Below are positions 1-53,393 of a stretch of DNA of 53,393 nucleotides, piece by piece. The position numbers were made by a program, and so were the translations under genes. The stretch spans positions 1 through 53,393 of the IMG/VR virus record IMGVR_UViG_3300031997_000012. The stretch is one strand, 5' to 3'. The notes under the pieces were generated by a model. The model ran no database searches. It was given only the letters and a program-made list of their open reading frames with translations, and was not told where the DNA came from. The stretch comes from a virus. Its lineage: Duplodnaviria; Caudoviricetes. Position 1 is the first letter of the stretch; each line of letters starts with the position of its first letter.

Positions 1-332
1 TTTTTCCTAGAACAAGACAAAATCTGTATCTGTCTAAACTTATTAAATAAAGAAGTTTTAAAATATTTATTAAATTCTGTTAACCTTTCAAAAGTAGGAT
101 CCTTAACTCTCCATTTAAATAGACATAAAGATAACGTCAAAAAACCCTCCTCAAAAAAATCCGAAAAAGTATACCTACCCTTCAGTTTAAAAGCAAAACG
201 ATTACCTGCCCAATAAATTAACTTAGAAAAACTTTTAACGATCTGTTCCTCCTTTCTTAAACAAAAGTCAACTAAATGTTCATTCTTAGAAAATCTAACA
301 ACACTATCATACCTTTTTGATACTCTTTTCAC
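1..332 (-). CDS. Sigma-70 region 2-like protein (phage sigma factor candidate), truncated by window edge
   Basis: Not in ORF track. GTG at 332 after GAGGAGG, open to base 1: MKRVSKRY...IVKSFSKLIYWAGNRF...SDFFEEGFLTLSLCLFKW...EFNKYFKTSLFNKFRQI, resembling sigma region 2 (DLxQEG...F.tY...i.N). Confidence 0.6.
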   Translation of the reverse strand, partial: MKRVSKRYDSVVRFSKNEHLVDFCLRKEEQIVKSFSKLIYWAGNRFAFKLKGRYTFSDFFEEGFLTLSLCLFKWRVKDPTFERLTEFNKYFKTSLFNKFRQIQILSCSRK

Positions 333-348
333 TACCTTTACCCTCCTC

Positions 349-1473
349 TCATACTGAATATAACGGACACTGCCTTTCTAAAGAAAGTAACTTGTCCCTA
401 AATTTAGCTAATTTTGAGTTAAACCAAATAGCATTAAAATTTTTGGACTTAACTACATCTAAACCTTCTTTCCAATCGCCAACACCCTCAGAAAAAGAGC
501 AAGGAAAACCCTGCCCTATAGAGTTAATGTAGAAACTCATAAGGGAACTTTCACAAGGTTCGGTAAATGTTACTAGTTTTTCATAATCTTTTCTATCTTT
601 TATAGCACTTAAAAATTTATGACAAGAACAACTATCCATACCTACTGGAATACTGTGTTCAAAAGATAAATTAATTATTTCTTTAAACTGTTCATTTGAT
701 AATGAATTATAGTTTTCTCCTCTCCCTTTCTTTTTTAAAGATAACAAAATAATAGCATTTAACCCTTTTAATCTAGCATCGGTTTTATAATCAATAAATG
801 TTTCTTTAATTTGATCAAATGTTTCCACTGCCACTAATTGATGGATATTGCACTGCTTCATTCCTCTATCTACTAATTTTTTTACTGAATTATAGCAATA
901 ATTTTTATTACTATATCTAGAAACTGCAACTGCTCCCATTACGTTAACCAGTTTATCAGCCACATTATCTGAAATATCTGCCACTGTAATATTAGGTATA
1001 ATTCCGTTATCCCTTGAATATTTAGCCATTTTCCATAAATCAGGATTTGATTCTGCCTGAGCATCTGCACCAAAGGCCAGCTGATTTATTATATTATGCT
1101 CTTTCATCTTATCTATAATAGTTTTAAACATTTCAAAAGACATATTACTTTTATTATTAGGACTATTTGACTTGTAGCAAAATGAACAAGGAATTCCACC
1201 AGGACCTTTACAAATATCGGTTATTTCAATATCTAATATCTCATTAAATGGAGCCATTACAGAATCTTCTTTTAAAGTTCTGCCCCATCTGACAAAAAAC
1301 CCTGTTTTCTTGTTAAAATTATAGTTGTAATCTTTAGAACGAATAATCTTAAAATTAGAATTTTCGTGTATCAGGATACCCTGAATATCCCTTGAATCAC
1401 TAGAAACGTTATTATTCCTTTTACTCGTTACTAGATTCTGTCTTATCCAGGCATATATTTTATTTATCATCAT
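349..1473 (-). CDS. Radical SAM protein with C-terminal SPASM/twitch-like Cys cluster
   Basis: DIEITDICKGPGGIPCSFCY (Cx7Cx2C variant of the radical SAM motif); C-terminal PCESS...PCSF...QCP. Confidence 0.85.
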   Translation of the reverse strand: MMINKIYAWIRQNLVTSKRNNNVSSDSRDIQGILIHENSNFKIIRSKDYNYNFNKKTGFFVRWGRTLKEDSVMAPFNEILDIEITDICKGPGGIPCSFCYKSNSPNNKSNMSFEMFKTIIDKMKEHNIINQLAFGADAQAESNPDLWKMAKYSRDNGIIPNITVADISDNVADKLVNVMGAVAVSRYSNKNYCYNSVKKLVDRGMKQCNIHQLVAVETFDQIKETFIDYKTDARLKGLNAIILLSLKKKGRGENYNSLSNEQFKEIINLSFEHSIPVGMDSCSCHKFLSAIKDRKDYEKLVTFTEPCESSLMSFYINSIGQGFPCSFSEGVGDWKEGLDVVKSKNFNAIWFNSKLAKFRDKLLSLERQCPLYSV

Positions 1474-1829
1474 GCTCCTTTCAAGTACTCTTCAAATAAT
1501 TTGTATGAGCCGAATCGGTCTTTAACTTTCTGTTCAATCTCTTTCTTAGTTAAACCAGATTCTTTCAAGAGATAATTTAGAACAAGATCATTCGAAAGAG
1601 TATCTAAATTACATATAGGACAAAATTCTATGGGAGTAGAATATCTATCATCAAGCTTGTCCTTAAGCTCCTTGTATACGTGACTATCACAAACAGTATG
1701 ACCATTTTTACATACAAACATATATGCATCCTCTAAACATAAATCCCAGTCACTTTCTATATTACCGCACACATGACACATAAAGCTAATCGAACTACTG
1801 TTACTTACAAATCCTGTTCTAATTTTCAT
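1470..1829 (-). CDS. Hypothetical Zn-binding protein with MKIRxGFVSNSSS N-terminus
   Basis: N-terminus MKIRTGFVSNSSSISF; CHVC, CKNGHTVC, CPIC; AAGGAG RBS; stop overlaps the radical SAM ATG (ATGA). Confidence 0.8.
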   Translation of the reverse strand: MKIRTGFVSNSSSISFMCHVCGNIESDWDLCLEDAYMFVCKNGHTVCDSHVYKELKDKLDDRYSTPIEFCPICNLDTLSNDLVLNYLLKESGLTKKEIEQKVKDRFGSYKLFEEYLKGA

Positions 1830-1913
1830 ACTATTCTCCTTTCATCCTATGTTAGACTTCGGTTTAATTTTTCTATAGACCCCCTACAGAATCGATCTAT
1901 CAAACCATCCGCC

Positions 1914-1933
1914 GCTGAGCTCAAACGTTAGCT
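1914..1933 (+). other. Right half of an integron attC-like site (L' GCTGAGC, spacer TCAAAC, R' GTTAGCT)
   Basis: GCCGCTGAGCTCAAACGTTAGCT has the typical attC 3' layout; GTTAGCTTGCA (1927-1937) is perfectly complementary to TGCAAGCTAAC (2030-2040). No matching left half upstream. Confidence 0.7.
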
Positions 1934-2033
1934 TGCAAATACTACGGAAGTTTCACCGTCAGAGCTGGAGTTGTCTTTCAACAACTCAATCCATTTCTGG
2001 ATTACGCTTTATTATTCGGTTGCGTTATCTGCA

Positions 2034-2073
2034 AGCTAACAAATTACTGGATCTGTATAATCAGTTGTTATCG
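2034..2073 (+). other. Short, degenerate attC-like site
   Basis: AGCTAAC-AAATT-ACTGGAT...ATCAGT-T-GTTATCG; L'' has one extra base relative to L', and the right spacer is reduced to 1 nt. Confidence 0.55.
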
Positions 2074-2289
2074 GTGACTGAAATTTATACACTTGTTATT
2101 AGGCATTACATTTATGCTGACTTCATCTGTAGAATACAGATCACAACCATAGAAAATTAAATGCCTACTTGGACCGAGGGTAAACCATGATCGTTCCTTA
2201 CAGACAAAACAACAATCAACCTCCGATAACAAGTCATTCGAGCGGACATTTGATAGTCCGTTATTTTTCTTGGTCTTAGTCTCTTTCAT
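2068..2289 (-). CDS. Cys-rich hypothetical protein carried on an attC-bounded cassette (73 aa)
   Basis: ATG at 2289 with GGAGGGG RBS (preferred to the track start at 2349); reads through the attC left half (NVRSNDLLS); its TAA stop lies in the GTTA core at 2067-2070. Confidence 0.6.
   Translation of the reverse strand: MKETKTKKNNGLSNVRSNDLLSEVDCCFVCKERSWFTLGPSRHLIFYGCDLYSTDEVSINVMPNNKCINFSHR
2224..2247 (+). other. Left half of an attC-like site (R'' CGATAAC, spacer AAGTC, L'' ATTCGAGC)
   Basis: TAACAAGTCATTCGAGCGGAC parallels the classic TAACAATTCATTCAAGCCGAC left arm; CCGATAAC is complementary to GTTATCGG at 2067. Confidence 0.7.
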
Positions 2290-2443
2290 TTCCCCTCCCG
2301 CTATGGTATAACCAATCATTCGAGTTGATGGCCAATAAATATTGGTCACAACTCAATTCTACGTTATCTGATAATGATATTGCATTTGCCACATTTCCAA
2401 TATAGAACAGCGGTTCTGCTTTTTCAAAAGTTTCCGTTTTCAT
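2276..2443 (-). CDS. Small ORF (55 aa) reading antisense through the complete attC site
   Basis: Not in track. ATG overlaps the RNA ligase stop (ATGA) with AAGGAGGTG RBS; MKTETFEKAEPLF...DNVELSCDQYLLAINSNDWLYHSGRGNERD. Confidence 0.45.
   Translation of the reverse strand: MKTETFEKAEPLFYIGNVANAISLSDNVELSCDQYLLAINSNDWLYHSGRGNERD
2306..2369 (+). other. Complete integron attC-like recombination site (64 bp)
   Basis: R'' GTATAAC, 5-nt spacer, L'' ATT(C)GAGT, TG(A)TGGCCAATA-AA-TATTGGTCACA, L' ACTCAAT, 5-nt spacer, R' GTTATCT. Both canonical extrahelical bases are present at the expected positions. Confidence 0.85.
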
Positions 2444-3339
2444 CCTACACCTCCTTTCAGTTCTCGACTTAATTTTTCTTTAAAAAGAATTGCCGTTCTT
2501 TTTCCAACTGCCTTTCTAACTTCTTTAGAATTTATTATTTCATCTACCCCTTCTCTGGATATATCTTCAATCATAGTTTTTATAATAAGTCCCATGTGTT
2601 CTATAGAGACTTCTGTTTGCAGTTCACTTCTCAACTTATCCAAAACATGTTCCAGCCTCATCCGAGTAACCCATTCGATAGCTACTTCATCTGCTTCATC
2701 TAAAATCTTTAATTTATTGCTATCAATAGGACGAGGAGTTTTAGTTTCACTAAACTCTTCATTTTTATACTTAGAAATAACCCTATTACCATTTTTAGTA
2801 AACTCATATAACGGTCTTAAAACAATACCCTCTCTCATTTTCCAGGAATCTGAATTATTTCTATCCGATATACCGTTCCTAAAGGCCTGCTCTGAAGGAG
2901 TTAAACGCTCCTTATCTAAATCTTGAATATCCGTTGTTATTTTCCTATAGTGAACAAATTCTAATCCTAGTGTTAGTGCCACAGATTCAGCATTAGGCAC
3001 ATTTAACCATATTTCGTCAATCCTTACCTCGAAAGCAACAAACTTTAAATTAGGACCGTAAGTCTTACTCATGCCCTGACATTTTCCTCCATAGGCTTCC
3101 CCAAATACAACGATCTCATTCTTGATAAAATTGAAAAGAAACTTTTCTTTTAAAAAATCCTCATTAAATAATAATTTAAACTGTGCGTGATTAGCACCCC
3201 CTGCAAAAAAGCTTAAACTACCATCAGTTTTCCATGAAATATGTGCTGATGTCCCATGTATCTTTTCCATAGCATAGCACTCTTTAAAAAGAAAAATATC
3301 TCTATTTTTGTAAAGATTATCTATTGATAGATAAGACAT
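2440..3339 (-). CDS. RNA ligase, Rnl2 family
   Basis: Nucleotidyltransferase motifs MEKIHGT, VFGEAYG, FVAFEV, REGIVLRP, SKYKNEEFSE, plus a helical C-terminal domain. Confidence 0.85.
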   Translation of the reverse strand: MSYLSIDNLYKNRDIFLFKECYAMEKIHGTSAHISWKTDGSLSFFAGGANHAQFKLLFNEDFLKEKFLFNFIKNEIVVFGEAYGGKCQGMSKTYGPNLKFVAFEVRIDEIWLNVPNAESVALTLGLEFVHYRKITTDIQDLDKERLTPSEQAFRNGISDRNNSDSWKMREGIVLRPLYEFTKNGNRVISKYKNEEFSETKTPRPIDSNKLKILDEADEVAIEWVTRMRLEHVLDKLRSELQTEVSIEHMGLIIKTMIEDISREGVDEIINSKEVRKAVGKRTAILFKEKLSRELKGGVG

Positions 3340-3383
3340 AGTACCTCCTTAAAAGTGATGGAAAATTTATCCACCACTAAAGA

Positions 3384-6128
3384 TCATTCAAATACCTTTG
3401 AAACTAAATCCTTTATTTCTTCTATGCCAACTGGTTTTCCAAGAATATATCCTACATTATACTTTGATCTCTCCTCATTAAAACCCGAAGAGCCCCAACC
3501 AGAAATAACTGCAACCTTCATAGGATATTTATCCTTAATCTCTTCAGCTAATTGCCAACCATTCATCTCTGGCATTCCTATATCCGTAATCATCAAATCA
3601 TACTTATTTCTTCTAAGCAATTCCAGGGCCTCCTTTCCACTACCAGCTACATCACCAGAATATCCCAAAATTTCTAAAAACATTTTACCTATATTTCTCA
3701 ATTCTACCTCATCATCTACCCATAACACTTTAGCAGTTTTAGAAATAGCAGCTTTCTTTTCTTTTTGAAATTTCTTCACTCCTAATGGAAATGTTAACTC
3801 CATTGTTGTTCCTTTACCAATCTCTGAATTTTTAACAAATATTTTTCCACCATGATCTCTAACAATTCCAAAAACAGCACTCATTCCGAGACCCCTGCCT
3901 ACTTCAAAACCTTTGGTTGTAAAGAATGGCTGAAAAATACGTTTTATGATGCTCTCATGCATTCCTATACCAGTATCAGAAATTCTAACACAAATTTCGT
4001 TATCTTCAATACTGGTTTCCAGAACTATCTTTCCACCATTAGGCATTGCTTCAAGCCCGTTCTTAATAACATTATGGAAAACACTAGTAAGTTCCCCTTC
4101 ATTTCCATCAATAAGCTCTATTTTTCCAAATGATTTCTGAATCGAAAATGTCAACCCTTTCTTTTCAGCACTATCTTTCCATAAAGGACGAAGTTGAAGA
4201 GTAACTTCATTCAGAATGTCATGCAAGTCTAAAGATTTATATACATTATTTTGTTCTTTTTGAGCAAATCGTTGAAGCTGCCGAACCCGAGCTGCGGCAT
4301 CCTTAGCCGCTCTTCTAGAAGAGTTGATAAAAGTAACTACTTCTTGAGAAAGATCCGGACTTAGTAATGCCAGATCCAAATTCCCAAAAATCATCTGAAG
4401 ACTATTATTAAAGTCGTGTGCAACTCCTATAGACATTTCCCCAACTGCAGCTAAACGTTCTGATTCCAGCAAAATCTTCTCAAGCTTCTTTTGCTCAGTA
4501 ATATCACGGATAATAACTACATCCGCCAGCTTTCCCTGCAAATGAATGATACTCCCACTTGTTTCAACAACTATTTTTTCCCCACTTTTTTTCACTAAAA
4601 TAATTTCAAATAATGGAGAAAGTTCTTTACCTAACATTCTCTTCTTATATCTTTCTAATACCAATTCCAAACTTTCAGATATAATAAAGTTTTTCAAAGG
4701 CATACCCTTAGCTTCTTCAACTGTATAACCCAACATATTTGTAAAGCCTGTATTTGAAAATTCAACAACACCGTCCTGTAATATCACAATAGCATCATTA
4801 GCTTTCTCAACAACTATTCTATACTTCTCTTCACTCTCCTGTAATGCCATATCAAGTTGCTTACGATCCGTAATATCCATAATAAATCCCTGAAATCCCG
4901 TTAATTCACCATCAGTAAATACTGGCAAACTATGCATACGAATAAAACATCTACTGCCATCACCTCTAAATAAAGAATATTCTGCTGGAGTTGTGACTCC
5001 TCCATTAATAATATTATTTACATTAATTTGCATACGTTCTCGATCTTCAGGTACTATCAAATCAAAACCATTCAGACCTCGTTCAAACTGTTCCTTTGTA
5101 TATCTGAATAACGAAAATGCTTTTCTGTTTACATATATCAATTTTCCGTTTCTATCCATCTCAAAAAGAGTTAAAGGTAATGATTCAGCGAAGTTTTGAA
5201 ACCTCTCTTCTTTTTCATTTAAAATCTTATCGACTTTCAACTTCTGATTAGTAACATCTCTAACAATACCATAAAACCCTATCGATTTACCTAAACTATT
5301 TTTTAGTAAAGATACCGAGGTCTCAACATATCGTTTCATCCCATCTTTTGTAATAATCTCCCAATCGAATTCTTTAGTGGGTTCCCCTGTTTTGTAAACT
5401 TTATTGAAGGCTCGAAACAATTTTTTACGTTCCTCTTGATCTGTGTATTGTTGGTTACCCATACCCATCATTTCATCTTTGGAGTAACCCAACATTCGGC
5501 ACAGAGAATCATTAAAGAAGGTGAAATTACCGGCAATATCCACCTCAAAGTAGCCCTCCTCAATGTTTTCAAGAATCGTTCGATATTTCTTCTCACTTTC
5601 TAACAGAACCCCCTCTACCTGGACTAACTCAGTGACATCATGACCAATACCCCGAAATCCAATTGGATTGCCCTTTTTATCCAGCATTAAAGATGCTGTC
5701 AATTGATGAAAATTATGAGTTCCATCTTTTTTAATCACTTCATAACCAAACTTTCTTACTGATTTTCCTGTTTTATAAATTTGTTCAAAAACAGAAAAGA
5801 TTTCCTTAGCTGATTTTGGAGACATATAGTCTCTGTTGTTCATCCCAATCAGTTCATCCTTAGAATATCCCAGAATATTCACCAATGCATTATTAAAAAA
5901 TACAAAATTACCTTTAAGATCAACCTCGAAATATGCCTCATTTATGCTTTCTAGAAGATTTTGATACTTCTCCTTAGATTCAAAGAAAGCATTTTCCTCT
6001 AAGTTGCGTCGCAAAAGTTCAGTAGCATCATGTCCCATGCCACCAAAAAAATAACACTTCTCATCTTCTGTCTCAAAATATTCTTTAGTAATATTAATTA
6101 CTTTCTTATTTTTGAAATTCAAGTCCAT
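3384..6128 (-). CDS. Cytoplasmic hybrid sensor histidine kinase (4 PAS + HisKA + HATPase + receiver)
   Basis: Four PAS/PAC repeats; H-box GVAHDFNN; N-box NVIKNGLEAM; DTGIGM; FQPFFTTK; GRGLGMS; receiver VDDE...TDIGMPEMNG...GKP; no transmembrane segment. Confidence 0.95.
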   Translation of the reverse strand: MDLNFKNKKVINITKEYFETEDEKCYFFGGMGHDATELLRRNLEENAFFESKEKYQNLLESINEAYFEVDLKGNFVFFNNALVNILGYSKDELIGMNNRDYMSPKSAKEIFSVFEQIYKTGKSVRKFGYEVIKKDGTHNFHQLTASLMLDKKGNPIGFRGIGHDVTELVQVEGVLLESEKKYRTILENIEEGYFEVDIAGNFTFFNDSLCRMLGYSKDEMMGMGNQQYTDQEERKKLFRAFNKVYKTGEPTKEFDWEIITKDGMKRYVETSVSLLKNSLGKSIGFYGIVRDVTNQKLKVDKILNEKEERFQNFAESLPLTLFEMDRNGKLIYVNRKAFSLFRYTKEQFERGLNGFDLIVPEDRERMQINVNNIINGGVTTPAEYSLFRGDGSRCFIRMHSLPVFTDGELTGFQGFIMDITDRKQLDMALQESEEKYRIVVEKANDAIVILQDGVVEFSNTGFTNMLGYTVEEAKGMPLKNFIISESLELVLERYKKRMLGKELSPLFEIILVKKSGEKIVVETSGSIIHLQGKLADVVIIRDITEQKKLEKILLESERLAAVGEMSIGVAHDFNNSLQMIFGNLDLALLSPDLSQEVVTFINSSRRAAKDAAARVRQLQRFAQKEQNNVYKSLDLHDILNEVTLQLRPLWKDSAEKKGLTFSIQKSFGKIELIDGNEGELTSVFHNVIKNGLEAMPNGGKIVLETSIEDNEICVRISDTGIGMHESIIKRIFQPFFTTKGFEVGRGLGMSAVFGIVRDHGGKIFVKNSEIGKGTTMELTFPLGVKKFQKEKKAAISKTAKVLWVDDEVELRNIGKMFLEILGYSGDVAGSGKEALELLRRNKYDLMITDIGMPEMNGWQLAEEIKDKYPMKVAVISGWGSSGFNEERSKYNVGYILGKPVGIEEIKDLVSKVFE

Positions 6129-6238
6129 TTTTTCACCTCCGTTAACACACTAAATAGAAATCCAAAAATCACAACACAAATAGATACACTGATGAAACTT
6201 CCTATAATAAAACCAGCCCAAAATGGATTAAAATTCAT
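6119..6238 (-). CDS. Small single-pass membrane protein (39 aa)
   Basis: Not in track. AAGGAGG RBS; MNFNPFWAGFIIGSFISVSICVVIFGFLFSVLTEVKKWT; overlaps the kinase start. Confidence 0.65.
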   Translation of the reverse strand: MNFNPFWAGFIIGSFISVSICVVIFGFLFSVLTEVKKWT

Positions 6239-6250
6239 AGCTACCTCCTT

Positions 6251-6571
6251 TCATAGATCATGGACAATGGCCCTGCGTGTGAACAAATCAATCATCTCCC
6301 CAAAACATTTTTCACAATACAAACAATCCTCAAACTTTGACAAAGACAACATTTCACCACAACCATCACATCCCTGATTCCTGTAATCATTCGTACCACA
6401 ACACTCAGTCTCAACTTTCCAATCGATAACGCCACCAAATCCATCATCAAAAGAATAATCTACTGCTTCAAGTTGAGTTGGTTTAAGACACTCAAGACAC
6501 ATAACTTCTACTCCTGCCTGATTTTGTGCTGCTATTCGTGATCCTCGATATATCGTTCCAGTCATTACCAT
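6251..6571 (-). CDS. Cys-rich hypothetical protein
   Basis: CLEC, CC, CDGC and CEKC pairs; AGGAGG RBS. Confidence 0.65.
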   Translation of the reverse strand: MVMTGTIYRGSRIAAQNQAGVEVMCLECLKPTQLEAVDYSFDDGFGGVIDWKVETECCGTNDYRNQGCDGCGEMLSLSKFEDCLYCEKCFGEMIDLFTRRAIVHDL

Positions 6572-6616
6572 CTTAACTTTATCCTCCTTTCGGGTTTTTA
6601 TTTTTTAAAAAAGCTT

Positions 6617-6973
6617 CTATTCTACTGCGAAAGAACGTCCAAACCGTTTCTTCACATTTACCAGTCTGCCATACTGGAAATCCTTAAAAAAATGCTTTTC
6701 TATATTAGACGATACTTCGCTCCAGGCAGCATCCACCTCCTTGATAACCTCCGTAGTCCTTATGGCCAACTCCTCAGCTATAAACTTTCCAAGGAAATCT
6801 CTTCTATGCTCACAAAAATAACCATCATCGTGCATACACACTACTCCATATTTCAACCAATCAGTGGGACGAGGTACATCTAAGGAAACAAGATGTGCAA
6901 AATAATCAACTTCTTCCTTCACAGGTAATTCTTCAGCTAACCGAATCTCCCAAGACTCTAAATCTCTAATCAT
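6617..6973 (-). CDS. Hypothetical protein with C-terminal KRFGRSF motif
   Basis: Track ORF 6617-7027; the ATG at 6973 has an AAGGAG RBS. Confidence 0.65.
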   Translation of the reverse strand: MIRDLESWEIRLAEELPVKEEVDYFAHLVSLDVPRPTDWLKYGVVCMHDDGYFCEHRRDFLGKFIAEELAIRTTEVIKEVDAAWSEVSSNIEKHFFKDFQYGRLVNVKKRFGRSFAVE

Positions 6974-7023
6974 TTCTTTTTTCTCCTTTCTTTGGTAGAT
7001 CATACCAGATTCAAATGTAATGC

Positions 7024-8937
7024 TCAACTTCCAAAATAATCAGAATAACTCATTAATTTTACACCAAATTTCTGTGCTTTTTGTAACTTAGAAGAATTAG
7101 AATTAGGATCTTCACACACTAAAATATTTGTTTCTTTACCAACATGATCTACAAATGTATCTCCTTTTTTCTGAATTTCAACTATCAATTCGTTTCTTGT
7201 TTTAGGTCCCTTTCCTGTCATGCATACATTTCTAGCTCCCATTTTAACCTCCTGTGGTTTTTGAATTTTCACTATCTGTAAAAGTTTTTTTACATAGGAT
7301 TTATTTTCAGAAAGATACTCCATTAAATTTCTGCCAATAACAAATGTAGAATCATTAAAATTCAACAATTGTTCCACTGTGGTTATCCCTAATTTTTTCA
7401 TTGCCTTTTCGCCAACGAGGTCAATACCTAATCTATCTACAAACTGTCCTATAGACATATATCTAGTAGAATCAATTTGATTTAAAGCATTTTCTATTTT
7501 TTTAGACCCAAATCCTTCAACGCTTTCAAAATCCTTTGCCTTAAGTGAATAAAGGCTAACTATATCTCTAAGTAATCCAACCTTAAATAGGGCGCGAACC
7601 GATGCTTCTGAAAACTGTTCCATTTCACAGCACTTAACCCAATGAACTATTTTAAGAATCTGTTGTTCTTCACACTCGTCATTTAAACATACCAAATGAA
7701 CCCCTGATTCTAATAGTTTACCACCACAAGACGAGCAACATTCAGGTATAAGATTCGATTTTCTATTACTATCCATAGAAAGATTATTTTTAAAAAATGG
7801 AATAACATCACCTGCTCTTTCTATAAAAATTTTATCCCCTACATTAAGTCTTAATTTCAAAACGTTTTCATAATTATTTAAAGTACATCTGGAAACATTT
7901 GAACCACCTAAAACAACTGTTTTAACTAAAGCTACAGGAATGACTTTACCCTGCCTTGAAACATTCCATTCAATTCCCTCTAAAACAGTTTCTTTACCTT
8001 GCGAAGGTGGTTTTAAAGCCATATTATAGTGATGATGATGAGAAACTTCATACTTAGAATCAATCTCTCCCCAAAACTTATTATTATTTACAGTAAAAAC
8101 TAAACCATCAGATTCATAGTTCCAACTATCCCTTAATTCATTAAGATACAAATTATATAATGCAGTTATAAAATCAGAATTAATTGGCTTTTCAATAGGT
8201 CTTAACATTCTATAGTTTTGCTTCAGACTTTCTAAGCTAAATAACTTCCACCAAACAGTCTCAAAATTATTTTCTATAAGCCATTTCATTTTATAAGATT
8301 CTACACTCGTCAAATATCTCAAATTAAATTCTGTCTGATAAGCTACAAAATGTAGATAACGTAAATCTTCTAATCCATTATCTTTTCTATTAATGAGCCC
8401 AACTGCAAGATTTCTTAACGGCTTATTTTCTGGATTTGATAACAATGTATTTTTAGGAAGATACAACTCTCCCCGAACTTCGATAGGAACCACTCTATTA
8501 ATTTTATTTAGATTAATTTTATTTGGAATATTAGTAAATTTTGAAATGTGAGTAATATTTTGCCCTACATTTCCGTCACCTCTTGTTTTTATCATTACCA
8601 ACTTACCTTTTTCATAAACCACAGAGCACGATAAACCATCAACCTTAGATTGAACGATAAAATCTTCATTCTGAATCTCTATTTTCTTTATCCAGACTAA
8701 AATATCATCAACTGTTTTACCCTTTTGTAAAGATAGCATTGGTATTGCATGCTTTACTTTTTCCTTTATATTTCCAGTACCAACTATCGTAAAATAATCA
8801 TTATCAGGATCTAATCCTCTCAACTCATCCTCAAGATGATCAAATTCATCATCGCTTATAACAGATTTACCTAGATTATAATAAGCATCCTTGCAAGATT
8901 GTAACTTATTTACTATTTGTTGAATTTCTTGTTTCAT
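7024..8937 (-). CDS. ligA: NAD+-dependent DNA ligase
   Basis: YYN...ISDDEFD, H.IPMLSL, KVDG adenylation motif, TRGDG, EVRGE, DGLV, OB fold, Cys4 zinc finger, HhH and C-terminal BRCT. Start set at ATG 8937 (AAGGAGG RBS); the track's 35-aa extension overlaps the tRNA-like element. Confidence 0.95.
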   Translation of the reverse strand: MKQEIQQIVNKLQSCKDAYYNLGKSVISDDEFDHLEDELRGLDPDNDYFTIVGTGNIKEKVKHAIPMLSLQKGKTVDDILVWIKKIEIQNEDFIVQSKVDGLSCSVVYEKGKLVMIKTRGDGNVGQNITHISKFTNIPNKINLNKINRVVPIEVRGELYLPKNTLLSNPENKPLRNLAVGLINRKDNGLEDLRYLHFVAYQTEFNLRYLTSVESYKMKWLIENNFETVWWKLFSLESLKQNYRMLRPIEKPINSDFITALYNLYLNELRDSWNYESDGLVFTVNNNKFWGEIDSKYEVSHHHHYNMALKPPSQGKETVLEGIEWNVSRQGKVIPVALVKTVVLGGSNVSRCTLNNYENVLKLRLNVGDKIFIERAGDVIPFFKNNLSMDSNRKSNLIPECCSSCGGKLLESGVHLVCLNDECEEQQILKIVHWVKCCEMEQFSEASVRALFKVGLLRDIVSLYSLKAKDFESVEGFGSKKIENALNQIDSTRYMSIGQFVDRLGIDLVGEKAMKKLGITTVEQLLNFNDSTFVIGRNLMEYLSENKSYVKKLLQIVKIQKPQEVKMGARNVCMTGKGPKTRNELIVEIQKKGDTFVDHVGKETNILVCEDPNSNSSKLQKAQKFGVKLMSYSDYFGS

Positions 8938-8957
8938 GTTAAACCTCCTTAATAAGA

Positions 8958-9035
8958 TTGAGAGGGGAGGATTCGAACCTCCAAAGGCATCGCCAACAGA
9001 TTTATATTCCCCTTTGGCCGCTCGGGAACCTCTCC
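8958..9035 (-). pseudogene. tRNA-Tyr-like pseudogene with collapsed anticodon arm
   Basis: GGAGAGGTTCCCGAGCGGCCAAAGGGGAATATAAATCTGTTGGCGATGCCTTTGGAGGTTCGAATCCTCCCCTCTCAA: Tyr-type D arm, long variable arm and intact T arm; about 4 nt missing from the 5' anticodon stem; G1-A72 mismatch; no CCA. Confidence 0.85.
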
Positions 9036-9042
9036 AAAGCAT

Positions 9043-9351
9043 CTACCCCACTTCTACCATCCTAAACAACCTTTTTTTGCCAAAATTAGTAGTACCATAT
9101 TTTGGATTTTTCAAAACTACACTATCCTTTTGCTGCCAAACAGGATCCGAATGTTTCTGAAAAATACTGCTTGCTAAATCACTCACTCCTTTTGTATGTT
9201 TACAGATTCTATTGCTATGCATAATCCATCCCGGACAGTTGCAAGTTAATAAACCATCTGCATGAAGTTGCGTTTCATAAACTGTTGTTCCGGCACTTGA
9301 ACTAAATGCCCACGCTGAAATAACTGGTCCGTAATTTCCACCTACTTTCAT
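9043..9351 (-). CDS. SWIM-type zinc-finger protein
   Basis: SSS...YET...LTCNCPGW...ICKH (CxC...CxH). Confidence 0.75.
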   Translation of the reverse strand: MKVGGNYGPVISAWAFSSSAGTTVYETQLHADGLLTCNCPGWIMHSNRICKHTKGVSDLASSIFQKHSDPVWQQKDSVVLKNPKYGTTNFGKKRLFRMVEVG

Positions 9352-9376
9352 TTCATTCTCCTTTCATTTTTCATAG

Positions 9377-9622
9377 TTATTTTTTTGGCTGGTAGTATAG
9401 AACATAGTTTTCATTTTCATAGATCACTTCCTTCTTCGTCCATCTATTCCACCTTAAACCACAATCTGGACATTGCCAAAAGGAAACCCCATCATATAAA
9501 AGAGGATCTTCTATACCAATTAATCTAGAATAACGTTTTCCGTCATAAATAACAAATAAATTTGTTTGACAAGCCGGGCAAACTTCCCAATCTTCTTCCA
9601 CGTCTTTTTTCCTTTTTTTCAT
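9377..9622 (-). CDS. Zn-ribbon hypothetical protein
   Basis: CPAC...SRLIGIE...YDGVSFWQCPDCG..WNRWT, a pattern common in small phage proteins. Confidence 0.7.
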   Translation of the reverse strand: MKKRKKDVEEDWEVCPACQTNLFVIYDGKRYSRLIGIEDPLLYDGVSFWQCPDCGLRWNRWTKKEVIYENENYVLYYQPKK

Positions 9623-9626
9623 TTTT

Positions 9627-9929
9627 TCACCATTCCAAATCATCAAGTGTATATAAACACAGATTCTTACCTATACATAATATGTGCTTTAAATACGTAT
9701 CTTCACTATGATCACCACTTAAAAAATAATCTAAATCATGGATTCTTTTATATGACAATTCTAATGACTGATAAAGATCAAACATTTCTGCCAAAATTTC
9801 CTTTGGAAGTTTTTTCTTAAACTCACCCTCTGAATATGAAGATCTTTGACCTTTAATATATTCTAATCTAATTGATTCTGCGATATCATTTATTCTATAT
9901 TCTTGATAATCAAAATATCCTCCACTCAT
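9627..9929 (-). CDS. Hypothetical phage protein (MSGGYFDY... type)
   Basis: ATG at 9929 with GGAGG RBS; ends ...DYFLSGDHSEDTYL. Confidence 0.7.
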   Translation of the reverse strand: MSGGYFDYQEYRINDIAESIRLEYIKGQRSSYSEGEFKKKLPKEILAEMFDLYQSLELSYKRIHDLDYFLSGDHSEDTYLKHILCIGKNLCLYTLDDLEW

Positions 9930-10105
9930 TTTTCTTCCTCCTTTCTGTAGAGCCATTCTTTTTCAATAAAGTTAGCCCCAGAAATTCCACGTCTAAATCC
10001 AAGTCTAAATGCGAACTCAACCTTTTCATCTTCTCCAAGAACATCCCACTGATTATATCCATCAGCTATCTCATTCCATTCTTTAACAATTTCAATATAT
10101 CTCAT
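9926..10105 (-). CDS. Hypothetical protein
   Basis: AAGGAG RBS; EWNEIADGYNQWDVLGEDEKVEFA. Confidence 0.65.
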   Translation of the reverse strand: MRYIEIVKEWNEIADGYNQWDVLGEDEKVEFAFRLGFRRGISGANFIEKEWLYRKEEEK

Positions 10106-10116
10106 ATTCACTCCTT

Positions 10117-10698
10117 TCAAAATTTGTAACTTCCGTTTGATTTTCTAACTTTAAACATATATTTTACTGTCGGACTAGATGTATAACCCAGTTCCAGTTT
10201 TGCATCCAATTTTTTCATAACTAAACCCTCTATTTCTGGTAATTTCGTATATTCATCAAAAACTTTCTTAAAGTCAGATAAATAAAATTCTGTTGGTGTA
10301 ACACTTTCTTGTTTACTACCAAAAAGTTTTTCTAATTCTGCCCTCCTTTCTCTAAACTGAAGTGACTTTAAACTCACTCCATTAGATATAAACATGTCCC
10401 ACAATACTATATGATGTCTAATTCCTTTAACTTTATTGTGTCTAAGCTCTCCATTAACTACACAATAACCAGCCCAACTCATGTTTTGAAGGTCACTTAA
10501 AACTTCTTTCGAAGGTTCATAGTTAAACTTTAATCCATAACGATTCCAAAATTCAAATCTACCATCCTCAAATCTATGAAGAACTAAATTGTTTCCATTA
10601 TATTTCAACTCAGCAATAACATTTAGATCATCGTTCAGTTGACTAAATAAAGGCTGATCAATTGAAATAAGGGTTGGTTTTGGTGGGTAGAATATCAT
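10117..10698 (-). CDS. ATP-dependent ligase-like adenylation domain protein (no OB fold)
   Basis: ELKYNG, WNR, VNGEL, LWDMF, ERR, IEGLVMKK, MFKVR; only 193 aa. Confidence 0.8.
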   Translation of the reverse strand: MIFYPPKPTLISIDQPLFSQLNDDLNVIAELKYNGNNLVLHRFEDGRFEFWNRYGLKFNYEPSKEVLSDLQNMSWAGYCVVNGELRHNKVKGIRHHIVLWDMFISNGVSLKSLQFRERRAELEKLFGSKQESVTPTEFYLSDFKKVFDEYTKLPEIEGLVMKKLDAKLELGYTSSPTVKYMFKVRKSNGSYKF

Positions 10699-10710
10699 AA
10701 TTTTATCCTC

Positions 10711-10800
10711 CTAAGTTTTCGGTATTTTCAACCTTAAATTTCGTTTAAATCTACCTGATACCTCAATCTCCTTCTTAGAATCAAACTTTCTACTTTTCAC
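10711..10800 (-). CDS. 29-aa microprotein carrying the GRFKRNLR motif
   Basis: Not in track. GTG at 10800 with AAGGAG upstream; MKSRKFDSKKEIEVSGRFKRNLRLKIPKT; fills the gap between the AAA+ and ligase-like genes; octapeptide identical to the 12771-13751 C-terminus with synonymous-only changes. Confidence 0.7.
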   Translation of the reverse strand: MKSRKFDSKKEIEVSGRFKRNLRLKIPKT

Positions 10801-12412
10801 TTGCCGCCAATCTCCTTAAATAAACTGGATCCTTCCCCGACTTTGTCGTTGCCTTTCCAGAAGCCAATCGGGCTTTTTTACCCTCACCCCATTCACTTCT
10901 TAAAGATTCAATTTTATCTTTCATCGTTTCCGACAAAGGCACTGTTTGTTTTAGCGCCTTAACAACATCATCACCTGTTAATTTTCTACTACCCTCAGAA
11001 AAACAAACCGTAAGACCTTGCACAATTGCCTGTTCAATCTCTGCACCAGTATAATTAGCAGATTCAATAGCAATGTTTTTAAATTCATCTGGCTTTAAAT
11101 TTCTTTGAATTAACTTCCCATCCTCTTCATAAGGACGTTTACATACATGAATTTTTGCAATAGCTAATCTCTCTGCCTCGTTTGGAAGATCCACAAAAAA
11201 TATTTCATCAAATCTTCCTTTTCTTAGTAACTCTGGAGGTAACTTGGATACATCATTAGCTGTAGCCACAATAAATACTTGACTCGTTTTTTCTTGCATC
11301 CAAGTAAGAAGCGTCCCCATAACCCTTGAGGTAACACCAGAGTCTAATTCTCCAGATGAATTCGCACCAGCCATTCCCTTCTCTATTTCATCGATCCACA
11401 AAATACAAGGGGCAACTACATCAGCAATTTCTGTAACCTTTCTCGCTTTACCCTCTGACTCGCCCATAAGTTTTGTAAAAACTTTGCCGACATCCAATCT
11501 ATAAAGACCAATCTGCCAATTAGAAGCACAGGCTTTTGCAATTGCAGATTTCCCACAGCCGCTAATACCAACTAAAAGAATTCCCTTTGGAGACGGCAGA
11601 CCAAATTGGCGAGCAGGCCCACTAAAAATTGATTCTCTTTGAATCAGCCATTCTTTTAAAGAATCTAACCCGCCAATATCCTCCAATTTATCCTTCGTAT
11701 CAATATACTCCAAAATACCATCCTTCTTTAAAATCTGACATTTCTGATCTAAAACCGTCTTAATGGAATCACCATCTAGATTAAAATTTTTAATAATTGC
11801 CAACGAAAATGCATCCTCTGACTCCTGGTATGTTAACCCTAAAGCTGCATCAATAACTTTTTCCTTTACATCATTTGAAATTAGTGATTCTGTGTCCCTA
11901 GAAGAGCTTATAATAAAATCTAGACACTCTCTTAATTCCGCTCTTTCAGGAAAAGGTAAGTCAATAACGCTGATAACTTTTTCTAACTCTATAGGAATTT
12001 TAAGGTCAGGAGAAATAAATACAACAATCTTACCCACGTTTTTAAGAATGTCAAGAGAATTTTTTAATCCTCTAATAACAGCTGGATTTTCCATATGGTA
12101 ATTAAAATCCAGCACACATAATACAGTAGTTTCACGATAGGAAGAACTAGCAAATATACTAAATAACTTTGAAGGATCATCTGCAGTTTTCTTTATCGGA
12201 GAAGCAGGCTGGTCTTCGGAATCAATATACTGAATAATTTCGCCATTGAAATCCCAATACTGAAGAGAGCCTTTACTCGTCTTCACAATCTTATTTATGA
12301 TTTTTAGAGCTCGTGCTTCTTCATAAGTTCTGACCCAAATAACAGAAATGCACGCTTTATACATATAATCAAAATTCTTTTCAAATTTTTGTTGCCCACT
12401 TTCTTCGATCAT
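10790..12412 (-). CDS. Ycf46-like AAA+ ATPase
   Basis: Degenerate first AAA domain; IGGLDSLKEWL; Walker A GISGCGKS; Walker B LWIDEIEK; ATAN; LPPELLRKGRFDEIFFVDLP. Confidence 0.9.
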   Translation of the reverse strand: MIEESGQQKFEKNFDYMYKACISVIWVRTYEEARALKIINKIVKTSKGSLQYWDFNGEIIQYIDSEDQPASPIKKTADDPSKLFSIFASSSYRETTVLCVLDFNYHMENPAVIRGLKNSLDILKNVGKIVVFISPDLKIPIELEKVISVIDLPFPERAELRECLDFIISSSRDTESLISNDVKEKVIDAALGLTYQESEDAFSLAIIKNFNLDGDSIKTVLDQKCQILKKDGILEYIDTKDKLEDIGGLDSLKEWLIQRESIFSGPARQFGLPSPKGILLVGISGCGKSAIAKACASNWQIGLYRLDVGKVFTKLMGESEGKARKVTEIADVVAPCILWIDEIEKGMAGANSSGELDSGVTSRVMGTLLTWMQEKTSQVFIVATANDVSKLPPELLRKGRFDEIFFVDLPNEAERLAIAKIHVCKRPYEEDGKLIQRNLKPDEFKNIAIESANYTGAEIEQAIVQGLTVCFSEGSRKLTGDDVVKALKQTVPLSETMKDKIESLRSEWGEGKKARLASGKATTKSGKDPVYLRRLAASEK

Positions 12413-12413
12413 A

Positions 12414-12740
12414 TCAATCTCCTTTCTTAATTAAGATCGGTCTTAACATCCTTCCAAAACGAACTGCTGACGGTTCAATAACTGTCCATGACTTTACTTC
12501 CTCGCGAATCCGTGTTTCCACTTCGATGAGCTGCTTCAGGAACTTCTCTTTTCCCTCAACAGGTCGCCGTTCTGGATCACATACATTACATTTATATACG
12601 TATTTAATCCACCTCCCTCTTCTTTCATAAGTACGAGATCTTTTGTCTCCCTTTCGCATAACAGAACCGCACTGTTCACACTTCGTTTTTCTTTTACAGA
12701 TTTCATAGTCTTTTGCTTTAGGTGATCTCATGAATAACAT
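12414..12740 (-). CDS. Basic Zn-finger hypothetical protein with C-terminal VRFGRMLR motif
   Basis: CEQC...CNVC; AAGGAG RBS. Confidence 0.7.
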   Translation of the reverse strand: MLFMRSPKAKDYEICKRKTKCEQCGSVMRKGDKRSRTYERRGRWIKYVYKCNVCDPERRPVEGKEKFLKQLIEVETRIREEVKSWTVIEPSAVRFGRMLRPILIKKGD

Positions 12741-12770
12741 ATTTTTCTCCTTTCAAAAAGCTTAAAGTGT

Positions 12771-13751
12771 TCAGTTCTGAGTTACTCTTAAATTTCGCTT
12801 AAACCTTCCCAGAACTTTATCCATATCCACTGACATAACTGATTCCTCAAGACTCTTTATTTCTAAGTTTAAAGCATCTTTAAACGATTCATTAGACAAG
12901 TCACTCTTACTAACACTATCCAACTTTTCTTCAAGCTGACTTATATGTTGAATTATCTCAGTATCCACAAAATCCATTGACTTAAAAGACTCAGCAAACT
13001 TTTTAAATGAATTTATGGTTTTCATACTAAGACAATCTTTTTCTGTTCTTTCTTTCATGTTCTTAACTGACTTTAAAACCATGTACTTTAATCGAGAAAC
13101 AACTTCTTCTAAAAATAAATCTAACTTCTGACTTACTTTCTCCCGATAAAGATTCTCCATTTCTGCTTTGCCTAAAGCAGCATCAGTCCCAAGTTTAGAA
13201 AATTCAGGAGACGTTACTTCAAATAAATCTAATTCAAACTTAAACTTTTTCCCCAAATCTTCCTTTAGCGGAAACTTATCCCTTAATTTAGAAAGAACAA
13301 TCTCCTTCTTACGCTGTAATATCTCCCCAGAATACTTCTTGGAAAGAATTTCTTCAAACATACCTTCATACTCATCAAGCATTTGACTTCTATCCTGTTC
13401 ATAACCCTCAAGAAATTTTCTTACCTCAAAATAAAAATCCTCCTCAAAAAGTCTTATTTTCTCCACAGTATCCTGTAAACGAGCATAAGGAACAAACCTT
13501 GCTGACCCAAATGGAAACGAAAACGAATTTTGAATTAAAACATTACACGCTTTTTGACGAATTGACCAAATCGACTCCAATCTTTCCTTCTTTGATAGAC
13601 GTTTATGACCTAAAGAAATCTTATCTTTAGGAATGTTTTCTAACCCCAAATCTTCAGCTTTCAACTGAGTTGCGGCACCCCAGATTGAAAAGGATAAATC
13701 AGCTACAACACCAGCCTTATACAAATCAAAATTCATAGATTCATTTTTCAT
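12771..13751 (-). CDS. DUF3150-like coiled-coil protein
   Basis: DLSFSIWGA..L.AEDLGL...SLGHKRL...FPFG.ARFVP pattern and position next to a Ycf46-like ATPase; ends GRFKRNLRVTQN. Confidence 0.65.
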   Translation of the reverse strand: MKNESMNFDLYKAGVVADLSFSIWGAATQLKAEDLGLENIPKDKISLGHKRLSKKERLESIWSIRQKACNVLIQNSFSFPFGSARFVPYARLQDTVEKIRLFEEDFYFEVRKFLEGYEQDRSQMLDEYEGMFEEILSKKYSGEILQRKKEIVLSKLRDKFPLKEDLGKKFKFELDLFEVTSPEFSKLGTDAALGKAEMENLYREKVSQKLDLFLEEVVSRLKYMVLKSVKNMKERTEKDCLSMKTINSFKKFAESFKSMDFVDTEIIQHISQLEEKLDSVSKSDLSNESFKDALNLEIKSLEESVMSVDMDKVLGRFKRNLRVTQN

Positions 13752-13769
13752 ATCATTCTCCTTTTTAGG

Positions 13770-13871
13770 TTATCTACCTTGTCTAAGCAGAGTTTTATAT
13801 CTTCGTTCACCTTTTACCATGTGTCTTCCACAAGTTTTACATTTCGTTAATCGTTGACAAGTTTCCCACAT
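13770..13871 (-). pseudogene. Truncated paralog (33 aa) of the 12414-12740 Zn-finger gene
   Basis: MWETCQRLTKCKTCGRHMVKGERRYKTLLRQGR aligns with YEICKRKTKCEQCGSVMRKGDKRSRTYERRGR but stops before the second CxxC. Confidence 0.55.
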
Positions 13872-14034
13872 GAGATCCCCCTTCCAAAACTTCTAATTCA
13901 TCACCACGAAAAAGAAGTCTTTTTCTAGAGTCGAGTTCAACCATCCAGTGAAATGGATAAACAGAACCATGGATTGCCACAATTTTTCCAAGCCTTCCAT
14001 TCCAAGAAATTTTAACCTCATCTCCTAATTTCAT
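13837..14034 (-). CDS. Small KOW/SH3-like hypothetical protein
   Basis: MKLGDEVKI...GRLGKIVAI...WMVELD...FRGDELEV; GGAG RBS at ATG 14034. Confidence 0.6.
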   Translation of the reverse strand: MKLGDEVKISWNGRLGKIVAIHGSVYPFHWMVELDSRKRLLFRGDELEVLEGGSHVGNLSTINEM

Positions 14035-14075
14035 ATTTTCTCCTTCCTTTATTAGAACAAAAAATTGATCAAGAA

Positions 14076-14219
14076 TTATCCACACCAGGGATTTGAAATT
14101 GAACATAATATGTGGTCACAAGTTTTTTCTTCACATAGATTACAAAATAATTCTTTTATTTCAGGAGTCCACCAATCTGTTGAAACTTCATTTCCATAAA
14201 TTTCTAATTGAATTTCCAT
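14076..14219 (-). CDS. Cys-rich microprotein (47 aa)
   Basis: Not in track. AGGAG RBS; MEIQLEIYGNEV...FCNLCEEKTCDHILCSISNPWCG. Confidence 0.55.
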   Translation of the reverse strand: MEIQLEIYGNEVSTDWWTPEIKELFCNLCEEKTCDHILCSISNPWCG

Positions 14220-14227
14220 ACTTTCTC

Positions 14228-14410
14228 CTATCCGTAAATTTTTACTCCCTCTACTTTACGATAATCATCTTTAAAAATTCTTGACTTTGCTTTACCCAAA
14301 ATATCATCTAACCAAATCAAATCTTTAACACACTTCTGACCTACAAAACCTATAGCTTCAACTTTTACTGTTCCATCAGACATAATTTCTATTGTTACTT
14401 TTTCTCTCAT
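14228..14410 (-). CDS. DUF2997-like protein
   Basis: IEIMSDGTVKVEAIGFVGQKC...LG; typical partner of DUF1257 and Ycf46-like ATPases. Confidence 0.8.
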   Translation of the reverse strand: MREKVTIEIMSDGTVKVEAIGFVGQKCVKDLIWLDDILGKAKSRIFKDDYRKVEGVKIYG

Positions 14411-14454
14411 GTAAACCTCCTTCTGCAGATGATATTTTATTATGTTTCTTTTTA

Positions 14455-14628
14455 TTAAATCTTTGAAAATCGACTCAAAGGATTGTTATCTTCTAAAATT
14501 TTTCTAATTTGTTCCAATTCACTAACTATTTTGTTAATTCGAAATACCCACTGAATAATTCCCATGGCTATTCCAAATATTCCTAAAAAAATAATCGATA
14601 ATGCAATTAGTTGGCCTTCATTACTCAT
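14455..14628 (-). CDS. Small membrane protein (57 aa)
   Basis: Not in track. AAGGAG RBS; MSNEGQLIALSIIFLGIFGIAMGIIQWVFRINKIVSELEQIRKILE... Confidence 0.6.
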   Translation of the reverse strand: MSNEGQLIALSIIFLGIFGIAMGIIQWVFRINKIVSELEQIRKILEDNNPLSRFSKI

Positions 14629-14661
14629 AGTCTTTCTCCTTTCGATTTTTATTTTTTTTTG

Positions 14662-14820
14662 TTATTCAGTGACCGCTTCAATTAAATCAGAACATGCCGG
14701 ACATAACGGTCTAAATGGATCATCATCATCACTCATTCCAAATGGAAAATATGTTGCTAGTATTTTAGGAAACCAACGTTCGCATTGATAACACACGAGC
14801 TTTTGTATTATTTTTTTCAT
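14662..14820 (-). CDS. Zn-finger microprotein
   Basis: CYQC...CPAC; AGGAGG RBS at ATG 14820. Confidence 0.6.
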   Translation of the reverse strand: MKKIIQKLVCYQCERWFPKILATYFPFGMSDDDDPFRPLCPACSDLIEAVTE

Positions 14821-14830
14821 CTTATCCTCC

Positions 14831-15019
14831 TTAGTTTTCAAAAATGTTTCGTGAATATTTAACCCTATTAAATCTCTCGTACCCGTCGTCATGATTCATA
14901 ATTACATCCGCCAAAATCTCATCTTTTTTTACTACTACGTTCACCACCTTGATCCCACTACATCCAGTTTGTAACTTTTCATGTTTAATAATGCTTTCTT
15001 TTATTCTCGCCTTGTCCAT
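14831..15019 (-). CDS. Hypothetical protein
   Basis: Track ORF with GAGG RBS, in operon context. Confidence 0.6.
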   Translation of the reverse strand: MDKARIKESIIKHEKLQTGCSGIKVVNVVVKKDEILADVIMNHDDGYERFNRVKYSRNIFEN

Positions 15020-15035
15020 AGTTCCTCATCTCCTT

Positions 15036-15416
15036 TCATCTACTTAGTGTTACTAATGTAGTTCCCTTCTCTGTATCTTTTCTCGTAATAAAAAATCCAT
15101 ACCCTTTTGCCTTCTTTGCAATTTTATGAAAAGTAGCACCCTGTTTCAGTTTACAACAATCTTTTCCCAACTTTCTTTCAACATGACCTCCATAAGAATC
15201 ATAAACTAAATCATAGTTTCCTGTAATCTTATTTTTAAGTAAACCTACGTCGTAAGGCGTTCCTTCCCAAGAAATTACATAATCAGCCTTAGAAGGCGTG
15301 GAATAGTAATGCCTAACAGAACCCCCTTCTATTATCGTTAACCCTAACTCCCTGCAAAAATCCCGAATAGAATCAATATCGTTTAATTGTGAATTATAAG
15401 TTGTTAAATGACTCAT
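15036..15416 (-). CDS. DUF1257 (Ycf35-like) protein
   Basis: MSH.T....L.D...I...C.ELG...VR.Y...AD.VI...YDVGL...G.YDLVYD.Y...KLKQ. Confidence 0.8.
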   Translation of the reverse strand: MSHLTTYNSQLNDIDSIRDFCRELGLTIIEGGSVRHYYSTPSKADYVISWEGTPYDVGLLKNKITGNYDLVYDSYGGHVERKLGKDCCKLKQGATFHKIAKKAKGYGFFITRKDTEKGTTLVTLSR

Positions 15417-15436
15417 ATTTTCTCCTTTCCTTTAAA

Positions 15437-15748
15437 TTAAACTACCGCCCCTTGTGAAATCCATAACTCTAGTTCATCTTCAGTTACCTCATAAATTGGC
15501 ATTTTTCTAAGAAATTCTGCATACGAATGCAGTGCTGGGGCCAATACCAGCAATTCTTCTAAAAGAAAATCTGCGTGTTCGGATAAAGTACGAACTATAA
15601 AATCTACCGTACTGGTAAAGCCGATTCCACCCACTTTAGTAGAACCATCATCCATCTTTTCAAAACTAATTTTTTCAGATGTTTTTAAAAGTTGACACAA
15701 ACCTTCACCACCAATTCTTATTGCAAGCTCAGATTTAAGTTTCATCAC
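15437..15748 (-). CDS. Hypothetical protein
   Basis: Track ORF with AAGGAGG RBS. Confidence 0.65.
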   Translation of the reverse strand: MMKLKSELAIRIGGEGLCQLLKTSEKISFEKMDDGSTKVGGIGFTSTVDFIVRTLSEHADFLLEELLVLAPALHSYAEFLRKMPIYEVTEDELELWISQGAVV

Positions 15749-15768
15749 TACTTCTTTTCCTCCTTTCG

Positions 15769-15912
15769 TATAGCAGTGATTCTGGTTATTCTGTATTTAC
15801 TGCTATTCCAAGTATTTTCTCTTTCATAAAACTTCTGAAAATTTGAATAGCCTGAATATCCAGAATCACTGCTGTATCCTGAATATCCAGAATCACTGCT
15901 GTATCCTGAATA
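15769..15912. repeat. 27-bp tandem repeat (2.3 copies) plus an inverted copy
   Basis: CCTGAATATCCAGAATCACTGCTGTAT at 15851-15877 and 15878-15904, partial to 15912; inverted 21/23 copy at 15769-15791. Confidence 0.9.
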
Positions 15913-15925
15913 ACCTGATTTAGAA

Positions 15926-16189
15926 CTAAAGCTGTCTTATTTCCCAATCGTTAGTAAAGTCTAAACAAGATTCTGCATTCTGAAATACTTTTCTTTTAAT
16001 TAATTTGATTTCAGAAAATCCTGCATTGTTTTTCCATGATTTATAACCATGATACTCCTGAGCAGCCAGTTTAAAAATACGCTCACTACTATCTTGAGTT
16101 AGCCAAGCATTCTGGGAACACCTCAAAGTTTGCCTGGAAAGATTTACCTTACAAAATCTACAATCATCGCAGGTTTTCATAATTTTCAT
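15926..16189 (-). CDS. Cys-rich hypothetical protein
   Basis: CDDCRFC...C...C; AAGGAG RBS. Confidence 0.65.
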   Translation of the reverse strand: MKIMKTCDDCRFCKVNLSRQTLRCSQNAWLTQDSSERIFKLAAQEYHGYKSWKNNAGFSEIKLIKRKVFQNAESCLDFTNDWEIRQL

Positions 16190-16201
16190 AAATCTCCTTT
16201 C

Positions 16202-16363
16202 TTATTTTTCTTCCTCAATTGCGGCCACCGTTTCGCATATTGGACATTCCGCTCTCCAATGTTCTTGCCAATAAGATTTAAACCAAACATTGCCACAATT
16301 ATAACAGTGAAAAACATACTGAATTTCTGTATGATAACTGTGTTTATTTTCCAGTTTATTCAT
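16202..16363 (-). CDS. Zn-ribbon microprotein (53 aa)
   Basis: Not in track. GGGGAG RBS; YVFHCYNCGNVW...ECPICET. Confidence 0.65.
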   Translation of the reverse strand: MNKLENKHSYHTEIQYVFHCYNCGNVWFKSYWQEHWRAECPICETVAAIEEEK

Positions 16364-16455
16364 ATTCTCCCCTCCACTGTATTTTCCCCCAAGCTGGGAA
16401 CATAATCACAAATGGAACATATCATCTAAACATAAAAATTTGGTTGCCAACTTTC

Positions 16456-16674
16456 CTATTTCAAGGCAAAGCAAGTAGAGAGAGGGCTGAGGTCCTCTAA
16501 CTCTGTTCGACAGTGAGAACAGAAATAAAGACTATCTTGATAACGCTCTGTCTCTACTAACTCATAACACTCTCCATCCCACCTTCTTGTTTCTGTTACT
16601 CTCTCCAGAACTTCTTCAATCTCATCTGGAAAGAGTTTACAGATTGGACAGTAAAACCACTTCTTTTCCTTCAT
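16456..16674 (-). CDS. Zn-ribbon hypothetical protein
   Basis: CPIC...CSHC; GGAGGTG RBS. Confidence 0.65.
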   Translation of the reverse strand: MKEKKWFYCPICKLFPDEIEEVLERVTETRRWDGECYELVETERYQDSLYFCSHCRTELEDLSPLSTCFALK

Positions 16675-16758
16675 CCTAACTCACCTCCCTTCAAAAATTT
16701 TTTTTCCATTTATCTCCCTATACCCGTTCTGTCGAGCTGTCAATGTTTTTTAAAAAAA

Positions 16759-17391
16759 TTACCCTCTCAGAGAGGCCCTTTTCTGTTTAACCAGCTCTCT
16801 AACTTTTTCAATTTCAGATTTTTTAAGACTAAAAATCTTTTGATCAAAGCCATCCACTGTTGAATAACCAGCAATAGCTGTAAAAAACTCTTTAAACTTT
16901 TTTACCGGGATAAACGTCATCAACTCTTTTTGAAGATCTGGATTTGACATCACTTCTTCATTTAAAGATACTGTCACTTTTTTCTGAATAAATTCCCCAA
17001 AAGAATCCCCAAAAATCTTTTGAAGATCTGGAATACTTTCTTCTTTGATTGCAGAAAAATAATCCGTAGATACATACGTTAAGCTTTCTTTAAATCCTGC
17101 CACTTTATAACTTTTCTGAAATTGACCTTTTAGAGCTTTTTCATCCTGAAAATTTTGAGTCCAGTCAACCACAACTATCTCACGAGACTCTTTTTCAGCC
17201 TTAGCTTCTTTTTCTATCTTTTTCCACTTTACAATTTCATCCACCAAAGTTTTTACCGGTTCAGATGGACTGATAGTAATTATTGATGATGCTTTCGCAT
17301 TTGATGGTGCTGAAGTGGTTACTCCAGTCACTGCCTCAAAAAATTCATTTTTACTCAAATTCTTTTTTACTTGTTCAGTTTTTACTTTCAT
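16759..17391 (-). CDS. Hypothetical phage protein
   Basis: 210-aa Lys-rich ORF with a coiled segment; AAGGAG RBS. Confidence 0.75.
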   Translation of the reverse strand: MKVKTEQVKKNLSKNEFFEAVTGVTTSAPSNAKASSIITISPSEPVKTLVDEIVKWKKIEKEAKAEKESREIVVVDWTQNFQDEKALKGQFQKSYKVAGFKESLTYVSTDYFSAIKEESIPDLQKIFGDSFGEFIQKKVTVSLNEEVMSNPDLQKELMTFIPVKKFKEFFTAIAGYSTVDGFDQKIFSLKKSEIEKVRELVKQKRASLRG

Positions 17392-17438
17392 AGTTTTCTC
17401 CTTTTATTTTTATTTGTAAAGTTTCTACCTATTAATCC

Positions 17439-17627
17439 TTAGCAACGTATTTTCCATTGAGAAATATTCTCTTTTATGCTCAATATTTTTTGAGCTAAAT
17501 CCTCCCTCTCCCCACTGGTTTTAACATCAAGAATATCCCATGCGTATTTTTCTAATTTAATCAATTCACCTTTCACTCTCTCCGCATAAAATTTCCTGGA
17601 AATTAATATTGTCTCATTCTCATTCAT
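17439..17627 (-). CDS. Hypothetical protein
   Basis: Track ORF; AAGGAG RBS. Confidence 0.6.
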   Translation of the reverse strand: MNENETILISRKFYAERVKGELIKLEKYAWDILDVKTSGEREDLAQKILSIKENISQWKIRC

Positions 17628-17788
17628 GCCATTGATCTCCTTTCTTCTTTTTTTACGGTTTCTTTTAAAAGCCAGAAAGATTCTTCCTCATTTAAACTTC
17701 CGTCTTCTTCATTCCATTCCATATTTTTGAAATCTTGTTTTTTGTCATTATAAATAAATTCTGTTTCTAAAAAAGTTAACTCTTCCAT
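17624..17788 (-). CDS. Acidic microprotein (54 aa)
   Basis: Not in track. MEELTFLETEFIYNDKKQDFKNMEWNEEDGSLNEEESFWLLKE...; stop overlaps the next ATG. Confidence 0.5.
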   Translation of the reverse strand: MEELTFLETEFIYNDKKQDFKNMEWNEEDGSLNEEESFWLLKETVKKEERRSMA

Positions 17789-17815
17789 TCATCGTGTCTC
17801 CTTTCTTTTTTATTC

Positions 17816-17837
17816 TGCCCCATAGGGGCATTTCTTT
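17816..17837 (+). terminator. GC hairpin with T-rich tail on the non-coding strand
   Basis: TGCCCC-ATA-GGGGCA followed by TTTCTTT on +; no U tract on the coding strand. Confidence 0.35.
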
Positions 17838-17861
17838 CTCTTGAGAGTCCTTTCTTTGTTG

Positions 17862-18128
17862 CATTTTATTCTCCTTTTTCTCCATAGTCTTCCCCGTACT
17901 TTTCTGTAAGAAAAAGTTTTTCAGCTTCCTTTACAGAAATCTTTTCTTTTTTAGATAATTCAACTATTCTAATCCATTCTGCGTTTATTCCTTCGTCTAC
18001 ACCTTCTTCGCTAAGAACATATCCATGATCTGCTGAATCTTGAAACATTTTATTCTCCTTTTTCTCCATAGTCTTCCCCGTACTTTTCTGTAAGAAAAAG
18101 TTTTTCAGCTTCCTTTACAGAAATCTTT
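17862..18128. repeat. Perfect 83-bp direct repeat pair (17862-17944 and 18046-18128)
   Basis: Identical CATTTTATTCTCC...ACAGAAATCTTT copies 184 bp apart; each holds an ORF tail, stop, AAGGAG RBS and ATG on the minus strand. Confidence 0.95.
17866..18048 (-). CDS. Hypothetical protein bounded by the 83-bp repeats
   Basis: ATG 18048 and its RBS come from one repeat copy; the C-terminus and stop come from the other. Confidence 0.6.
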   Translation of the reverse strand: MFQDSADHGYVLSEEGVDEGINAEWIRIVELSKKEKISVKEAEKLFLTEKYGEDYGEKGE

Positions 18129-18312
18129 ATCCATGATTTGCTGAAAAGTGGCACTGCTGAGGAGAAACTTTATGAACCTTTCCACAATACTCTACCAAGT
18201 TTTTTCCATTAGCTTTCCCTTGATACTTACCAATTACCATAGAACCGTGAATGCTTGCAGCAACCTTTACACCAATTTCTCTAGCCATCTTTTTCATAAC
18301 TTTCCTCATCAT
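18127..18312 (-). CDS. Basic hypothetical protein
   Basis: ATG at 18312 with AAGGAG RBS. Confidence 0.55.
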   Translation of the reverse strand: MMRKVMKKMAREIGVKVAASIHGSMVIGKYQGKANGKNLVEYCGKVHKVSPQQCHFSANHG

Positions 18313-18487
18313 ATATAATCTCCTTTTCAATCTTTTTCGGAATTAGTTTTAACCAGAACCGCCATCGTGGAGGCTTCCGTTTTGGTTCCAACCCCATTAG
18401 GTTGTTCGTCAACCTTACAAGGGTTTCGTTCATCGACGAAAAAGATGATCTCATCATCTTATTTTTAACCTATTTTTTTAAGGTTTA

Positions 18488-18607
18488 TCATGCAGCTCTT
18501 TTCAGCCCTGGCTGCTTTTGCCTGATCGTTTCCATCCCGGCAAGTAGCAATTCTCTGATGAGCCCCACATTTTTCATGTTCGGGTAATTCGGGCCAAGCT
18601 CAAACAC
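18488..18607 (-). CDS. Possible first ORF of the early operon (39 aa)
   Basis: Not in track. AAAGGAG then GTG; MFELGPNYPNMKNVGLIRELLLAGMETIRQKQPGLKRAA. Confidence 0.4.
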   Translation of the reverse strand: MFELGPNYPNMKNVGLIRELLLAGMETIRQKQPGLKRAA

Positions 18608-18703
18608 TCATCACTCCTTTCAAGTCATTCATTTAAAGTTTATATTGTGCCAGCGCTTTCTTACGTGAGGACTCGTTTTTGTATCTTTTTCTTTCTTTGG
18701 TTC

Positions 18704-19156
18704 TCCCCATCGAACCGTTAGGCATAAGGGCTTAGTTTATTTCGCCAAAGAAAAAATATTTTCAAAAAGTCTCTGTCCTCCAAAAGCTATCCCCATCGAA
18801 CCGTTAGGCATAAGGGTCACACTCTCAAATTTCTTCGAGCCGTGCTTAGCATTAGCATCTTTAATCCAATGACTTAACCTTGCTACTGGAGTTCGGTTAT
18901 TTAAAACCTGCGTTTTTTCTGAGTGCCGCTACCACCCATCCCTTATCATAAAGAATAACTTCATCTGAACTCTTTTTATCTTGGGATATCCATAGAACGT
19001 TTGGTTACTCAGTGATACTACCCTCTTAAAAAAAATGCCACTTCCCAATTTGTCCAGCAACCAAATTAAAATCCGTATCTTGCTTACCTTTCGGCATTAG
19101 GACTTTTATTTGGACTTATGCTAACCTCCCATTGAACTCTTCTGAGCATTAGGAGG
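18704..19156 (-). ncRNA. Structured leader RNA with a repeated stem/internal-loop motif
   Basis: Identical 27-mers CCCTTATGCCTAACGGTTCGATGGGGA (18704-18730, 18790-18816); covarying copy CCTCCTAATGCTCAGAAGAGTTCAATGGGAGG (19125-19156); variant GTCCTAATGCCGAAAGGT...GGAT (19071-19103); no long ORF. Confidence 0.55.
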
Positions 19157-19209
19157 AAGAAGCTTAAGGCTTTAAGGGAAAAGGGATTTTCTTCCTTTCA
19201 CCAACCGCC

Positions 19210-19228
19210 TATTCAATTATCAATGAAC
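19210..19228 (-). promoter_or_regulatory. boxA-like antitermination element
   Basis: GTTCATTGATAATTGAATA at the start of the predicted transcript resembles rRNA-operon boxA (GTTCTTTGAmAA...). Confidence 0.5.
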
Positions 19229-19235
19229 TAAATGA

Positions 19236-19264
19236 ATTATATAGTATAAGACATAGAATGTCAA
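19236..19264 (-). promoter_or_regulatory. Consensus sigma-70 early promoter
   Basis: TTGACA-17 nt-TATAAT, a perfect match, pointing into the accessory operon. Confidence 0.9.
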
Positions 19265-19312
19265 GCAAATTATTGCTAAAAACGTGTTTTTTACCTAAAA
19301 ATACATCAATAA

Positions 19313-19325
19313 AATCAAATAGTTA
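19313..19325 (+). promoter_or_regulatory. IHF consensus binding site
   Basis: AATCAAATAGTTA matches WATCAANNNNTTR, with an A/T-rich flank, about 50 bp upstream of the -35 box. Confidence 0.5.
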
Positions 19326-19432
19326 CAAAAATAATATAGAAATATAGACATTTCTATAATAAACTCGAAATTTTTAGGCTATTTTTTATTTTTTAGGCTG
19401 TTTTTCACAGATAAAAAAGGTTATGATTTTTG

Positions 19433-20368
19433 TTAAAACCTACAGCCTAACTCTTCCAAAAAATCAAATCTTTTTGAATTCAAAATGAACTTTTCTAAAT
19501 CAGGAGTAGAAAAACTGGCAGGATCATCATGAGGTAACTTAACAAGAGAAACAAAAAGTGTAGGAGATAAAAAAAGTAACTTTTTAGCAACCTTAACTGC
19601 CTTGTTTAAGGCATCTGCGTCTAACATTACATAAATCTTTTTAACACTGCCGAGCAATAATGAAGCCTGAATATCTGATAACGAAGTTCCCAATATGGCA
19701 ACTCCAGAGCAACCTACTTTTATAGCATCAAACACCCCCTCACAAATAACAGCAACTCCTTCTTTATGAGCGCCGTCTATATTAAAAACTACTTCTTCTT
19801 TTCCCACTAAAACCTCTGATCTAGTAGGATTTTTATACTTAGGAATCTCATTAAAAAAAGACCTTGCAATAAAATAAACTATTTTTGACCCGACAAAAAA
19901 AGGAACAATAATACGCCACTTATAAACTCCTAAACCACAATATCCAATTTTATAAGTTTTAATGTCTTCCAGTGATATACGAGAAAGCACATAATTTAAC
20001 GCTTTTTTACCCACCGCACTTAAACCATCATCTGCCAAATACATGTACTCTTTTGGAAATCCTAAAAGATTTTTTACTCCGCTGCGCTTAAATTCAGATT
20101 CTAAATCAAATTTTTTTAAATTATCTGCTGAAACATACTCATCCTCATTTGGACTCCAACCCAAAAAATCTTTTAAAAGACGTTTTAATGATCCTTTATA
20201 ATCGCACTTCCAGCAATGAAACACACCTAAATCTAAAGATACTTCTAAATTTCCAGTAGTATCATCACATTCTGGATTAAAACAATCTATCTTAAATTGA
20301 CCGCTTCTAACTGGATATTTTTCGCCAAAAATACTACAAAGAAGATCATAACGCTTAAAACTATCCAA
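19433..20368 (-). CDS. DNA primase (Zn-binding + TOPRIM)
   Basis: CFNPEC...HCWKC zinc site; RIIVPF...FIAR...PKYKNP; ICEGVFDA; MLDADA; DPA. Confidence 0.9.
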   Translation of the reverse strand: MDSFKRYDLLCSIFGEKYPVRSGQFKIDCFNPECDDTTGNLEVSLDLGVFHCWKCDYKGSLKRLLKDFLGWSPNEDEYVSADNLKKFDLESEFKRSGVKNLLGFPKEYMYLADDGLSAVGKKALNYVLSRISLEDIKTYKIGYCGLGVYKWRIIVPFFVGSKIVYFIARSFFNEIPKYKNPTRSEVLVGKEEVVFNIDGAHKEGVAVICEGVFDAIKVGCSGVAILGTSLSDIQASLLLGSVKKIYVMLDADALNKAVKVAKKLLFLSPTLFVSLVKLPHDDPASFSTPDLEKFILNSKRFDFLEELGCRF

Positions 20369-20400
20369 AAGTTACACCCTAAACTGCCCACAAAAAATTT

Positions 20401-21708
20401 TCATAGGACTTGTTCTTCAATCAGCATAACATGATTATTAAACATTACTGGTATAACTTTTTTTGCCGCCCTGTTACGATTTTTACCTAAATAAAATCGC
20501 ATTTGAGGAATGTCCTCACGCTCCTCTCTTTCGGATTGACATAGTCCTAAAATAACATCTGCATCTGCCCAAATTCTTCCTGTAGCTTCAGCAATATCTT
20601 TACCAGTAACCACATCATTTTTTAAGGCACCCATTTTTGCCTGCACTGCAGACCACACAGGCTTATTTCTTCTAACAGCCAATGCCTTGCCCTCTCTATA
20701 ATTTCTTCCTATCCAAATATCTTCTCTAGCATTACTTCTTTTACAAAGATTAAGATAATCGATTACAATTAAATTCGGAATAAATCCATCTGAAAGCTCT
20801 TTATGAGTTAAAAAATCATCTATCTCTTTAACAGATGCACTCTCTGTAGGAAACATTTGAATAATTAACCTTGATTTAAACAGTTTAGAAAAATAGGTAA
20901 CATTATCGCATACCTGTGATGCTTTAGAAACAATCTCATCTTTAGTTAAGCGTGATAACCTCATATCAAACCTAATAGCTATATCATTTACACCACCCTC
21001 CAGAACAAAGTATATCACATTACTTTTTCCCAAAAGTGCGCCCACAGAAATGTTTACAAGTGTAGCAGTTTTACCACGACTAGGAGGCCCCACAACTAAC
21101 CCCAACTCTCCACCAGATAAACCGCCACCAAGATACCTGTTTAATTTTTTAAATCCAGTACTAACTACATTATCTGCCTTTTCATCCCTGGAATACACCC
21201 TAGATACCACATCAGAAAAATAATCATAACCCAAACTCATAGAAGATCCAAGAGAATCTACCTCGGATAAAGACATAGTAAGATTCTTTATATCTACAAC
21301 AGATCCTGATCCTATCTTTTTACCTATATCTAATAACAGTATTTTTAATTCCTGACGTTTAGCGTGGTTAACAATAACATCTGCAGTATAGGATTCAGGT
21401 GGTAGTTCACATAGAAACAGCAACTCTAGCAACTCGTCATAACTAGAACATCTTTCTTGATATACCTCTTCACTTTTTAACTTATCTAAAGTGCGTAAAA
21501 TTTCTGTTTTTAAAACATCCTTAGTAATTGAAATGCCGTAATTTTTGTAATACTCTGAAATTATAGAATAAATATCTCTATACATCTGATTTTCAAAATA
21601 TTGAAGTTTTACTACAGCATTATAATTAAAGTAAAAGCTTTTATCTCGAACAAGAAATGCTAGTAGTTTTAATTCAAACTCTTCATCAAATACGTAGGTT
21701 TCTACCAA
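20401..21708 (-). CDS. Replicative SF4 (DnaB/gp41-like) helicase
   Basis: VSTGFKKLN...GG; Walker A GPPSRGKT; FVLE; IVIDYL; PVWSAVQ; KNRN. Confidence 0.9.
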   Translation of the reverse strand: MVETYVFDEEFELKLLAFLVRDKSFYFNYNAVVKLQYFENQMYRDIYSIISEYYKNYGISITKDVLKTEILRTLDKLKSEEVYQERCSSYDELLELLFLCELPPESYTADVIVNHAKRQELKILLLDIGKKIGSGSVVDIKNLTMSLSEVDSLGSSMSLGYDYFSDVVSRVYSRDEKADNVVSTGFKKLNRYLGGGLSGGELGLVVGPPSRGKTATLVNISVGALLGKSNVIYFVLEGGVNDIAIRFDMRLSRLTKDEIVSKASQVCDNVTYFSKLFKSRLIIQMFPTESASVKEIDDFLTHKELSDGFIPNLIVIDYLNLCKRSNAREDIWIGRNYREGKALAVRRNKPVWSAVQAKMGALKNDVVTGKDIAEATGRIWADADVILGLCQSEREEREDIPQMRFYLGKNRNRAAKKVIPVMFNNHVMLIEEQVL

Positions 21709-21731
21709 AAGTTACACCTTCCTTTTTCTTT

Positions 21732-22316
21732 TCAACTATTAATCACTCTTCTATCTTCACCCGTAACATGAATCAGCTCACACATCCCTTGAATTCTACT
21801 AATTGCGTGTGAATGAAGACCAACAGAAACTAATCCTACAATATCAACATTTGCAGTAAAACAAGTTGGAAGCTTTTGCTCAAATCTACTGTTAATAATT
21901 GTTCTCAAAGTATCTGCCGACACATCTTTTAGCAGTACTGCAGAAATATCATCTAAAAATAACCACCTAACATTACAAACATAATCTAAATATGCCTGAC
22001 ATTCTTCCTCTTTTTTTATCTGTTTCAACTCCTTAAGAATTTTTTCAAATGAGGTATAAAAAATATCATTAATATTTAATTCGCTGTCACTATCCTCGAT
22101 TTTAGCCATTATAATACGATACAGTGAAACAAGAAGATGCGTTTTACCCACACCAAAACCGCCAAATAAGTATAAACCCTGCTTAGAAGATGTTTCATTA
22201 AGAAAATTCTGAAGTTTCTTTTCATATTTACCCAGTAATTCAAAATTATCTAGCATGCAATGCTGATAGGCTATCGGAATATAATAAAAGTAAGATGCGT
22301 GTCTAAATTTTTTCAT
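21732..22316 (-). CDS. DnaC/IstB-like helicase-loader ATPase
   Basis: GLYLFGGFGVGKTHL; LFLDD; IINSR...PTCFTAN; SRI..MC....GEDRR. Confidence 0.85.
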   Translation of the reverse strand: MKKFRHASYFYYIPIAYQHCMLDNFELLGKYEKKLQNFLNETSSKQGLYLFGGFGVGKTHLLVSLYRIIMAKIEDSDSELNINDIFYTSFEKILKELKQIKKEEECQAYLDYVCNVRWLFLDDISAVLLKDVSADTLRTIINSRFEQKLPTCFTANVDIVGLVSVGLHSHAISRIQGMCELIHVTGEDRRVINS

Positions 22317-22319
22317 CTA

Positions 22320-23129
22320 TCAAACAGATGCCCTTTCTCGACTATTAAGTTTTAAATTCTCCAGCCATTCTGGATACCAATCTTCCTGTGTAATAGCTTC
22401 TACAGTACTTATTTTTTTAGGTAAATTCTTTTGAGTTAAATCCACTCTATCTAATTCACCATGAGACAAATCACCTAAAACCATTTCTGGAGTTACTTTT
22501 TTCATTCTCCTTTTATAAAACTTAGCTACCCTATCCAGTAATTCTTTTTCAGACCAACACTTTTTATCGGCCATCATTTTTATTGCATACACACAAAACC
22601 AATCTTTAGACTCAAAAGTAACAAAGTCTGTACTTATCTTTCTTTTTGCTAATTCACGTTCAAAATTCATAACTATTTTATTATCTACACTCTCAGAAGA
22701 AAAATCAATACTAACTAAATCAGCCAACCACGGTAGCGTATCATTAAGTCTACCTATAAATTCTTCTAATGCCACACTATCTTCACAAAATAATTCCTTC
22801 ATAGGATAATACTTTCTACCACTAGGTGTTAATATAAATTCAGACGCTAATCTATAAAACATAGTCACAGTCATACCTAAACCGCACCTAAAATCTTCCA
22901 ATGCAGTTGTTAATTGTATAAACACTTGTTTAGTCTTACCCTTAAGTAAAACTGGCAAAGCAATAACCCACTGTCTCTTTTTTCTACGTTTAAAACCTGA
23001 AAGCTGCTGTAAAAAAGAAGAAACAGCAGCGTCTACATCTTTAGATAAACCAAAATTTTTAGACTGTCTACCATAAATTAGCAACAAATTTTTAGAAATT
23101 CGTTTCAAACAGTAATAATCCTTTCCCAA
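22320..23129 (-). CDS. Hypothetical protein, possible replication initiator
   Basis: 269-aa ORF directly upstream of the DnaC-like loader; function inferred from position only. Confidence 0.55.
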   Translation of the reverse strand: MGKDYYCLKRISKNLLLIYGRQSKNFGLSKDVDAAVSSFLQQLSGFKRRKKRQWVIALPVLLKGKTKQVFIQLTTALEDFRCGLGMTVTMFYRLASEFILTPSGRKYYPMKELFCEDSVALEEFIGRLNDTLPWLADLVSIDFSSESVDNKIVMNFERELAKRKISTDFVTFESKDWFCVYAIKMMADKKCWSEKELLDRVAKFYKRRMKKVTPEMVLGDLSHGELDRVDLTQKNLPKKISTVEAITQEDWYPEWLENLKLNSRERASV

Positions 23130-25639
23130 GTTTCATCAACTTCAAAAATTTCCATTCCCATATTTAGATACTCTTTCACTCTATCTTCACTATGCTTATA
23201 AAGATATTTTTTATTATGAGCATCAACAAAATCTACAATAGTTACTACATTTTCGCCTGATTTTTTTCTTAATGCTCTTCCTACTCTCTGAATAGTTTTT
23301 AACGGTGCTTTAAAACCAACTCCCATAATTAATACATCCATAGCAGGAACATCCAACCCTTCGTCACTAATGGTTGAAGATATTAAACATCTTAATTTCT
23401 TTTTCTTAAACTTATCCAGAGCATCCTGGACATTATCTCTCCCACCACTTATAAACTCAACTTCTAATCCTATATCTTCTACCATTTTTAAAATTACTTC
23501 TCCATGAGCAATACGCCATACTAATATAAAAACAGACTTTCCTTGCTCCACAAATCTTTTAGCTGACATAACAATAAATCTATTTCTTTCTAGATTATTT
23601 AGTATTCCCTTTTCGTACGCCTGATCAAACGTATAATGTCCCGGAATTTTTGGTTCACTAACATAGTGTAAATATGCAGTAGGTGAAGCAGAAATTCCTG
23701 CATCAATCAACTCTCTATTAGTTACAGAAACAATCTCATCTCCTGTTAATCCTCTAACTATTAGATTAGAAATTTCATCCTTACGTAAAGCTGTAGCCGA
23801 CAATCCGTATCTATAATATGATGTATTACAGGCCTTTAAACAGGATTCAAAAGTTTTACTCGAAATATGGTGGCAATTAGATACTAATATATTATCTGCA
23901 AAAAAATTATGATTATCTTCAACTTCAAGATTATAAATATACTTTGGTATTCTATTATTTGCTCTTTCCTTTATTTTTGTAACTTTATATGTATGATTAA
24001 ACATAAAAGCAAAAATTTTTTCTTTAATATTTTCAATATCACTAAGTTCATCATCACCGATAAATAAACATTGATACCCATTCGTTCTATAAGCTTCAAT
24101 CAAACTTTCAATTTTTTCTTTTGAATACCAATATGAAGTATTCCCTATTTCTATAACTTTTTTTTGTCCTTCGACTATAAAATCTGGACATTTATGTCTT
24201 TGTTTAGGCCGAAAACTATAAGATCCTATTTTAAACTCAATCCAATATACTCCATCTCCAGTATATTTTAATTTTTCAATTTTTAAATTTTTTATAATAG
24301 CTTCTGGTCTAGTTGGAAATTTTCTTTTTCTATGTGCACTAATAAAATTCTTCTTTCGTTCTAGAAGTTTATCAGGATTATTTTCGTAAAACAATCTATT
24401 AGAATTTCTAGATTTTTCAACAGTTAATCGATCAAAAGATGGATTACTAATTTTCATTCTATCACTTAAATATTTTCTATATTTAGCATTTTTACTTCTC
24501 TTACAAAAAATACGTTTTTTAATTTTAGGATCTTGTATAGGATAACCATGCTCTTTTAACCATTTTCCCAGTAAAAAATAATTCTTATTAAAATTATGTT
24601 GAGAATGATGACCTCCCAAACTAGATCCTGTTAAAAATTCTTTTCCACAAAACTTACATAAAAAAATCTTTTTAGAATTAGATTCATTAAAAATTATTTC
24701 ATCACCAACACATAAGTCTTTAGTTTTAATATAACCTCGATTTTTAACATAAATTTTATGATTTCCAGTACATTTAAAAGAAACTTCTTTATTATTTTTA
24801 TTAAAAAAAATTTTATACCAAGGATTACTACCTAAAATTTTTATATATCTTACAATTTTCTTTTTTTCATATTTTTTAAGTTCTAAATTATAACTAATTA
24901 CATATTCAACTTTAAATAAATTATTAATTGAATTTTCAACAATATTACCAATTTCTACAGTTTTATCGATATCAACTAATACTTGACTATTATATGGCAA
25001 ACACTCATCCGATATTACAACTTTAGACCTACTAAGCATTTCTTTAATTTCTGAATCATTAAGATTTTTAGCTATTGACGGAACAGATAAAACATTAATA
25101 TCTTCTATTTCTTTTATACCGGCACCGATCATACCAATTTTAACACCTAAACGCTGTTCCATTCTAGCTTTAGTTTGCTTCATAAGTGTAATTCTATGAG
25201 TAAAAAAATTAGTAGGTAAACCTAGTACTTGTATAATACCACAAGCTACTTCTGTTTTTCCAGCATTTGGTGGAGCAGAAATTATTCCTCTTTTTGTAGA
25301 TACCGCTTCGTTAATCATTTTAATCTGATAATCTCTTAATTCAATTCCATTTAAAGAGAGTATATTATTTTTATGCTCAACTAAAACACGATCATCTATG
25401 ATTTCGTAAGGAAATTCAATTTTAGATGTTACATACCCAATTAATCCTGTATAAAATGTACTTGTTAATAAATTAAAAAATCTTCTATAACCATCCCACA
25501 ATCCTCGTCTAAAATGAGGACTATAGAAATAACCTGGGACACGAACAGATAGAATTTTGTGAATCTGTTCTAGCTCTTCTTTTGTAGCTAATTTTTTATC
25601 TACTCTAGTATAAAGATTGTCAATATGAAAATGTAACAA
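23105..25639 (-). CDS. uvsW: UvsW-like SF2 helicase containing an intein
   Basis: WDG..R N-terminus; LRDYQ; PPNAGKT; DE/CHH motif II split by the intein; GLSAT; DEGLDVP; IQRVGRALR. Extein is 468 aa. Confidence 0.9.
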   Translation of the reverse strand: MLHFHIDNLYTRVDKKLATKEELEQIHKILSVRVPGYFYSPHFRRGLWDGYRRFFNLLTSTFYTGLIGYVTSKIEFPYEIIDDRVLVEHKNNILSLNGIELRDYQIKMINEAVSTKRGIISAPPNAGKTEVACGIIQVLGLPTNFFTHRITLMKQTKARMEQRLGVKIGMIGAGIKEIEDINVLSVPSIAKNLNDSEIKEMLSRSKVVISDECLPYNSQVLVDIDKTVEIGNIVENSINNLFKVEYVISYNLELKKYEKKKIVRYIKILGSNPWYKIFFNKNNKEVSFKCTGNHKIYVKNRGYIKTKDLCVGDEIIFNESNSKKIFLCKFCGKEFLTGSSLGGHHSQHNFNKNYFLLGKWLKEHGYPIQDPKIKKRIFCKRSKNAKYRKYLSDRMKISNPSFDRLTVEKSRNSNRLFYENNPDKLLERKKNFISAHRKRKFPTRPEAIIKNLKIEKLKYTGDGVYWIEFKIGSYSFRPKQRHKCPDFIVEGQKKVIEIGNTSYWYSKEKIESLIEAYRTNGYQCLFIGDDELSDIENIKEKIFAFMFNHTYKVTKIKERANNRIPKYIYNLEVEDNHNFFADNILVSNCHHISSKTFESCLKACNTSYYRYGLSATALRKDEISNLIVRGLTGDEIVSVTNRELIDAGISASPTAYLHYVSEPKIPGHYTFDQAYEKGILNNLERNRFIVMSAKRFVEQGKSVFILVWRIAHGEVILKMVEDIGLEVEFISGGRDNVQDALDKFKKKKLRCLISSTISDEGLDVPAMDVLIMGVGFKAPLKTIQRVGRALRKKSGENVVTIVDFVDAHNKKYLYKHSEDRVKEYLNMGMEIFEVDETWERIITV
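23876..25003 (-). mobile_element. Intein (376 aa) with C2H2 finger and Vsr/DUF559-like endonuclease
   Basis: Starts CLPYNSQV; block B CTGNHKI; ends YNLEVEDNHNFFADNILVSN followed by Cys(+1). Internal CKFC...H..H and PTRPE...PDF...VIEI...GYQCLFI. Confidence 0.92.
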
Positions 25640-25646
25640 GTTTCAC

Positions 25647-25910
25647 CTAAAAAGTCAATGCTTTAAGATTTCTAAACGTTTCTGAAAATGTAAGAGGATC
25701 TACTTTAGCTGTTCGATTGTAGAATGAAAGAATGTCAATCTCAAGTTTAGAAGTTGATTCAAAAACAAAAACTAACTTTTTACCATTGATTTTAGAAGGA
25801 GATTCAAGGAGAGGATTTCCACTGATTATTAAAAAAGCTGATAAAGCTAAATCTTGTAACTCTTTTTTCGGCACAGAACATGCCTTAGAAATAGTCATAT
25901 TCATCATCAT
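25647..25910 (-). CDS. DUF5659-like protein
   Basis: DLALSAFL...G..L...K.VFVFE...FYN..AKVDP..F....RNLK. Confidence 0.65.
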   Translation of the reverse strand: MMMNMTISKACSVPKKELQDLALSAFLIISGNPLLESPSKINGKKLVFVFESTSKLEIDILSFYNRTAKVDPLTFSETFRNLKALTF

Positions 25911-25934
25911 CCTCTATCCTATTAAATAAAAAAA

Positions 25935-26462
25935 CTAAAGAGCTAATCCAATTACAACACCTATCACAACAAATAACTCAGCAATTGCCATTGACTTCCA
26001 CCAAGACTTTTTCTTAGCTTCAATTATTAACTTTTCATTTAGTTGATTTGTTTGGTCTAAAATTTTATCCTTTACCAAATTCTGCTCTTTAAAAAACTCA
26101 GCTCGTTCTCTTTCAAGTTTACTACGAGATTTTTCTATTTCAAGAAGCTGATTAGTTAGTTCTAACTGCCGATTAAGATTTTCATTTTGAGAAATTAGAT
26201 TCGTACTAGATTGCTTTAAAACAGAAACCTGATCTGTAAGATTAGAGCATTGTTCTTCAATAACTGCCAACTTTTGTGTATTAAACAAAAGTAGCTCACT
26301 TTTTTCATAATCAAAAATTATTCCATCATAGGGAGCTACCTTGTCTTTTTCAAGAACATCAGCACTAAACGACTTAGTAACCAAACTTACGAAACAAATT
26401 GGCACGATCAACAAGACTAACAGGAACTTTAATCTTGGCAAGTTCTTCTTCCAATTTTGCAT
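25935..26462 (-). CDS. Exported coiled-coil protein with C-terminal TM (spanin-like)
   Basis: N-terminal hydrophobic signal, APYDGIIF, long coiled coil, KKKSWW plus C-terminal TM; overlaps the upstream gene by 89 nt. Confidence 0.55.
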   Translation of the reverse strand: MQNWKKNLPRLKFLLVLLIVPICFVSLVTKSFSADVLEKDKVAPYDGIIFDYEKSELLLFNTQKLAVIEEQCSNLTDQVSVLKQSSTNLISQNENLNRQLELTNQLLEIEKSRSKLERERAEFFKEQNLVKDKILDQTNQLNEKLIIEAKKKSWWKSMAIAELFVVIGVVIGLAL

Positions 26463-26775
26463 AGTTTTTCTCCAACTCTAAACTTTTCCCAGAAAGTTCT
26501 TTGTTAACTTTCACCAACTCATCATTTTTACGTTTAAGTAAATCTAATTTTTTACTGACTTCTACCGATTTTTTACTCAAAATATCGAGATTAAACTTAA
26601 AATCAGATTCCTGTTTTTTTGCATCTTCTTTTAATTTTATATTAATAGATCTAAGTTCTTGAACTTCTTTCTCAAATTTACTAACGTTGCTACAATCTTT
26701 TAGAAAGAACAAAGCTACAAACACCAGACCAATTACTGCCAAACTCAGAAGTAAATTGTTTTTAGTTAGTTTCAT
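26374..26775 (-). CDS. N-terminally anchored coiled-coil protein (i-spanin-like)
   Basis: Single N-terminal TM followed by Cys and a coiled coil. Confidence 0.55.
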   Translation of the reverse strand: MKLTKNNLLLSLAVIGLVFVALFFLKDCSNVSKFEKEVQELRSINIKLKEDAKKQESDFKFNLDILSKKSVEVSKKLDLLKRKNDELVKVNKELSGKSLELEKNYAKLEEELAKIKVPVSLVDRANLFRKFGY

Positions 26776-26905
26776 GCCAGTATTAAATAAAATTTTTTAA
26801 ATTTAAACTAGAATTCTAAAATAAGCTCCAGGATGAGTTTAAACCTATTTGCTTAAAAAACATATAATTTATTATACATAGCAAAAAACACATCATTTAA
26901 TGCTG

Positions 26906-26939
26906 TTCTATATAGGTTATTTATCATTCTATATAGGTT
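26906..26939. repeat. 13-bp direct repeat TTCTATATAGGTT, 21-bp period
   Basis: Copies at 26906-26918 and 26927-26939 in the intergenic gap after the tail module. Confidence 0.7.
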
Positions 26940-26999
26940 TAACTATGTTATTTTTCAGATTGCCGACCGTTTTTGACATCATCCTTCTTAAATTATCTT

Positions 27000-28247
27000 T
27001 CACAAGGCTATAACAGTTAGATTAGCCCATGACCATGTTATAGGATACAAAGCATAACGTGTAGCCTGAACTTTTATTGTATGTAAACCTGCGGCTAAAG
27101 ACACAACCTCTTGAACTGTATTACACGTAGACCAGTTACCTGCACCTCCCCCCACTGCCAAACCTCCGAAACGCCATTCTCTTTCTATGCCCCCACCCGT
27201 AAATTTCATACGATGTGCATACCCTACAGTATCTGAAGGTTGAGCTGAGCACATGAGCAAAACAGATCTTGGTGATGATAAACTTATTGTAACTTCTAAA
27301 CCTGTATCAGAAAAACCGTTTATAAGTGCATAGCTATCTACTGAAGAAGATCCAAAAGTTCCTACAGACCCATGACAATGCAAAGTTTCTGCATTAGAAG
27401 TCGGTCCATGAGTTAATGTATTTAAATTAGCAGCAGTAACATGGCTATCTATGCCATCTAATGCCTGATTAATTTCTGCACCTGTTGTTGATATAGGGGT
27501 TGCCCCTATTTGCCATAAACCTTCTTTATGATGACCGGCGTTAACTCCAGTTAAATGATGATCTGTTCCAAACAATGTTGACCAAAATTCTAACCTTTGG
27601 ACTCTTGTCGTTGAAGTCCAATTAGGAACTGCTGCAGATGAAGTTCCTGTTGTATCTATAATAGTTAGAAGTCCTGTAGTTCCATTATACTGAATTTCTG
27701 CAATAGCCCAATAACCAGCTGGAGCATTGGGAGCATTAAGTGCATTAAGTGCTGAATATGCTATTACTATATCAAAATAAGCTTTATTTAGCAAAGTATT
27801 TACAGATGCAGTTGCATAAGTATTTGGACTCACTGTATCATCTACAAACCAGCGACTCCCCGCTTCTTTTGGTAAATCAGTCTGCTTTATACAAATTGAT
27901 ACCCAACGAGTGTTTCCTGCTACTGGAGATGCTTCTAATCCCGTTCCACTAAGAGGCCATGTTCCAGAACCACCAGTAAAAATACTAATAGTTTCTGCAG
28001 CATCTACCTGCACTACCTTTTGTGCAAACTGAAGAACACCCGCACTTAAACTAACGGTTTTTGCCGCCCCTGTTACCCTTAGTGTAGTTTGGGTAGAATC
28101 ATCCATTATTCGTCCTTGATTAAGAGGACTCAAACAAAGCCAATTTTCACCAATAAAATTAGCAACATTTGAATGATCAGCAGATTTATTTAAGTCTAAA
28201 AGCTCGACTAATTGTTTGTCTGTCCAATTCGCAACATCAAGCGCCAT
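27000..28247 (-). CDS. Tail fibre / receptor-binding protein candidate
   Basis: Last gene of the baseplate block; Thr/Gly-rich beta-type sequence, HxH motif, C-terminal C1q/BclA-like head (AAGLHTIKVQ). Confidence 0.6.
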   Translation of the reverse strand: MALDVANWTDKQLVELLDLNKSADHSNVANFIGENWLCLSPLNQGRIMDDSTQTTLRVTGAAKTVSLSAGVLQFAQKVVQVDAAETISIFTGGSGTWPLSGTGLEASPVAGNTRWVSICIKQTDLPKEAGSRWFVDDTVSPNTYATASVNTLLNKAYFDIVIAYSALNALNAPNAPAGYWAIAEIQYNGTTGLLTIIDTTGTSSAAVPNWTSTTRVQRLEFWSTLFGTDHHLTGVNAGHHKEGLWQIGATPISTTGAEINQALDGIDSHVTAANLNTLTHGPTSNAETLHCHGSVGTFGSSSVDSYALINGFSDTGLEVTISLSSPRSVLLMCSAQPSDTVGYAHRMKFTGGGIEREWRFGGLAVGGGAGNWSTCNTVQEVVSLAAGLHTIKVQATRYALYPITWSWANLTVIAL

Positions 28248-28264
28248 AATACCTCCTATTAAAA

Positions 28265-28768
28265 TTACTTAATTTCTGTAAATCCTACACCTAAAGATAG
28301 ACCATTCCATGACCAGGTTGTTGGATTTGAATCTATAACTTTATAACTTCCTGCTTGTAAATCAATGTTTGGATAGCATTCCCAAAAAAGTTTATCAACA
28401 ATTACAGCATCCCATATTCCATAAGATGTTCCCTTTAAATCTACTAATTCTAAAGTACCAACTGGATTGACCCCTCCACAATGATATGTTTTAACTGAGT
28501 TAATATGCTTTTCATCTTCTAAAACAAATATCATAGACTTCGTAGGGTTATCCTCGATATGAAGAGTATTTATGTTAGTAAAAATAGGTTTAATTACTTT
28601 TTTCTCTATTTTCTCTACTTTATCTTCTTTTAATTCAACTATTTCCTTAGCAATTTCTGATTCCTTAGCAATTTCTATTTTTAGTTCTGGTTTTTTAAAC
28701 ACAAATTTACCTCTTTCTGGTTCTTTAAAAACTTCTTTTTCTGATTCCTTCCATTTACCCTTCCACAT
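28265..28768 (-). CDS. Hypothetical protein
   Basis: Lys/Glu-rich N-terminus with a small beta domain (TYH...G.YKVIDS.P.TWS.N). Confidence 0.6.
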   Translation of the reverse strand: MWKGKWKESEKEVFKEPERGKFVFKKPELKIEIAKESEIAKEIVELKEDKVEKIEKKVIKPIFTNINTLHIEDNPTKSMIFVLEDEKHINSVKTYHCGGVNPVGTLELVDLKGTSYGIWDAVIVDKLFWECYPNIDLQAGSYKVIDSNPTTWSWNGLSLGVGFTEIK

Positions 28769-28786
28769 TTTAGTTCCTCCTTTTTT

Positions 28787-30460
28787 TTAGACATTAATTA
28801 TACAGATAGTTCCTGCAGCTTTATTTCGATCTATAATTTGTTGAAGTCCTGAATACTGTCCTTGATTAGCAAACACACTGGTATCATAAACGTAACAGTT
28901 ATTTTCATAAATCGGCAATGAATCAATAATATCTCTTTTAGTAGGATCGTATGTTGACCAGGATCCGCAATAATGACCTCTGCAAGTTGCTCCTGCATAA
29001 ATTATGCTTGTACTGGTTGCTACTGGTAAATTAGTATAAGGTGCGGGTGGTGTAACAATCCTAATTCTTATCCAGTACAAGTTAGTCCCTGAATTTGGAA
29101 TATTATCCGTTTTATCATCGTCTAAAACCCAGTCATCCCAATTATTATAAATTGACCAATGTATTGAACCATCTAAAGAAAAAGCTGAAGTTAGATCATT
29201 GGGAGTAAATGCAATCCATGTTGTTCCGTTCCAATATTCAAAAATGAAATCGCCTCCAGCAGTTCCCTTTACTGATAAAATTGATTTAATACCGCTAAAT
29301 TGACAGGTATTCCCGACTAAAAAAGCATCACCTGTTTCTGGTACTGCTGGAAAAATAGAACCTAATCCAACTGAATTTAACGGGGTAAAAACAGATGTGG
29401 CAACATCAAAAGAATAACATTTACTTCCCGCAATTAAAAAATTAGTAGTTCCAGCTTTTACAAACAAACTACTTGGACGATCTTGATAAGGCATATTAAC
29501 ATAAAACTCATACGGCATTAATCCATTTGAATTTTGAGCATCCCAACCTGGTGCCGCAGGATATTCATATTCAGTAATGGTTGTTTTATCTGATTCTAAA
29601 TAATCTTTTGATAGTTGTAATAAAACAGCCTTTGTAGTTCTAGGCAATGTTATTTCTTTCATTATTCTAGCTCGATAAACATCGTCACTTTCATACCCAG
29701 CAAAAAGTAAAATTCTAGGAATTCCAAAATAAGATCCCCAATAATCTAACCAATAATCAGTAGCCGTAAGAAGGCATATTTGCAATATTGCATTATTATA
29801 GTTTTGACTATATCCCCAAAAATCAGTTATTGTTACAGTGTAAACTGTATCGAATTTTCCTGTATATGTACCGATAGATTCCACAATACCATAAGTTCCA
29901 GAATTTGCAGCATCTGCTACTGGATTGCCTACAACTCCCGTAGAAGAAATACAAGCTATAGTCCATTTGTCGCCTATTTTAACATTCCTTCCAGATATAT
30001 CAAAATTTATTTTAATTTTTGCTCCATAAGTCCCTACAGGAACCTCATCTATTCTTAAACCTGTGATAGAATCTATTAAAGAACTATACTGTCTAAACGA
30101 TGAGTAATCAAAAACATTATCAAATGATGAAGCAAGTACTGATCCTGTAACTGTCGGAGATCTCGACGTGTACGAAATTAACCCCGTTGGATATAAATAG
30201 CCTGGACATAATGAATTTCTACATCCCCCCGATTGCCAATTAGAAACATAAGGTTCTGACAAATAACCTAATCCTGGAGCTAATCCCACATATTCATCTG
30301 TATCTTTTTTCCACCTATCACATTCAGTTCCATTATCCCAAGGACAATCTCCCGATATCTCTCTAGAAACACATTGAAGTATAGTATACAATAAACCTAA
30401 AGGCACAGGTTTAAATACTTGTTGTGCCAATCCTTTTACTATCTTCTGAAATAGGTTCAC
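28787..30460 (-). CDS. Baseplate wedge protein (P2 gpI/XkdU-like) with extra domains
   Basis: TATDYWLDYWGSYFGIPR...ESDDVYRARI...T; C-terminal IIDRNKAAG; follows the baseplate J gene. Confidence 0.8.
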   Translation of the reverse strand: MNLFQKIVKGLAQQVFKPVPLGLLYTILQCVSREISGDCPWDNGTECDRWKKDTDEYVGLAPGLGYLSEPYVSNWQSGGCRNSLCPGYLYPTGLISYTSRSPTVTGSVLASSFDNVFDYSSFRQYSSLIDSITGLRIDEVPVGTYGAKIKINFDISGRNVKIGDKWTIACISSTGVVGNPVADAANSGTYGIVESIGTYTGKFDTVYTVTITDFWGYSQNYNNAILQICLLTATDYWLDYWGSYFGIPRILLFAGYESDDVYRARIMKEITLPRTTKAVLLQLSKDYLESDKTTITEYEYPAAPGWDAQNSNGLMPYEFYVNMPYQDRPSSLFVKAGTTNFLIAGSKCYSFDVATSVFTPLNSVGLGSIFPAVPETGDAFLVGNTCQFSGIKSILSVKGTAGGDFIFEYWNGTTWIAFTPNDLTSAFSLDGSIHWSIYNNWDDWVLDDDKTDNIPNSGTNLYWIRIRIVTPPAPYTNLPVATSTSIIYAGATCRGHYCGSWSTYDPTKRDIIDSLPIYENNCYVYDTSVFANQGQYSGLQQIIDRNKAAGTICIINV

Positions 30461-30469
30461 AAAACCCCC

Positions 30470-32209
30470 CTAAACACTAATAGAAGTAGCCGTAACTGTC
30501 GTTTTTAACAAATCTGGTCTAATTACAGATCCACCAGGAACATAAATATCACCTACTCCCGGAACTGCTCCCATGTATAAAGCAGAAATAGTGCAATTTG
30601 CTATTGCTAAATCATAAGTTCCCATTATAAACTGATATAACTCAGCAACATATAAATCTTCGCCCAGTTTTTTAGTATTCAAAAAATCAATAATATTTTG
30701 CTGAACTTTTGAAGATATATCTGTAGCATCATAATTTTCATATACGAATAAAGTGACTGTAATAACCGGTTGCATTTTTGTTGGTGCGGATACTATAACA
30801 CTAATTCCACAAGCTCGGTATAACTCTACTGCACTCTCTACCATCGTTTTTAGCGAAGAACTTAAATCACCACTTCCATCATGACAATATAAATATACAT
30901 ATCCAAAACCAGGAGGAAGACTACACCAATCACCCGTTGGAGTCGTATCAAAAGAATGAGTATCAATATATCTTCGTAACCAAAATCTTAATAAACCATT
31001 TACACTACACATAGTCCAATCAGTAGGTGGAGTGAATGAAAAACACCCACTTTGAGTAAAAACATTAGTTTCATCTACAATACCAGTTAACTCAGTCCAT
31101 GCACCATTCCAATACTGTGTTCCAACTCCAGGATCTACGGATAGTACTCCAGGTGTAATCAAATGAAAATTTATATACGTAAAAATATCCTCTGCTCCAA
31201 TATATAACATATCTCCATTTACATCAGCCGGTGGAAATAAATTAACAGCAGAATCCCCTGGATTTCGCATGCCTAAAGAAATATCAGTGTACTTTGATGT
31301 CCCTGCCTGATACACTAGACATGTTGCACGAATATCATCTATAGCCTTAGCAGAAACTATTTCTGGAATTGTTAGAGCTGCATATTCTAAAGCATTTCTA
31401 GTTGCTCTAGTTAAAGAACCTATGTATTTTGCAAATCGTTCTTTTCTCTCAAAATCTGTTTCCTCTTCTCTACCATCAGAAAAAGCCGCCGGATTAGTAA
31501 CACTAATAATATTTGGTGTATTAGACTTTAGTAAAATAACAGAATCAGCTGCTACATTTCCCCCTATTCCTGCGGCTAAAGCTCTAACAGGAATATCTTT
31601 ATATAAAGCAATCGCTAAAAAATCACCTCCAGCTACAAAAGTAGCACTATTTGTTAAGGCTGCAAAATTAAGAGTATCATTAGGAAGTGTTGTAGTAGTA
31701 ATTGAAGTTACAACAGATTCTCCAAGAGGAGCCTCACTAGTTTTCTTTATAACAGAACCCACTACAATTCCAATAGTTACAAAGTTATCATGTGTTTGTA
31801 AATGAATTGCAGAACCGGAAACATCTACATGAGAAGAAAAAATTGGAATCACATCATCAGCTTGAGTCTCAAATAAAATCGAAGGTTCTGTATCCGTAGA
31901 AATCAGAACCCCCGAAGAAATTGTTACCTCAACTTCAGACCCTGTTTGCCTAGTAAATCTTACATTACCGGTTGACTTTTCTGCTGGATTTCTTGGAAAG
32001 TTGAATGCTCTATAAATTGCCTCTTCAATAGCCTCTTCGACTGCTTTTAAAAGTTGATAATACAACTCTTCCAACTCCAAAGCTACAGATTCTATTAATG
32101 TTCTAATAACTGAACCCACATTAAAATCCGTTACCTTATCTGTAGCAGAAGAGCACCAAGAAATCATTGAAGCTACTATACTGGAAAACTTTTTGGTTTG
32201 AAATGACAT
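30470..32209 (-). CDS. Baseplate J-like wedge protein
   Basis: TDFNVGSVIRTLIE; A...G..GNV....I; V.NP.AF..G...ETD...ERF; YRACGI.V. Confidence 0.9.
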   Translation of the reverse strand: MSFQTKKFSSIVASMISWCSSATDKVTDFNVGSVIRTLIESVALELEELYYQLLKAVEEAIEEAIYRAFNFPRNPAEKSTGNVRFTRQTGSEVEVTISSGVLISTDTEPSILFETQADDVIPIFSSHVDVSGSAIHLQTHDNFVTIGIVVGSVIKKTSEAPLGESVVTSITTTTLPNDTLNFAALTNSATFVAGGDFLAIALYKDIPVRALAAGIGGNVAADSVILLKSNTPNIISVTNPAAFSDGREEETDFERKERFAKYIGSLTRATRNALEYAALTIPEIVSAKAIDDIRATCLVYQAGTSKYTDISLGMRNPGDSAVNLFPPADVNGDMLYIGAEDIFTYINFHLITPGVLSVDPGVGTQYWNGAWTELTGIVDETNVFTQSGCFSFTPPTDWTMCSVNGLLRFWLRRYIDTHSFDTTPTGDWCSLPPGFGYVYLYCHDGSGDLSSSLKTMVESAVELYRACGISVIVSAPTKMQPVITVTLFVYENYDATDISSKVQQNIIDFLNTKKLGEDLYVAELYQFIMGTYDLAIANCTISALYMGAVPGVGDIYVPGGSVIRPDLLKTTVTATSISV

Positions 32210-32218
32210 AGAATCTCC

Positions 32219-33757
32219 TTAAACTACTAGTGAAACTGGAACTGAGCTCGATTGATTAACCGGAATTGCATCAAAACTAAGACCAATCATATCGCCTGAA
32301 ATTTCCATTAAAAAAGATTTAATGGATGCAATCCTTGGATCCAATAAACATGCATCTTTAATATCTACCTTAATCACATCTTGCCAAGTTTTAGAACTTT
32401 TTTTGCCAATATATGCGTATAAATAAGTTCCATATTCAGGATGATATGTGTAAAAACGTTTATTAGTAACTATTCTATTTCCTAATGCCTGAACTAGATT
32501 ATGAATACCAAAAGTTCGTTTTAAATCTAAACCTTGTTCACTACTGGAATCCAATTCTCCGTCTTTAATGTATAAGTCAATACCAAACAATGCTTCATAG
32601 TCTTTTTTTGCGTTAACTACCGTTGATACAGTCATACTTTCAGTTTTAGGAACCATTATAATATCACCAGGTTTTGCTACTTTCCAATTTTTACCGCCAG
32701 AAGTATTTGAAATATTAGAAATTTTCGTTATCTTTCCAGTCAAATCTGAATCTATTCCCACAATAGAACCTACACCTACATTTCCAATTTCTCCTGAAAG
32801 AACAGCTCTAACCGGAACATCAACATATTCCTTACCTATGGATAAAGTAGTAGTTGCAGTAGTTTTAAAATCTATTTGTCTTGTTCCTTGAAATTCAGGA
32901 ACCCAAACTTCTCTTCCAACCGTTATAACAATATCAGGTAAATAGGACAAATTTCTATAAAATCTAACGAATCCGGTAGCTTTTACCTCTTTTTCAAATT
33001 CCTCAGATACAAAAAATGGATATTCTAATTCATTATATAGAGCAATTAATTTCCATTGAGAAGCTTTTCCATAAACATCTAATGCTATTCTTTCCAAATT
33101 ATCATCAGATTTAACTGTTCTACCAACAGCAGCATACAATCTTATAGTATTCTGAACTGAACTTGACTTAACATAGTAATCTATTACAACTGCATCATTA
33201 GGAACAGATGTCAAAAAAACTGTTCTTCCAGAATAAGATTTTAAATAGTTAAGACCTAAACGAGCTATATCAGTAGATAGGTAAACACCAGAAACTCTAG
33301 TTGGTTCTTCTCTTATTAATAAGGAAGTCTGTGGAACGGAAAAAGATTGCATTGAAAATCTTTCTATAGGAAGCTGTGCCGTAGCTGTAAAACTATTATT
33401 AGTATCTGCGACAGAAGCTGGTAAAACACCTAAAGTCGTTCCGCAGTTACTAGCTCCATCAAATAAATCAGGATTTGTAAATCCCTTAAATACTGCACTA
33501 GGAAGTGCTTTAAACCCACACAAAATATTTCTAAATGATCGAACTAGTGCATGAGGAGGATATCTAAATGAACATAGAGTATCTATCATATCACTCATTG
33601 TTATAGTCAAATTTCTAGCATTACTATAAGAATATGGCACAAAAGAAGAAGTTTTATTAGAATACTCTCTAAGAGCATCGATTAAACTTCTAATTTGTAA
33701 AACCACTGATTTTGCAGATATGTTTGATTCTGAAACTGAATCGTAAAAATTCAACAA
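32219..33757 (-). CDS. LysM-containing gp25-like sheath initiator fusion
   Basis: VKSDDNLERIA..VYG....WKLIA.YN LysM; C-terminal G..NL.QAL..RI.T......HPEYG...LLDPRI gp25-like domain. Confidence 0.8.
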   Translation of the reverse strand: MLNFYDSVSESNISAKSVVLQIRSLIDALREYSNKTSSFVPYSYSNARNLTITMSDMIDTLCSFRYPPHALVRSFRNILCGFKALPSAVFKGFTNPDLFDGASNCGTTLGVLPASVADTNNSFTATAQLPIERFSMQSFSVPQTSLLIREEPTRVSGVYLSTDIARLGLNYLKSYSGRTVFLTSVPNDAVVIDYYVKSSSVQNTIRLYAAVGRTVKSDDNLERIALDVYGKASQWKLIALYNELEYPFFVSEEFEKEVKATGFVRFYRNLSYLPDIVITVGREVWVPEFQGTRQIDFKTTATTTLSIGKEYVDVPVRAVLSGEIGNVGVGSIVGIDSDLTGKITKISNISNTSGGKNWKVAKPGDIIMVPKTESMTVSTVVNAKKDYEALFGIDLYIKDGELDSSSEQGLDLKRTFGIHNLVQALGNRIVTNKRFYTYHPEYGTYLYAYIGKKSSKTWQDVIKVDIKDACLLDPRIASIKSFLMEISGDMIGLSFDAIPVNQSSSVPVSLVV

Positions 33758-33766
33758 TGACCTCCA

Positions 33767-34447
33767 TTACATTGGAATGTATTTATATTTTTCGTCGCCC
33801 ATGCTTCTTTCTTCTAACATCATTTGATACTGTTCTTCGGTTTCAGGTTGAATTTCCATAGAGTCTAATTCATACTCTGTTGCTGTTGCAATATCCATAA
33901 CTCTTTCTTCTGGATTTAATAGTGCATTATCCATCTTAATTTGATTCTGATCTAGTACTAAATTTGAACCTTTTGTTCCACACTCTCTAATACAGGTAAT
34001 AGCAATATTAAACTGATAAAGCAAAGATCGTCCAACAGATCTCAGTAATTGAAAATTATTAACAATTATTTCATAAAATTCAGAATCAGCAAAGTTAAAC
34101 AAATACAAAATATGATCTTTTGGATCAATCTTACTATTGGTTGTCCAATCTCTGATTAACGTTCTTAAGTTCAAAAATTGATCATGTCCAGATAATTCTT
34201 CACTACCTACTTTTCTACTTTTAAATCCAGTAATGCCTTTTATGGATATAGTTCTTATGCCCTGACCAAAATAATCTACAAAAGCACCACCTTTAGTTTG
34301 GGTTACAGATATTCTTGTTGGTTCCGTCTGAGAAAATTCTTCCGGATTTATAAACAGCTCTACTTCTTTTCTAGAACCTGCACTAACCTGATCATAAACA
34401 AACATAAAATGTTTACTTAGTGTTTTTTTAAGTTCGACGTAATCCAA
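33767..34447 (-). CDS. Tail tube initiator / baseplate organiser candidate
   Basis: INPEE.SQ..P.R..VTQTKGG..VD.FG.GI..I.I.G.TG...RS....LLY.F.I, tube-fold-like. Confidence 0.65.
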   Translation of the reverse strand: MDYVELKKTLSKHFMFVYDQVSAGSRKEVELFINPEEFSQTEPTRISVTQTKGGAFVDYFGQGIRTISIKGITGFKSRKVGSEELSGHDQFLNLRTLIRDWTTNSKIDPKDHILYLFNFADSEFYEIIVNNFQLLRSVGRSLLYQFNIAITCIRECGTKGSNLVLDQNQIKMDNALLNPEERVMDIATATEYELDSMEIQPETEEQYQMMLEERSMGDEKYKYIPM

Positions 34448-34458
34448 TTAAAATTCTC

Positions 34459-35379
34459 CTAAAAAATAGCATTTTTTGCATGAATAGAACTTTTTATTTT
34501 TCCTTGTGCTGCTCTACTGGCAGAATCTAAAAATCCTGCCGCGTCATTAATTGAAGACTGAGCAGTTAAAACATCATCAAATAAAGCTTCAAGACTAGCA
34601 TCTAAAGCTATTAATGTACTATCAACCAAAGACTGCGCATTATCTAAACTAATAGTAACCGTATCAACTCCTGTTTGAAGAAGTGTAGAAATATCATCTG
34701 GAATTGTTAAAAGTTCTGCAGCCTGAATATTAGCCAGATCACTTGATACCACGGCAATACCTTCTTGAAGTTGTGTCAGTATATAAGCTGGATCACCTGC
34801 TATAACAGCCGAATCATATAACGCTTGTGCAGATACTTCATTCGCCAATGCCGTAATTTCTCCAGCAGCCAGAGAAGCAGAAATAGTAACAAGATTATCA
34901 GTAGAATTTACAGTAGTTAATAAAGATTGCACATTATTAGAAACAGACTGAATAGAATCCATTCCACTAACTAATCTACCGGTAGCACCGGTTGGATCAA
35001 ATCCCGCCACTGCATTATTAAGAACTGTTTGAGCATCTGTCAAAACAGTTGTTACTGAACTTAATGCATCTGTTATAACCGTAGAATTAAATGGAATTGC
35101 TGAAAGAGATTCCATAGCCTTTTTCAATCCTATGTTTTTAAAATCTAAAGCAACACCTGTAACATCCAGTAAATTTTGAAAATTGGAGGCTCCTGTATAA
35201 ATATCCAACAATTTTGGAATAGATAAGATTTTAGCTTTCATTAAAATATTCATAGATACAACATCTTTAGCAAGCGAACTTAAACAAGAAGCTAACGAAG
35301 CTGTTTCTGACTCTAAAGTTTTGACTCTTGCGCTTAATGTTTGTAAATGTGTATTAAGTTCTCCAGTAGAAAGTGCCAT
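34459..35379 (-). CDS. Helical baseplate-associated protein
   Basis: Ala/Ser/Thr/Leu-rich amphipathic helices; start coupled to the spike gene stop. Confidence 0.55.
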   Translation of the reverse strand: MALSTGELNTHLQTLSARVKTLESETASLASCLSSLAKDVVSMNILMKAKILSIPKLLDIYTGASNFQNLLDVTGVALDFKNIGLKKAMESLSAIPFNSTVITDALSSVTTVLTDAQTVLNNAVAGFDPTGATGRLVSGMDSIQSVSNNVQSLLTTVNSTDNLVTISASLAAGEITALANEVSAQALYDSAVIAGDPAYILTQLQEGIAVVSSDLANIQAAELLTIPDDISTLLQTGVDTVTISLDNAQSLVDSTLIALDASLEALFDDVLTAQSSINDAAGFLDSASRAAQGKIKSSIHAKNAIF

Positions 35380-36176
35380 TAACTCCCCGTATGAACAATC
35401 TTTTTTGCTTTATCTGTTAAAATTCCAACAATTGTATTCGTTTCGTCTCCACCTACATCTCTCACAATATCTCCATCAATAGTTTCGGTAAGATTTCCAT
35501 GAATAGTTCTAACAACATTCCCAACAATATGCTCAGTAACATCTCCATCTGGATTTACCATAAGAGTATTTCCTGAAGGATGTGAAATGTAAACGTATGG
35601 AGCAGGATCTGCTTCTTTACTAACAGGATTAAATCTATTAAATGGTCTAAGCTTAGTATCCCAATTTGTGATAGTTGTTAAATCACAATCTTTTCCAATT
35701 TTAATAAATAAACCACTAGGATGACTAATTTCTATCTGTCCATCCTGATCTATTCTAGAATAAACATTTGACTTATGCTTAAACAAATACTGACTTCCAT
35801 CTTTATTACCTGGCTGGTCATCTCTTCCACAAAGCGATTCATTTTCTTCTGGAAATAAAAATCCCAAAACAACTGGTCTTAAAATAGATCCACCTAAAAA
35901 TCCAACAACAGCAAATACATCCCATTCATCTTGCCTTGCGGAGGATGAAGGTAAATCTTTATCAAGCATATTTTTAGCATATTTAGAAATTGGTAAGTTT
36001 GTGATGCCATGGGATGAACTTGCATAAGGAGTCAATACTTGAACGTCTGTCAATTTAGAACCATCCATAAGTAATACATCCACCATATTTGCTTCCGAAT
36101 GAACATCATAAACCTTACCCATTGTAAGGCCACTAAATCTATTAAACTCTGTATAAGTAAGTGCTGTTTGTACCAA
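35379..36176 (-). CDS. Baseplate central spike (gpV/gp5-like)
   Basis: N-terminal OB-fold-like region; HPSG repeats; V.GN/I.GD beta-helix repeats; terminal His. Confidence 0.75.
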   Translation of the reverse strand: MVQTALTYTEFNRFSGLTMGKVYDVHSEANMVDVLLMDGSKLTDVQVLTPYASSSHGITNLPISKYAKNMLDKDLPSSSARQDEWDVFAVVGFLGGSILRPVVLGFLFPEENESLCGRDDQPGNKDGSQYLFKHKSNVYSRIDQDGQIEISHPSGLFIKIGKDCDLTTITNWDTKLRPFNRFNPVSKEADPAPYVYISHPSGNTLMVNPDGDVTEHIVGNVVRTIHGNLTETIDGDIVRDVGGDETNTIVGILTDKAKKIVHTGS

Positions 36177-36184
36177 GGATTATT

Positions 36185-37846
36185 TCACCTAGTTGCTGAT
36201 ATTCTACCTGTTGCCTCACCTACATTACCTGTTGCGTTACCTTTTTTATGCTTTACCCAAGTAGGTTTAGACTTAGATAAGGTTGTATTTGTAGTTTTAG
36301 TCTTTTTAGTTATTTGGGTTATATCCTTAGGATCTGCCATAATACTAGGTCTTGATTTCATAGTAACAAGAGCGCTTACATCTGATCTCCCTATTCCGCC
36401 AAAATAATACCTATTTAATCTCTCTGATACGGGATGTTCCCAATCATTATATGCCGAAATTTCTTCTGTGCCGACTAAACCACCTTTTTCTTTTGTTGGT
36501 TGACCTCTTTTTATTCCAAGAGTTGTTCTGAAACTTTGCAATGTAACGTAACTATGGGAAACATTTTCTATATAATACTCCATACCATCGTCCTTATTTA
36601 CAACATAAATACCTATAATAGCTTCATTATTTCCTAATATATCCATACTTCCAGTTAATAGATGTTCGTTATGCAAAAACCATGCTACAGCAGTTCTATT
36701 TCGTTCTATTCCATGTTGAACAAAGGCTGGAACCAGAACTTCTTTTTCATAATTTTTTCCTCTAGAATTGCGCTGACCATAGTCTAAATTTACAAAGGTA
36801 GTAGTCATCTCAAGTTTTCTAAATCCATATTTTCCAATATAAGCAGGTAATGTCGGATCAATCTGAAAAAATGGATTTTCACTGTCTTGAGGTTGGCCTC
36901 GATTAGTACTTAAACATACCCCTCTAAAACTCTCCTTAGATAGAAGCGCTAATGTCGGCATTGTAATATAGTAATTAAAAATTTCATCCTGATTTTTAGC
37001 TACATTAATTGATACAAGATCATTATTTGAAATTTCTAAAGATTTTGGATAAAAAATACTGTCCTGAAGAAAGGTTTCAACCGATTTGTGATAATTTCCT
37101 TTTGCGTCTTTTAATCTAGAAGGCCTGAGAACTAACCATGACATATCAAGCCCATCATATACAAATAACTCATGAAATGGCTTATCTAAATACTGTTGAA
37201 AAGAATTCCAGAAAGTGCCCTCGTATCCCATAAGATGAAACAAATTCGTTTTATCTTCAGGATACATACTATCAGCGGCAAAACCAAGTTTAGTCCTTAA
37301 TGGAACTCCATTAAAGGTAACATCTACACATTCCTTAAATCTATCCGAAATAAAATCAAAAGCCCCTGCTGCATCTACCGATACTGGAAAATCACGCTTC
37401 CAGGCTAAAACAGTTAAAATTGCAGCTAAAGCATCATCCTGTCCCATTTCTGGGATATAGTAAATATTATGCTTCGTTAACAACGATCCTAAATCAGAAC
37501 CATTAATTGTTATAGTTCTCTGAGGTTCATTATTTTCAAAACTTTCTTGTTTTGTTACGGAATCAATAAGCCCTCTCATTACAACTTTACTTTCAGTATT
37601 GTTAATTCCATTAAACTCTATTTCTACGTAATCATGTGCATCTAACTTATTAAACCAGGTTCTTCCCTTTGAATCTAAATTTGGTACAAATGTTATTGTA
37701 AAGCTGCCTGCTGGATTCATCAAACTTTTGTTGGTACTTATAGACAAAATATCAGAATTAGAATCTCCAATCGCTGAAACAAAATTGAATTTCATTTCAT
37801 CTGTATAAATCGTAACCTTAGATGTTGGAGAACCCTGTGTTATCAA
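36185..37846 (-). CDS. Baseplate hub (gp27/gpD-like)
   Basis: IST.KSL.NPAGSF.I; MRGLIDSV; I.I.G.D; PFHELF; KYG.R; EYYIE.VSH; follows the tape measure gene. Confidence 0.75.
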   Translation of the reverse strand: MITQGSPTSKVTIYTDEMKFNFVSAIGDSNSDILSISTNKSLMNPAGSFTITFVPNLDSKGRTWFNKLDAHDYVEIEFNGINNTESKVVMRGLIDSVTKQESFENNEPQRTITINGSDLGSLLTKHNIYYIPEMGQDDALAAILTVLAWKRDFPVSVDAAGAFDFISDRFKECVDVTFNGVPLRTKLGFAADSMYPEDKTNLFHLMGYEGTFWNSFQQYLDKPFHELFVYDGLDMSWLVLRPSRLKDAKGNYHKSVETFLQDSIFYPKSLEISNNDLVSINVAKNQDEIFNYYITMPTLALLSKESFRGVCLSTNRGQPQDSENPFFQIDPTLPAYIGKYGFRKLEMTTTFVNLDYGQRNSRGKNYEKEVLVPAFVQHGIERNRTAVAWFLHNEHLLTGSMDILGNNEAIIGIYVVNKDDGMEYYIENVSHSYVTLQSFRTTLGIKRGQPTKEKGGLVGTEEISAYNDWEHPVSERLNRYYFGGIGRSDVSALVTMKSRPSIMADPKDITQITKKTKTTNTTLSKSKPTWVKHKKGNATGNVGEATGRISATR

Positions 37847-37856
37847 GATTTAAACC

Positions 37857-39608
37857 TCATTGATTTGTTTTTCCCGACGAAAAAACTCCTTTTAGTAAAG
37901 AGACTAAGTAATCCGGAACAAGTCCTACGTGCTGAGCTTGCACATACTCTACTGGTGGTTTTGGAACATCCCCGGTCCCAGAAAGTATAGAATTCATTTT
38001 ATCAACTCCTTGTTGCATAGTGCGTAATATATCTGGAACTTTCGCTAATTCAAATGCCGATGCTGCCATACTTGTCAACGAAACTTCTAAACCTTTAACA
38101 GTAGCAACTACTGTTTCTGAAATGCCTAATTTCTTCGCTTCTAATGTGGCGTCTAATGTAGTTAGTTTATCATATAGTTCCTTAGTTGGTTTAAAATCTA
38201 TATTTGTGCCACCAACAGCAGAACTTCCTTTGTCTAACTTTGCCTGAATGGCTTCTGGACTTTCTCTATCTTTATACGCTTTCATAACTGCTTCAGCTTG
38301 AAGAAATGGAATATTAGAAATATTAGATAAAGCCATAGCACCAAACTCAGGTCCATATCGTGATAGTTGTTCTAATACTGGCATTATAGATTTTGGATCA
38401 CCACGTTTTCTAAGAAAATCAAAATAATTACCACCCTGTCCCAGTGCACCCCACATAAACATTTCTTTTGCAGGAGTTCCTGGAGTTGCAATTGCATTAT
38501 AAATACCACCCATTGTTTGAACACCTCGTTGACCCTTTAAAACAGACGTATTTCCCATTTCCATCCATCTAGTCAATCCTGCAAGTGTTTTAGTTCCCTC
38601 AGGGCCTAAATCTGCTAAATGCTGTTCACTTAGACCCATTAATCCTGTCATAGTTTCAATTGCCTGTCCCATCGAAGCAAGTTTAGTTTCTTTTCCAAAG
38701 GCAGTTGCTAGAATCTTGCCTAAAAACTCATAATCTTGTTTAGAAGTTTGACCAACACGATTTCCAAAGGCCCCTACTTTTGTTGCCTTTTCAAAAGAGG
38801 GTTGCATAAATTCTGTTTCATACCCACCATATCTCATTCTAGCCATTACACCCATACCCTCAAAACCACCAAATCCTTGCATCTTGCCTGCTAGTTGAAT
38901 AGCTTCTGAGGGAGTGTATGCACCGGTCTTTACTGCTATATCTCGTGCACGTTTTGATTTTTCTGCACCCAATCTTCTATATGTTGGAGCTAGTGCCCCA
39001 TAATGCTGAGCAGCTGGTTGAGCTGCTATATTTCCTATCTGTAATAATCCACCTGCAGCCATCATTGCAGGACCAATTGCTGCACCAACAGGTACGCCAA
39101 ATATATTAAGTCCCATTGCGGCGCCACCTGCAGCCATTAAAGCACCTCCAACAGCAGGAATCATTGAACCTGTAGCAGCACCCATAACTCCACCCGCAAC
39201 ACCTCCAGCATAACCAACTCCTTGCATGAAGTTTCTAAATCTTGATTGATTATTAACAGAAATCGGAGATGATGGTGATAGTGCTGGTGTTGAAAGTGGC
39301 ATTACGGGAGTTGTGGCTGGAGCACTATCTCCTCTTGGAGATCCACGTGTTGCCCTTACTCTTCTCCCGCCTATATTACCTTCTTCATCTACAGTTTCTC
39401 CACCTGTAACTCCTCCACCAGCTCTGCCTGCTCTGCCTGCTCCCCCTGTCGCTCTGCCTCTCCCACTCACTGCAAATGGAGTATCAGAAACAGTCTTCAT
39501 CTTAGCAATAAGACGATCCATTTCCTGTTCAAGCTTAATTATATTCTTAGCCGCTTGATCAGTATCACTTTTAAAAATTAACTTAGTTTCAATGTTTCGA
39601 CCCGCCAC
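37857..39608 (-). CDS. Tape measure protein (short, 583 aa)
   Basis: Position after the tail chaperones; Gly/Ala-rich hydrophobic segment; helical composition. Confidence 0.7.
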   Translation of the reverse strand: MAGRNIETKLIFKSDTDQAAKNIIKLEQEMDRLIAKMKTVSDTPFAVSGRGRATGGAGRAGRAGGGVTGGETVDEEGNIGGRRVRATRGSPRGDSAPATTPVMPLSTPALSPSSPISVNNQSRFRNFMQGVGYAGGVAGGVMGAATGSMIPAVGGALMAAGGAAMGLNIFGVPVGAAIGPAMMAAGGLLQIGNIAAQPAAQHYGALAPTYRRLGAEKSKRARDIAVKTGAYTPSEAIQLAGKMQGFGGFEGMGVMARMRYGGYETEFMQPSFEKATKVGAFGNRVGQTSKQDYEFLGKILATAFGKETKLASMGQAIETMTGLMGLSEQHLADLGPEGTKTLAGLTRWMEMGNTSVLKGQRGVQTMGGIYNAIATPGTPAKEMFMWGALGQGGNYFDFLRKRGDPKSIMPVLEQLSRYGPEFGAMALSNISNIPFLQAEAVMKAYKDRESPEAIQAKLDKGSSAVGGTNIDFKPTKELYDKLTTLDATLEAKKLGISETVVATVKGLEVSLTSMAASAFELAKVPDILRTMQQGVDKMNSILSGTGDVPKPPVEYVQAQHVGLVPDYLVSLLKGVFSSGKTNQ

Positions 39609-39609
39609 T

Positions 39610-39807
39610 TTATCTCCCTACCCAACGAAAACCACTTTTTGAAGGACTTTTCTTTGAAACTGATGGAATTTGAAAGTAAGGTTTTCTGTTTATTTTCTTT
39701 AAAAATCTTCCAGCGTATCCACTAACCCAAGAAATACCGTGTCTAGTCAATCTAGTATGAGGACTAACCCAACCTTTTTGTAAAATAACATAAAGAAGAT
39801 TATCCAC
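39610..39807 (-). CDS. Small basic hypothetical protein
   Basis: Likely GTG at 39807 overlapping the upstream TAG; VSPHTRLTRHGISWVSGY motif. Confidence 0.5.
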   Translation of the reverse strand: MDNLLYVILQKGWVSPHTRLTRHGISWVSGYAGRFLKKINRKPYFQIPSVSKKSPSKSGFRWVGR

Positions 39808-40160
39808 TAGGGAACCTCTTCCCAATTTAGATTCTTGCCAAAATCTTTGTTTTTGTTTTCTACAACTTCCATATATTCATCAAAATCTGGGTCAAAGTAT
39901 TTTTCAGAAAGACCCTTAATTCCACATTTTTGACACACACTTCCAGCTATAGTGTCTCCACACCTTGGACAAACATTTTTAGAAATTTTAGCCGTTTCTG
40001 CAATAATTTGATCTGTCTCATAATCCAATTCCATTTCCCAGGGCTCAGTATTCAAAAATCTAGGATCTTTTACTGGTAAATTATATTTCTGTCTGTACCA
40101 ATACTCAAGACTGCTCGACTGTTCCTTCGCCAGTTTTTTCAGATTCAGGTTTTTTCTGAA
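39807..40160 (-). CDS. Tail assembly chaperone +1 frameshift extension
   Basis: The +1 frame is open from TTT-CAG (40156-40161): FRKNLNLKKLAKEQ...YWYRQKYNLPVKDPRFL...CPRC...CQKC; no good independent start. Confidence 0.7.
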   Translation of the reverse strand, partial: FRKNLNLKKLAKEQSSSLEYWYRQKYNLPVKDPRFLNTEPWEMELDYETDQIIAETAKISKNVCPRCGDTIAGSVCQKCGIKGLSEKYFDPDFDEYMEVVENKNKDFGKNLNWEEVP

Positions 40161-40467
40161 ACGTTTGCAGACAGTCTACATACTTCTGATAGACCGTCTG
40201 CAGCACCTCCAAATCTCTTAGATCTCTTGGTTTCCACCAAAGAGGAGCCTCATCAACAATCACATCAAATGTAGCAATCATGTGTGCTAAATTAGATGTT
40301 AAAATGTCAACATTACTAAGACCCTCTATTTCACGAGCTTCAATAACACCAATCTTAATTCTCTCACCAATAGTTGGTCTATGGATTTTGAACTTACCAA
40401 TAAATTCTTCTCCATGAAGCAGTTTCAGATCAAGTTCAATTGTAAATGAATTAGATTTATTTTCCAT
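40105..40467 (-). CDS. Tail assembly chaperone
   Basis: Between tube and tape measure; GKFKIHRPTIGERIKI...MIATFDV...P.WW. Confidence 0.75.
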   Translation of the reverse strand: MENKSNSFTIELDLKLLHGEEFIGKFKIHRPTIGERIKIGVIEAREIEGLSNVDILTSNLAHMIATFDVIVDEAPLWWKPRDLRDLEVLQTVYQKYVDCLQTFQKKPESEKTGEGTVEQS

Positions 40468-40540
40468 GTTCTCCTTTCATTTTTAATAGATAACAAGGTG
40501 GGAAGTAAGAGGAATTAGATTAAATATTTAAGATTATTAC

Positions 40541-40945
40541 CTAACCTGCTGAAACCGAAAGTGATCTCCAAGTCGCATTTTCCGCTACAATCGCATGAGC
40601 CTGAACTCTAATACTATAATTTGCACAAGAACAAGATTCATACTTTTTAATCAAAGTTCCATCCTTAGTAAGAATCTCTATATCAATTACACCCATATTT
40701 AGAACATCCTCGCTAACAGGAACAAATCCTAATTCCAAAAGAGACCATTTGTTGATAATAAACTTATCAACGGTAATAGTATGCGTAATTTTAGTATTAA
40801 CATGTTCTTGAACTTCTACGTCACCAATACCACTCGCGTCTTCGATCCCGAAATCACTATCGGCCGTGACATTTTGTGCTCTTCCAATTTCTGTTCCCTG
40901 AATTTTCAGCAAAATTAGATTTCCAGTTAAAGTACTCTTAGCCAT
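40541..40945 (-). CDS. Tail tube protein
   Basis: TGN.ILL.I.G..IGRAQ...G....QEHV.....TITV...LG.....EDVL....IDI...Y..CS..NY, matching the Twort/SPO1-type tube pattern. Confidence 0.9.
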   Translation of the reverse strand: MAKSTLTGNLILLKIQGTEIGRAQNVTADSDFGIEDASGIGDVEVQEHVNTKITHTITVDKFIINKWSLLELGFVPVSEDVLNMGVIDIEILTKDGTLIKKYESCSCANYSIRVQAHAIVAENATWRSLSVSAG

Positions 40946-40975
40946 TTAAAGTATTCACCTCCCTATAGTTAATTA

Positions 40976-41161
40976 TTAAACCACTGTCTTTTTCTTTAAA
41001 AAAAGATACCATCCCGAAACAAACCCAGCACCAAATCCCACTAAAATCGACGGCCACTGAAGTTTAAGTAAAAAATATCCAGCTATACATGCTAAAATAA
41101 CCAAAACGGGCATTCCATAATGTAGTATCATATATTTTATATCAGTAGACAAAAAACTCAC
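40976..41161 (-). CDS. Small two-TM membrane protein
   Basis: Two hydrophobic helices and a basic tail; GGAG RBS. Confidence 0.65.
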   Translation of the reverse strand: MSFLSTDIKYMILHYGMPVLVILACIAGYFLLKLQWPSILVGFGAGFVSGWYLFLKKKTVV

Positions 41162-41172
41162 CTCCTTTAAAA

Positions 41173-43791
41173 TTAAGCAACTACAGTAGCGCTATATACA
41201 GTAAGATTTACTGAAATAGCAACGTAGTTAATCGGAATAACCGGTGAACACTCGAATTCTACGTAACAGGTATCCCCCTCTAAACGACATTGGATATTTT
41301 TGTATGCAGGATTTGTTGCATCTCCTGCTAAAAGTTCTAATCTGTAACATTGTTGTAATACCGACGCTGTAGCATTTTTTATGCTTATTAGAGTCGTTAT
41401 TGTTCCTTTTCTACCTACGAAATCTCTGTCTAGTCTTTCTCTAACCTGTTTTGCTACATAGTCAGCTGTTCTCCTAACACTAACCTCTCTTCGATTATAC
41501 TTATCACTTCTTAACCAGGTAGTAATGGACTGACAAACTCTATAACCAAAACCAGGATCATATTCTAATGGTAATACCCCTCCTAATAACAGTCTATCTA
41601 AATCAGCCCATCTAAAATTATATTCTAATCCTATGACTTTTATCGAATCGTGAGTTAAAGCCTCAGCTACATCTACTCCTGCTGCCATACCTGCTACTAA
41701 TGCTGCAGAAATACTTCCAGGATATGTTATCATTAATCCATTATCATCATAAGCTTTAAATCCAGGACCTACATATACCATTCTATCCGAATTTAAAGAT
41801 TCCGCATAAGTTAACATTTGGTCTATAGAATTCAAAGCAACAGTTGTACTTGCCCATTTTCCTAATCCTGCTGTATAACCATCTGCTGCGGCAAATCCAC
41901 CACAAAATCCTATTCGTTCCATCTTTCCTATACCAGACATATAACTACAATGAGAACTCAACGAAGCCCAAACAGCAGGATCATAGGATACACAGGTAAT
42001 CAATGGGGTATCTTCATTTTGAAGTAATTCAATTGCTGTATCCCAATGTGTTTGTAAAGTTGTCCCCTCAGAACCACCCGTAAAATATGTATCTACAACA
42101 TTTTTTAATGCAGACCTTCCTAACAAACCTCCACAATCAAATACCACTGTTCCATTTGTTACTGTAGTGCCAACTACAATAGGCCAGGTGGATTCTGATG
42201 TTGCACTAGTTCCTGTTTGACTCACACGATACCAATATCCATTTGAAGAAGTAGGAACACATAAATCACCTACAGTATAATATTTTGAAGCTTCCCATGT
42301 AGAAGGACCATACTGAGCTGTAACAAATCCAGTATTTCCAGCATTTACCCAATCTATAACAGCCTGAAGATCAGATTTTAATATTAAAGCCTTTCTAACT
42401 TTTGCTCTAGTTACAACATCACCAGTTCCAATATAAGTTGAAGACAATGCGCTATCTATAACTATAGTATTTGCAGAAGTAGAAACATTAGTTACTTTTC
42501 TCATTTCTTCTGAAGATATCCAGTTTGGTGCTACTGGTATAGAAGAAACTACTACATAATCTCCTATAGCATATCCTGCTGCTGAAAATACTGATAATGT
42601 AGTTCCACTGGTATATGCCGCCACTAAATACGTATTACCCGTCATTACATTTCCTGCGGATAAATCATCTAAATCTGTTGGTAATTCTGTATTAGGGGCT
42701 AATGTTGCCGGATAAGCTTCATAATGAGGTTGAGCATCTAAATAGTCTGTTAATTGTTGAACCGTAGCATAACCAGATAATGTTACATCTAATCCTCTGC
42801 CTAACCAAATATAATTTCCATTGGCACCAGATGTTAAACTCGTTGAAGTTTTTAACCTCACCCAATACTGACTGGAAGAATCTACTATGGTTTTAGTCCA
42901 GTTTGTAGGAATTGTATAGGTAATGTTTCCTAATGTTGAAAACGGTTTTCCTACTCCTCCACTTGTTCCATCCGTAAATGCTGAAAGAGCTGTCCATGCA
43001 GTTCCATTCCAGTACTGGCCACTCATAACCGCAGCAACATCTTGAACCACATCACCTGGTTTATATGTTATCGTTCCAAACATCTGATCACTACCAGCGT
43101 AAAGAAAATCAACGGCAAGTTCAGGAATAATAAAATATGAAGAATCATCCTCCTCTGCTTCATCATAAACATCATCATATAAACCTGTACTATCTACATA
43201 AGTTTTAATAGACTGAACATTTGAAATGACAGTTGTTGTAAGTTTATCAGTAGATTTAGAAATAGTGCAGGTTGCAGATCTTGCCTTTGTATCAGTACAT
43301 GCCAGATAAATAGATTTTCTTTCTAAGTTATTTCCCTGATCATAAGAAGTTCCATAGGTAATAGTAATTTTTTTAGTTCCAGAATTAGTACCTGTTTCAA
43401 CCCTTGCCTTAATCTGGTTATTCCACAATCCATAGTCAACTGATTTAAGAAAAATCAGCGGACTCTGAACTGCATCTGTAAGTGTTAACTGACTCATCAA
43501 TGCCGGATTAACCCTTATAGCTGCAATAAGATAAGCTCCAGATGTTTCCGCACTAGGATCATAAGCTCTCTGAACTGCTTGTAGAAGAGGTCCTGACTTT
43601 AAAATAGATTTAGCATAGGATGGATCTGAAAACCAGTAAACATGATTCGGTTCCCCACCTGTGCATTCTCCTATAATAGCTAAATTATTAGCTCCACCAA
43701 GACCACGTGCATACATGCCCTCATCGTTGATCTGAGTAAAACTTTGAGGACGAATAAGTCTTTTTCCTGCAAAATAGATCCCAACTGCCAT
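41173..43791 (-). CDS. Contractile tail sheath protein with large insertions
   Basis: RP......D...IGE..GGEPN.VY.......AK...SG.LL.A...A; S.DYG...N.I; conserved C-terminal sheath core (SITT...E.SV...DF.G...PV..IN.V); 872 aa. Confidence 0.93.
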   Translation of the reverse strand: MAVGIYFAGKRLIRPQSFTQINDEGMYARGLGGANNLAIIGECTGGEPNHVYWFSDPSYAKSILKSGPLLQAVQRAYDPSAETSGAYLIAAIRVNPALMSQLTLTDAVQSPLIFLKSVDYGLWNNQIKARVETGTNSGTKKITITYGTSYDQGNNLERKSIYLACTDTKARSATCTISKSTDKLTTTVISNVQSIKTYVDSTGLYDDVYDEAEEDDSSYFIIPELAVDFLYAGSDQMFGTITYKPGDVVQDVAAVMSGQYWNGTAWTALSAFTDGTSGGVGKPFSTLGNITYTIPTNWTKTIVDSSSQYWVRLKTSTSLTSGANGNYIWLGRGLDVTLSGYATVQQLTDYLDAQPHYEAYPATLAPNTELPTDLDDLSAGNVMTGNTYLVAAYTSGTTLSVFSAAGYAIGDYVVVSSIPVAPNWISSEEMRKVTNVSTSANTIVIDSALSSTYIGTGDVVTRAKVRKALILKSDLQAVIDWVNAGNTGFVTAQYGPSTWEASKYYTVGDLCVPTSSNGYWYRVSQTGTSATSESTWPIVVGTTVTNGTVVFDCGGLLGRSALKNVVDTYFTGGSEGTTLQTHWDTAIELLQNEDTPLITCVSYDPAVWASLSSHCSYMSGIGKMERIGFCGGFAAADGYTAGLGKWASTTVALNSIDQMLTYAESLNSDRMVYVGPGFKAYDDNGLMITYPGSISAALVAGMAAGVDVAEALTHDSIKVIGLEYNFRWADLDRLLLGGVLPLEYDPGFGYRVCQSITTWLRSDKYNRREVSVRRTADYVAKQVRERLDRDFVGRKGTITTLISIKNATASVLQQCYRLELLAGDATNPAYKNIQCRLEGDTCYVEFECSPVIPINYVAISVNLTVYSATVVA

Positions 43792-43815
43792 TTTATACTA
43801 CCTCCATTTAGATTT

Positions 43816-43995
43816 TTAGACTTTTCTGTTCATAAATTCATCAAGTTTATCTTTCCACTGAGTCTCATTTAAAGATTTTGGTATACCGTATCTTTTCATC
43901 CAGTTAGAAAAACCACCAATAGTTTCAATAAGATACTTGCCCTTAAGCGAATTTAAAAATTCATTAAATCCAAATCTAGGCGCAAAATTTTCCAT
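43816..43995 (-). CDS. Small protein preceding the sheath (59 aa)
   Basis: Not in track. MENFAPRFGFNEFLNSLKGKYLIETIGGFSNWMKRYGIPKSLNETQWKDKLDEFMNRKV fills the gap; SPO1/Twort-like phages have a small gene here. Confidence 0.7.
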   Translation of the reverse strand: MENFAPRFGFNEFLNSLKGKYLIETIGGFSNWMKRYGIPKSLNETQWKDKLDEFMNRKV

Positions 43996-44029
43996 TTTTT
44001 AATCCCATATACTATATTTATATAAAAAA

Positions 44030-45142
44030 TTAATTAGATGACATCCCCACTCCCCAATCTTGACGCCCTATTTTAACTTCCAGCGCAGTTAACTCATACT
44101 CTCTCGGAACTATCTCAATAGTTTTACAGTTGTAACCCAATGCTCTAATGTAAGCAAATTCAGGATAAAATTCAGGTTGAGGAATAATGTCTCCTCCATC
44201 TAACCTTTGTTCCATAAACCCCCAAGATGTCTCTAGATAAGTACGATACTTAAGTAAAAACCACTTTACTATATCATACATAATCAAAGTTAATTCAGCA
44301 TTATTAGTCCAACATTCTATTTTATGTCTGTTATCAAAAAAGGTTTCTTCATAAGTTCCAAAAGCAGATCTTTCACCCCGTAAAGCATCTATGTAAATAT
44401 CTACATATTGAGTTGAATCTGTAATTAAAAAACTCATATATCTAATTCTTTCTTTATCTCTATTAGCCACTTTTTTAATATCTATTCTAATTTTTTCCCA
44501 TAAATTTTTAACAGTTACTGGAAAGTTAAACACCTGCTCTCTATGAGCTTTTTCACCAAAACCAAATTCAAGAAAATTACCAATTCTATTACTTTTAATC
44601 CATACATCAACTACACCTTTATCTACTAGGCTGACATAGCCACCCTCAAGTACACTATTCTGAAAATCTATCCAAATTCCTTTATTTGAATGATATTCTG
44701 ATTGTTCTCTAACTTCACCTATTACATGGCATGAACGTCTCCCATCTTTGACTACCATAGAACTATAAAACTGTTTAACATCAAACGGAAGATCAGGTGG
44801 TAAATCCATTTCATTCCAACGAAAAATACTACTATCGGACGAAAGCCATCCATCTTCCATATTAGAAATATAAACTTCATCATAAAGATCTCCACTAGAA
44901 CCTATAATCTGCTCAGATTCTGTAGAGCTATCCAAAGAAATCGCATAACATGGGAGATCAGTTGCATCCCTTGGAAAATGATAAACAGTCCTAATATCAG
45001 AATTAGAAATAAACTGTTTTATACTTTCAATTTTCTCTGCCGTTTTACCTTCAAAAATCTGATCTAAAATAGATGGATCAGATTTAATTTCAGCTATCTT
45101 ATCATCAAGAAACGAGTGTAAAACTTCGTCGATGTTTGTCAA
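44030..45142 (-). CDS. Tail completion/terminator protein with inserted beta-sandwich domain
   Basis: Position before the sheath; FPR...LP.Y.I.L....E....IG N-part and helical C-part flank a jelly-roll-like insert (WIKS...WEKIRID...IYIDALR). Confidence 0.65.
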   Translation of the reverse strand: MTNIDEVLHSFLDDKIAEIKSDPSILDQIFEGKTAEKIESIKQFISNSDIRTVYHFPRDATDLPCYAISLDSSTESEQIIGSSGDLYDEVYISNMEDGWLSSDSSIFRWNEMDLPPDLPFDVKQFYSSMVVKDGRRSCHVIGEVREQSEYHSNKGIWIDFQNSVLEGGYVSLVDKGVVDVWIKSNRIGNFLEFGFGEKAHREQVFNFPVTVKNLWEKIRIDIKKVANRDKERIRYMSFLITDSTQYVDIYIDALRGERSAFGTYEETFFDNRHKIECWTNNAELTLIMYDIVKWFLLKYRTYLETSWGFMEQRLDGGDIIPQPEFYPEFAYIRALGYNCKTIEIVPREYELTALEVKIGRQDWGVGMSSN

Positions 45143-45903
45143 TTTGAGGTCAAAATCCTTTCTGCAATAATAGACACTTGGTTTTGAATTTTATTAACTG
45201 CCGTTTCAGAAGCAAATATTCCAGGAAATCCTGGGTGTATCCAACTTGAAGTATTACTATTTTTCGATACTCTTCTAAATGTCATAAAACCCGCTCTTCT
45301 ACCTTTCTGAACTTTCACCATACCCGAATACGGAGATGATTTCCAAGTATAGTTGCCAAATTTAGACAAATCTTGTGAAAGCTTAGATCGCATTCCATGT
45401 CCGCTCAACTTAACAGGAAGATTTAAACTAGAACCTCCAACATTTAGCTGAGAAGCTAATCTATAAACTGGTCTCGGCATTGTTAATGATCCTCTATTCC
45501 CACCACCAGGAGCCGTATGACTAAACGGAACTGTAATATAAGGTTTTCCTGTTTTTGTTTTTTTAACTTTAGAACTTTTTAAAAGCCCTATCTTTAAATC
45601 ATAAGCAGAACAACCTTGTTCTATCATGTTAGGAAGACTTCCTCGAAGAGTAATTGTAGCTGTATTTCTTTTGACTTCTACCGGACTTAAACTAGAAATA
45701 TACAAACCCGTGGTAGACTTTAGTTTGCTTTTTGCAGCTTTTGCCCACTCATAACGGGCAACCTCACCCACCTGACCCAAAATAGCAGACCCCAGTCTTC
45801 TAAGATTTGGTAGTAAACCCTTTCTTTCAGCTGTAACTTTTAAAGAACTTTTCATAGACTTTCGCCGAGATTCCCTCTTACATTCATAAACTATCCCAGA
45901 CAT
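45139..45903 (-). CDS. Neck / tail-completion protein (basic)
   Basis: PNMIEQG...YDLK.GLL...K.K....G..YITVPF.H...FRRVS.NS...SWIHPG. Confidence 0.7.
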   Translation of the reverse strand: MSGIVYECKRESRRKSMKSSLKVTAERKGLLPNLRRLGSAILGQVGEVARYEWAKAAKSKLKSTTGLYISSLSPVEVKRNTATITLRGSLPNMIEQGCSAYDLKIGLLKSSKVKKTKTGKPYITVPFSHTAPGGGNRGSLTMPRPVYRLASQLNVGGSSLNLPVKLSGHGMRSKLSQDLSKFGNYTWKSSPYSGMVKVQKGRRAGFMTFRRVSKNSNTSSWIHPGFPGIFASETAVNKIQNQVSIIAERILTSN

Positions 45904-46084
45904 ATAATATAATAACTGCTATCCAGCTTAAAGCTAAAATAGAAAATAGAATTCTCAAAAAAAGATTATCCCAAAAAATAGCTACAAAAGTTACAAAAAC
46001 ACCCTCTACTGCTACTACAGTAACTAAAGCAACAATAAATATCCAAAAAAGTGCCCTATAATCACCATGTCCATTTTGATCCAT
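45884..46084 (-). CDS. Small two-TM membrane protein
   Basis: Two hydrophobic helices; GGAG RBS. Confidence 0.6.
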   Translation of the reverse strand: MDQNGHGDYRALFWIFIVALVTVVAVEGVFVTFVAIFWDNLFLRILFSILALSWIAVIILYVWDSL

Positions 46085-46093
46085 TTTCGTCTC

Positions 46094-46783
46094 CTATGGC
46101 AAAACAAAATATTCTAATCTAACAATTGCTTTCATCGGCAACTGAGTATGTGAAATTCCTGGTTGTTTTCTTTTAACCATAGTATCTCTTATAACATTTG
46201 GAATATCTATTACAATCCAAGATGGATGCATAAAATAATCTACTGAATACTGATCACCCGTCATTGGTTCGTACCCCGTTGGAATCCAATTTAAAAGTCC
46301 TAACTTATAGTCAAAAGTAAAATCAATTCCCTCTGTATACACTTTAGGAACCGTCCTAACAAGGGATATTTCTACTGGATTAAATCTAAATTTATCAGAT
46401 TTCCCATAATCTCCCTTTTTAATTATTTCTGAATATCTTATGGTGCTGTGGTCGTGAACAAGTCTATCCCAAAATCCAAGTCTATTTTCTGGAAATGTAG
46501 TAAAATAAGTAGTACCTGATAATAGTTCTCCAAATTTTTCACTGTACTGAAATCTTTCTAGTTCGCTAAAACCAACCATAATGCCCTGAATATCTCTTGA
46601 ATCGTACCAGATCTTTCCCTTTCCTAAACAGGCAGGGCAGTTAAAATCTGGCTGACCATTTTTATCTAAAGTTACGCAACTACAAATTGTAGCTTTAGTC
46701 CACACCATCCAATAACCATAATTTTTAATGGCTCTAGTAAATTCTATTGTTTGAAAATCTGTTCTTTGCCGTTCAAAACTCAT
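46094..46783 (-). CDS. Head-closure (stopper) protein
   Basis: G....W..A..CSC......P...CPAC.GKG..W pattern of SPO1/Twort-type neck proteins. Confidence 0.7.
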   Translation of the reverse strand: MSFERQRTDFQTIEFTRAIKNYGYWMVWTKATICSCVTLDKNGQPDFNCPACLGKGKIWYDSRDIQGIMVGFSELERFQYSEKFGELLSGTTYFTTFPENRLGFWDRLVHDHSTIRYSEIIKKGDYGKSDKFRFNPVEISLVRTVPKVYTEGIDFTFDYKLGLLNWIPTGYEPMTGDQYSVDYFMHPSWIVIDIPNVIRDTMVKRKQPGISHTQLPMKAIVRLEYFVLP

Positions 46784-46790
46784 AAATCTC

Positions 46791-47225
46791 CTATGCCTGT
46801 ACTAAATTCCCAAACTTTAAAAAATATTTCCATTTAGCTGCAATAGATAATGGATGTTCTAACTCATAATCCCAAATGACTAAACACTCTACTCCATATT
46901 TTTTGAAATGTGCTATAACTGTTTCTTCATCATCAATAACATGTCGTTTTCTACTAAGTAACTTTATTACTTTCTTAGGTTGATCTACACTTTGTAAACT
47001 ATAAGAATAAAGATTTGAACCAATATTCGATTCCAATTCTATTTGATTTTTTAAATTAGTAATATTAGCTTCTATGCTATCGGTAATATTAATCTCAGAA
47101 AGTTCCTGCTTAAAATATCCCCAGTAATCTTTTGGAATAGGAATCTTTAAGCCAAACACATCAAAATATACAAAATCTCCCAATTCATAACATTTAATAA
47201 TTTCACCAGAATAAATATACTTCAC
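46791..47225 (-). CDS. Degenerate Vsr/DUF559-like domain protein
   Basis: KKVIKL...IAHFKKYGVECLVIWDYEL resembles the C-terminus of 47811-48830, but the PD/E catalytic residues are not evident. The frame stays open upstream to a GAGGTG-preceded CTG near 47303. Confidence 0.5.
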   Translation of the reverse strand: MKYIYSGEIIKCYELGDFVYFDVFGLKIPIPKDYWGYFKQELSEINITDSIEANITNLKNQIELESNIGSNLYSYSLQSVDQPKKVIKLLSRKRHVIDDEETVIAHFKKYGVECLVIWDYELEHPLSIAAKWKYFLKFGNLVQA

Positions 47226-47335
47226 ATCTTTATAATCTAATTTTTTATCTGGAGTCTTGTTTTTAACTAGTTCTAATTTTGATTTACGTTTTACAAGTTT
47301 CAGAATAACACCTCGCTCGCACTTTTTTGATTCTC

Positions 47336-47827
47336 CTAAGCCCTAGCTGAAATAAAGTCACTAGGCGGAATCAACCAACTAGCTTCTACTTTCTGGGCAA
47401 TCCCGTCAGCCATGTCATTAAAGTGACACTGACTTGCATCATCTCCAAAATGAACTTCATCATCGTTAGCATTGTAATAAAAAGATTCTAATACCAAAAA
47501 CTGACCAAATTCCTCAGAAAGTCTTTGCGATAAAATCGAAACTGCATCCGGAGAAGCATCAACTGAAAAACTAATCGTCTGTTCTCCGTCTGTAGTAAAA
47601 TCTATAAAAAAGAAATCTCCAGAAATCCAATTATCTGTTTCTTTAAAATCATGTAGTTCATACCCAAAATAGTTAAGAAACTCAGCAATTTCAGTAATTG
47701 GAACTTTTTGTGAAAAGTCTGGATTATCACGTGCATACTGACGAACTGAATTCTTCTCAGGTGATTTCATTTTTTCTGATTTCTTTTGTTCTGTTACGCG
47801 CTCTTGTTCTTCAAGTTTCTTTTTCAT
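47336..47827 (-). CDS. Acidic hypothetical protein
   Basis: AAGGAG RBS; overlaps the end of the endonuclease gene. Confidence 0.65.
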   Translation of the reverse strand: MKKKLEEQERVTEQKKSEKMKSPEKNSVRQYARDNPDFSQKVPITEIAEFLNYFGYELHDFKETDNWISGDFFFIDFTTDGEQTISFSVDASPDAVSILSQRLSEEFGQFLVLESFYYNANDDEVHFGDDASQCHFNDMADGIAQKVEASWLIPPSDFISARA

Positions 47828-48830
47828 TATTCAGCTCCTTCTCAATTTCAGATTTTACTTCATCTATATTAAATAAAATGCCTTCGGATTCCAGAAAACT
47901 CTGAATTTTGAATCTGACTGCTTCCATATCTTTCAATTCTGATTCCCAGATAATTAATGTTTTATAACCATATTTAGCAAAATGATCTGTTCTTTGTTTC
48001 TCTTCCTGTTCTTTGGTTCGACCTGTTAATTTCTGACCATGAAAATAATTCCCAAACATCTCAATTATTAGTTTTTTAGATTTACAAATCCAGTCTGGAG
48101 ATCTACCACCTACAAATGTTTTATTATCACCAACTACAAACTTAAAGATATCAAGAAAGCTCTTCTGAATATCATTATCTATCAATATCTCAGTTTTATT
48201 TGGTACCATTGCATTGGCTTCAAAGATGTGTCGTACATGAGTTTCAGAAAGTTCCTTATTCTTATTCCAAGCTGGTTTTGCATTCTTTTTTCTTGTTTCC
48301 CTGAATTTTTCCCACTTTTTATAATGCCATTCTTTTGATTTTTCAGAAATAGTTTTACTAAATCTTTCACTTTTAGCTGCATGCCATTCTTCTGGTCTAC
48401 TTTTCACTGTTTCACTATATTTCTGTTTAGATTTTTCCGTATGATGTTTATTGTAAAAGTTATTGTTTTCTCCCTTTCTATTTTCTCCCAATCTATCGCG
48501 GACTTCTTTAGTATATTTATGTTCTACAATCTTCCCATCTATTATTTCTATCTCTTTTACTCTCTTAAGTTTTCTACATTTTTCTGCATTACGTTTAACT
48601 CTGTCATCTATATCTTTAGTCAGATTACTGTTCCAGGATTTATCACCTTTTTTAAACCAGCTTTTAACTGTATTCAGATTTTCAAATCTTTTTCTTTTCC
48701 ACTCAACAGACTGTCTCTTATTTTTGTTAGCATGACCATTAATGTACTTGCCAAGACAGTATCCACCACACTCACAACCACATGTATTAATTTTTTTAGA
48801 AACTCGTTTAATATTTTTAGCACGTTTCAT
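47811..48830 (-). CDS. Free-standing homing endonuclease (NUMOD3-like repeats + Vsr/DUF559-like domain)
   Basis: CGCECG...YINGH; GENNNFYNKHHTEKSK; PAWNKN; PNKTE...SPDW...IIEMFGNYFHG...GYKTLIIWESEL. Confidence 0.85.
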   Translation of the reverse strand: MKRAKNIKRVSKKINTCGCECGGYCLGKYINGHANKNKRQSVEWKRKRFENLNTVKSWFKKGDKSWNSNLTKDIDDRVKRNAEKCRKLKRVKEIEIIDGKIVEHKYTKEVRDRLGENRKGENNNFYNKHHTEKSKQKYSETVKSRPEEWHAAKSERFSKTISEKSKEWHYKKWEKFRETRKKNAKPAWNKNKELSETHVRHIFEANAMVPNKTEILIDNDIQKSFLDIFKFVVGDNKTFVGGRSPDWICKSKKLIIEMFGNYFHGQKLTGRTKEQEEKQRTDHFAKYGYKTLIIWESELKDMEAVRFKIQSFLESEGILFNIDEVKSEIEKELNNEKET

Positions 48831-48866
48831 GAAACCTCATCCCTACATCTATATTAAATAATAAAC

Positions 48867-50429
48867 CTAACAAACGGCCATTCTAAAAGATTTATAATAA
48901 GCAACTAATCTGGGAATTTCGAGCTTTAGTTCTTTTTCATATTGACGCAGACGAGCAGAATAACCAGCATTCTCCGGCGAATTGTGGACTATTCCTGTAA
49001 TAGTTTTAAATCGTTGCTCTGGTTGATTTAATAAATCATATAGCTGTCCCTTAAAATAAAAATCATCAATACAACTAATAGATTTAAATTTTCCATTTCC
49101 TTGATCTATTTTGTCAAAAATAGAAATAGTTTCAGAACGTTTCCATCCATTATTAGTTAGTATCAAATGATTTGGCGTAATCATTAATGGAGTTTCAATA
49201 TTATCAACAAATATCTTTTTCAGATTACCGTCCCACAAAATAGTGGGGCTTCCTACTTCAGAAATTTTTCTATACTCATTGTTAGCTAAAACCAAAACAT
49301 CTGGATGTAAGCATGAAGTTGTGTTCACACTCTGGCTAAGGCCATCTATTCCAATACTTTTTGACGCTATGGCTATTCCACCTACAAGATCTCCAGCCAA
49401 ATTTAAAGGATAAAAACACGCCAGCTTTCCAACTATACCAACTACATCATTAGGACATAAACCTGTTCCAAATCCAGCAGTATAGTCTATCCTCCAAAGG
49501 TCAGGCATAAAATCCATTCCTCTCCAGACAAAATTTAAATAGTCACCACCAGTTCCAATCATTATTTGACTCAACGAACCAGTAGTCGGTATTAAATGTA
49601 TCTGACCTCTTGTTTTTCTAAGCTGCGCCCACTCTATTGGAAAAGATATCTCAGCCTGTGCAGTAGGATATTTTAGTGCAATTCTTTCTACAGAAATCAC
49701 TGGCCAATTATTTAACTGAATATACGCAAAATCTATATAATCATTTCTAAAATAATCATGACGTTCATCTAAGACTGTTGTTGGTTTTAACTTTACTTGA
49801 ATTACTTTTTCTAAATTATCCACTGCCGCTCTTATTGCAAATTCAAACATAGACATAGGAAATGGATATCCGTCATCATCAGTTAAATCTAATCCAAACA
49901 TAAACCATCGTTTAAGATTATCTACCGTCAAAACAGCATCGTAGATACATACAGTATATAATGTATGAGTTCCTACATACCCTGTCTGAGAATTAAAATA
50001 TCTATAAGAATAATAATCTAAAGATGTTCCTGTTTGATCTATTACATAGGTATATGCACTATCTGGTCTTAATAAATTAGTAGATAAATCTACATGCGTA
50101 GTTATGTCAGCACTAGTTCCTATGTATACTTTAACCATATCAAAAGGAGTACTAAGAATAATTACTCCCGAAAGATGATCCAATAAAGTAGGAGTAACCA
50201 AATCTAATGCATGATATATTGTATCAACATGCGTTACTTGCACTATTTCAGCATTATCAGATTCAAATGCTTCCAATACTAAGAAATCTCCTGCAGAAAT
50301 TCCTGTAGGATTTCTAACATATATTCTACTGCTATCTTTCGGAATTAAAGTATCTTTTGCTATTTTAGTAACTAATCTAGACTTTTCCATATAAGTAATA
50401 TCAGGAAACGGTATATTAATAGTTCTCAA
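48867..50429 (-). CDS. Head-tail adaptor (neck) protein with mini-intein
   Basis: FG.DLTD..G; .DY....Y......L...P..SVE; Y.AGF; G.L..G..IASKS..IDG.S....TT, the SPO1/Twort-type adaptor pattern, with an N-terminal extension. Confidence 0.8.
   Translation of the reverse strand: MRTINIPFPDITYMEKSRLVTKIAKDTLIPKDSSRIYVRNPTGISAGDFLVLEAFESDNAEIVQVTHVDTIYHALDLVTPTLLDHLSGVIILSTPFDMVKVYIGTSADITTHVDLSTNLLRPDSAYTYVIDQTGTSLDYYSYRYFNSQTGYVGTHTLYTVCIYDAVLTVDNLKRWFMFGLDLTDDDGYPFPMSMFEFAIRAAVDNLEKVIQVKLKPTTVLDERHDYFRNDYIDFAYIQLNNWPVISVERIALKYPTAQAEISFPIEWAQLRKTRGQIHLIPTTGSLSQIMIGTGGDYLNFVWRGMDFMPDLWRIDYTAGFGTGLCPNDVVGIVGKLACFYPLNLAGDLVGGIAIASKSIGIDGLSQSVNTTSCLHPDVLVLANNEYRKISEVGSPTILWDGNLKKIFVDNIETPLMITPNHLILTNNGWKRSETISIFDKIDQGNGKFKSISCIDDFYFKGQLYDLLNQPEQRFKTITGIVHNSPENAGYSARLRQYEKELKLEIPRLVAYYKSFRMAVC
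48981..49313 (-). mobile_element. Mini-intein, 111 aa, no endonuclease
   Basis: C1 CLHPDVLV; block B ITPNHLI; block F LYDL; block G GIVHN followed by Ser(+1). Removal restores SVNTTS-SPENAGYSAR. Confidence 0.88.
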
Positions 50430-50439
50430 ATTTTCCTCC

Positions 50440-50802
50440 TTAGTGAGTTACAGAAGCACTTACATATACAATTCCATCTAAAATTCTTTTGATAGTCCCA
50501 TCGGTATGTTCCAATTCTATATCATAAACATACTGACTTTTATCATCCTCTATAGTTTCTCCTGCCGAAATTGCATCTGTCTCTGCTGCTGATAGTTGTA
50601 TACTCATTTTACCTAAAGTTGCACTTGTAATTAAAAATGTAAAATTTGCATCTACAACAGGATGATGATGTGTTTTTCTAATCTGTCCTCTCGGAGTCCA
50701 TTCTGTCAAATCAAATGGTGAATTATCCACGTTGGTCATTGTTACCCGTATATCAAGAGAACTGCCCTGATCAATTTTTATATCATATCGTCCTGCAGAC
50801 AT
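50440..50802 (-). CDS. Ig-like / BppU-N-like virion protein
   Basis: I.IDQG...FDLT.......IRK...G...I.LSA.ET...YVYDIE......RILDG.V.V...VT. Confidence 0.7.
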   Translation of the reverse strand: MSAGRYDIKIDQGSSLDIRVTMTNVDNSPFDLTEWTPRGQIRKTHHHPVVDANFTFLITSATLGKMSIQLSAAETDAISAGETIEDDKSQYVYDIELEHTDGTIKRILDGIVYVSASVTH

Positions 50803-50805
50803 AAA

Positions 50806-51090
50806 TCACCCTTCCCTTTCTACCTTATCGCAAAATCCTGATCCGCTACAAAGACTACATTCCTTCCAACCTTGTCTTAAATTTGCTGAACATTTACACT
50901 TTTCAAAGATACCCTCTATTAATCCTTGTTGAAAAAACTTTTTAGTAGCATCAAAAATGTAATTCATTAACTGTTCCTTTATGTATTTATACTGATCAGA
51001 ATCTCTGCCTCCAAATTTGAATTCCATAAGCCTCAAAATACTTTTCATAATACCCAACTGCATTTCAAAAATCATTTTAGTAATCTTCAA
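50806..51090 (-). CDS. Hypothetical protein with C-terminal Cys cluster
   Basis: CKC...ECSLCSGSGFC. Confidence 0.65.
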   Translation of the reverse strand: MKITKMIFEMQLGIMKSILRLMEFKFGGRDSDQYKYIKEQLMNYIFDATKKFFQQGLIEGIFEKCKCSANLRQGWKECSLCSGSGFCDKVEREG

Positions 51091-51091
51091 T

Positions 51092-51427
51092 CTACTCCTC
51101 CTTTCTCAAATCCTCATTCAAAAAACCTATTGGTTTCTTCAATTCTATTAAAATAGCCATATCTTTCATATCAAAAATAGATAACATAGTTAATTTATTA
51201 TATCTAGTACAATGTTCAACGGGATCTGAAGAATTTAATATTTGATAAGTTTCAAAACATTTTGCAACTACTTTTCCAAATTTAGTACATATTGCAATTA
51301 AATTTCTACAGTCACTACATAAACCACATTCACTAAATGAAGTGCGTTTCTCCATTCTAATTTCAAGCTCATCTGCCTTTGCCTCAATAATTTTTAATAG
51401 TTTAGATTCCTCAGTTTCAATGTTCAA
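51092..51427 (-). CDS. Cys-containing hypothetical protein
   Basis: GLCSDC...C...C; track ORF. Confidence 0.6.
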   Translation of the reverse strand: MNIETEESKLLKIIEAKADELEIRMEKRTSFSECGLCSDCRNLIAICTKFGKVVAKCFETYQILNSSDPVEHCTRYNKLTMLSIFDMKDMAILIELKKPIGFLNEDLRKEE

Positions 51428-51442
51428 ATTACATCTTCCCTT

Positions 51443-51604
51443 CTATGATGGTGGTTGACTTTTGAGATTTAAAAATCTTGTAATTAAGCTAAAAACATAC
51501 ACTACTTTAACAATAAGTCCACCTAGCACTTCACCGAGTCTACCAAACCCCTTTACCAGAATAGCACTATCCACTCCAAATCCCTTAACCAGAACAGAAG
51601 ACAC
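51443..51604 (-). CDS. Microprotein (53 aa) with duplicated LVKGFG
   Basis: Not in track. GTG overlaps the upstream TAG; MSSVLVKGFGVDSAILVKGFGRLGEVLGGLIVKVVYVFSLITRFLNLKSQPPS. Confidence 0.55.
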   Translation of the reverse strand: MSSVLVKGFGVDSAILVKGFGRLGEVLGGLIVKVVYVFSLITRFLNLKSQPPS

Positions 51605-52089
51605 TAAATTATCCTTTCTCTCTTAAAGATACTCGTCATAGAAGGATTACCTACAGAATCTTTAACATTAAATTCCATCAAAACTGTCGATCCATTTGTA
51701 TCGTAATAAATCCATTTATTTCCTACTAATTCCCAGTTGCCTTCCTCTATCTTTTTTAGTATTTCCATATATTGGAGTAAAGTTGCCTGAGAAACTTCAA
51801 TATCATTTAAAATAAATATAGTAGCACCTGCAAATAAATAGTTTATACTATCATATCCATAAGCCTGATATTCTCCATCTGCCCAAACTGTTCTGTTCTC
51901 ACTAATCATATAAACTGATGGAGCCTGAATAATTTCTATAGTAGGAATATCAAATAATACAGGAACTGCTCTAAATATGCCATCGATATTATCTAACAAA
52001 AATCCAGTAGCTAACTGAATTATTCTGCCATATAATCCTGTTTCTCCTGTTTTATTATATGGTAAATAAATGGTTTTAAAATTTGCCAT
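51604..52089 (-). CDS. Probable virion structural protein
   Basis: C-terminal KIEEGNWEL......YDT.G.T.L..FN.KD..G.PS....F.R; AAGGAG RBS. Confidence 0.6.
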   Translation of the reverse strand: MANFKTIYLPYNKTGETGLYGRIIQLATGFLLDNIDGIFRAVPVLFDIPTIEIIQAPSVYMISENRTVWADGEYQAYGYDSINYLFAGATIFILNDIEVSQATLLQYMEILKKIEEGNWELVGNKWIYYDTNGSTVLMEFNVKDSVGNPSMTSIFKRERII

Positions 52090-52096
52090 AGTCTCC

Positions 52097-53393
52097 TTAG
52101 TTATTACTCATCATAAAACTCATAACAAGTACTGGTATTTCACTTAAATTATATCTTGAAATCCACCCGCTTGCCACAGATGTATGCTGATGAACACTAA
52201 TAAAAAATAATTTTTCATCCTCATAAACTACGCCATAATGCCCCACTAAATGAGAATCTTTATTAGCCATATCCATAAACTCCCATCCTTCATCAATATC
52301 AAAGTTAACATCATGCTTTGCTACAATACTATTCATATAAGGATCGGGTAAGGATAAATTAAAATCAGGAGCCAAATATACACAGGAAACTCCATCATAA
52401 GCTATACCGGCATAGCCTCCAAAAGACCCAAGAGTACTTATATCTATAAATTGCCAAGATGCCGGATTTGTAAAATCACTTAAAGTATTATAACGAGCAA
52501 CTAAATTAGATCCAGTTCCATTATAATTCTGAACAAAGTATATATAGTTACCTCCCTTGACACAACCACAAAAACCAGCATATTCTAAATTAATACTACG
52601 TAGATTAATTACATCCCAAGAAAGTTCAGAATCAAACGAAAGGGTGGTATCATACCTTACTACATTACCATGATATATAAACGGAGAGTTGGAATTTGGA
52701 GCATAATAAATATACCTACTGCCATCATAGCAACCTAACTGATAACCTTTTAAATTATTACTTATTATGGGAGGAGAATGATGAACTATTGAAGTAAGAT
52801 CAAAAAACTGCCAAGAACGAACATCTGTAAATGGATAAATAGAAGTCGTATCATATCTTGCTGTTTTTCCATGCTGTAACTCTTCAGCTACAACTGCAAC
52901 ACCATAGGGAACAAAATAAACATATCTTCCGTCATAAACATTTCCTATAAACCCTTTCCAATCTGATCTTCCAGGAAAAGTAGATATATCTACAACCTCC
53001 CAACTTGAAGCAGAAGTAAAAGCAGTTGTTGTATTATATCTCGCCACATTACCACTAACTGTATTTGTACTTTTATTGCTCCATAAAGGGGCATAATAAA
53101 TATAATCTCCTGCTGCTACCGATCCATGAAAGCCTTTAGCATAAAGAGGATTAATATTACCATCAAAAAATTCCCATGAACTAGGATCATCTATTGAACC
53201 GCTAATTCTATACCTTACAAAATTACCGTGAACGCTAGAATAATCCGCATTATAACAAGGAGCCAGATATAAGTAATCATCTTTAGCACATCCAAAAGCA
53301 TAACCCACTAATCCACTGCCCCCACTGTAGTATGTATGATAAGAATCCATAAAGGTAGTAAGATCATGCCAGTCAACCCAAGCCCAAGAAGGT
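52097..53393 (-). CDS. Beta-propeller-like repeat protein, 5' end outside the window
   Basis: About 7 repeats of F.G..YDG.YVYF.P....G...RY.T...F....SW...D; the frame is open upstream of ATG 53350 to the window edge (PSWAWVDWHDLTTF). Confidence 0.75.
   Translation of the reverse strand, partial: PSWAWVDWHDLTTFMDSYHTYYSGGSGLVGYAFGCAKDDYLYLAPCYNADYSSVHGNFVRYRISGSIDDPSSWEFFDGNINPLYAKGFHGSVAAGDYIYYAPLWSNKSTNTVSGNVARYNTTTAFTSASSWEVVDISTFPGRSDWKGFIGNVYDGRYVYFVPYGVAVVAEELQHGKTARYDTTSIYPFTDVRSWQFFDLTSIVHHSPPIISNNLKGYQLGCYDGSRYIYYAPNSNSPFIYHGNVVRYDTTLSFDSELSWDVINLRSINLEYAGFCGCVKGGNYIYFVQNYNGTGSNLVARYNTLSDFTNPASWQFIDISTLGSFGGYAGIAYDGVSCVYLAPDFNLSLPDPYMNSIVAKHDVNFDIDEGWEFMDMANKDSHLVGHYGVVYEDEKLFFISVHQHTSVASGWISRYNLSEIPVLVMSFMMSNN

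What the first reader, a model, noticed from the sequence alone, without database searches (positions are those of the whole stretch)
1911..2369. Integron attC cassette cluster inside a phage operon, with antisense ORFs and no integrase
Seen: one complete attC (2306-2369) with both canonical extrahelical bases, plus a left half (2224), a shortened site (2034) and a right half (1914). Cassette ends are mutually complementary (GTTAGCTTGCA/TGCAAGCTAAC; GTTATCGG/CCGATAAC), as expected when IntI inserts a circular cassette. The extrahelical bases orient the sites on +, but the ORFs run on -, read through the attC arms and use the core TAA as stop, the reverse of normal cassettes. No tyrosine recombinase is in the window. 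Inference: the phage gains or shuffles micro-genes using a host or distant integron integrase, in the orientation that fits its own operon.
Basis: partly seen in the sequence, partly recalled or inferred. Interest (0 to 1): 0.85.

Follow-up and report, generated by a model that had tools for sequence, protein, structure and literature searches.

The report
Decayed integron cassette cluster in phage
A tailed phage from sediment carries, between two of its own genes, one intact and three decayed integron recombination hairpins that bound tiny gene cassettes facing backwards; phage-borne cassette clusters of this kind are already described, so this is a small further example.

Summary
I built an attC covariance model from 44 sites in cassette arrays beside integron-integrase genes in bacterial genomes. 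None of these sites came from the window.

- **2306-2369:** 36.1 bits, E 1.4e-6 (its minus strand scores 4.0 bits).
- **The other three:** 9.3-11.9 bits, each insignificant alone.
- **Controls:** 720 kb of other phage DNA gave one hit, at 20.4 bits. The three attC sites the model found in phage TJE1, a phage with published, IntI1-tested attC sites, score 33.7-38.2.

Two cassette starts are complementary to their own R'' region rather than to the neighbouring R', which is the mark of G|TT crossover. No tyrosine recombinase lies on the contig, which is about 32% complete.

It is a decayed cluster of attC sites lacking an integrase. One 296-bp cassette carries a 73-aa ORF antisense to the attC but co-oriented with the phage operon. 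I found no evidence of ongoing shuffling.

Such clusters in phages are published (Qi et al. 2023). Earlier notes of this scan report reversed phage arrays on other DNA. I class it as a new member of a known kind, of moderate interest.

The parts
2306..2369 (+). Intact attC site (site 4). R'' 2306-2312; spacer 2313-2317; L'' 2318-2320 with unpaired C 2321; stem 2322-2327; unpaired A 2328; terminal stem-loop 2329-2348; stem 2349-2354; L' 2355-2357; spacer 2358-2362; R' 2363-2369. Crossover point G2363|T2364.
   Evidence: R1 scores 36.1 bits, E 1.4e-6, on + and 4.0 bits on -. Fold. The same motif occurs in attC sites of arrays beside intI and in metagenome arrays.
2224..2266 (+). Decayed attC (site 3). 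R'', spacer, L'' and a short hairpin are kept. The right L box and spacer are deleted, and R' GTTATTT follows directly. It lies inside ORF73.
   Evidence: R1 scores 11.9 bits, the 2nd best hit in the window. Positions 2226-2247 are 21/22 identical to the left arm of attC sites in L066-L068. Direct repeat of 2308-2324.
2034..2073 (+). Decayed, shortened attC (site 2). R'' AGCTAAC, 5-nt spacer, L box with one unpaired base, 7-nt loop; the 3' spacer is reduced to 1 nt. R' GTTATCG holds the stop codon of ORF73 on the other strand.
   Evidence: R1 scores 10.7 bits on + and 8.5 on -. The fold alone is not better than shuffles.
1899..1933 (+). Decayed attC (site 1). Only the outer boxes and the right L'/R' part (GCTCAAACGTTAGCT) remain.
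   Evidence: R1 scores 9.3 bits, the 4th best hit in the window.
2068..2363 (+). Cassette X, 296 bp. It runs from the TT after G2067 to G2363. Its own attC is site 4, and its cargo is ORF73 in antisense orientation.
   Evidence: Boundaries come from the R' cores of sites 2 and 4. ORF73 fills 2068-2289, with a purine-rich SD-like run at 2292-2299.
1928..2067 (+). Cassette Y, 140 bp, with no ORF on either strand. Its start (1927-1941) pairs with the R'' region of its own site 2 (2026-2040). The interior holds further attC-like fragments (GAGTTG..CAACTCAAT, CGTTATCTG).
   Evidence: Inverted repeat of 15 nt, 93% complementary. 1927-2040 folds with z -5.6 on + and -6.5 on -. Repeats D10 and D13. 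GAGTTG..CAACTC occurs twice in the window, both times here, and 0 of 100 shuffles give 2.
2068..2289 (-). ORF73, a 73-aa Cys-rich protein of unknown function. It is the likely cargo of cassette X and is co-oriented with the phage operon.
   Evidence: It is kept open in a relative that is 81% identical by BLASTP (79% in the alignment), with an in-frame one-codon deletion and the same C-terminus. Its codon score is -0.10, against a phage-gene mean of 0.449 (sd 0.124), so it is foreign or non-coding. No Pfam or PHROG match for the 93-aa form of this frame (2068-2349).
2276..2443 (-). ORF55. Its ATG overlaps the RNA ligase stop. The first 24 full codons (2370-2443) have phage-like codon usage. The rest is the antisense reading of site 4 and of the SD region of ORF73.
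   Evidence: Codon score is 0.363 before the attC and -0.027 in frame across it. Its only tblastn matches elsewhere are residues 27-53, lying over attC sites of other loci.
2059..2238 (.). Inverted repeat 2059-2081 / 2216-2238. The start of cassette X (GTTATCGG) is complementary to the R'' region of site 3 (CCGATAAC).
   Evidence: 23 nt, 78% complementary. My count from the sequence is 12/15 against 7/15 for the linear R'.
1823..1877 (.). Left copy of an imperfect direct repeat that brackets the cluster (right copy 2421-2482). It may be a duplicated gene-junction sequence.
   Evidence: Repeats D1 and D3. Local alignment score 40; 2 of 1000 shuffles and 3 of 382 other window segments reach it.
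2440..3339 (-). Context: phage RNA ligase gene upstream of the cluster in the direction of transcription.
   Evidence: PF09414 at 4.5e-10; phrog_548 at 5.8e-32.
1470..1829 (-). Context: 119-aa Cys-rich gene downstream of the cluster, followed by a radical SAM/SPASM-like gene (349-1473).

Best explanation
Positions 1899-2369 are a small, largely decayed cluster of integron gene cassettes (a CALIN, a cluster of attC sites lacking an integrase). It sits between the RNA ligase gene and a Cys-rich gene of a myovirus-type phage.

Shown:
- One attC (2306-2369) is intact and strongly polar, with its top strand on +.
- Three more attC relics lie on the same strand.
- They divide the DNA at G|TT into cassettes of 140 bp (1928-2067, empty) and 296 bp (2068-2363).
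- The 296-bp cassette carries a 73-aa ORF antisense to its attC. The ORF has its own SD-like run, points the way the phage operon is transcribed, and ends in the TAA of the next site's core.

Inferred:
- The cassette junctions were made by an integron integrase acting in trans. It could be host-encoded or lie on the unrecovered two thirds of the phage genome. The route would be insertion of a circular cassette at a secondary GWT-type site, followed by attC x attC additions.
- Hairpin deletions then inactivated three of the four sites, so the cargo is now fixed and is expressed by read-through from the phage operon.
- ORF55 is a phage leader ORF that now runs on into the antisense of the attC.
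For: Independent model. R1 was built from 44 attC sites of arrays beside TIGR02249 integrases. The one array site found with a window-derived pattern was left out.

Window scan, filters off, both strands. There are 6 hits at E<=10. The top 4 all lie on + within 471 nt, at 36.1, 11.9, 10.7 and 9.3 bits. The minus strand of the intact site scores 4.0 bits.

Controls:
- 1 hit (20.4 bits, E 0.13) in 720,149 bases of 64 other phage loci.
- 147 hits at E<=0.01 in 276,003 bases of 23 array loci, all 147 on the strand expected from intI by my reading of the table.
- The held-out array site L079:6328-6402 scores 36.0.
- R1 finds three attC sites in phage TJE1, at 33.7-38.2 bits. Two TJE1 sites were among the five of six phage sites recombined by IntI1 in PMC9892861 (section 3.4).

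Family membership by sequence:
- A pattern made from the window's site found 2 places in 185,579 species genomes. Both genomes have an integron integrase over the curated cut-off, and one hit lies about 6.3 kb from intI on the array strand.
- A second pattern found 29 metagenome loci. At 24 of them R1 calls an attC at the match, mostly inside arrays.
- L118 holds a near-identical attC.

Crossover signature. The cassette start at 1927 is 14/15 complementary to the R'' region of its own site 2, and the start at 2067 is 12/15 complementary to that of site 3. The adjacent linear R' gives 7/15 in each case.

Phage context and real junctions. The contig encodes tail sheath, baseplate and tail fibre proteins and a helicase. 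Contigs of other runs tile 1400-2654 with no differences.

No integrase. PF00589 and TIGR02249 find nothing on the contig.

ORF73 is kept open in a relative that is 81% identical by BLASTP.

Mechanistic precedents. Insertion at GWT secondary sites, and loss of attC hairpins by replication slippage, are described in bioRxiv 10.1101/2022.09.11.507474 (passages read).
Against: - Only one site is significant on its own. A default two-site rule for such clusters might not report this locus (bioRxiv 10.1101/2022.02.28.482270, passages read).
- I could not run IntegronFinder's or HattCI's own models. R1's E-values are rough.
- R'' (GTATAAC) and R' (GTTATCT) depart from RYYYAAC/GTTRRRY at 1 and 2 positions.
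- Site 3 lies inside ORF73, so either that site or the ORF is secondary.
- ORF73's codon score (-0.10) is below every 73-codon chunk of the phage's long genes (minimum 0.143).
- Site 4 does not show the crossover signature (6/15 against 9/15, my count).
- The left end of the cluster is undefined.
- No recombination was tested, and no excision joint was seen.
- The imperfect direct repeats that bracket the block fit import by ordinary recombination as well.
Confidence: 0.75

Rival explanations
1. The cassettes are genuine, but IntI never acted on this phage. The whole block was imported by homologous or illegitimate recombination from another phage or from host DNA that already carried it. It is now only a passenger.
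For: - Imperfect direct repeats of about 55 nt (1823-1877 / 2421-2482) bracket the block. 2 of 1000 shuffles and 3 of 382 other window segments reach the alignment score.
- Three of the four sites are decayed.
- The contig has no integrase.
- Qi et al. propose off-target homologous or illegitimate recombination for phage attC clusters (PMC9892861, section 3.4).
Against: - The right junction is an intact attC whose R' continues into phage sequence, as expected for direct insertion at a G|TT/GWT site.
- The repeat may only reflect similar ribosome-site and start regions.
- An HMM of RNA ligase relatives finds no ligase remnant in 1830-2445.
- This rival is not exclusive of the main reading. The junctions inside the block still need an integrase at some time.
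Confidence: 0.3
2. The hairpins are the phage's own RNA or DNA regulatory structures (transcript processing, stabilising or terminator-like elements). They resemble attC sites only by convergence.
For: - They lie in a polycistronic operon between genes.
- 1927-2040 is strongly structured on the transcribed strand (z -6.5).
- attC sites are thought to contain weak terminators (PMC9892861, section 3.4).
Against: - Similarity is at the level of sequence family, not fold alone. The window's motif retrieves attC sites inside arrays next to intI.
- The model prefers + (36.1 bits) to the transcribed strand (4.0 bits).
- The motifs occur nowhere else in 53 kb.
- Rfam finds nothing.
Confidence: 0.05
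3. It is chance: ordinary AT-rich hairpins picked out by eye from 53 kb.
For: Three of the four sites are individually insignificant (E 1.2-5.1). The short site does not fold better than shuffles.
Against: - E is 1.4e-6 for the intact site.
- The four best hits in 106,786 searched bases fall within 471 nt on one strand.
- 720 kb of control DNA gave one weak hit.
Confidence: 0.02
4. It is an assembly chimera joining phage DNA to a bacterial integron fragment.
For: The contig is a metagenome assembly. Other contigs in the same kind of sample carry a similar attC with different flanks (loose ends at 2309 and 2358).
Against: - Contigs assembled separately from other runs cross both junctions without a difference. 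X6 record 17 covers 1400-2164. X8 records 24, 26 and 28 cover 1688-2654. The runs may belong to one campaign.
- G+C of the block is 0.38, against 0.30-0.37 in the neighbouring kilobases.
- ORF55's ATG overlaps the ligase stop.
Confidence: 0.03

Closest known systems
CALINs (clusters of attC sites lacking an integron integrase) in bacteriophage genomes (Qi, Rajabal, Ghaly, Tetu and Gillings 2023, Front Microbiol, PMC9892861; outline, sections 2.1 and 3.4 and passages read)
   Same: - attC sites of integron type sit inside a tailed phage genome with no integrase nearby.
- Scores under my model equal those of the three attC sites it finds in phage TJE1 (36.1 against 33.7-38.2 bits).
- The cassettes are small.
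   Different: - Only one site is intact, so this is a remnant rather than an array.
- Cassettes are 140 and 296 bp.
- The one gene is antisense to its attC. In TJE1 the genes and attC sites share a strand.
- The supplementary tables of that paper could not be opened, so I cannot say whether reversed cases are listed there.
Bacterial integrons and sedentary chromosomal cassette arrays (IntI, attI, attC)
   Same: - The attC architecture and sequence family are the same.
- Junctions lie at G|TT.
- The cassette start is complementary to the cassette's own R''.
   Different: - No intI, attI or Pc is present on the contig.
- In bacterial arrays the longer ORF is sense to the attC in 46 of 53 intervals. 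In metagenome arrays of this attC family it is sense in 37 of 39. Here it is antisense.
Cassette insertion at secondary genomic sites (attG, GWT consensus) (bioRxiv 10.1101/2022.09.11.507474; passages read)
   Same: - A cassette lies outside any attI, inside a transcription unit.
- Expression depends on a resident promoter.
- The authors suggest attC hairpins can be lost by replication slippage, leaving domesticated cassettes.
   Different: That work was shown for bacterial chromosomes in the laboratory. A phage genome as target is my inference, and the target site before insertion is not known here.
Reversed attC cassette arrays in other phage contigs
   Same: - There is no integrase on the record.
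- attC top strands are antisense to the genes. 13 of 14 intervals are antisense, 1 is a tie and 0 are sense.
- Dam and DUF7446 genes are confirmed on the antisense strand.
   Different: - Those contigs have 6-12 good sites with one gene per cassette. The window has one good site and one gene.
- L066-L068 share near-identical sites and may be one lineage.

Membership tests
Integron attC recombination site | Inverted core sites R'' (RYYYAAC) and R' (GTTRRRY) with invariant AAC and GTT | tested here: met
   GTATAAC at 2306-2312 and GTTATCT at 2363-2369. AAC and GTT are present, and 5 bp pair. R'' has one departure from the degenerate consensus and R' has two. AAC and GTT are the only invariant columns of the 44 reference sites.
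Integron attC recombination site | Unpaired central spacers of about 5 nt between the R box and the L box | tested here: met
   2313-2317 and 2358-2362 are unpaired in the minimum-energy and centroid folds. Reference sites have the same layout.
Integron attC recombination site | L box with an extrahelical base on the R''-L'' arm and a second extrahelical base a few pairs further in. These set strand polarity (G and T on the bottom strand; names recalled). | tested here: met
   C2321 and A2328 are unpaired on +, which gives G and T on the bottom strand, with 6 bp between them. The model aligns them to its unpaired columns. Strand scores are 36.1 against 4.0 bits.
Integron attC recombination site | Significant score with a covariance model trained on attC sites of integrase-linked arrays | tested here: met
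   R1 gives 36.1 bits, E 1.4e-6. IntegronFinder's own model was not available, so that exact test is not done.
Integron attC recombination site | Recombined by an integron integrase at G|TT of the bottom strand | not testable with these tools
   Indirect only. Two cassette starts are complementary to their own R'' region (14/15 and 12/15) rather than to the adjacent R' (7/15 each).
CALIN (cluster of attC sites lacking integron integrase) | At least two attC sites close together (IntegronFinder 2 default; bioRxiv 10.1101/2022.02.28.482270) | tested here: inconclusive
   One significant site plus three sub-threshold sites (9.3-11.9 bits). Together these are the four best hits of the window and lie on one strand.
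CALIN (cluster of attC sites lacking integron integrase) | No integron integrase nearby | tested here: met
   TIGR02249 and PF00589 give 0 matches on the 53,393-base record. The record is about 32% complete, so absence from the whole phage is not shown.
Complete integron | intI gene with adjacent attI and Pc promoter | tested here: not met
   No intI on the contig. attI and Pc were not searched for separately.

The most novel reading that the evidence does not exclude
Reversed polarity may be an adaptation of phage cassette arrays and not an accident.

In the window and in three other viral contigs, the recombinogenic bottom strand of the attC sites is the sense strand of the genes. If replication runs with transcription, as the strong G-over-C excess on the sense strand would fit, the bottom strands lie on the lagging-strand template. 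In Vibrio cholerae that orientation raised cassette excision from below 7e-5 to 3e-2 (PMC13108822, passages read).

Phages would then offer cassettes to any host integrase in the high-exchange orientation, while still expressing them from phage promoters. On this reading the window's cluster is a burnt-out example of such a system.
Probability: 0.2. Interest if true: 0.7.

Novelty: new member of a known kind. Interest (0 to 1): 0.4.

Why it matters
It adds a case, checked with a model that owes nothing to the window, of integron cassettes inside a large environmental phage. It also shows what such a cluster looks like after decay: one live site, three relics, and a foreign small gene fixed in the operon.

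The attC subfamily links the phage to cassette arrays in sediment and freshwater metagenomes (L115, L116 and L118). That could help to name its host.

The backwards orientation also appears in three other viral contigs here and in earlier notes of this scan. It deserves a systematic survey, because orientation governs how easily cassettes are excised. On its own the window's locus is small, and there is no sign that it is still active.

Tried and rejected
- **Rfam and tRNA scans.** Nothing at gathering level in the window. Three chance-level hits (E 4.6-7.9) in 1700-2600. No tRNA.
- **Annotated phage records (blastn).** One 53-nt match for 1-6200 and none for L066:10100-10400.
- **Synteny in relatives.** 34 RNA-ligase loci (44-59% identity) share no neighbour with the window. 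Loci with the Cys-rich gene or the radical SAM gene hold no similar DNA. So relatives could not be compared for presence or absence of the cassettes.
- **Ligase remnant.** I considered that 1847-1924 is a leftover RNA-ligase C-terminus (EKLNRSLT* resembles the usual KQKLNSTLK* ending). A profile of 25 ligases finds nothing in the six frames of 1830-2445, so I dropped the idea.
- **Other sequencing runs.** Contigs of four runs showed no joints, indels or variant letters. Contigs drop rare variants, so this says nothing about excision.
- **Relatives of ORF73.** A protein scan of metagenome contigs found none. Pfam and PHROGs gave nothing for the 93-aa form of the ORF73 frame or for ORF55. The protein atlas returned only unnamed viral clusters at 0.92, with recognition below its own threshold.
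- **ORF-length heuristic.** It misses ORFs whose stop lies more than 12 nt inside an attC. It miscounted one TJE1 interval where the annotated methylase is sense. For TJE1 I therefore rely on the annotation, and for L065, L067 and L068 on the Pfam-confirmed genes.
- **A general rule of reversal.** The idea that all phage clusters are reversed is rejected by TJE1.
- **Literature searches.** Searches listed no paper on reversed phage cassettes. I read only listings for most of them, and the supplements of PMC9892861 were closed.
Full report
**Setting.** The window is a whole IMG/VR virus record of 53,393 bases, linear, with an estimated completeness of 32%. All long ORFs lie on the minus strand. 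It encodes tail sheath, baseplate wedge and tail fibre proteins and a DNA helicase, plus an RNA ligase, an NAD-dependent DNA ligase and a radical SAM/SPASM-like protein. It is a myovirus-type phage fragment. The finding lies in a 610-base stretch (1830-2439) between the RNA ligase gene (2440-3339, -) and a 119-aa Cys-rich gene (1470-1829, -).

**What the sequence shows.** As single-stranded DNA, 2306-2369 folds into the following elements:
- a 5-bp outer stem, ATAAC/GTTAT;
- 5 unpaired bases on each side;
- a 3-bp stem, then an unpaired C (2321);
- a 6-bp stem, then an unpaired A (2328);
- a terminal stem-loop.

The z-score is -5.0 on + and -3.65 on -. The left arm recurs at 2226-2242 (15 of 17 identical), and GAGTTG..CAACTC recurs at 1968-1987. 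Both motifs occur only here in the window. Two long-range inverted repeats are anchored on GTTA/TAAC: 1927-1941 with 2026-2040, and 2059-2081 with 2216-2238. They are 2 of only 12 such repeats in 53 kb.

**An independent test for attC.**
- A gapped pattern made from the site found four other viral contigs and two bacterial genomes. Both genomes encode an integron integrase above the curated cut-off of TIGR02249. One match lies about 6.3 kb from that gene, on the strand of the array.
- I then searched 301 genomes of that class for TIGR02249 and found a match in 115. I cut out the DNA on the attI side of 23 integrase genes and picked candidate sites with a simple rule-based scan.
- I kept 44 well-folded, non-redundant sites of 54-76 nt, leaving out the one site found with the window's pattern. 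From these I built covariance model R1 with a hand-set structure of 15 pairs.
- R1 finds 147 sites at E<=0.01 in the 276 kb of array DNA. By my reading of the table, all are on the strand predicted from the integrase gene, and most were not in the seed.
- It finds one weak hit (20.4 bits) in 720 kb of unrelated phage loci.
- It finds three sites, at 33.7-38.2 bits, in Tetrasphaera phage TJE1. The paper describes 3 attC sites in that phage's cluster. Two TJE1 sites were among the five of six phage sites that IntI1 recombined (PMC9892861, section 3.4).

**Result on the window.**
- With filters off, R1 gives six hits at E<=10 over both strands. The best four are 2306-2369 (36.1 bits, E 1.4e-6), 2224-2266 (11.9), 2034-2073 (10.7) and 1899-1933 (9.3).
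- The remaining two hits are the minus strand of 2034-2073 (8.5 bits) and 27008-27043 (8.2 bits).
- The minus strand of the intact site scores 4.0 bits, so polarity is unambiguous.
- The three weak sites are not significant singly. Their clustering with the strong one, on its strand, within 471 of 53,393 bases, is very unlikely by chance.
- The alignments show how they decayed. Site 3 lost its right L box and spacer. Site 2 lost its 3' spacer and has a 7-nt loop. Site 1 keeps little more than the outer boxes and the right arm.

**Cassette junctions.** The R' cores place crossover points at 1927|1928, 2067|2068, 2260|2261 and 2363|2364. In a cassette inserted by an integron integrase, the bases after the upstream G belong to the cassette and pair with its own R''. 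Counting from the sequence:
- the start at 1927 is 14/15 complementary to 2026-2040 (site 2);
- the start at 2067 is 12/15 complementary to 2216-2230 (site 3);
- the R' regions that now follow those sites match only 7/15 each;
- site 4 does not show this signature (6/15 against 9/15).

Because the R boxes differ between these cassettes, the test discriminates here.

**Coding content.** On the strand of the attC sites there is no ORF that respects the junctions. On the phage's strand there are two.

*ORF73 (2068-2289):*
- It begins 17 nt beyond site 4 in the direction of transcription, just after a purine-rich SD-like run.
- It fills cassette 2068-2363.
- It ends in the TAA of site 2's core.
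- One relative, 81% identical by BLASTP (79% in the alignment), keeps the frame open, with a one-codon deletion and the same C-terminus.
- Its codon score (-0.10) is far below the phage's genes (mean 0.449, sd 0.124, minimum 0.143). That fits a foreign gene, or no gene at all.
- It has no known family.

*ORF55 (2276-2443):*
- It starts on the ligase stop.
- It looks coding for the 24 full codons before the attC (score 0.363), then simply reads the attC backwards (score -0.027).
- Its only matches elsewhere lie over other attC sites.

I take ORF73 as the probable cargo of a reversed cassette, and ORF55 as a short phage ORF extended by accident.

**Where the site family lives.**
- A second pattern, made from the stem of the site, found 29 metagenome loci. 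At 24 of them R1 calls an attC at the match, mostly inside arrays of up to 15 sites.
- In six of these arrays the longer ORF is sense to the attC in 37 of 39 intervals, as in the bacterial arrays (46 of 53).
- L115, L116 and L118 carry a site that differs from the window's core by three C-to-T changes in the terminal stem. Contigs with that same site and its flanks turn up in the sediment runs that hold the phage (loose ends at 2309 and 2358).
- The phage's cassette therefore belongs to a local pool.

**Is the junction real, and is it active?**
- Contigs assembled from other runs tile 1400-2654 without a difference, so a chimera is unlikely.
- The same data show no joint that skips a cassette. 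Contigs cannot show rare forms, so activity remains untested.
- With one intact site, excision would need a second partner. I therefore consider the cluster a fossil with one possibly live site.

**Orientation.**
- In three other viral contigs found with the first pattern (L065, from a complete 194-kb phage with terminal repeats, plus L067 and L068), R1 finds 6 to 12 sites on one strand. No integrase is present on those records.
- The genes run antisense to the sites in 13 of 14 intervals, with one tie. These genes include Dam methylases and a DUF7446 protein.
- TJE1 is the other way round, that is, canonical. Reversal is therefore frequent but not a rule.
- L066-L068 share near-identical sites and may be one lineage, so independent cases are few.
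- Earlier notes of this scan report reversed phage arrays on other DNA. Those are unchecked AI notes, and I count them only as a sign that this is not new to the scan.

**Comparison with what is known.** Clusters of attC sites without an integrase in phages were described by Qi et al. (2023), who found 17 among 10,705 phage genomes and showed recombination by IntI1. Insertion of cassettes at GWT secondary sites, expression from resident promoters, and loss of attC hairpins by slippage are described for bacteria. The window fits these as a decayed member. Its own features are the very small cassettes, the reversed gene and the state of decay.

**Limits.**
- R1 is my own model with shortened calibration.
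- IntegronFinder and HattCI were not available.
- No experiment was possible.
- Supplementary tables of the key paper were closed.
- Two thirds of the phage genome are missing.

Noticed in passing
window 1780-1829 (- strand); L035-L063: The first 16-20 residues of the 119-aa gene (MKIRTGFVSNSSS...) recur at the start of several otherwise different ORFs near homologues of the radical SAM/SPASM-like gene in other viral contigs. There are 8 copies in L049 and 4 in L053. Many unrelated contigs of the sediment runs pile up on 1778-1831 alone. It looks like a shared leader or recognition peptide for the enzyme.
   Followed up: partly
L065 = G001:C1 about 77.8-79.3 kb, 105.1-106.7 kb and 118.1-119.2 kb: A complete 194-kb phage with terminal repeats has at least 9 attC sites (E<=0.001) in three separate clusters, all on one strand. 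There is no integron integrase on the record. The genes, including a Dam methylase, run antisense to the sites.
   Followed up: partly
L067 6577-7961; L068 3670-9459: Viral contigs carry 6-7 closely spaced attC sites (about 170-450 nt apart within the arrays), each followed in the gene direction by a ribosome site and a small gene whose stop lies in the next site's outer box. The sites are reversed relative to bacterial arrays.
   Followed up: partly
L118 8100-8381 (also L115, L116): This metagenome array holds the attC closest to the window's. That one cassette also has its ORF antisense to the attC (68 against 51 codons), with a ribosome site about 70 nt before the site. The other six intervals of the array are sense.
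   Followed up: partly
window 1927-2040: A 114-nt element is closed by an 11-15-bp stem and holds three or four internal hairpins. It is far more stable than shuffles on both strands (z -5.6 and -6.5). I read it as an empty cassette made of attC debris, but a role as a structured RNA in the operon is not excluded.
   Followed up: partly
window 15769-15903: These are the longest local inverted repeats of the window (28-nt arms, 86% complementary, 79 nt apart, with a second 23-nt arm at 15854-15876). They lie partly in an ORF-poor gap.
   Followed up: no
window 3384-6128 (- strand): A 914-aa hybrid histidine kinase with four PAS domains, HATPase_c and a receiver domain sits inside the phage operon. 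This is unusual phage cargo.
   Followed up: no
window 1823-1877 and 2421-2482: Imperfect direct repeats (74-84% identical) lie just upstream of the start codons of the 119-aa gene and of ORF55, bracketing the cassette block. They may be a duplicated junction or only similar translation-start regions.
   Followed up: partly

What the first reader, a model, noticed from the sequence alone, without database searches (positions are those of the whole stretch)
6617..13751. Shared C-terminal RF(G/K)RxL tag in an AAA+ module, plus a free 29-aa tag peptide
Seen: the DUF3150-like protein ends GRFKRNLRV, and an unannotated 29-aa ORF right after the ATPase (10711-10800) contains GRFKRNLRL. The eight shared codons differ at four positions, all synonymous (GGA/GGT, AGG/AGA, AAG/AAA, AGA/AGG), which points to selection on the peptide. 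Two unrelated neighbours end similarly: VRFGRMLRP (12414-12740) and KRFGRSFAV (6617-6973); SWIM (KRLFRMVEV) and the ATPase (VYLRRLAA) match weakly. AAA+ enzymes commonly engage terminal tags. Inference: a phage-encoded docking or recognition code for the Ycf46-like ATPase or another hub, with the micro-peptide as competitor or adaptor.
Basis: partly seen in the sequence, partly recalled or inferred. Interest (0 to 1): 0.85.

Follow-up and report, generated by a model that had tools for sequence, protein, structure and literature searches.

The report
Shared docking tail and gene stub
Several unrelated proteins of a phage ATPase gene cluster carry the same short peptide near their ends, probably an address for one common partner, while the small "free peptide" gene is most likely a stub left behind by a gene swap.

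Summary
The DUF3150 protein and the 29-aa ORF share GRFKRNLR, with four differences, all synonymous. The Zn-ribbon protein, the 136-aa protein, the 'SWIM' protein and the ATPase carry looser versions near their C-termini.

Relatives show the tail is real. It is kept in 17 of 18 DUF3150 homologues. The orthologues of SWIM, Zn-ribbon and ATPase in related metagenomic phages also carry it. It changes spelling together in ATPase and DUF3150 between lineages. I read it as this lineage's spelling, [KR]-R-x-[LI]-R-[VAP], of a shared docking peptide of a Cdc48-like AAA+/DUF1257/DUF2997/DUF3150 module. What reads the peptide is still unknown.

The 29-aa ORF is most likely not a free tag peptide.
- It is absent after the ATPase in 0 of 7 relatives.
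- It lies where the 3' end of DUF3150 lies in relatives, just before the small ligase-like gene.
- A second stub, 33 aa of the Zn-ribbon gene, marks the other edge of the block.
- Together these point to a scar of a cassette swap.

Earlier notes of this scan report the same kind of shared tail in other phages. I found no paper on it.

The parts
12771..13751 (-). DUF3150-family protein, 326 aa. Tail GRFKRNLRV is encoded at 12783-12809.
   Evidence: PF11348 at E 3.3e-20, residues 15-283. Tail kept in 17 of 18 homologues, R319 invariant, G315 in at least 90%. AF2 pLDDT 77; no PDB fold match at E <= 0.001.
10711..10800 (-). 29-aa ORF. The motif GRFKRNLRL is encoded at 10729-10755. I read it as a stub of the 3' end of a displaced tail-bearing gene, most likely DUF3150.
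   Evidence: E 0.0012, second-best of 2511 segments. 0 of 7 relatives have such an ORF. Its position matches the DUF3150 end before the ligase-like gene in L037 and L043.
13770..13871 (-). 33-aa ORF, the N-terminal fragment of a Zn-ribbon gene with only the first CxxC. It is the second stub, directly upstream of DUF3150.
   Evidence: 16 of 32 residues identical to residues 12-43 of the 108-aa protein, E 2e-9. Blastp to the L041 205-aa homologue gives E 7e-7.
12414..12740 (-). Zn-ribbon-like protein, 108 aa. Tail RFGRMLRP is encoded at 12438-12461.
   Evidence: No Pfam family. Homologues in L039 (..KPKRLLRPILEKEDL) and L041 (..FKPKRMLRCVE..) keep the tail.
10790..12412 (-). Cdc48/p97-like two-tier AAA+ ATPase, 540 aa. 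Its own weak tail YLRRLAA is encoded at 10802-10822.
   Evidence: PF00004 at E 1.2e-28; phrog_8638 at E 1.6e-137; p97 at E 1.6e-49. AF2 pLDDT 88 with residues 522-540 disordered. Foldseek aligns about 560 columns to p97 D1-D2.
9043..9351 (-). Tail KKRLFRMV is encoded at 9055-9078.
   Evidence: No Pfam family at E <= 0.01. All 7 homologues end in K/R-R-[LM]-[LI]-[RN]-type tails.
6617..7027 (-). 136-aa Cys/His-rich protein. Tail RFGRSFAV is encoded at 6623-6646.
   Evidence: Of the 7 representatives read out of 9 found, only the nearest distinct one (P0025) ends in a similar way.
15036..15416 (-). DUF1257 protein, 126 aa, without a tail.
   Evidence: PF06868 at 29.9 bits against a cut-off of 22.2. 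C-termini.
14228..14410 (-). DUF2997 protein, 60 aa, without a tail.
   Evidence: PF11211 at 29.1 bits against a cut-off of 24.1.
10117..10698 (-). 193-aa protein with only an ATP-dependent-ligase adenylation domain. It is the gene that follows DUF3150 in L037 and L043. Its RBS overlaps the stop of the 29-aa ORF.
   Evidence: PF01068 at E 6.9e-11. Gene order. Sequence.

Best explanation
The peptide [F/G]-x-[K/R]-R-x-[L/I]-R-[V/A/P], often followed by acidic residues, is this phage lineage's spelling of a short linear docking motif. It sits on a flexible C-terminal tail of several otherwise unrelated proteins of one early gene module. The module holds a Cdc48/p97-like two-tier AAA+ ATPase, DUF1257, DUF2997, DUF3150, a SWIM-like protein and a Zn-ribbon protein.

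Shown: the motif exists, it lies near the C-terminus, it is conserved in orthologues, and it changes together in different families.

Inferred: all tails plug into one receptor site encoded by the phage, so that the ATPase and its partners assemble on, or compete for, the same hub. The receptor is not identified. The tail-less core proteins DUF1257 and DUF2997 are my first candidates and the ATPase rings the second.

The 29-aa ORF is not a designed free peptide. It is the last 8-10 codons of a tail-bearing gene, most likely a DUF3150 gene of another lineage. It was left in front of the ligase-like gene when a block DUF3150 / Zn-ribbon / ATPase replaced the older arrangement Zn-ribbon / ATPase / ... 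/ DUF3150. The 33-aa Zn-ribbon fragment at 13770-13871 is the stub at the other edge. The four synonymous differences were inherited from the time when both copies were ends of working genes.
For: Tail conservation:
- 17 of 18 DUF3150 homologues (22-91% identity) have G-[RK]-[FY]-[KR]-R. R319 is invariant.
- The tail lies beyond the part matched by the Pfam model, which covers residues 15-283.

Other families in relatives:
- SWIM-like: ..RGSKRLLRALP.. and similar in 7 of 7.
- Zn-ribbon: KPKRLLRP and KPKRMLRC in 2 of 2.
- ATPase: ends GGFVKRKLRV (L041), GGFKRKLRA (L038), FLGGRSMRPV.. (L042).

Enrichment: [KR]R.[LIMF]R occurs 19 times in the last 30 residues and 13 times elsewhere in 603 ORFs of the window plus 32 loci. 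That is 6.6-fold per residue, and 17 of the 19 hits are in these four families.

Co-variation:
- L016/L020/L022: ATPase ..R[SA]INLN with DUF3150 ..RA[IV][LV]LD.
- L048: DUF3150 YRLLNLD with SWIM KRLLNLG.
- L057: LGRAAQG with GRMGRAAAL.
- Mean similarity is 16.1 within a locus and 12.6 between loci, permutation P 0.006, 11 loci.

The tail is flexible: ATPase residues 522-540 have pLDDT near 41 in a model of mean 88.

The stub:
- Profile hit at E 0.0012 limited to 8 residues.
- No counterpart in 0 of 7 relatives, and none in 32 loci scanned in six frames.
- DUF3150 is directly followed by the ligase-like gene in L037 and L043.
- In 11 loci the ATPase lies upstream of DUF3150. Only L039 has the window's order.
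- The 33-aa Zn-ribbon fragment sits at the other edge.
- The ATPase's frame-0 end (DPVYLRRL) aligns with the relatives' own ends (KPTFLRGI, KPTFLGGRSMRPV), so the ATPase is complete without the ORF.
- AAGGAG lies 11 nt before the GTG, against 7-8 nt at neighbouring genes.
Against: - No binding partner of the tail is shown by any result here.
- The co-variation test uses 11 loci that are not phylogenetically independent. SWIM against DUF3150 gave no signal (P 0.34).
- The window's own ATPase tail is the weakest match to its DUF3150 tail (score 9).

Against a dead stub:
- The 8-residue core is perfect although about half of its third positions have changed.
- The flanks are unlike the family consensus (EVS instead of KVL, L instead of V/P). 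Selection on the core alone would also produce this.
- The frame is open, has a GTG with an AAGGAG upstream, and places the motif 5-7 residues from its end like the real tails.
- No close relative of this phage with the same junction could be read, so decay or conservation of the stub could not be measured.
- The base composition shows no block boundary.
- The stub could also come from the tail of another family, for example an ATPase ending GGFKRKLRA.
Confidence: 0.55

Rival explanations
1. The 29-aa ORF began as a stub but is now an expressed micro-protein. It acts as a free tail that competes with, or regulates, the docking of the tailed proteins.
For: - The core is a perfect 8 of 8 with only synonymous differences, while both flanks are unlike the family.
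- The frame is open from a GTG with AAGGAG upstream.
- It sits inside the operon between the ATPase and the ligase-like gene, with no terminator-like or promoter-like site nearby.
- The motif lies 5-7 residues from its end, like the real tails.
Against: - Absent in 0 of 7 relatives and in 32 loci.
- GTG start with a long 11-nt spacer.
- The exact sequences as translated from the window are not among called proteins of the large collection. The look-up used V at the GTG, so it is weak.
- 34 open codons overlapping a coding region are not unusual in AT-rich DNA.
Confidence: 0.2
2. The tail is a degradation or unfolding tag. The Cdc48-like ATPase, or a host protease, recognises the tail and unfolds or removes the tagged proteins. 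It is not an assembly address.
For: - The ATPase is closest to the substrate-threading unfoldases p97/Cdc48.
- The tails are disordered ends, which is what unfoldases grip.
Against: - The ATPase itself carries the tail in relatives (L041, L038). That suits a docking element better than a substrate tag.
- The tagged set is the conserved core of the module, not a changing set of targets.
- The motif is internal to the tail, 3-21 residues from the end, unlike end-dependent degrons.
Confidence: 0.15
3. The 29-aa ORF is the true C-terminal extension of the ATPase. It would be reached by a +1 frameshift, or a one-base error in the A run GAAAAG hides it, giving the ATPase a canonical tail.
For: - The ORF is in the +1 frame and overlaps the ATPase stop.
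- Removing one A would fuse the two frames.
- The window's ATPase has the weakest tail of its group, while relatives' ATPases end in canonical tails.
Against: - The frame-0 end aligns in sequence and length with relatives: 22 residues after ASGK against 23-28.
- Contigs of two other runs give the same bases.
- There is no re-pairing slippery site for a +1 shift at GAA-AAG-TAG (read).
- Homologue lengths of 542-591 aa do not require the extension.
Confidence: 0.05
4. The resemblance among tails is compositional chance, or reflects a basic nucleic-acid-binding patch with no specific reader.
For: - Loose regular expressions give 1.6-3 near-stop hits in six-frame translations of shuffled DNA.
- The tails are Arg/Lys-rich in this lineage.
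Against: - The motif is conserved in orthologues of four families.
- Enrichment is 6.6-fold at C-termini of real ORFs. 0 of 2000 shuffles reach the count in the window.
- Other lineages keep the position but spell it with non-basic residues (..RSINLN..RAILLD). A plain charge patch would not do that.
Confidence: 0.05

Closest known systems
Ycf46 (AAA+) / Ycf35 (DUF1257) / DUF2997 gene set of cyanobacteria and plastids, and its mobile-element versions with DUF3150
   Same: The Pfam families lie together on one strand: AAA (PF00004), DUF1257, DUF2997 and DUF3150. No function has been established. The papers found mention the DUFs only in passing (search listings).
   Different: This copy is in a phage early region next to ligases and a primase-like gene. 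It has added SWIM-like and Zn-ribbon proteins and a shared tail. Whether cyanobacterial Ycf46 has such a tail was not tested.
Shared C-terminal docking tails of proteasome activators (HbYX of PAN, Rpt subunits, archaeal Cdc48 and Blm10) - recalled, not from a call
   Same: An AAA+ unfoldase and unrelated alternative partners carry one short C-terminal peptide that plugs into the same receptor pockets.
   Different: HbYX is the last three residues, with a Tyr and a free carboxylate. Here the motif has no Tyr and is followed by 3-21 residues. No 20S-like receptor was seen.
Short linear motifs of p97/Cdc48 cofactors (the Arg-rich VBM and VIM, the SHP box) and the p97 C-terminal tail bound by PUB/PUL domains - recalled
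   Same: Arg- and Leu-containing peptides on many unrelated cofactors address them to one site on a Cdc48-type ATPase. The ATPase here is p97-like in fold.
   Different: Those motifs bind the p97 N domain. The model here aligns as D1-D2 only, with no separate N domain. The ATPase itself also bears the tail.
Clamp-binding and SSB-tail systems, where one hub is read by many proteins through a terminal peptide - recalled
   Same: The logic is the same: many DNA-metabolism proteins and one short terminal peptide.
   Different: The sequence is unlike the bacterial clamp-binding consensus. The spelling changes from phage to phage, which points to a phage-encoded reader rather than a conserved host hub.
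Gene remnants at mosaic junctions of phage genomes (module exchange) - recalled general knowledge
   Same: Truncated pieces of two genes lie at the two edges of a block whose gene order differs from most relatives.
   Different: The remnant keeps exactly the functional peptide and an open frame, so later re-use cannot be excluded.

Membership tests
Phage AAA+/DUF1257/DUF2997/DUF3150 module | AAA+ ATPase of the classic (Cdc48-like) clade | tested here: met
   PF00004 at E 1.2e-28. phrog_8638 at E 1.6e-137. p97 at E 1.6e-49. Foldseek to p97 D1-D2 at E 2.5e-24.
Phage AAA+/DUF1257/DUF2997/DUF3150 module | DUF1257, DUF2997 and DUF3150 proteins encoded beside it on the same strand | tested here: met
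   PF06868 at 29.9 bits, PF11211 at 29.1 bits, PF11348 at 72.9 bits, all above the curated cut-offs. All lie within 10790-15416 on the minus strand.
Phage AAA+/DUF1257/DUF2997/DUF3150 module | Orthology of the ATPase with cyanobacterial or plastid Ycf46 | not tested
No Ycf46 sequence was compared here.
Shared docking tail of that module | The same short peptide near the C-terminus of three or more unrelated module proteins | tested here: met
   The window has DUF3150, Zn-ribbon, the 136-aa protein, SWIM-like and (weakly) the ATPase. Relatives are shown.
Shared docking tail of that module | The tail is conserved in orthologues and changes together in different families | tested here: met
   17 of 18 DUF3150. 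7 of 7 SWIM-like and 2 of 2 Zn-ribbon. ATPase against DUF3150: 16.1 within a locus, 12.6 between loci, P 0.006, on 11 non-independent loci. SWIM against DUF3150 gave no signal (P 0.34).
Shared docking tail of that module | The tails bind one common receptor | not testable with these tools
   This needs binding assays or a solved complex. No result here speaks for or against it.
HbYX-type proteasome docking tail | Hydrophobic-Tyr-X as the last three residues | tested here: not met
   The tails end ..RVTQN..RPILIKKGD..RMVEVG..AASEK. There is no penultimate Tyr, and the motif is 3-21 residues from the end.
ssrA/ClpX-type C-terminal degron | Recognition element at the extreme C-terminus (such as ..LAA-COOH; recalled) | tested here: not met
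   No protein here ends that way. The ATPase has LAA three residues from its end.
Bacterial clamp-binding motif | Q-L-[SD]-L-F-like pentapeptide (recalled consensus) | tested here: not met
   The tails shown contain no such pentapeptide.
Micro-protein gene (the 29-aa ORF) | The ORF is kept in related genomes | tested here: not met
   0 of 7 relatives with the ATPase 3' end and downstream DNA. No second strict motif in 32 loci. No close relative with the same junction was available.
Micro-protein gene (the 29-aa ORF) | A start codon with a well-placed ribosome-binding site | tested here: inconclusive
   GTG with AAGGAG 11 nt upstream. Neighbouring genes have 7-8 nt and ATG.
Micro-protein gene (the 29-aa ORF) | It is translated | not testable with these tools
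   This needs Ribo-seq or proteomics.
Gene remnant at a mosaic junction | Homology to the end of a full-length gene, at the place where that end lies in relatives | tested here: met
   Profile hit at E 0.0012. DUF3150 stop to ligase-like start is 32 nt in L037 and 326 nt in L043; in the window the ORF stop to the same gene is 12 nt.
Gene remnant at a mosaic junction | A second remnant or other sign of rearrangement at the other edge | tested here: met
   33-aa Zn-ribbon fragment at 13770-13871, 50% identical to the full copy, E 2e-9. The gene order differs from 11 of 12 relatives that hold both genes.

The most novel reading that the evidence does not exclude
The module uses a peptide address code. 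One phage-encoded receptor, perhaps DUF1257/DUF2997, reads a tail that each phage lineage spells in its own way. The Cdc48-like ATPase and a changing set of client or adaptor proteins compete for it. In this phage a recombination stub has been re-used as a free 29-residue tail that tunes occupancy of the receptor. That would be a micro-protein regulator born from a gene scar.
Probability: 0.15. Interest if true: 0.85.

Novelty: new variant of a known kind. Interest (0 to 1): 0.6.

Why it matters
- A widespread gene module of phages and mobile elements, built around an AAA+ unfoldase, has no known function.
- This could also shed light on the long-orphaned ycf46/ycf35 genes.
- The stub shows how such a tail can be copied or left behind by module exchange. 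That is a plausible route by which new proteins acquire the address.
- It is also a caution. Synonymous-only differences in a short motif do not prove that the small ORF holding it is a gene.

Tried and rejected
- Complex prediction: ATPase 1-515 + DUF1257 + DUF2997, with the last 42 residues of DUF3150 as partner. Verdict 'no answer' (score 0.00, mark 0.32, controls not run). It says nothing for or against binding.
- The look-up of sequencing runs: no RNA holder listed among 20 runs, so nothing on expression.
- Read laying: only identical contigs cover the ORF. No diverged relative was found, so conservation of the stub could not be measured.
The contigs of the closest DUF3150 relatives (P0002 at 91%, P0003 at 70%) could therefore not be read. 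They would be the best test of the stub.
- Genome-contig scans found no relative. The viral-contig scan with the DUF3150 alignment gave one distant locus.
- DNA pattern scans of IMG/VR for the motif codons found nothing or one chance hit inside a 1351-aa gene in another frame.
- Exact look-up: the 29-aa and 33-aa ORFs as translated from the window are not among called proteins. The first was sent with V for the GTG start, so this is weak.
- The Foldseek search of the DUF3150 model found no PDB match at E <= 0.001. PHROGs gave no family for DUF3150, Zn-ribbon, SWIM-like, DUF1257 or DUF2997. The PDB sequence search for DUF1257 found nothing below E 0.33.
- The idea that the 89-aa ORF 13837-14106 matches the C-terminal half of the L041 205-aa protein was rejected (E 0.51).
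- The composition profile shows no block boundary. No promoter-like or terminator-like site lies near the ORF.
- The 18-aa segment ending RRNLRV at 18820-18873 was rejected as a third copy. Loose patterns give 1.6-3 such near-stop hits in shuffled DNA, and its profile E is 2.2.
- Papers: DUF3150 (1 paper, unrelated; listing only). DUF2997/DUF1257 (5 papers, none on phages; listing only). Ycf46 + phage (4 papers; listing, plus one passage of PMC10954446 read, which concerns an unrelated SGI1 antitoxin). 'Shared C-terminal'/AAA+/bacteriophage/docking (186 papers, 15 listed, none relevant by title or abstract). Supplements were not opened.

Full report
**1. What is in the sequence**

The window is a 53,393-base linear virus record. 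Nearly all long ORFs lie on the minus strand. Read 5' to 3' on that strand, the region of the finding holds:

| Feature | Coordinates | Evidence |
|---|---|---|
| DUF1257 | 15036-15416 | |
| DUF2997 | 14228-14410 | |
| 47-aa Cys-rich protein | 14076-14219 | |
| 89-aa ORF | 13837-14106 | |
| 33-aa ORF | 13770-13871 | |
| DUF3150 | 12771-13751 | PF11348, 72.9 bits |
| 108-aa Zn-ribbon-like protein | 12414-12740 | no Pfam family |
| 540-aa AAA ATPase | 10790-12412 | |
| 29-aa ORF | 10711-10800 | |
| 193-aa protein with only a ligase adenylation domain | 10117-10698 | |
| three small ORFs | between 9377 and 10120 | |
| NAD-dependent ligase | 7024-9042 | |
| 136-aa protein | 6617-7027 | |

The eight codons for GRFKRNLR in DUF3150 and in the 29-aa ORF differ at four third positions, all synonymous. 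The codons on either side are no more alike than chance.

**2. Is it more than chance?**

Three tests say yes.
- In 79 minus-strand ORFs of the window, RF[GK]R.[LF] occurs four times, always within nine residues of the end and never elsewhere. None of 2000 residue shuffles reached four. The pattern was defined after seeing the data.
- A profile of the last 24 columns of DUF3150, built from 17 homologues without the window's own protein, picks the 29-aa ORF as the second-best of 2511 six-frame segments. Its E is 0.0012 and the next is 2.2. The match covers only the eight core residues.
- Looser patterns are not significant in six-frame space. Shuffled DNA gives 1.6-3 near-stop hits. I therefore do not count tiny segments such as the one ending RRNLRV at 18820-18873.

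**3. The tail is conserved and shared by four families**

DUF3150:
- A search found 18 proteins, including the window's own.
- In their alignment, 17 of 18 have G-[RK]-[FY]-[KR]-R near the end. R319 is invariant and G315 is nearly so.
- This lies beyond the stretch matched by the Pfam model, residues 15-283.

Other families. A metagenome scan gave 31 loci and a viral scan one. In them the orthologues of the other window proteins carry the same peptide near their ends:
- SWIM-like: ..EIRGSKRLLRALPTE, ..EFRGSKRMLRAVPVSDLK, ..KFRNHRMIRVEVAQG and others, 7 of 7.
- Zn-ribbon: ..KPKRLLRPILEKEDL and ..FKPKRMLRCVE.., 2 of 2.
- ATPase: ends ..GGFVKRKLRV (L041) and ..GGFKRKLRA (L038); also ..FLGGRSMRPVNPETK (L042).

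Enrichment. Over 603 ORFs of the window and 32 loci, [KR]R.[LIMF]R occurs 19 times in the last 30 residues and 13 times elsewhere. That is 6.6-fold per residue. 17 of the 19 are in these four families; the other two are a 48-aa Arg-rich ORF in L036 and a 229-aa ORF in L047.

The 136-aa protein is a weaker case. Of nine representatives, I read seven.
- One is the window's own protein from a variant. It reads Q where the window has a stop and goes on for four more residues.
- The nearest distinct homologue ends ..YFARLLSVEQED...
- The five remote ones have no such end.

**4. The spelling changes together**

In more distant ATPase loci from IMG/VR (35 loci) the tails are spelled differently, but alike within a locus:
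- L016, L020, L022: ATPase ..RSINLN or ..RAINLN; DUF3150 ..RAILLD or ..RAVLLD or ..RAVVLD.
- L048: DUF3150 ..YRLLNLD..; SWIM ..KRLLNLG.
- L057: ATPase ..LGRAAQG; DUF3150 ..GRMGRAAAL.

I scored the best ungapped 6-mer match between the last 22 residues.
- ATPase against DUF3150 averages 16.1 within a locus and 12.6 between loci. The permutation P is 0.006 on 11 loci, with one near-duplicate dropped.
- The loci are not independent, so this is supporting evidence only.
- SWIM against DUF3150 gave nothing (P 0.34), because all eight loci share one spelling.

**5. The ATPase**

- AlphaFold2 with 38 sequences gives pLDDT 88, with residues 522-540 disordered.
- Foldseek aligns about 560 columns to p97/Cdc48 D1-D2 chains, with TM about 0.6 to D1-D2-only chains.
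- Pfam sees an AAA domain only at residues 278-408.
- It is therefore a two-tier Cdc48-like enzyme with a degenerate first tier, no separate N domain and a flexible tail.
- DUF3150 folds as a small sheet plus long helices (pLDDT 77) and has no PDB match at E <= 0.001.

**6. What the 29-aa ORF is**

Four observations point to a scar.

(a) Absence in relatives. None of the 7 relatives that hold the ATPase 3' end and downstream DNA has a small tail-bearing ORF there. In 32 loci the strict motif occurs only once per locus, at the end of DUF3150 (10 loci).

(b) Gene order.
- In 11 loci with both genes the ATPase lies upstream of DUF3150. Only L039 has the window's order.
- In L037 and L043, DUF3150 is directly followed by the homologue of the 193-aa ligase-like gene.
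- In the window that place, 12 nt before the same gene, is taken by the 29-aa ORF. Its stop codon lies in that gene's ribosome-binding site.

(c) A second fragment. The 33-aa ORF lies just upstream of DUF3150. It is 50% identical (16 of 32, E 2e-9) to residues 12-43 of the 108-aa Zn-ribbon protein, and it stops after the first CxxC.

(d) The ATPase is complete without it. Its frame-0 end aligns in sequence and length with the relatives' ends.

The layout is therefore: Zn-ribbon stub / DUF3150 / Zn-ribbon / ATPase / tail stub / ligase-like gene.
- The simplest history (inference) is that a block with an L039-like order replaced the middle of an L043-like arrangement, leaving the two outer gene ends.
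- The two Zn-ribbon copies are only 50% identical, and half of the third positions of the tail core differ. This fits two diverged parents rather than a recent duplication.
- On this reading the synonymous-only pattern reflects selection on the DUF3150 tail in both parents, not on the small ORF.

What speaks the other way:
- The core is perfect while the flanks depart from the family consensus (EVS for KVL; L for V/P).
- The frame is open.
- An AAGGAG lies 11 nt before the GTG; neighbouring genes have 7-8 nt.
- The motif sits at a tail-like distance from the ORF's end.

I therefore leave about one chance in five that the stub is now expressed and acts as a free tail. A +1 frameshift or a one-base error that would append it to the ATPase is unlikely. 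Contigs of other runs are identical, no slippery site is present, and the extension is not needed.

**7. How it most likely works**

Shown: a conserved, lineage-specific, near-C-terminal peptide on flexible ends of the ATPase and at least three partner families.

Inferred:
- It is a docking peptide for one receptor encoded by the module.
- DUF1257 and DUF2997 are the conserved tail-less members and are my first candidates. The ATPase rings are the second.
- The alternation R-x-L-R-V would suit strand addition to a sheet edge (inference only).

**8. Comparison with known systems, and novelty**

The logic resembles HbYX tails, p97 cofactor motifs and clamp- or SSB-binding peptides (all recalled). 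The defining sequence and position features of those motifs are not met (see Membership tests).

My searches found no paper on this module or its tail (listings only, one passage read).

Earlier notes of this scan describe the same kind of shared tail around this ATPase module in other phages, with other spellings and also without a known reader. This window is thus a further instance, with its own spelling. I checked that kind of claim here on my own loci. It adds a documented case of a tail left behind as a gene stub.

**9. Verdict**

- The docking-code reading is supported as the best hypothesis but is unproven.
- The free-peptide reading is probably wrong.
- Interest is moderate to high for the tail system and low for the micro-ORF itself.

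Noticed in passing
window 13770-13871 (-): A 33-aa ORF that is a truncated N-terminal copy of the Zn-ribbon gene. It is 50% identical to residues 12-43 of the 108-aa protein and keeps only the first CxxC. It lies directly upstream of DUF3150.
   Followed up: yes
window 12500-12557: A 58-nt stretch inside the Zn-ribbon gene, richer in G+C than its surroundings. Foreign contigs of three runs match it with 1-2 differences, but their flanks are unlike the window (tables 7 and 8). A 32-nt core has no exact match in IMG/VR. Unexplained.
   Followed up: partly
window 14076-14219 (-), with L039, L041, L043, L046, L054: A small Cys-rich module protein of 47-79 aa. All 5 relatives and the window's copy end in N-P-[WY]-C-G at the very C-terminus. 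This is a second conserved terminal motif of unknown meaning.
   Followed up: no
window 6617-6619: The stop codon of the 136-aa protein is read as Q in a variant from the protein library (P0024), which runs on for four residues (..AVEQKLF). The window reads AVE*KLF*.
   Followed up: partly
window 7024-9042 (-): The listed NAD-ligase ORF starts at 9042, but alignments to relatives begin at about residue 42. The true start is probably the internal MKQEIQQ. Another reader noted a tRNA look-alike in the upstream part, but ARAGORN finds no tRNA anywhere in the window.
   Followed up: partly
window 18820-18873 (-): An 18-aa stop-to-stop segment in the long early leader ends ..ARRNLRV just before a stop. 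The profile E is 2.2, and loose patterns occur this often in shuffled DNA, so chance is enough to explain it.
   Followed up: yes
window 10790-12412 (-), residues 1-210: The N-terminal half of the ATPase folds as a degenerate AAA-like first tier. The strand and helix order and the Foldseek alignment both match p97 D1, but Pfam finds no AAA match there.
   Followed up: partly
window 3384-6128 (-): A 914-aa ORF with PAS-like repeats and a kinase/receiver-like end lies at the edge of the phage early region. It was not examined.
   Followed up: no

What the first reader, a model, noticed from the sequence alone, without database searches (positions are those of the whole stretch)
18620..19264. Long early leader: boxA-like site followed by a repeated, covarying RNA motif
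Seen: a perfect TTGACA-17-TATAAT promoter is followed by ~600 nt without a credible ORF. It begins with a boxA-like sequence and holds 3-4 copies of stem-UWAU-GC(hairpin)GU-UCRA-UGGG. Two copies are identical, a third keeps the internal loop while swapping the upper stem (GCUC-AGAA-GAGU vs GCC-UAAC-GGU), and a fourth has a GAAA tetraloop. A U8 tract lies at 19028-19035. I do not recognise the motif as a known riboswitch. Inference: a cis-acting processive antitermination RNA (nut/put-like) for the ~19-kb operon, or a protein-sponging ncRNA.
Basis: partly seen in the sequence, partly recalled or inferred. Interest (0 to 1): 0.75.

Follow-up and report, generated by a model that had tools for sequence, protein, structure and literature searches.

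The report
Conserved long noncoding RNA in phage
Just after the primase gene, an uncultured sediment phage has about 0.9 kb with no protein-coding capacity behind a perfect promoter; it holds repeated small RNA hairpins with an invariant internal loop, matches no catalogued RNA family, and looks like a new phage noncoding RNA or leader of unknown function.

Summary
The window's only perfect TTGACA-17-TATAAT (19264-19236) precedes about 917 nt with no conserved ORF, ending at the ATG at 18312.

Three strict copies of a ~30-nt hairpin module occur against 0 expected by chance. Their stems carry compensatory changes around an invariant internal loop. A fourth, looser copy has a GAAA loop.

One metagenomic relative (L085, primase 52% identical) has the same unit in the same place:
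- promoter and boxA-like block;
- one strict module and one GAAA variant;
- an exact shared 16-mer;
- a hairpin followed by U5;
- a strongly conserved two-hairpin element.

The downstream genes of the two phages are unrelated.

A ~93% strain variant has fewer substitutions here (6.1%) than in flanking genes (7.5-12.6%), plus single-base indels. Two contigs of a sediment metatranscriptome lie on the region.

Nothing matched in Rfam, GenBank phages or IMG/VR.

My reading is a functional structured RNA of a new family. Its mechanism is open: stand-alone RNA, antitermination leader, or both. Antitermination is plausible but unproven, and the "19-kb operon" is not supported.

Comparative support is thin: two full sequences.

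The parts
19236..19264 (-). Sigma-70-type promoter TTGACA-17-TATAAT; the transcript is predicted to start near 19229/19228
   Evidence: the only 12/12 site in the window. L085 has TTGATT-16-TATAAT at the homologous place.
19217..19228 (-). boxA-like block GUUCAUUGAUAA at the 5' end of the transcript; 19228-19219 also forms the 5' strand of a possible long-range closing helix
   Evidence: Conserved block in L085 (GUUCUUUUAAAA). Matches 8 of 10 (window) and 9 of 10 (L085) specified positions of GYTCTTTAANA. Not above chance by sequence alone. Pairing with 18437-18428.
19125..19156 (-). Module 1: lower stem CCUCC/GGAGG, internal loop UAAU / UCAAUG, mini-hairpin GCUC-AGAA-GAGU
   Evidence: 45.3 bits; -13.1 kcal/mol, z -3.5. 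Its positional homolog is L085 1178-1209.
19070..19104 (-). Module 2, looser variant: AGUCC-UAAU-GCC-GAAA-GGU, an 11-nt 3' strand, then GGAUU
   Evidence: Read; fold (z -0.2). Not found by R1. The analogous GAAA variant in L085 (1633-1662) scores 11.6 bits.
19028..19035 (-). U8 tract
   Evidence: Read. L085 keeps only CAUUUUU here. The scan found no terminator-like site at this tract.
18789..18818 (-). Module 3: CCC-UUAU-GCC-UAAC-GGU-UCGAUG-GGG
   Evidence: (39.9 bits).
18703..18732 (-). Module 4, identical to module 3 over 27 nt with unrelated flanks
   Evidence: 40.3 bits. The variant in runs X17 and X18 turns its UCGAUG into UCAAUG (18711).
18634..18649 (-). 16-nt block CACAAUAUAAACUUUA, identical in L085 and unique in the window
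   Evidence: No conserved pairing partner was found.
18488..18620 (-). Noncoding stretch overlapped by a spurious 39-aa ORF. It shares short nucleotide blocks with L085, but the reading frame is not conserved.
   Evidence: A 1-nt insertion at 18515 in the X17 variant.
18439..18460 (-). AU-rich hairpin AAGAUGAU-GAG-AUCAUCUU followed by U5; a weak terminator-like site or a structural hairpin
   Evidence: -6.2 kcal/mol, z -1.9. L085 has a different hairpin plus U5 at the same place (1962-1998, z -2.6). The scan does not call it, because it has too few G-C pairs.
18428..18437 (-). GUCGAUGAAC: 3' strand of the possible closing helix with 19228-19219
   Evidence: For the 9-mer scored, 9 of 9 pairs in the window, the only perfect partner among 948 positions. 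8 of 9 at the homologous site in L085. None of 419 other common offsets exceeds 6.
18335..18433 (-). Element 2: conserved block AUGAACGAAACCC, hairpin P1 (18425-18390) and hairpin P2 (18389-18355). The P2 loop holds a 19-mer identical in L085 (18378-18360) that includes CCUCC.
   Evidence: 73% identity to L085. One search counts 2 both-side changes in the inner P1 stem. I read 2 more in P2 from the sequences. Local z about -3. Only a weak Rfam DUF2815 hit, 16.3 bits against a gathering score of 41.2.
18307..18325 (-). AAGGAG ribosome-binding site (18325-18320) and ATG-ATG start (18312/18309) of the first small gene
   Evidence: Read. The protein has no similarity to the first gene after the L085 unit.

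Best explanation
The region is a conserved, transcribed, structured noncoding RNA of a family not yet catalogued.

An early host-type promoter just downstream of the primase gene drives about 0.8 kb of RNA. This body carries three to four copies of a ~30-nt hairpin module. The invariant asymmetric internal loop of the module is the recognised part: either a site for a protein or a tertiary-contact motif.

The extreme 5' block may do two things. It is boxA-like, so it could make RNA polymerase resistant to Rho across the long untranslated stretch. It can also pair with a conserved block ~790 nt downstream, closing the RNA as rRNA leader and spacer sequences close a precursor. The rRNA comparison is recalled textbook knowledge.

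Transcription then passes a weak hairpin-U5 and a second, strongly conserved two-hairpin element into a variable cluster of small early genes.

Shown here: the promoter match, the lack of coding capacity, the repeats, compensatory changes in the local stems, conservation in one relative, low substitution in a strain variant, and presence in an RNA library.

Inferred: the transcript ends, the long-range helix, any Nus or Rho involvement, and what binds the modules.
For: Transcription signal and lack of coding:
- The only 12/12 promoter in the window.
- No ORF under three codes and no conserved peptide.

Modules:
- 3 strict matches against 0.00 expected.
- An exact 27-mer repeated with unrelated flanks.
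- 3 of 8 pairs with changes on both sides, 93% of cells paired, against 18-63% in slid controls.

Conservation in L085:
- It keeps the promoter, 5' block, module 1, a GAAA-variant module, the 16-mer, a hairpin plus U5, and element 2.
- Its downstream genes are unrelated to the window's.
- Element 2 has 4 both-side changes and no broken pair in the two hairpins: 2 counted, 2 read.
- Stems kept at matching positions exceed a block-shuffle null: 38 against 21.9 +/- 5.5, with 0 of 60 shuffles as high.

5'-3' helix: 9 of 9 pairs in the window and 8 of 9 in L085 at the homologous site. None of 419 other common offsets scores above 6.

Strain variant in run X17:
- 67 substitutions in 1101 nt (6.1%) with 22 gaps over 18329-19429.
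- 7.5-9.6% substitutions and 0 gaps in the flanking genes of 210 aa or more; 12.6% and 10 gaps in the first small gene.

RNA library: metatranscriptome run X18 has 2 contigs on the laid 5 kb, both inside the unit (18471-18804 and 19029-19202).

No other promoter of 10/12 or better lies on this strand between 19236 and 16759.
Against: - Only two full sequences exist, so covariation has no statistical depth. RNAalifold on two rows overfits.
- Outside the conserved patches, the RNA body is 52% identical to L085 against 47% for shuffled controls.
- Local folding energies of the body are ordinary: z from -1.9 to +0.6 for the window, -2.9 to +0.4 for L085. Only the 3' 250 nt reach about -3. The 621-nt stretch has z -1.66.
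- With +/-15 nt tolerance, 6 other offsets match the 5'-3' helix score, and one pair of the helix is broken in L085.
- The X18 contigs give no strand, ends or level. The run was found with this very stretch, and DNA carry-over cannot be excluded.
- L084, a third relative, shows no boxA-like block in the 24 nt visible after its promoter before the contig ends.
- L086 (primase 47% identical) has no such unit after its primase gene.
Confidence: 0.4

Rival explanations
1. A purely cis-acting leader for processive antitermination. The boxA-like block, perhaps with the hairpin modules, would load host Nus factors or a phage factor on RNA polymerase. The polymerase would then ignore Rho and the hairpin-U5 and reach the small early genes. 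The RNA would have no role of its own.
For: - The boxA-like block lies at the 5' end of both full leaders.
- A hairpin plus U5 is kept in position before the genes in both.
- No other good promoter precedes the downstream genes.
- Element 2 carries CCUCC, complementary to the GGAG of the ribosome-binding site 18325-18320 read, just before the first gene.
Against: - By recalled knowledge, known nut, put and rrn signals span tens of nucleotides, not 0.8 kb with four repeated modules.
- The boxA-like sequence is not rarer than chance in this AT-rich genome.
- The genes supposedly served differ completely between the two phages while the RNA is kept.
- A terminator-like site at 16775-16763 limits the unit to about 2.5 kb, not 19 kb.
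- No match to any Rfam cis-regulatory family.
Confidence: 0.2
2. A transcription-activated replication origin. It lies next to the helicase, loader and primase genes. The promoter and AT-rich stretch would open the DNA, and the repeated 27-mers would act as iterons for an initiator protein.
For: - It lies directly downstream of the replication module.
- An 18-27% GC stretch sits at 19200-19500.
- There are direct repeats in one orientation.
Against: - The copies differ by compensatory changes that preserve hairpins, which is expected for RNA and not for double-stranded binding sites.
- No DnaA-box enrichment: 21 matches against 18.8 expected, none in the region.
- No tandem iteron array.
- No change of GC skew.
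- Contigs of an RNA library lie on it.
Confidence: 0.08
3. A cluster of sibling small RNAs. The long primary transcript would be cut into several sRNAs, each carrying one module as a conserved seed or protein handle.
For: - Identical 27-mers with unrelated flanks resemble sibling sRNAs.
- The two RNA-library contigs are separate pieces rather than one long contig.
Against: - The scans found no promoter or terminator between the modules.
- The conserved nucleotides lie in an internal loop and stems, not in an exposed single-stranded seed.
- Contig breaks are uninformative.
Confidence: 0.07
4. Mostly unconstrained spacer or decayed genes, with only a few short functional sites: the promoter, a terminator and the leader of the next gene.
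For: - Global identity to L085 is barely above shuffled.
- Local folding z-scores are ordinary.
Against: - The strain variant diverges less here than in coding flanks.
- An exact 27-mer is kept twice with unrelated flanks.
- There are compensatory stem changes.
- Several exact blocks of 11-19 nt survive at 52% primase identity.
Confidence: 0.05

Closest known systems
boxA-dependent Nus antitermination signals (rrn leaders, lambda nut, suhB-type leaders)
   Same: A boxA-like block lies right behind a strong promoter at the head of a long untranslated transcript. It matches 8 of 10 (window) and 9 of 10 (L085) specified positions of GYTCTTTAANA (passages of PMC5725501). A possible leader-trailer helix recalls rRNA precursors; that comparison is recalled.
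   Different: The consensus comes from gamma-proteobacteria, and the host here is unknown. The match is no better than chance in this genome. No boxB- or boxC-like partner and no N-like protein were identified. The block may be conserved for pairing instead.
Large ornate phage-associated RNAs GOLLD and ROOL
   Same: A several-hundred-nucleotide noncoding RNA carried by a phage. It has many small hairpins and GNRA-type loops, and its function is unknown. Abstract of 10.1101/2024.12.08.627333, seen in the listing.
   Different: No covariance-model match even at E <= 10. No adjacent tRNA genes. Weak thermodynamic signal. It is followed directly by genes that depend on its promoter.
lnc001 / lnc002 of Staphylococcus phage K (Herelleviridae)
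   Same: Long intergenic noncoding RNAs, tabulated at 635 and 1154 nt, in a large myovirus. [quoted passage not shown] The primase here is about 30% identical to those of SPO1-like Herelleviridae.
   Different: No sequence similarity. No module match in the phage K loci; the best score is 8.6 bits. The phage K RNAs lie next to tRNA genes.
11-nt GAAA tetraloop receptor (CCUAAG_UAUGG)
   Same: The 5' strand CCUAAU occurs in 4 of 6 modules (5 of 6 letters). The 3' strand AAUGG or GAUGG occurs in 3 of 6 (4 of 5 letters). GAAA-capped copies exist in both RNAs. The receptor sequence was read in passages of 10.1101/2024.03.11.584472.
   Different: Two extra nucleotides (UC) lie on the 3' strand. The closing G-U is replaced. 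The platform A is lost in modules 3 and 4 (CCUUAU). The 3' strand also looks like a T-loop (recalled).
Rfam DUF2815 RNA (RF03084)
   Same: A phage 5' leader motif. It gives a weak hit on element 2 plus the ribosome-binding site (18310-18416).
   Different: 16.3 bits against a gathering score of 41.2, E 7.3. No hit in L085 at E <= 1. The downstream gene matched no Pfam family at E <= 0.1, so it showed no DUF2815 match.

Membership tests
Any Rfam 15 family (including GOLLD, ROOL, OLE, raiA, group I/II introns, 6S, tmRNA, RNase P, riboswitches) | Covariance-model score at or above the family's gathering threshold | tested here: not met
   0 matches in the whole window at gathering scores. At E <= 10 in 18300-19500 there were only 6 chance-level hits, the best being 17.1 bits. 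L085 gave none at E <= 1.
boxA / Nus-factor antitermination signal | Match to the boxA consensus GYTCTTTAANA in the nascent RNA near the promoter | tested here: inconclusive
   Window 8 of 10 and L085 9 of 10 specified positions. Sites of this quality are as common as chance in the window. The consensus is for gamma-proteobacteria and the host is unknown.
boxA / Nus-factor antitermination signal | NusB/NusE binding and terminator read-through that depends on the element | not testable with these tools
   Needs binding assays and reporter fusions.
lambda-type nut site | A boxB hairpin next to boxA, with a cognate N-type protein | not tested
   The first module lies about 75 nt after the boxA-like block. 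I did not compare loop sequences with boxB and did not look for an N-like protein.
11-nt tetraloop receptor | Internal loop CCUAAG / UAUGG flanked directly by helices | tested here: not met
   Best copy: CCUAAU ... UC-AAUGG, which has two substitutions and a 2-nt insertion. Modules 3 and 4 have CCUUAU. It is a resemblance only.
Intrinsic (Rho-independent) terminator at 18460-18439 | G+C-rich stem followed by a U-tract | tested here: inconclusive
   An 8-bp stem with only 2 G-C pairs plus U5, -6.2 kcal/mol. The consensus scan does not call it. A hairpin plus U5 is kept in position in L085.
CRISPR-like array or iterons | Regularly spaced repeats with uniform spacers, or clustered duplex binding sites | tested here: not met
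   Only two exact copies, 86 nt apart. The other copies are 240-340 nt away with changed stems. No tandem array.
Protein-coding gene or genes | An open frame conserved between relatives | tested here: not met
   Single-base indels in the strain variant.

The most novel reading that the evidence does not exclude
A new class of large (~0.8 kb) phage-encoded architectural RNA. It would be closed by a 5'-3' helix and built from repeated modules, each pairing a receptor-like or T-loop-like internal loop with a GNRA-like tetraloop. The modules would dock on each other within or between molecules, giving self-assembly as recently seen for ROOL and GOLLD, or they would together scaffold or sequester a host RNA-binding factor early in infection.
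Probability: 0.2. Interest if true: 0.8.

Novelty: new variant of a known kind. Interest (0 to 1): 0.52.

Why it matters
Long noncoding RNAs of phages (GOLLD, ROOL, the phage K lncRNAs) are abundant, and none has a known function. This one is compact and easy to dissect: one consensus promoter, a short repeated module whose invariant loop can be mutated, and a clear downstream read-out. If the modules prove to be a protein-binding or self-docking motif, they would add a new RNA building block and a handle on what large phage RNAs do. If the 5' block works as boxA, it would show a phage protecting a long untranslated RNA the way cells protect rRNA. The family seems confined to a small clade of uncultured sediment phages, so general impact depends on finding more members.

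Tried and rejected
Searches for more homologs:
- blastn of the region against GenBank phages found no match.
- IMG/VR exact-pattern scans:
  - the 22-mer of the module: 0;
  - the 19-mer of element 2: 0;
  - the module-1 20-mer: 0;
  - the 16-mer: 82 stretches, of which the 80 fetched loci show none of the other blocks;
  - a two-block pattern: 5 GC-rich chance hits.
- The genome contigs two-block pattern gave 3 hits, all in one Xanthobacter coding region.
- Primase-guided fetching:
  - 0 relatives with the single protein and 0 with P0005;
  - the 80 best IMG/VR loci are all <= 38% identical;
  - the 80 best metagenome loci include only 3 at 47-53%.
- Model R1 found nothing in 80 IMG/VR loci. 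It gave 4 hits at E 0.66-0.89 in 77 metagenome loci, and nothing in the phage K lncRNA loci.
- Approximate matching of four conserved blocks over 2.1 Mb of fetched loci found only L085, apart from chance hits to the 16-mer and the 11-nt module block.

Tools that gave nothing:
- Earlier findings, relatives of a virus record, and the records behind L086-L088 were not available.

Analyses that led nowhere:
- No conserved pairing partner for the 16-mer. It is not a repeated promoter-like motif.
- Duplex predictions for a 5'-end/16-mer helix are clear in L085 but weak in the window.
- A structure-aware model of element 2 was dropped because MAFFT shifts the stem strands by 1-2 columns.

Other readings considered and dropped:
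- tRNA remnants: ARAGORN finds none, and by my own reading of the module sequences the nucleotides flanking UUCGAUG are not complementary.
- CRISPR-like array and replication origin: see the rival explanations and the membership tests.

Literature not fully checked:
- A 2023 catalogue of ~10,000 candidate viral structured RNAs (PMC10690425, passages) kept only motifs of 29-151 nt with at least 3 IMG/VR regions. Its supplementary lists could not be seen, so overlap of a sub-motif cannot be excluded.
Full report
**Context.**
The window is an IMG/VR virus record of 53,393 bp that CheckV estimates to be 32% complete. Every ORF of 90 codons or more that I annotated lies on the minus strand, GC is about 33%, and the GC skew is monotonic.
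- It encodes a contractile tail sheath and baseplate proteins.
- It encodes a replication module: an intein-bearing helicase, a DnaC-like loader, a DnaB-like helicase and a primase.
- It also encodes an NAD-dependent ligase and an AAA ATPase.
- The primase is about 30% identical to those of SPO1-like Herelleviridae.
- Near-identical DNA occurs in 22 listed runs of sediment or freshwater-sediment metagenomes.

So this is a large uncultured myovirus. The finding lies on the minus strand, directly downstream of the primase gene (19433-20368).

**Observation.**
- TTGACA-17-TATAAT at 19264-19236 is the only perfect match in the window. It is also the only site scoring above 10/12 on either strand in the 19.5 kb from base 1 to 19500.
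- From the predicted start (~19229) there is no credible ORF. Table 11 gives 43- and 30-codon ORFs. Code 4 and TAG=Q give nothing substantial.
- None of 44 stop-to-stop pieces has a conserved peptide in the relative L085.
- The motif ATGC-N(4-14)-GTTCRATGGG occurs three times, all on the sense strand, against 0.00 expected. Two copies share an exact 27-mer although their flanks are unrelated.
- Each strict copy folds alone as lower stem, asymmetric internal loop (UWAU / UCRAUG), and a 3-4 bp mini-hairpin with a tetraloop.
- On the four strict copies (three here, one in L085), 93% of cells are paired, and three of eight pairs change on both sides. The slid controls pair 18-63%.
- A fourth, looser copy (19104-19070) has a GAAA loop and a longer 3' strand. 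The covariance model built from the strict copies does not recover it.
- The U8 tract is at 19035-19028.

**The unit is longer than reported.**
The only full homolog I could obtain is L085, a 3.6-kb metagenome contig whose primase is 52% identical. It carries, in the same order after the primase gene:
- a TTGATT-16-TATAAT promoter;
- a 5' block GUUCUUUUAAAA, against GUUCAUUGAUAA in the window;
- a strict module at the homologous position, with a changed lower stem (GCCC/GGGC against CCUCC/GGAGG);
- a GAAA-capped variant module whose upper stem covaries with the window's variant (GCU/AGU against GCC/GGU);
- the exact 16-mer CACAAUAUAAACUUUA;
- a stretch that shares short nucleotide blocks with the window's spurious 39-codon ORF, in a different frame;
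- a hairpin followed by U5;
- a ~100-nt element that is 73% identical, including exact blocks of 13 and 19 nt.

Two hairpins of this second element carry four changes on both sides and no disruption. The inner P1 stem is GGUUG/CAACC against AGAUG/CAUCU. The P2 stem is GGAACC/GGUUCU against GGGAUC/GAUCCU, which I read from the sequences.

The conserved P2 loop contains CCUCC. This is complementary to the GGAG of the ribosome-binding site at 18325-18320, which precedes the ATG at 18312.

The genes that follow are unrelated in the two phages. The conserved entity is therefore the noncoding unit (19229 to about 18335), not a gene-specific leader.

**Constraint and expression.**
Run X17 holds a strain about 93% identical. 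Its contig has 67 substitutions in 1101 nt (6.1%) and 22 gap positions over 18329-19429. Its other pieces compare as follows:

| Piece | Substitutions | Gaps |
|---|---|---|
| 19451-19925 | 8.8% | 0 |
| 19481-19925 | 7.9% | 0 |
| 19896-20335 | 8.0% | 0 |
| 20479-21500 | 7.5% | 0 |
| 16726-17353 | 9.6% | 0 |
| 18145-18343, first small gene | 12.6% | 10 |

Most differences in genes this close are expected to be synonymous, which is my inference. A neutral noncoding stretch should therefore diverge several-fold more than the genes, not less. The single-base indels fit noncoding sequence.

The listed variants are compatible with the model. 18711 turns UCGAUG of module 4 into UCAAUG, the form of module 1. 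19156 turns a C-G of module 1 into U-G. However, 278 differences were not shown.

The one RNA library among the holders (X18, a freshwater-sediment metatranscriptome) has two contigs on the 5 kb laid. Both lie inside the unit (18471-18804 and 19029-19202). This is weak: contigs give no strand or ends, the run was selected with this stretch, and DNA carry-over is possible.

**Structure beyond the local hairpins is uncertain.**
- Local folding energies of the body are ordinary. Only the 3' 250 nt reach z of about -3, and the 621-nt stretch has z -1.66.
- Global identity of the body to L085 is 52% against 47% for shuffles.
- Stems kept at matching positions exceed a block-shuffle null (38 against 21.9 +/- 5.5, 0 of 60 shuffles), but that count includes stems inside conserved blocks.
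- One long-range helix stands out. The first nucleotides (19228-19219) pair with 18437-18428. For the 9-mer scored, all 9 positions pair in the window, and this is the only perfect partner among 948 positions.
- The homologous sites pair at 8 of 9 positions in L085, with one change on both sides and one broken pair. None of 419 other common offsets exceeds 6. With +/-15 nt tolerance, 6 other offsets reach 8.

This helix would close an ~800-nt domain. It also offers a second reason why the 5' block is conserved.

**What it is not.**
- No Rfam family matches: 0 at gathering scores, and only chance-level hits at E <= 10.
- No tRNA or tmRNA gene.
- No similarity to GenBank phages.
- No module in the phage K lncRNA loci.
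- No iteron array, DnaA-box cluster or skew change that would mark an origin.
L084 ends 24 nt after its promoter. L086 lacks the unit.

**Mechanism.**
I commit, at about 0.4, to a functional structured noncoding RNA whose repeated internal-loop modules are recognition sites. It is made early from a host-type promoter, and read-through from it supplies the small genes downstream. No other promoter of 10/12 or better lies on that strand before 16759.

- The boxA-like start fits the need to shield 0.9 kb of untranslated RNA from Rho; that rationale rests on established knowledge of rrn and nut systems. The evidence is only positional conservation in two leaders, and 8-9 of 10 matches to a consensus from another phylum.
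- The pure antitermination-leader reading (0.2) is not excluded. It explains neither the size, nor the repeated modules, nor the turnover of the served genes.
- The "19-kb operon" is unlikely, because a terminator-like site lies at 16775-16763.
- The internal loop resembles the 11-nt GAAA receptor, whose sequence I read. From recall, it also resembles a T-loop. Neither is met strictly, and neither can be tested without 3D data.

**Novelty and limits.**
Searches of the paper library did not surface this element:
- ornate/GOLLD/ROOL/phage;
- boxA/antitermination;
- receptor motif;
- structured RNA/bacteriophage/metagenome.

A catalogue of viral structured-RNA candidates keeps only motifs of 29-151 nt seen in at least three IMG/VR regions (passages).

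The case rests on two full sequences plus strain variants, so it is a good candidate rather than a demonstrated RNA class.

Noticed in passing
window 3384-6128 (-): A 914-aa hybrid sensor kinase with PAS domains (up to four matched stretches per PAS-type model), an HATPase_c domain and a receiver domain. It has the same strand and composition as the phage genes. A phage-borne hybrid histidine kinase is unusual.
   Followed up: no
window 23105-25639 (-): The ResIII/Helicase_C helicase is interrupted by an intein splicing domain with a C2H2-type zinc finger.
   Followed up: no
window 10790-15416 (-): A cluster of DUF1257, DUF3150 and an AAA ATPase. The ATPase hits phrog_8638 at E 1.6e-137 and is 31% identical to AAA-ATPases of mycobacteriophages and Pseudomonas phages.
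   Followed up: partly
window 19265-19432 (-): An AT-rich (18-27% GC) spacer between the primase gene and the promoter. It has two copies of TTTTTAGGCTATTTTT and an AU-rich hairpin plus U-run (AUAGAAAU...AUUUCUAU) that could end the replication operon.
   Followed up: no
L254 633-769 (-), Staphylococcus phage K 13632-13768: The 3' part of the published phage K lncRNA region scores 43.4 bits against Rfam DUF3800-I RNA, just under its gathering score of 44.2.
   Followed up: no
window 16759-18312 (-): About eight small ORFs (45-210 aa) follow the RNA. Most match no family, and they are not shared with L085. This looks like a fast-turnover early 'accessory' cluster ending at the terminator-like site 16775-16763.
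   Followed up: partly
L084 1640-1682: A third relative (primase 53% identical) has a TTGATC-16-TATAAT promoter at the same place. Its first 24 transcribed nucleotides form a different hairpin and show no boxA-like block before the contig ends.
   Followed up: partly
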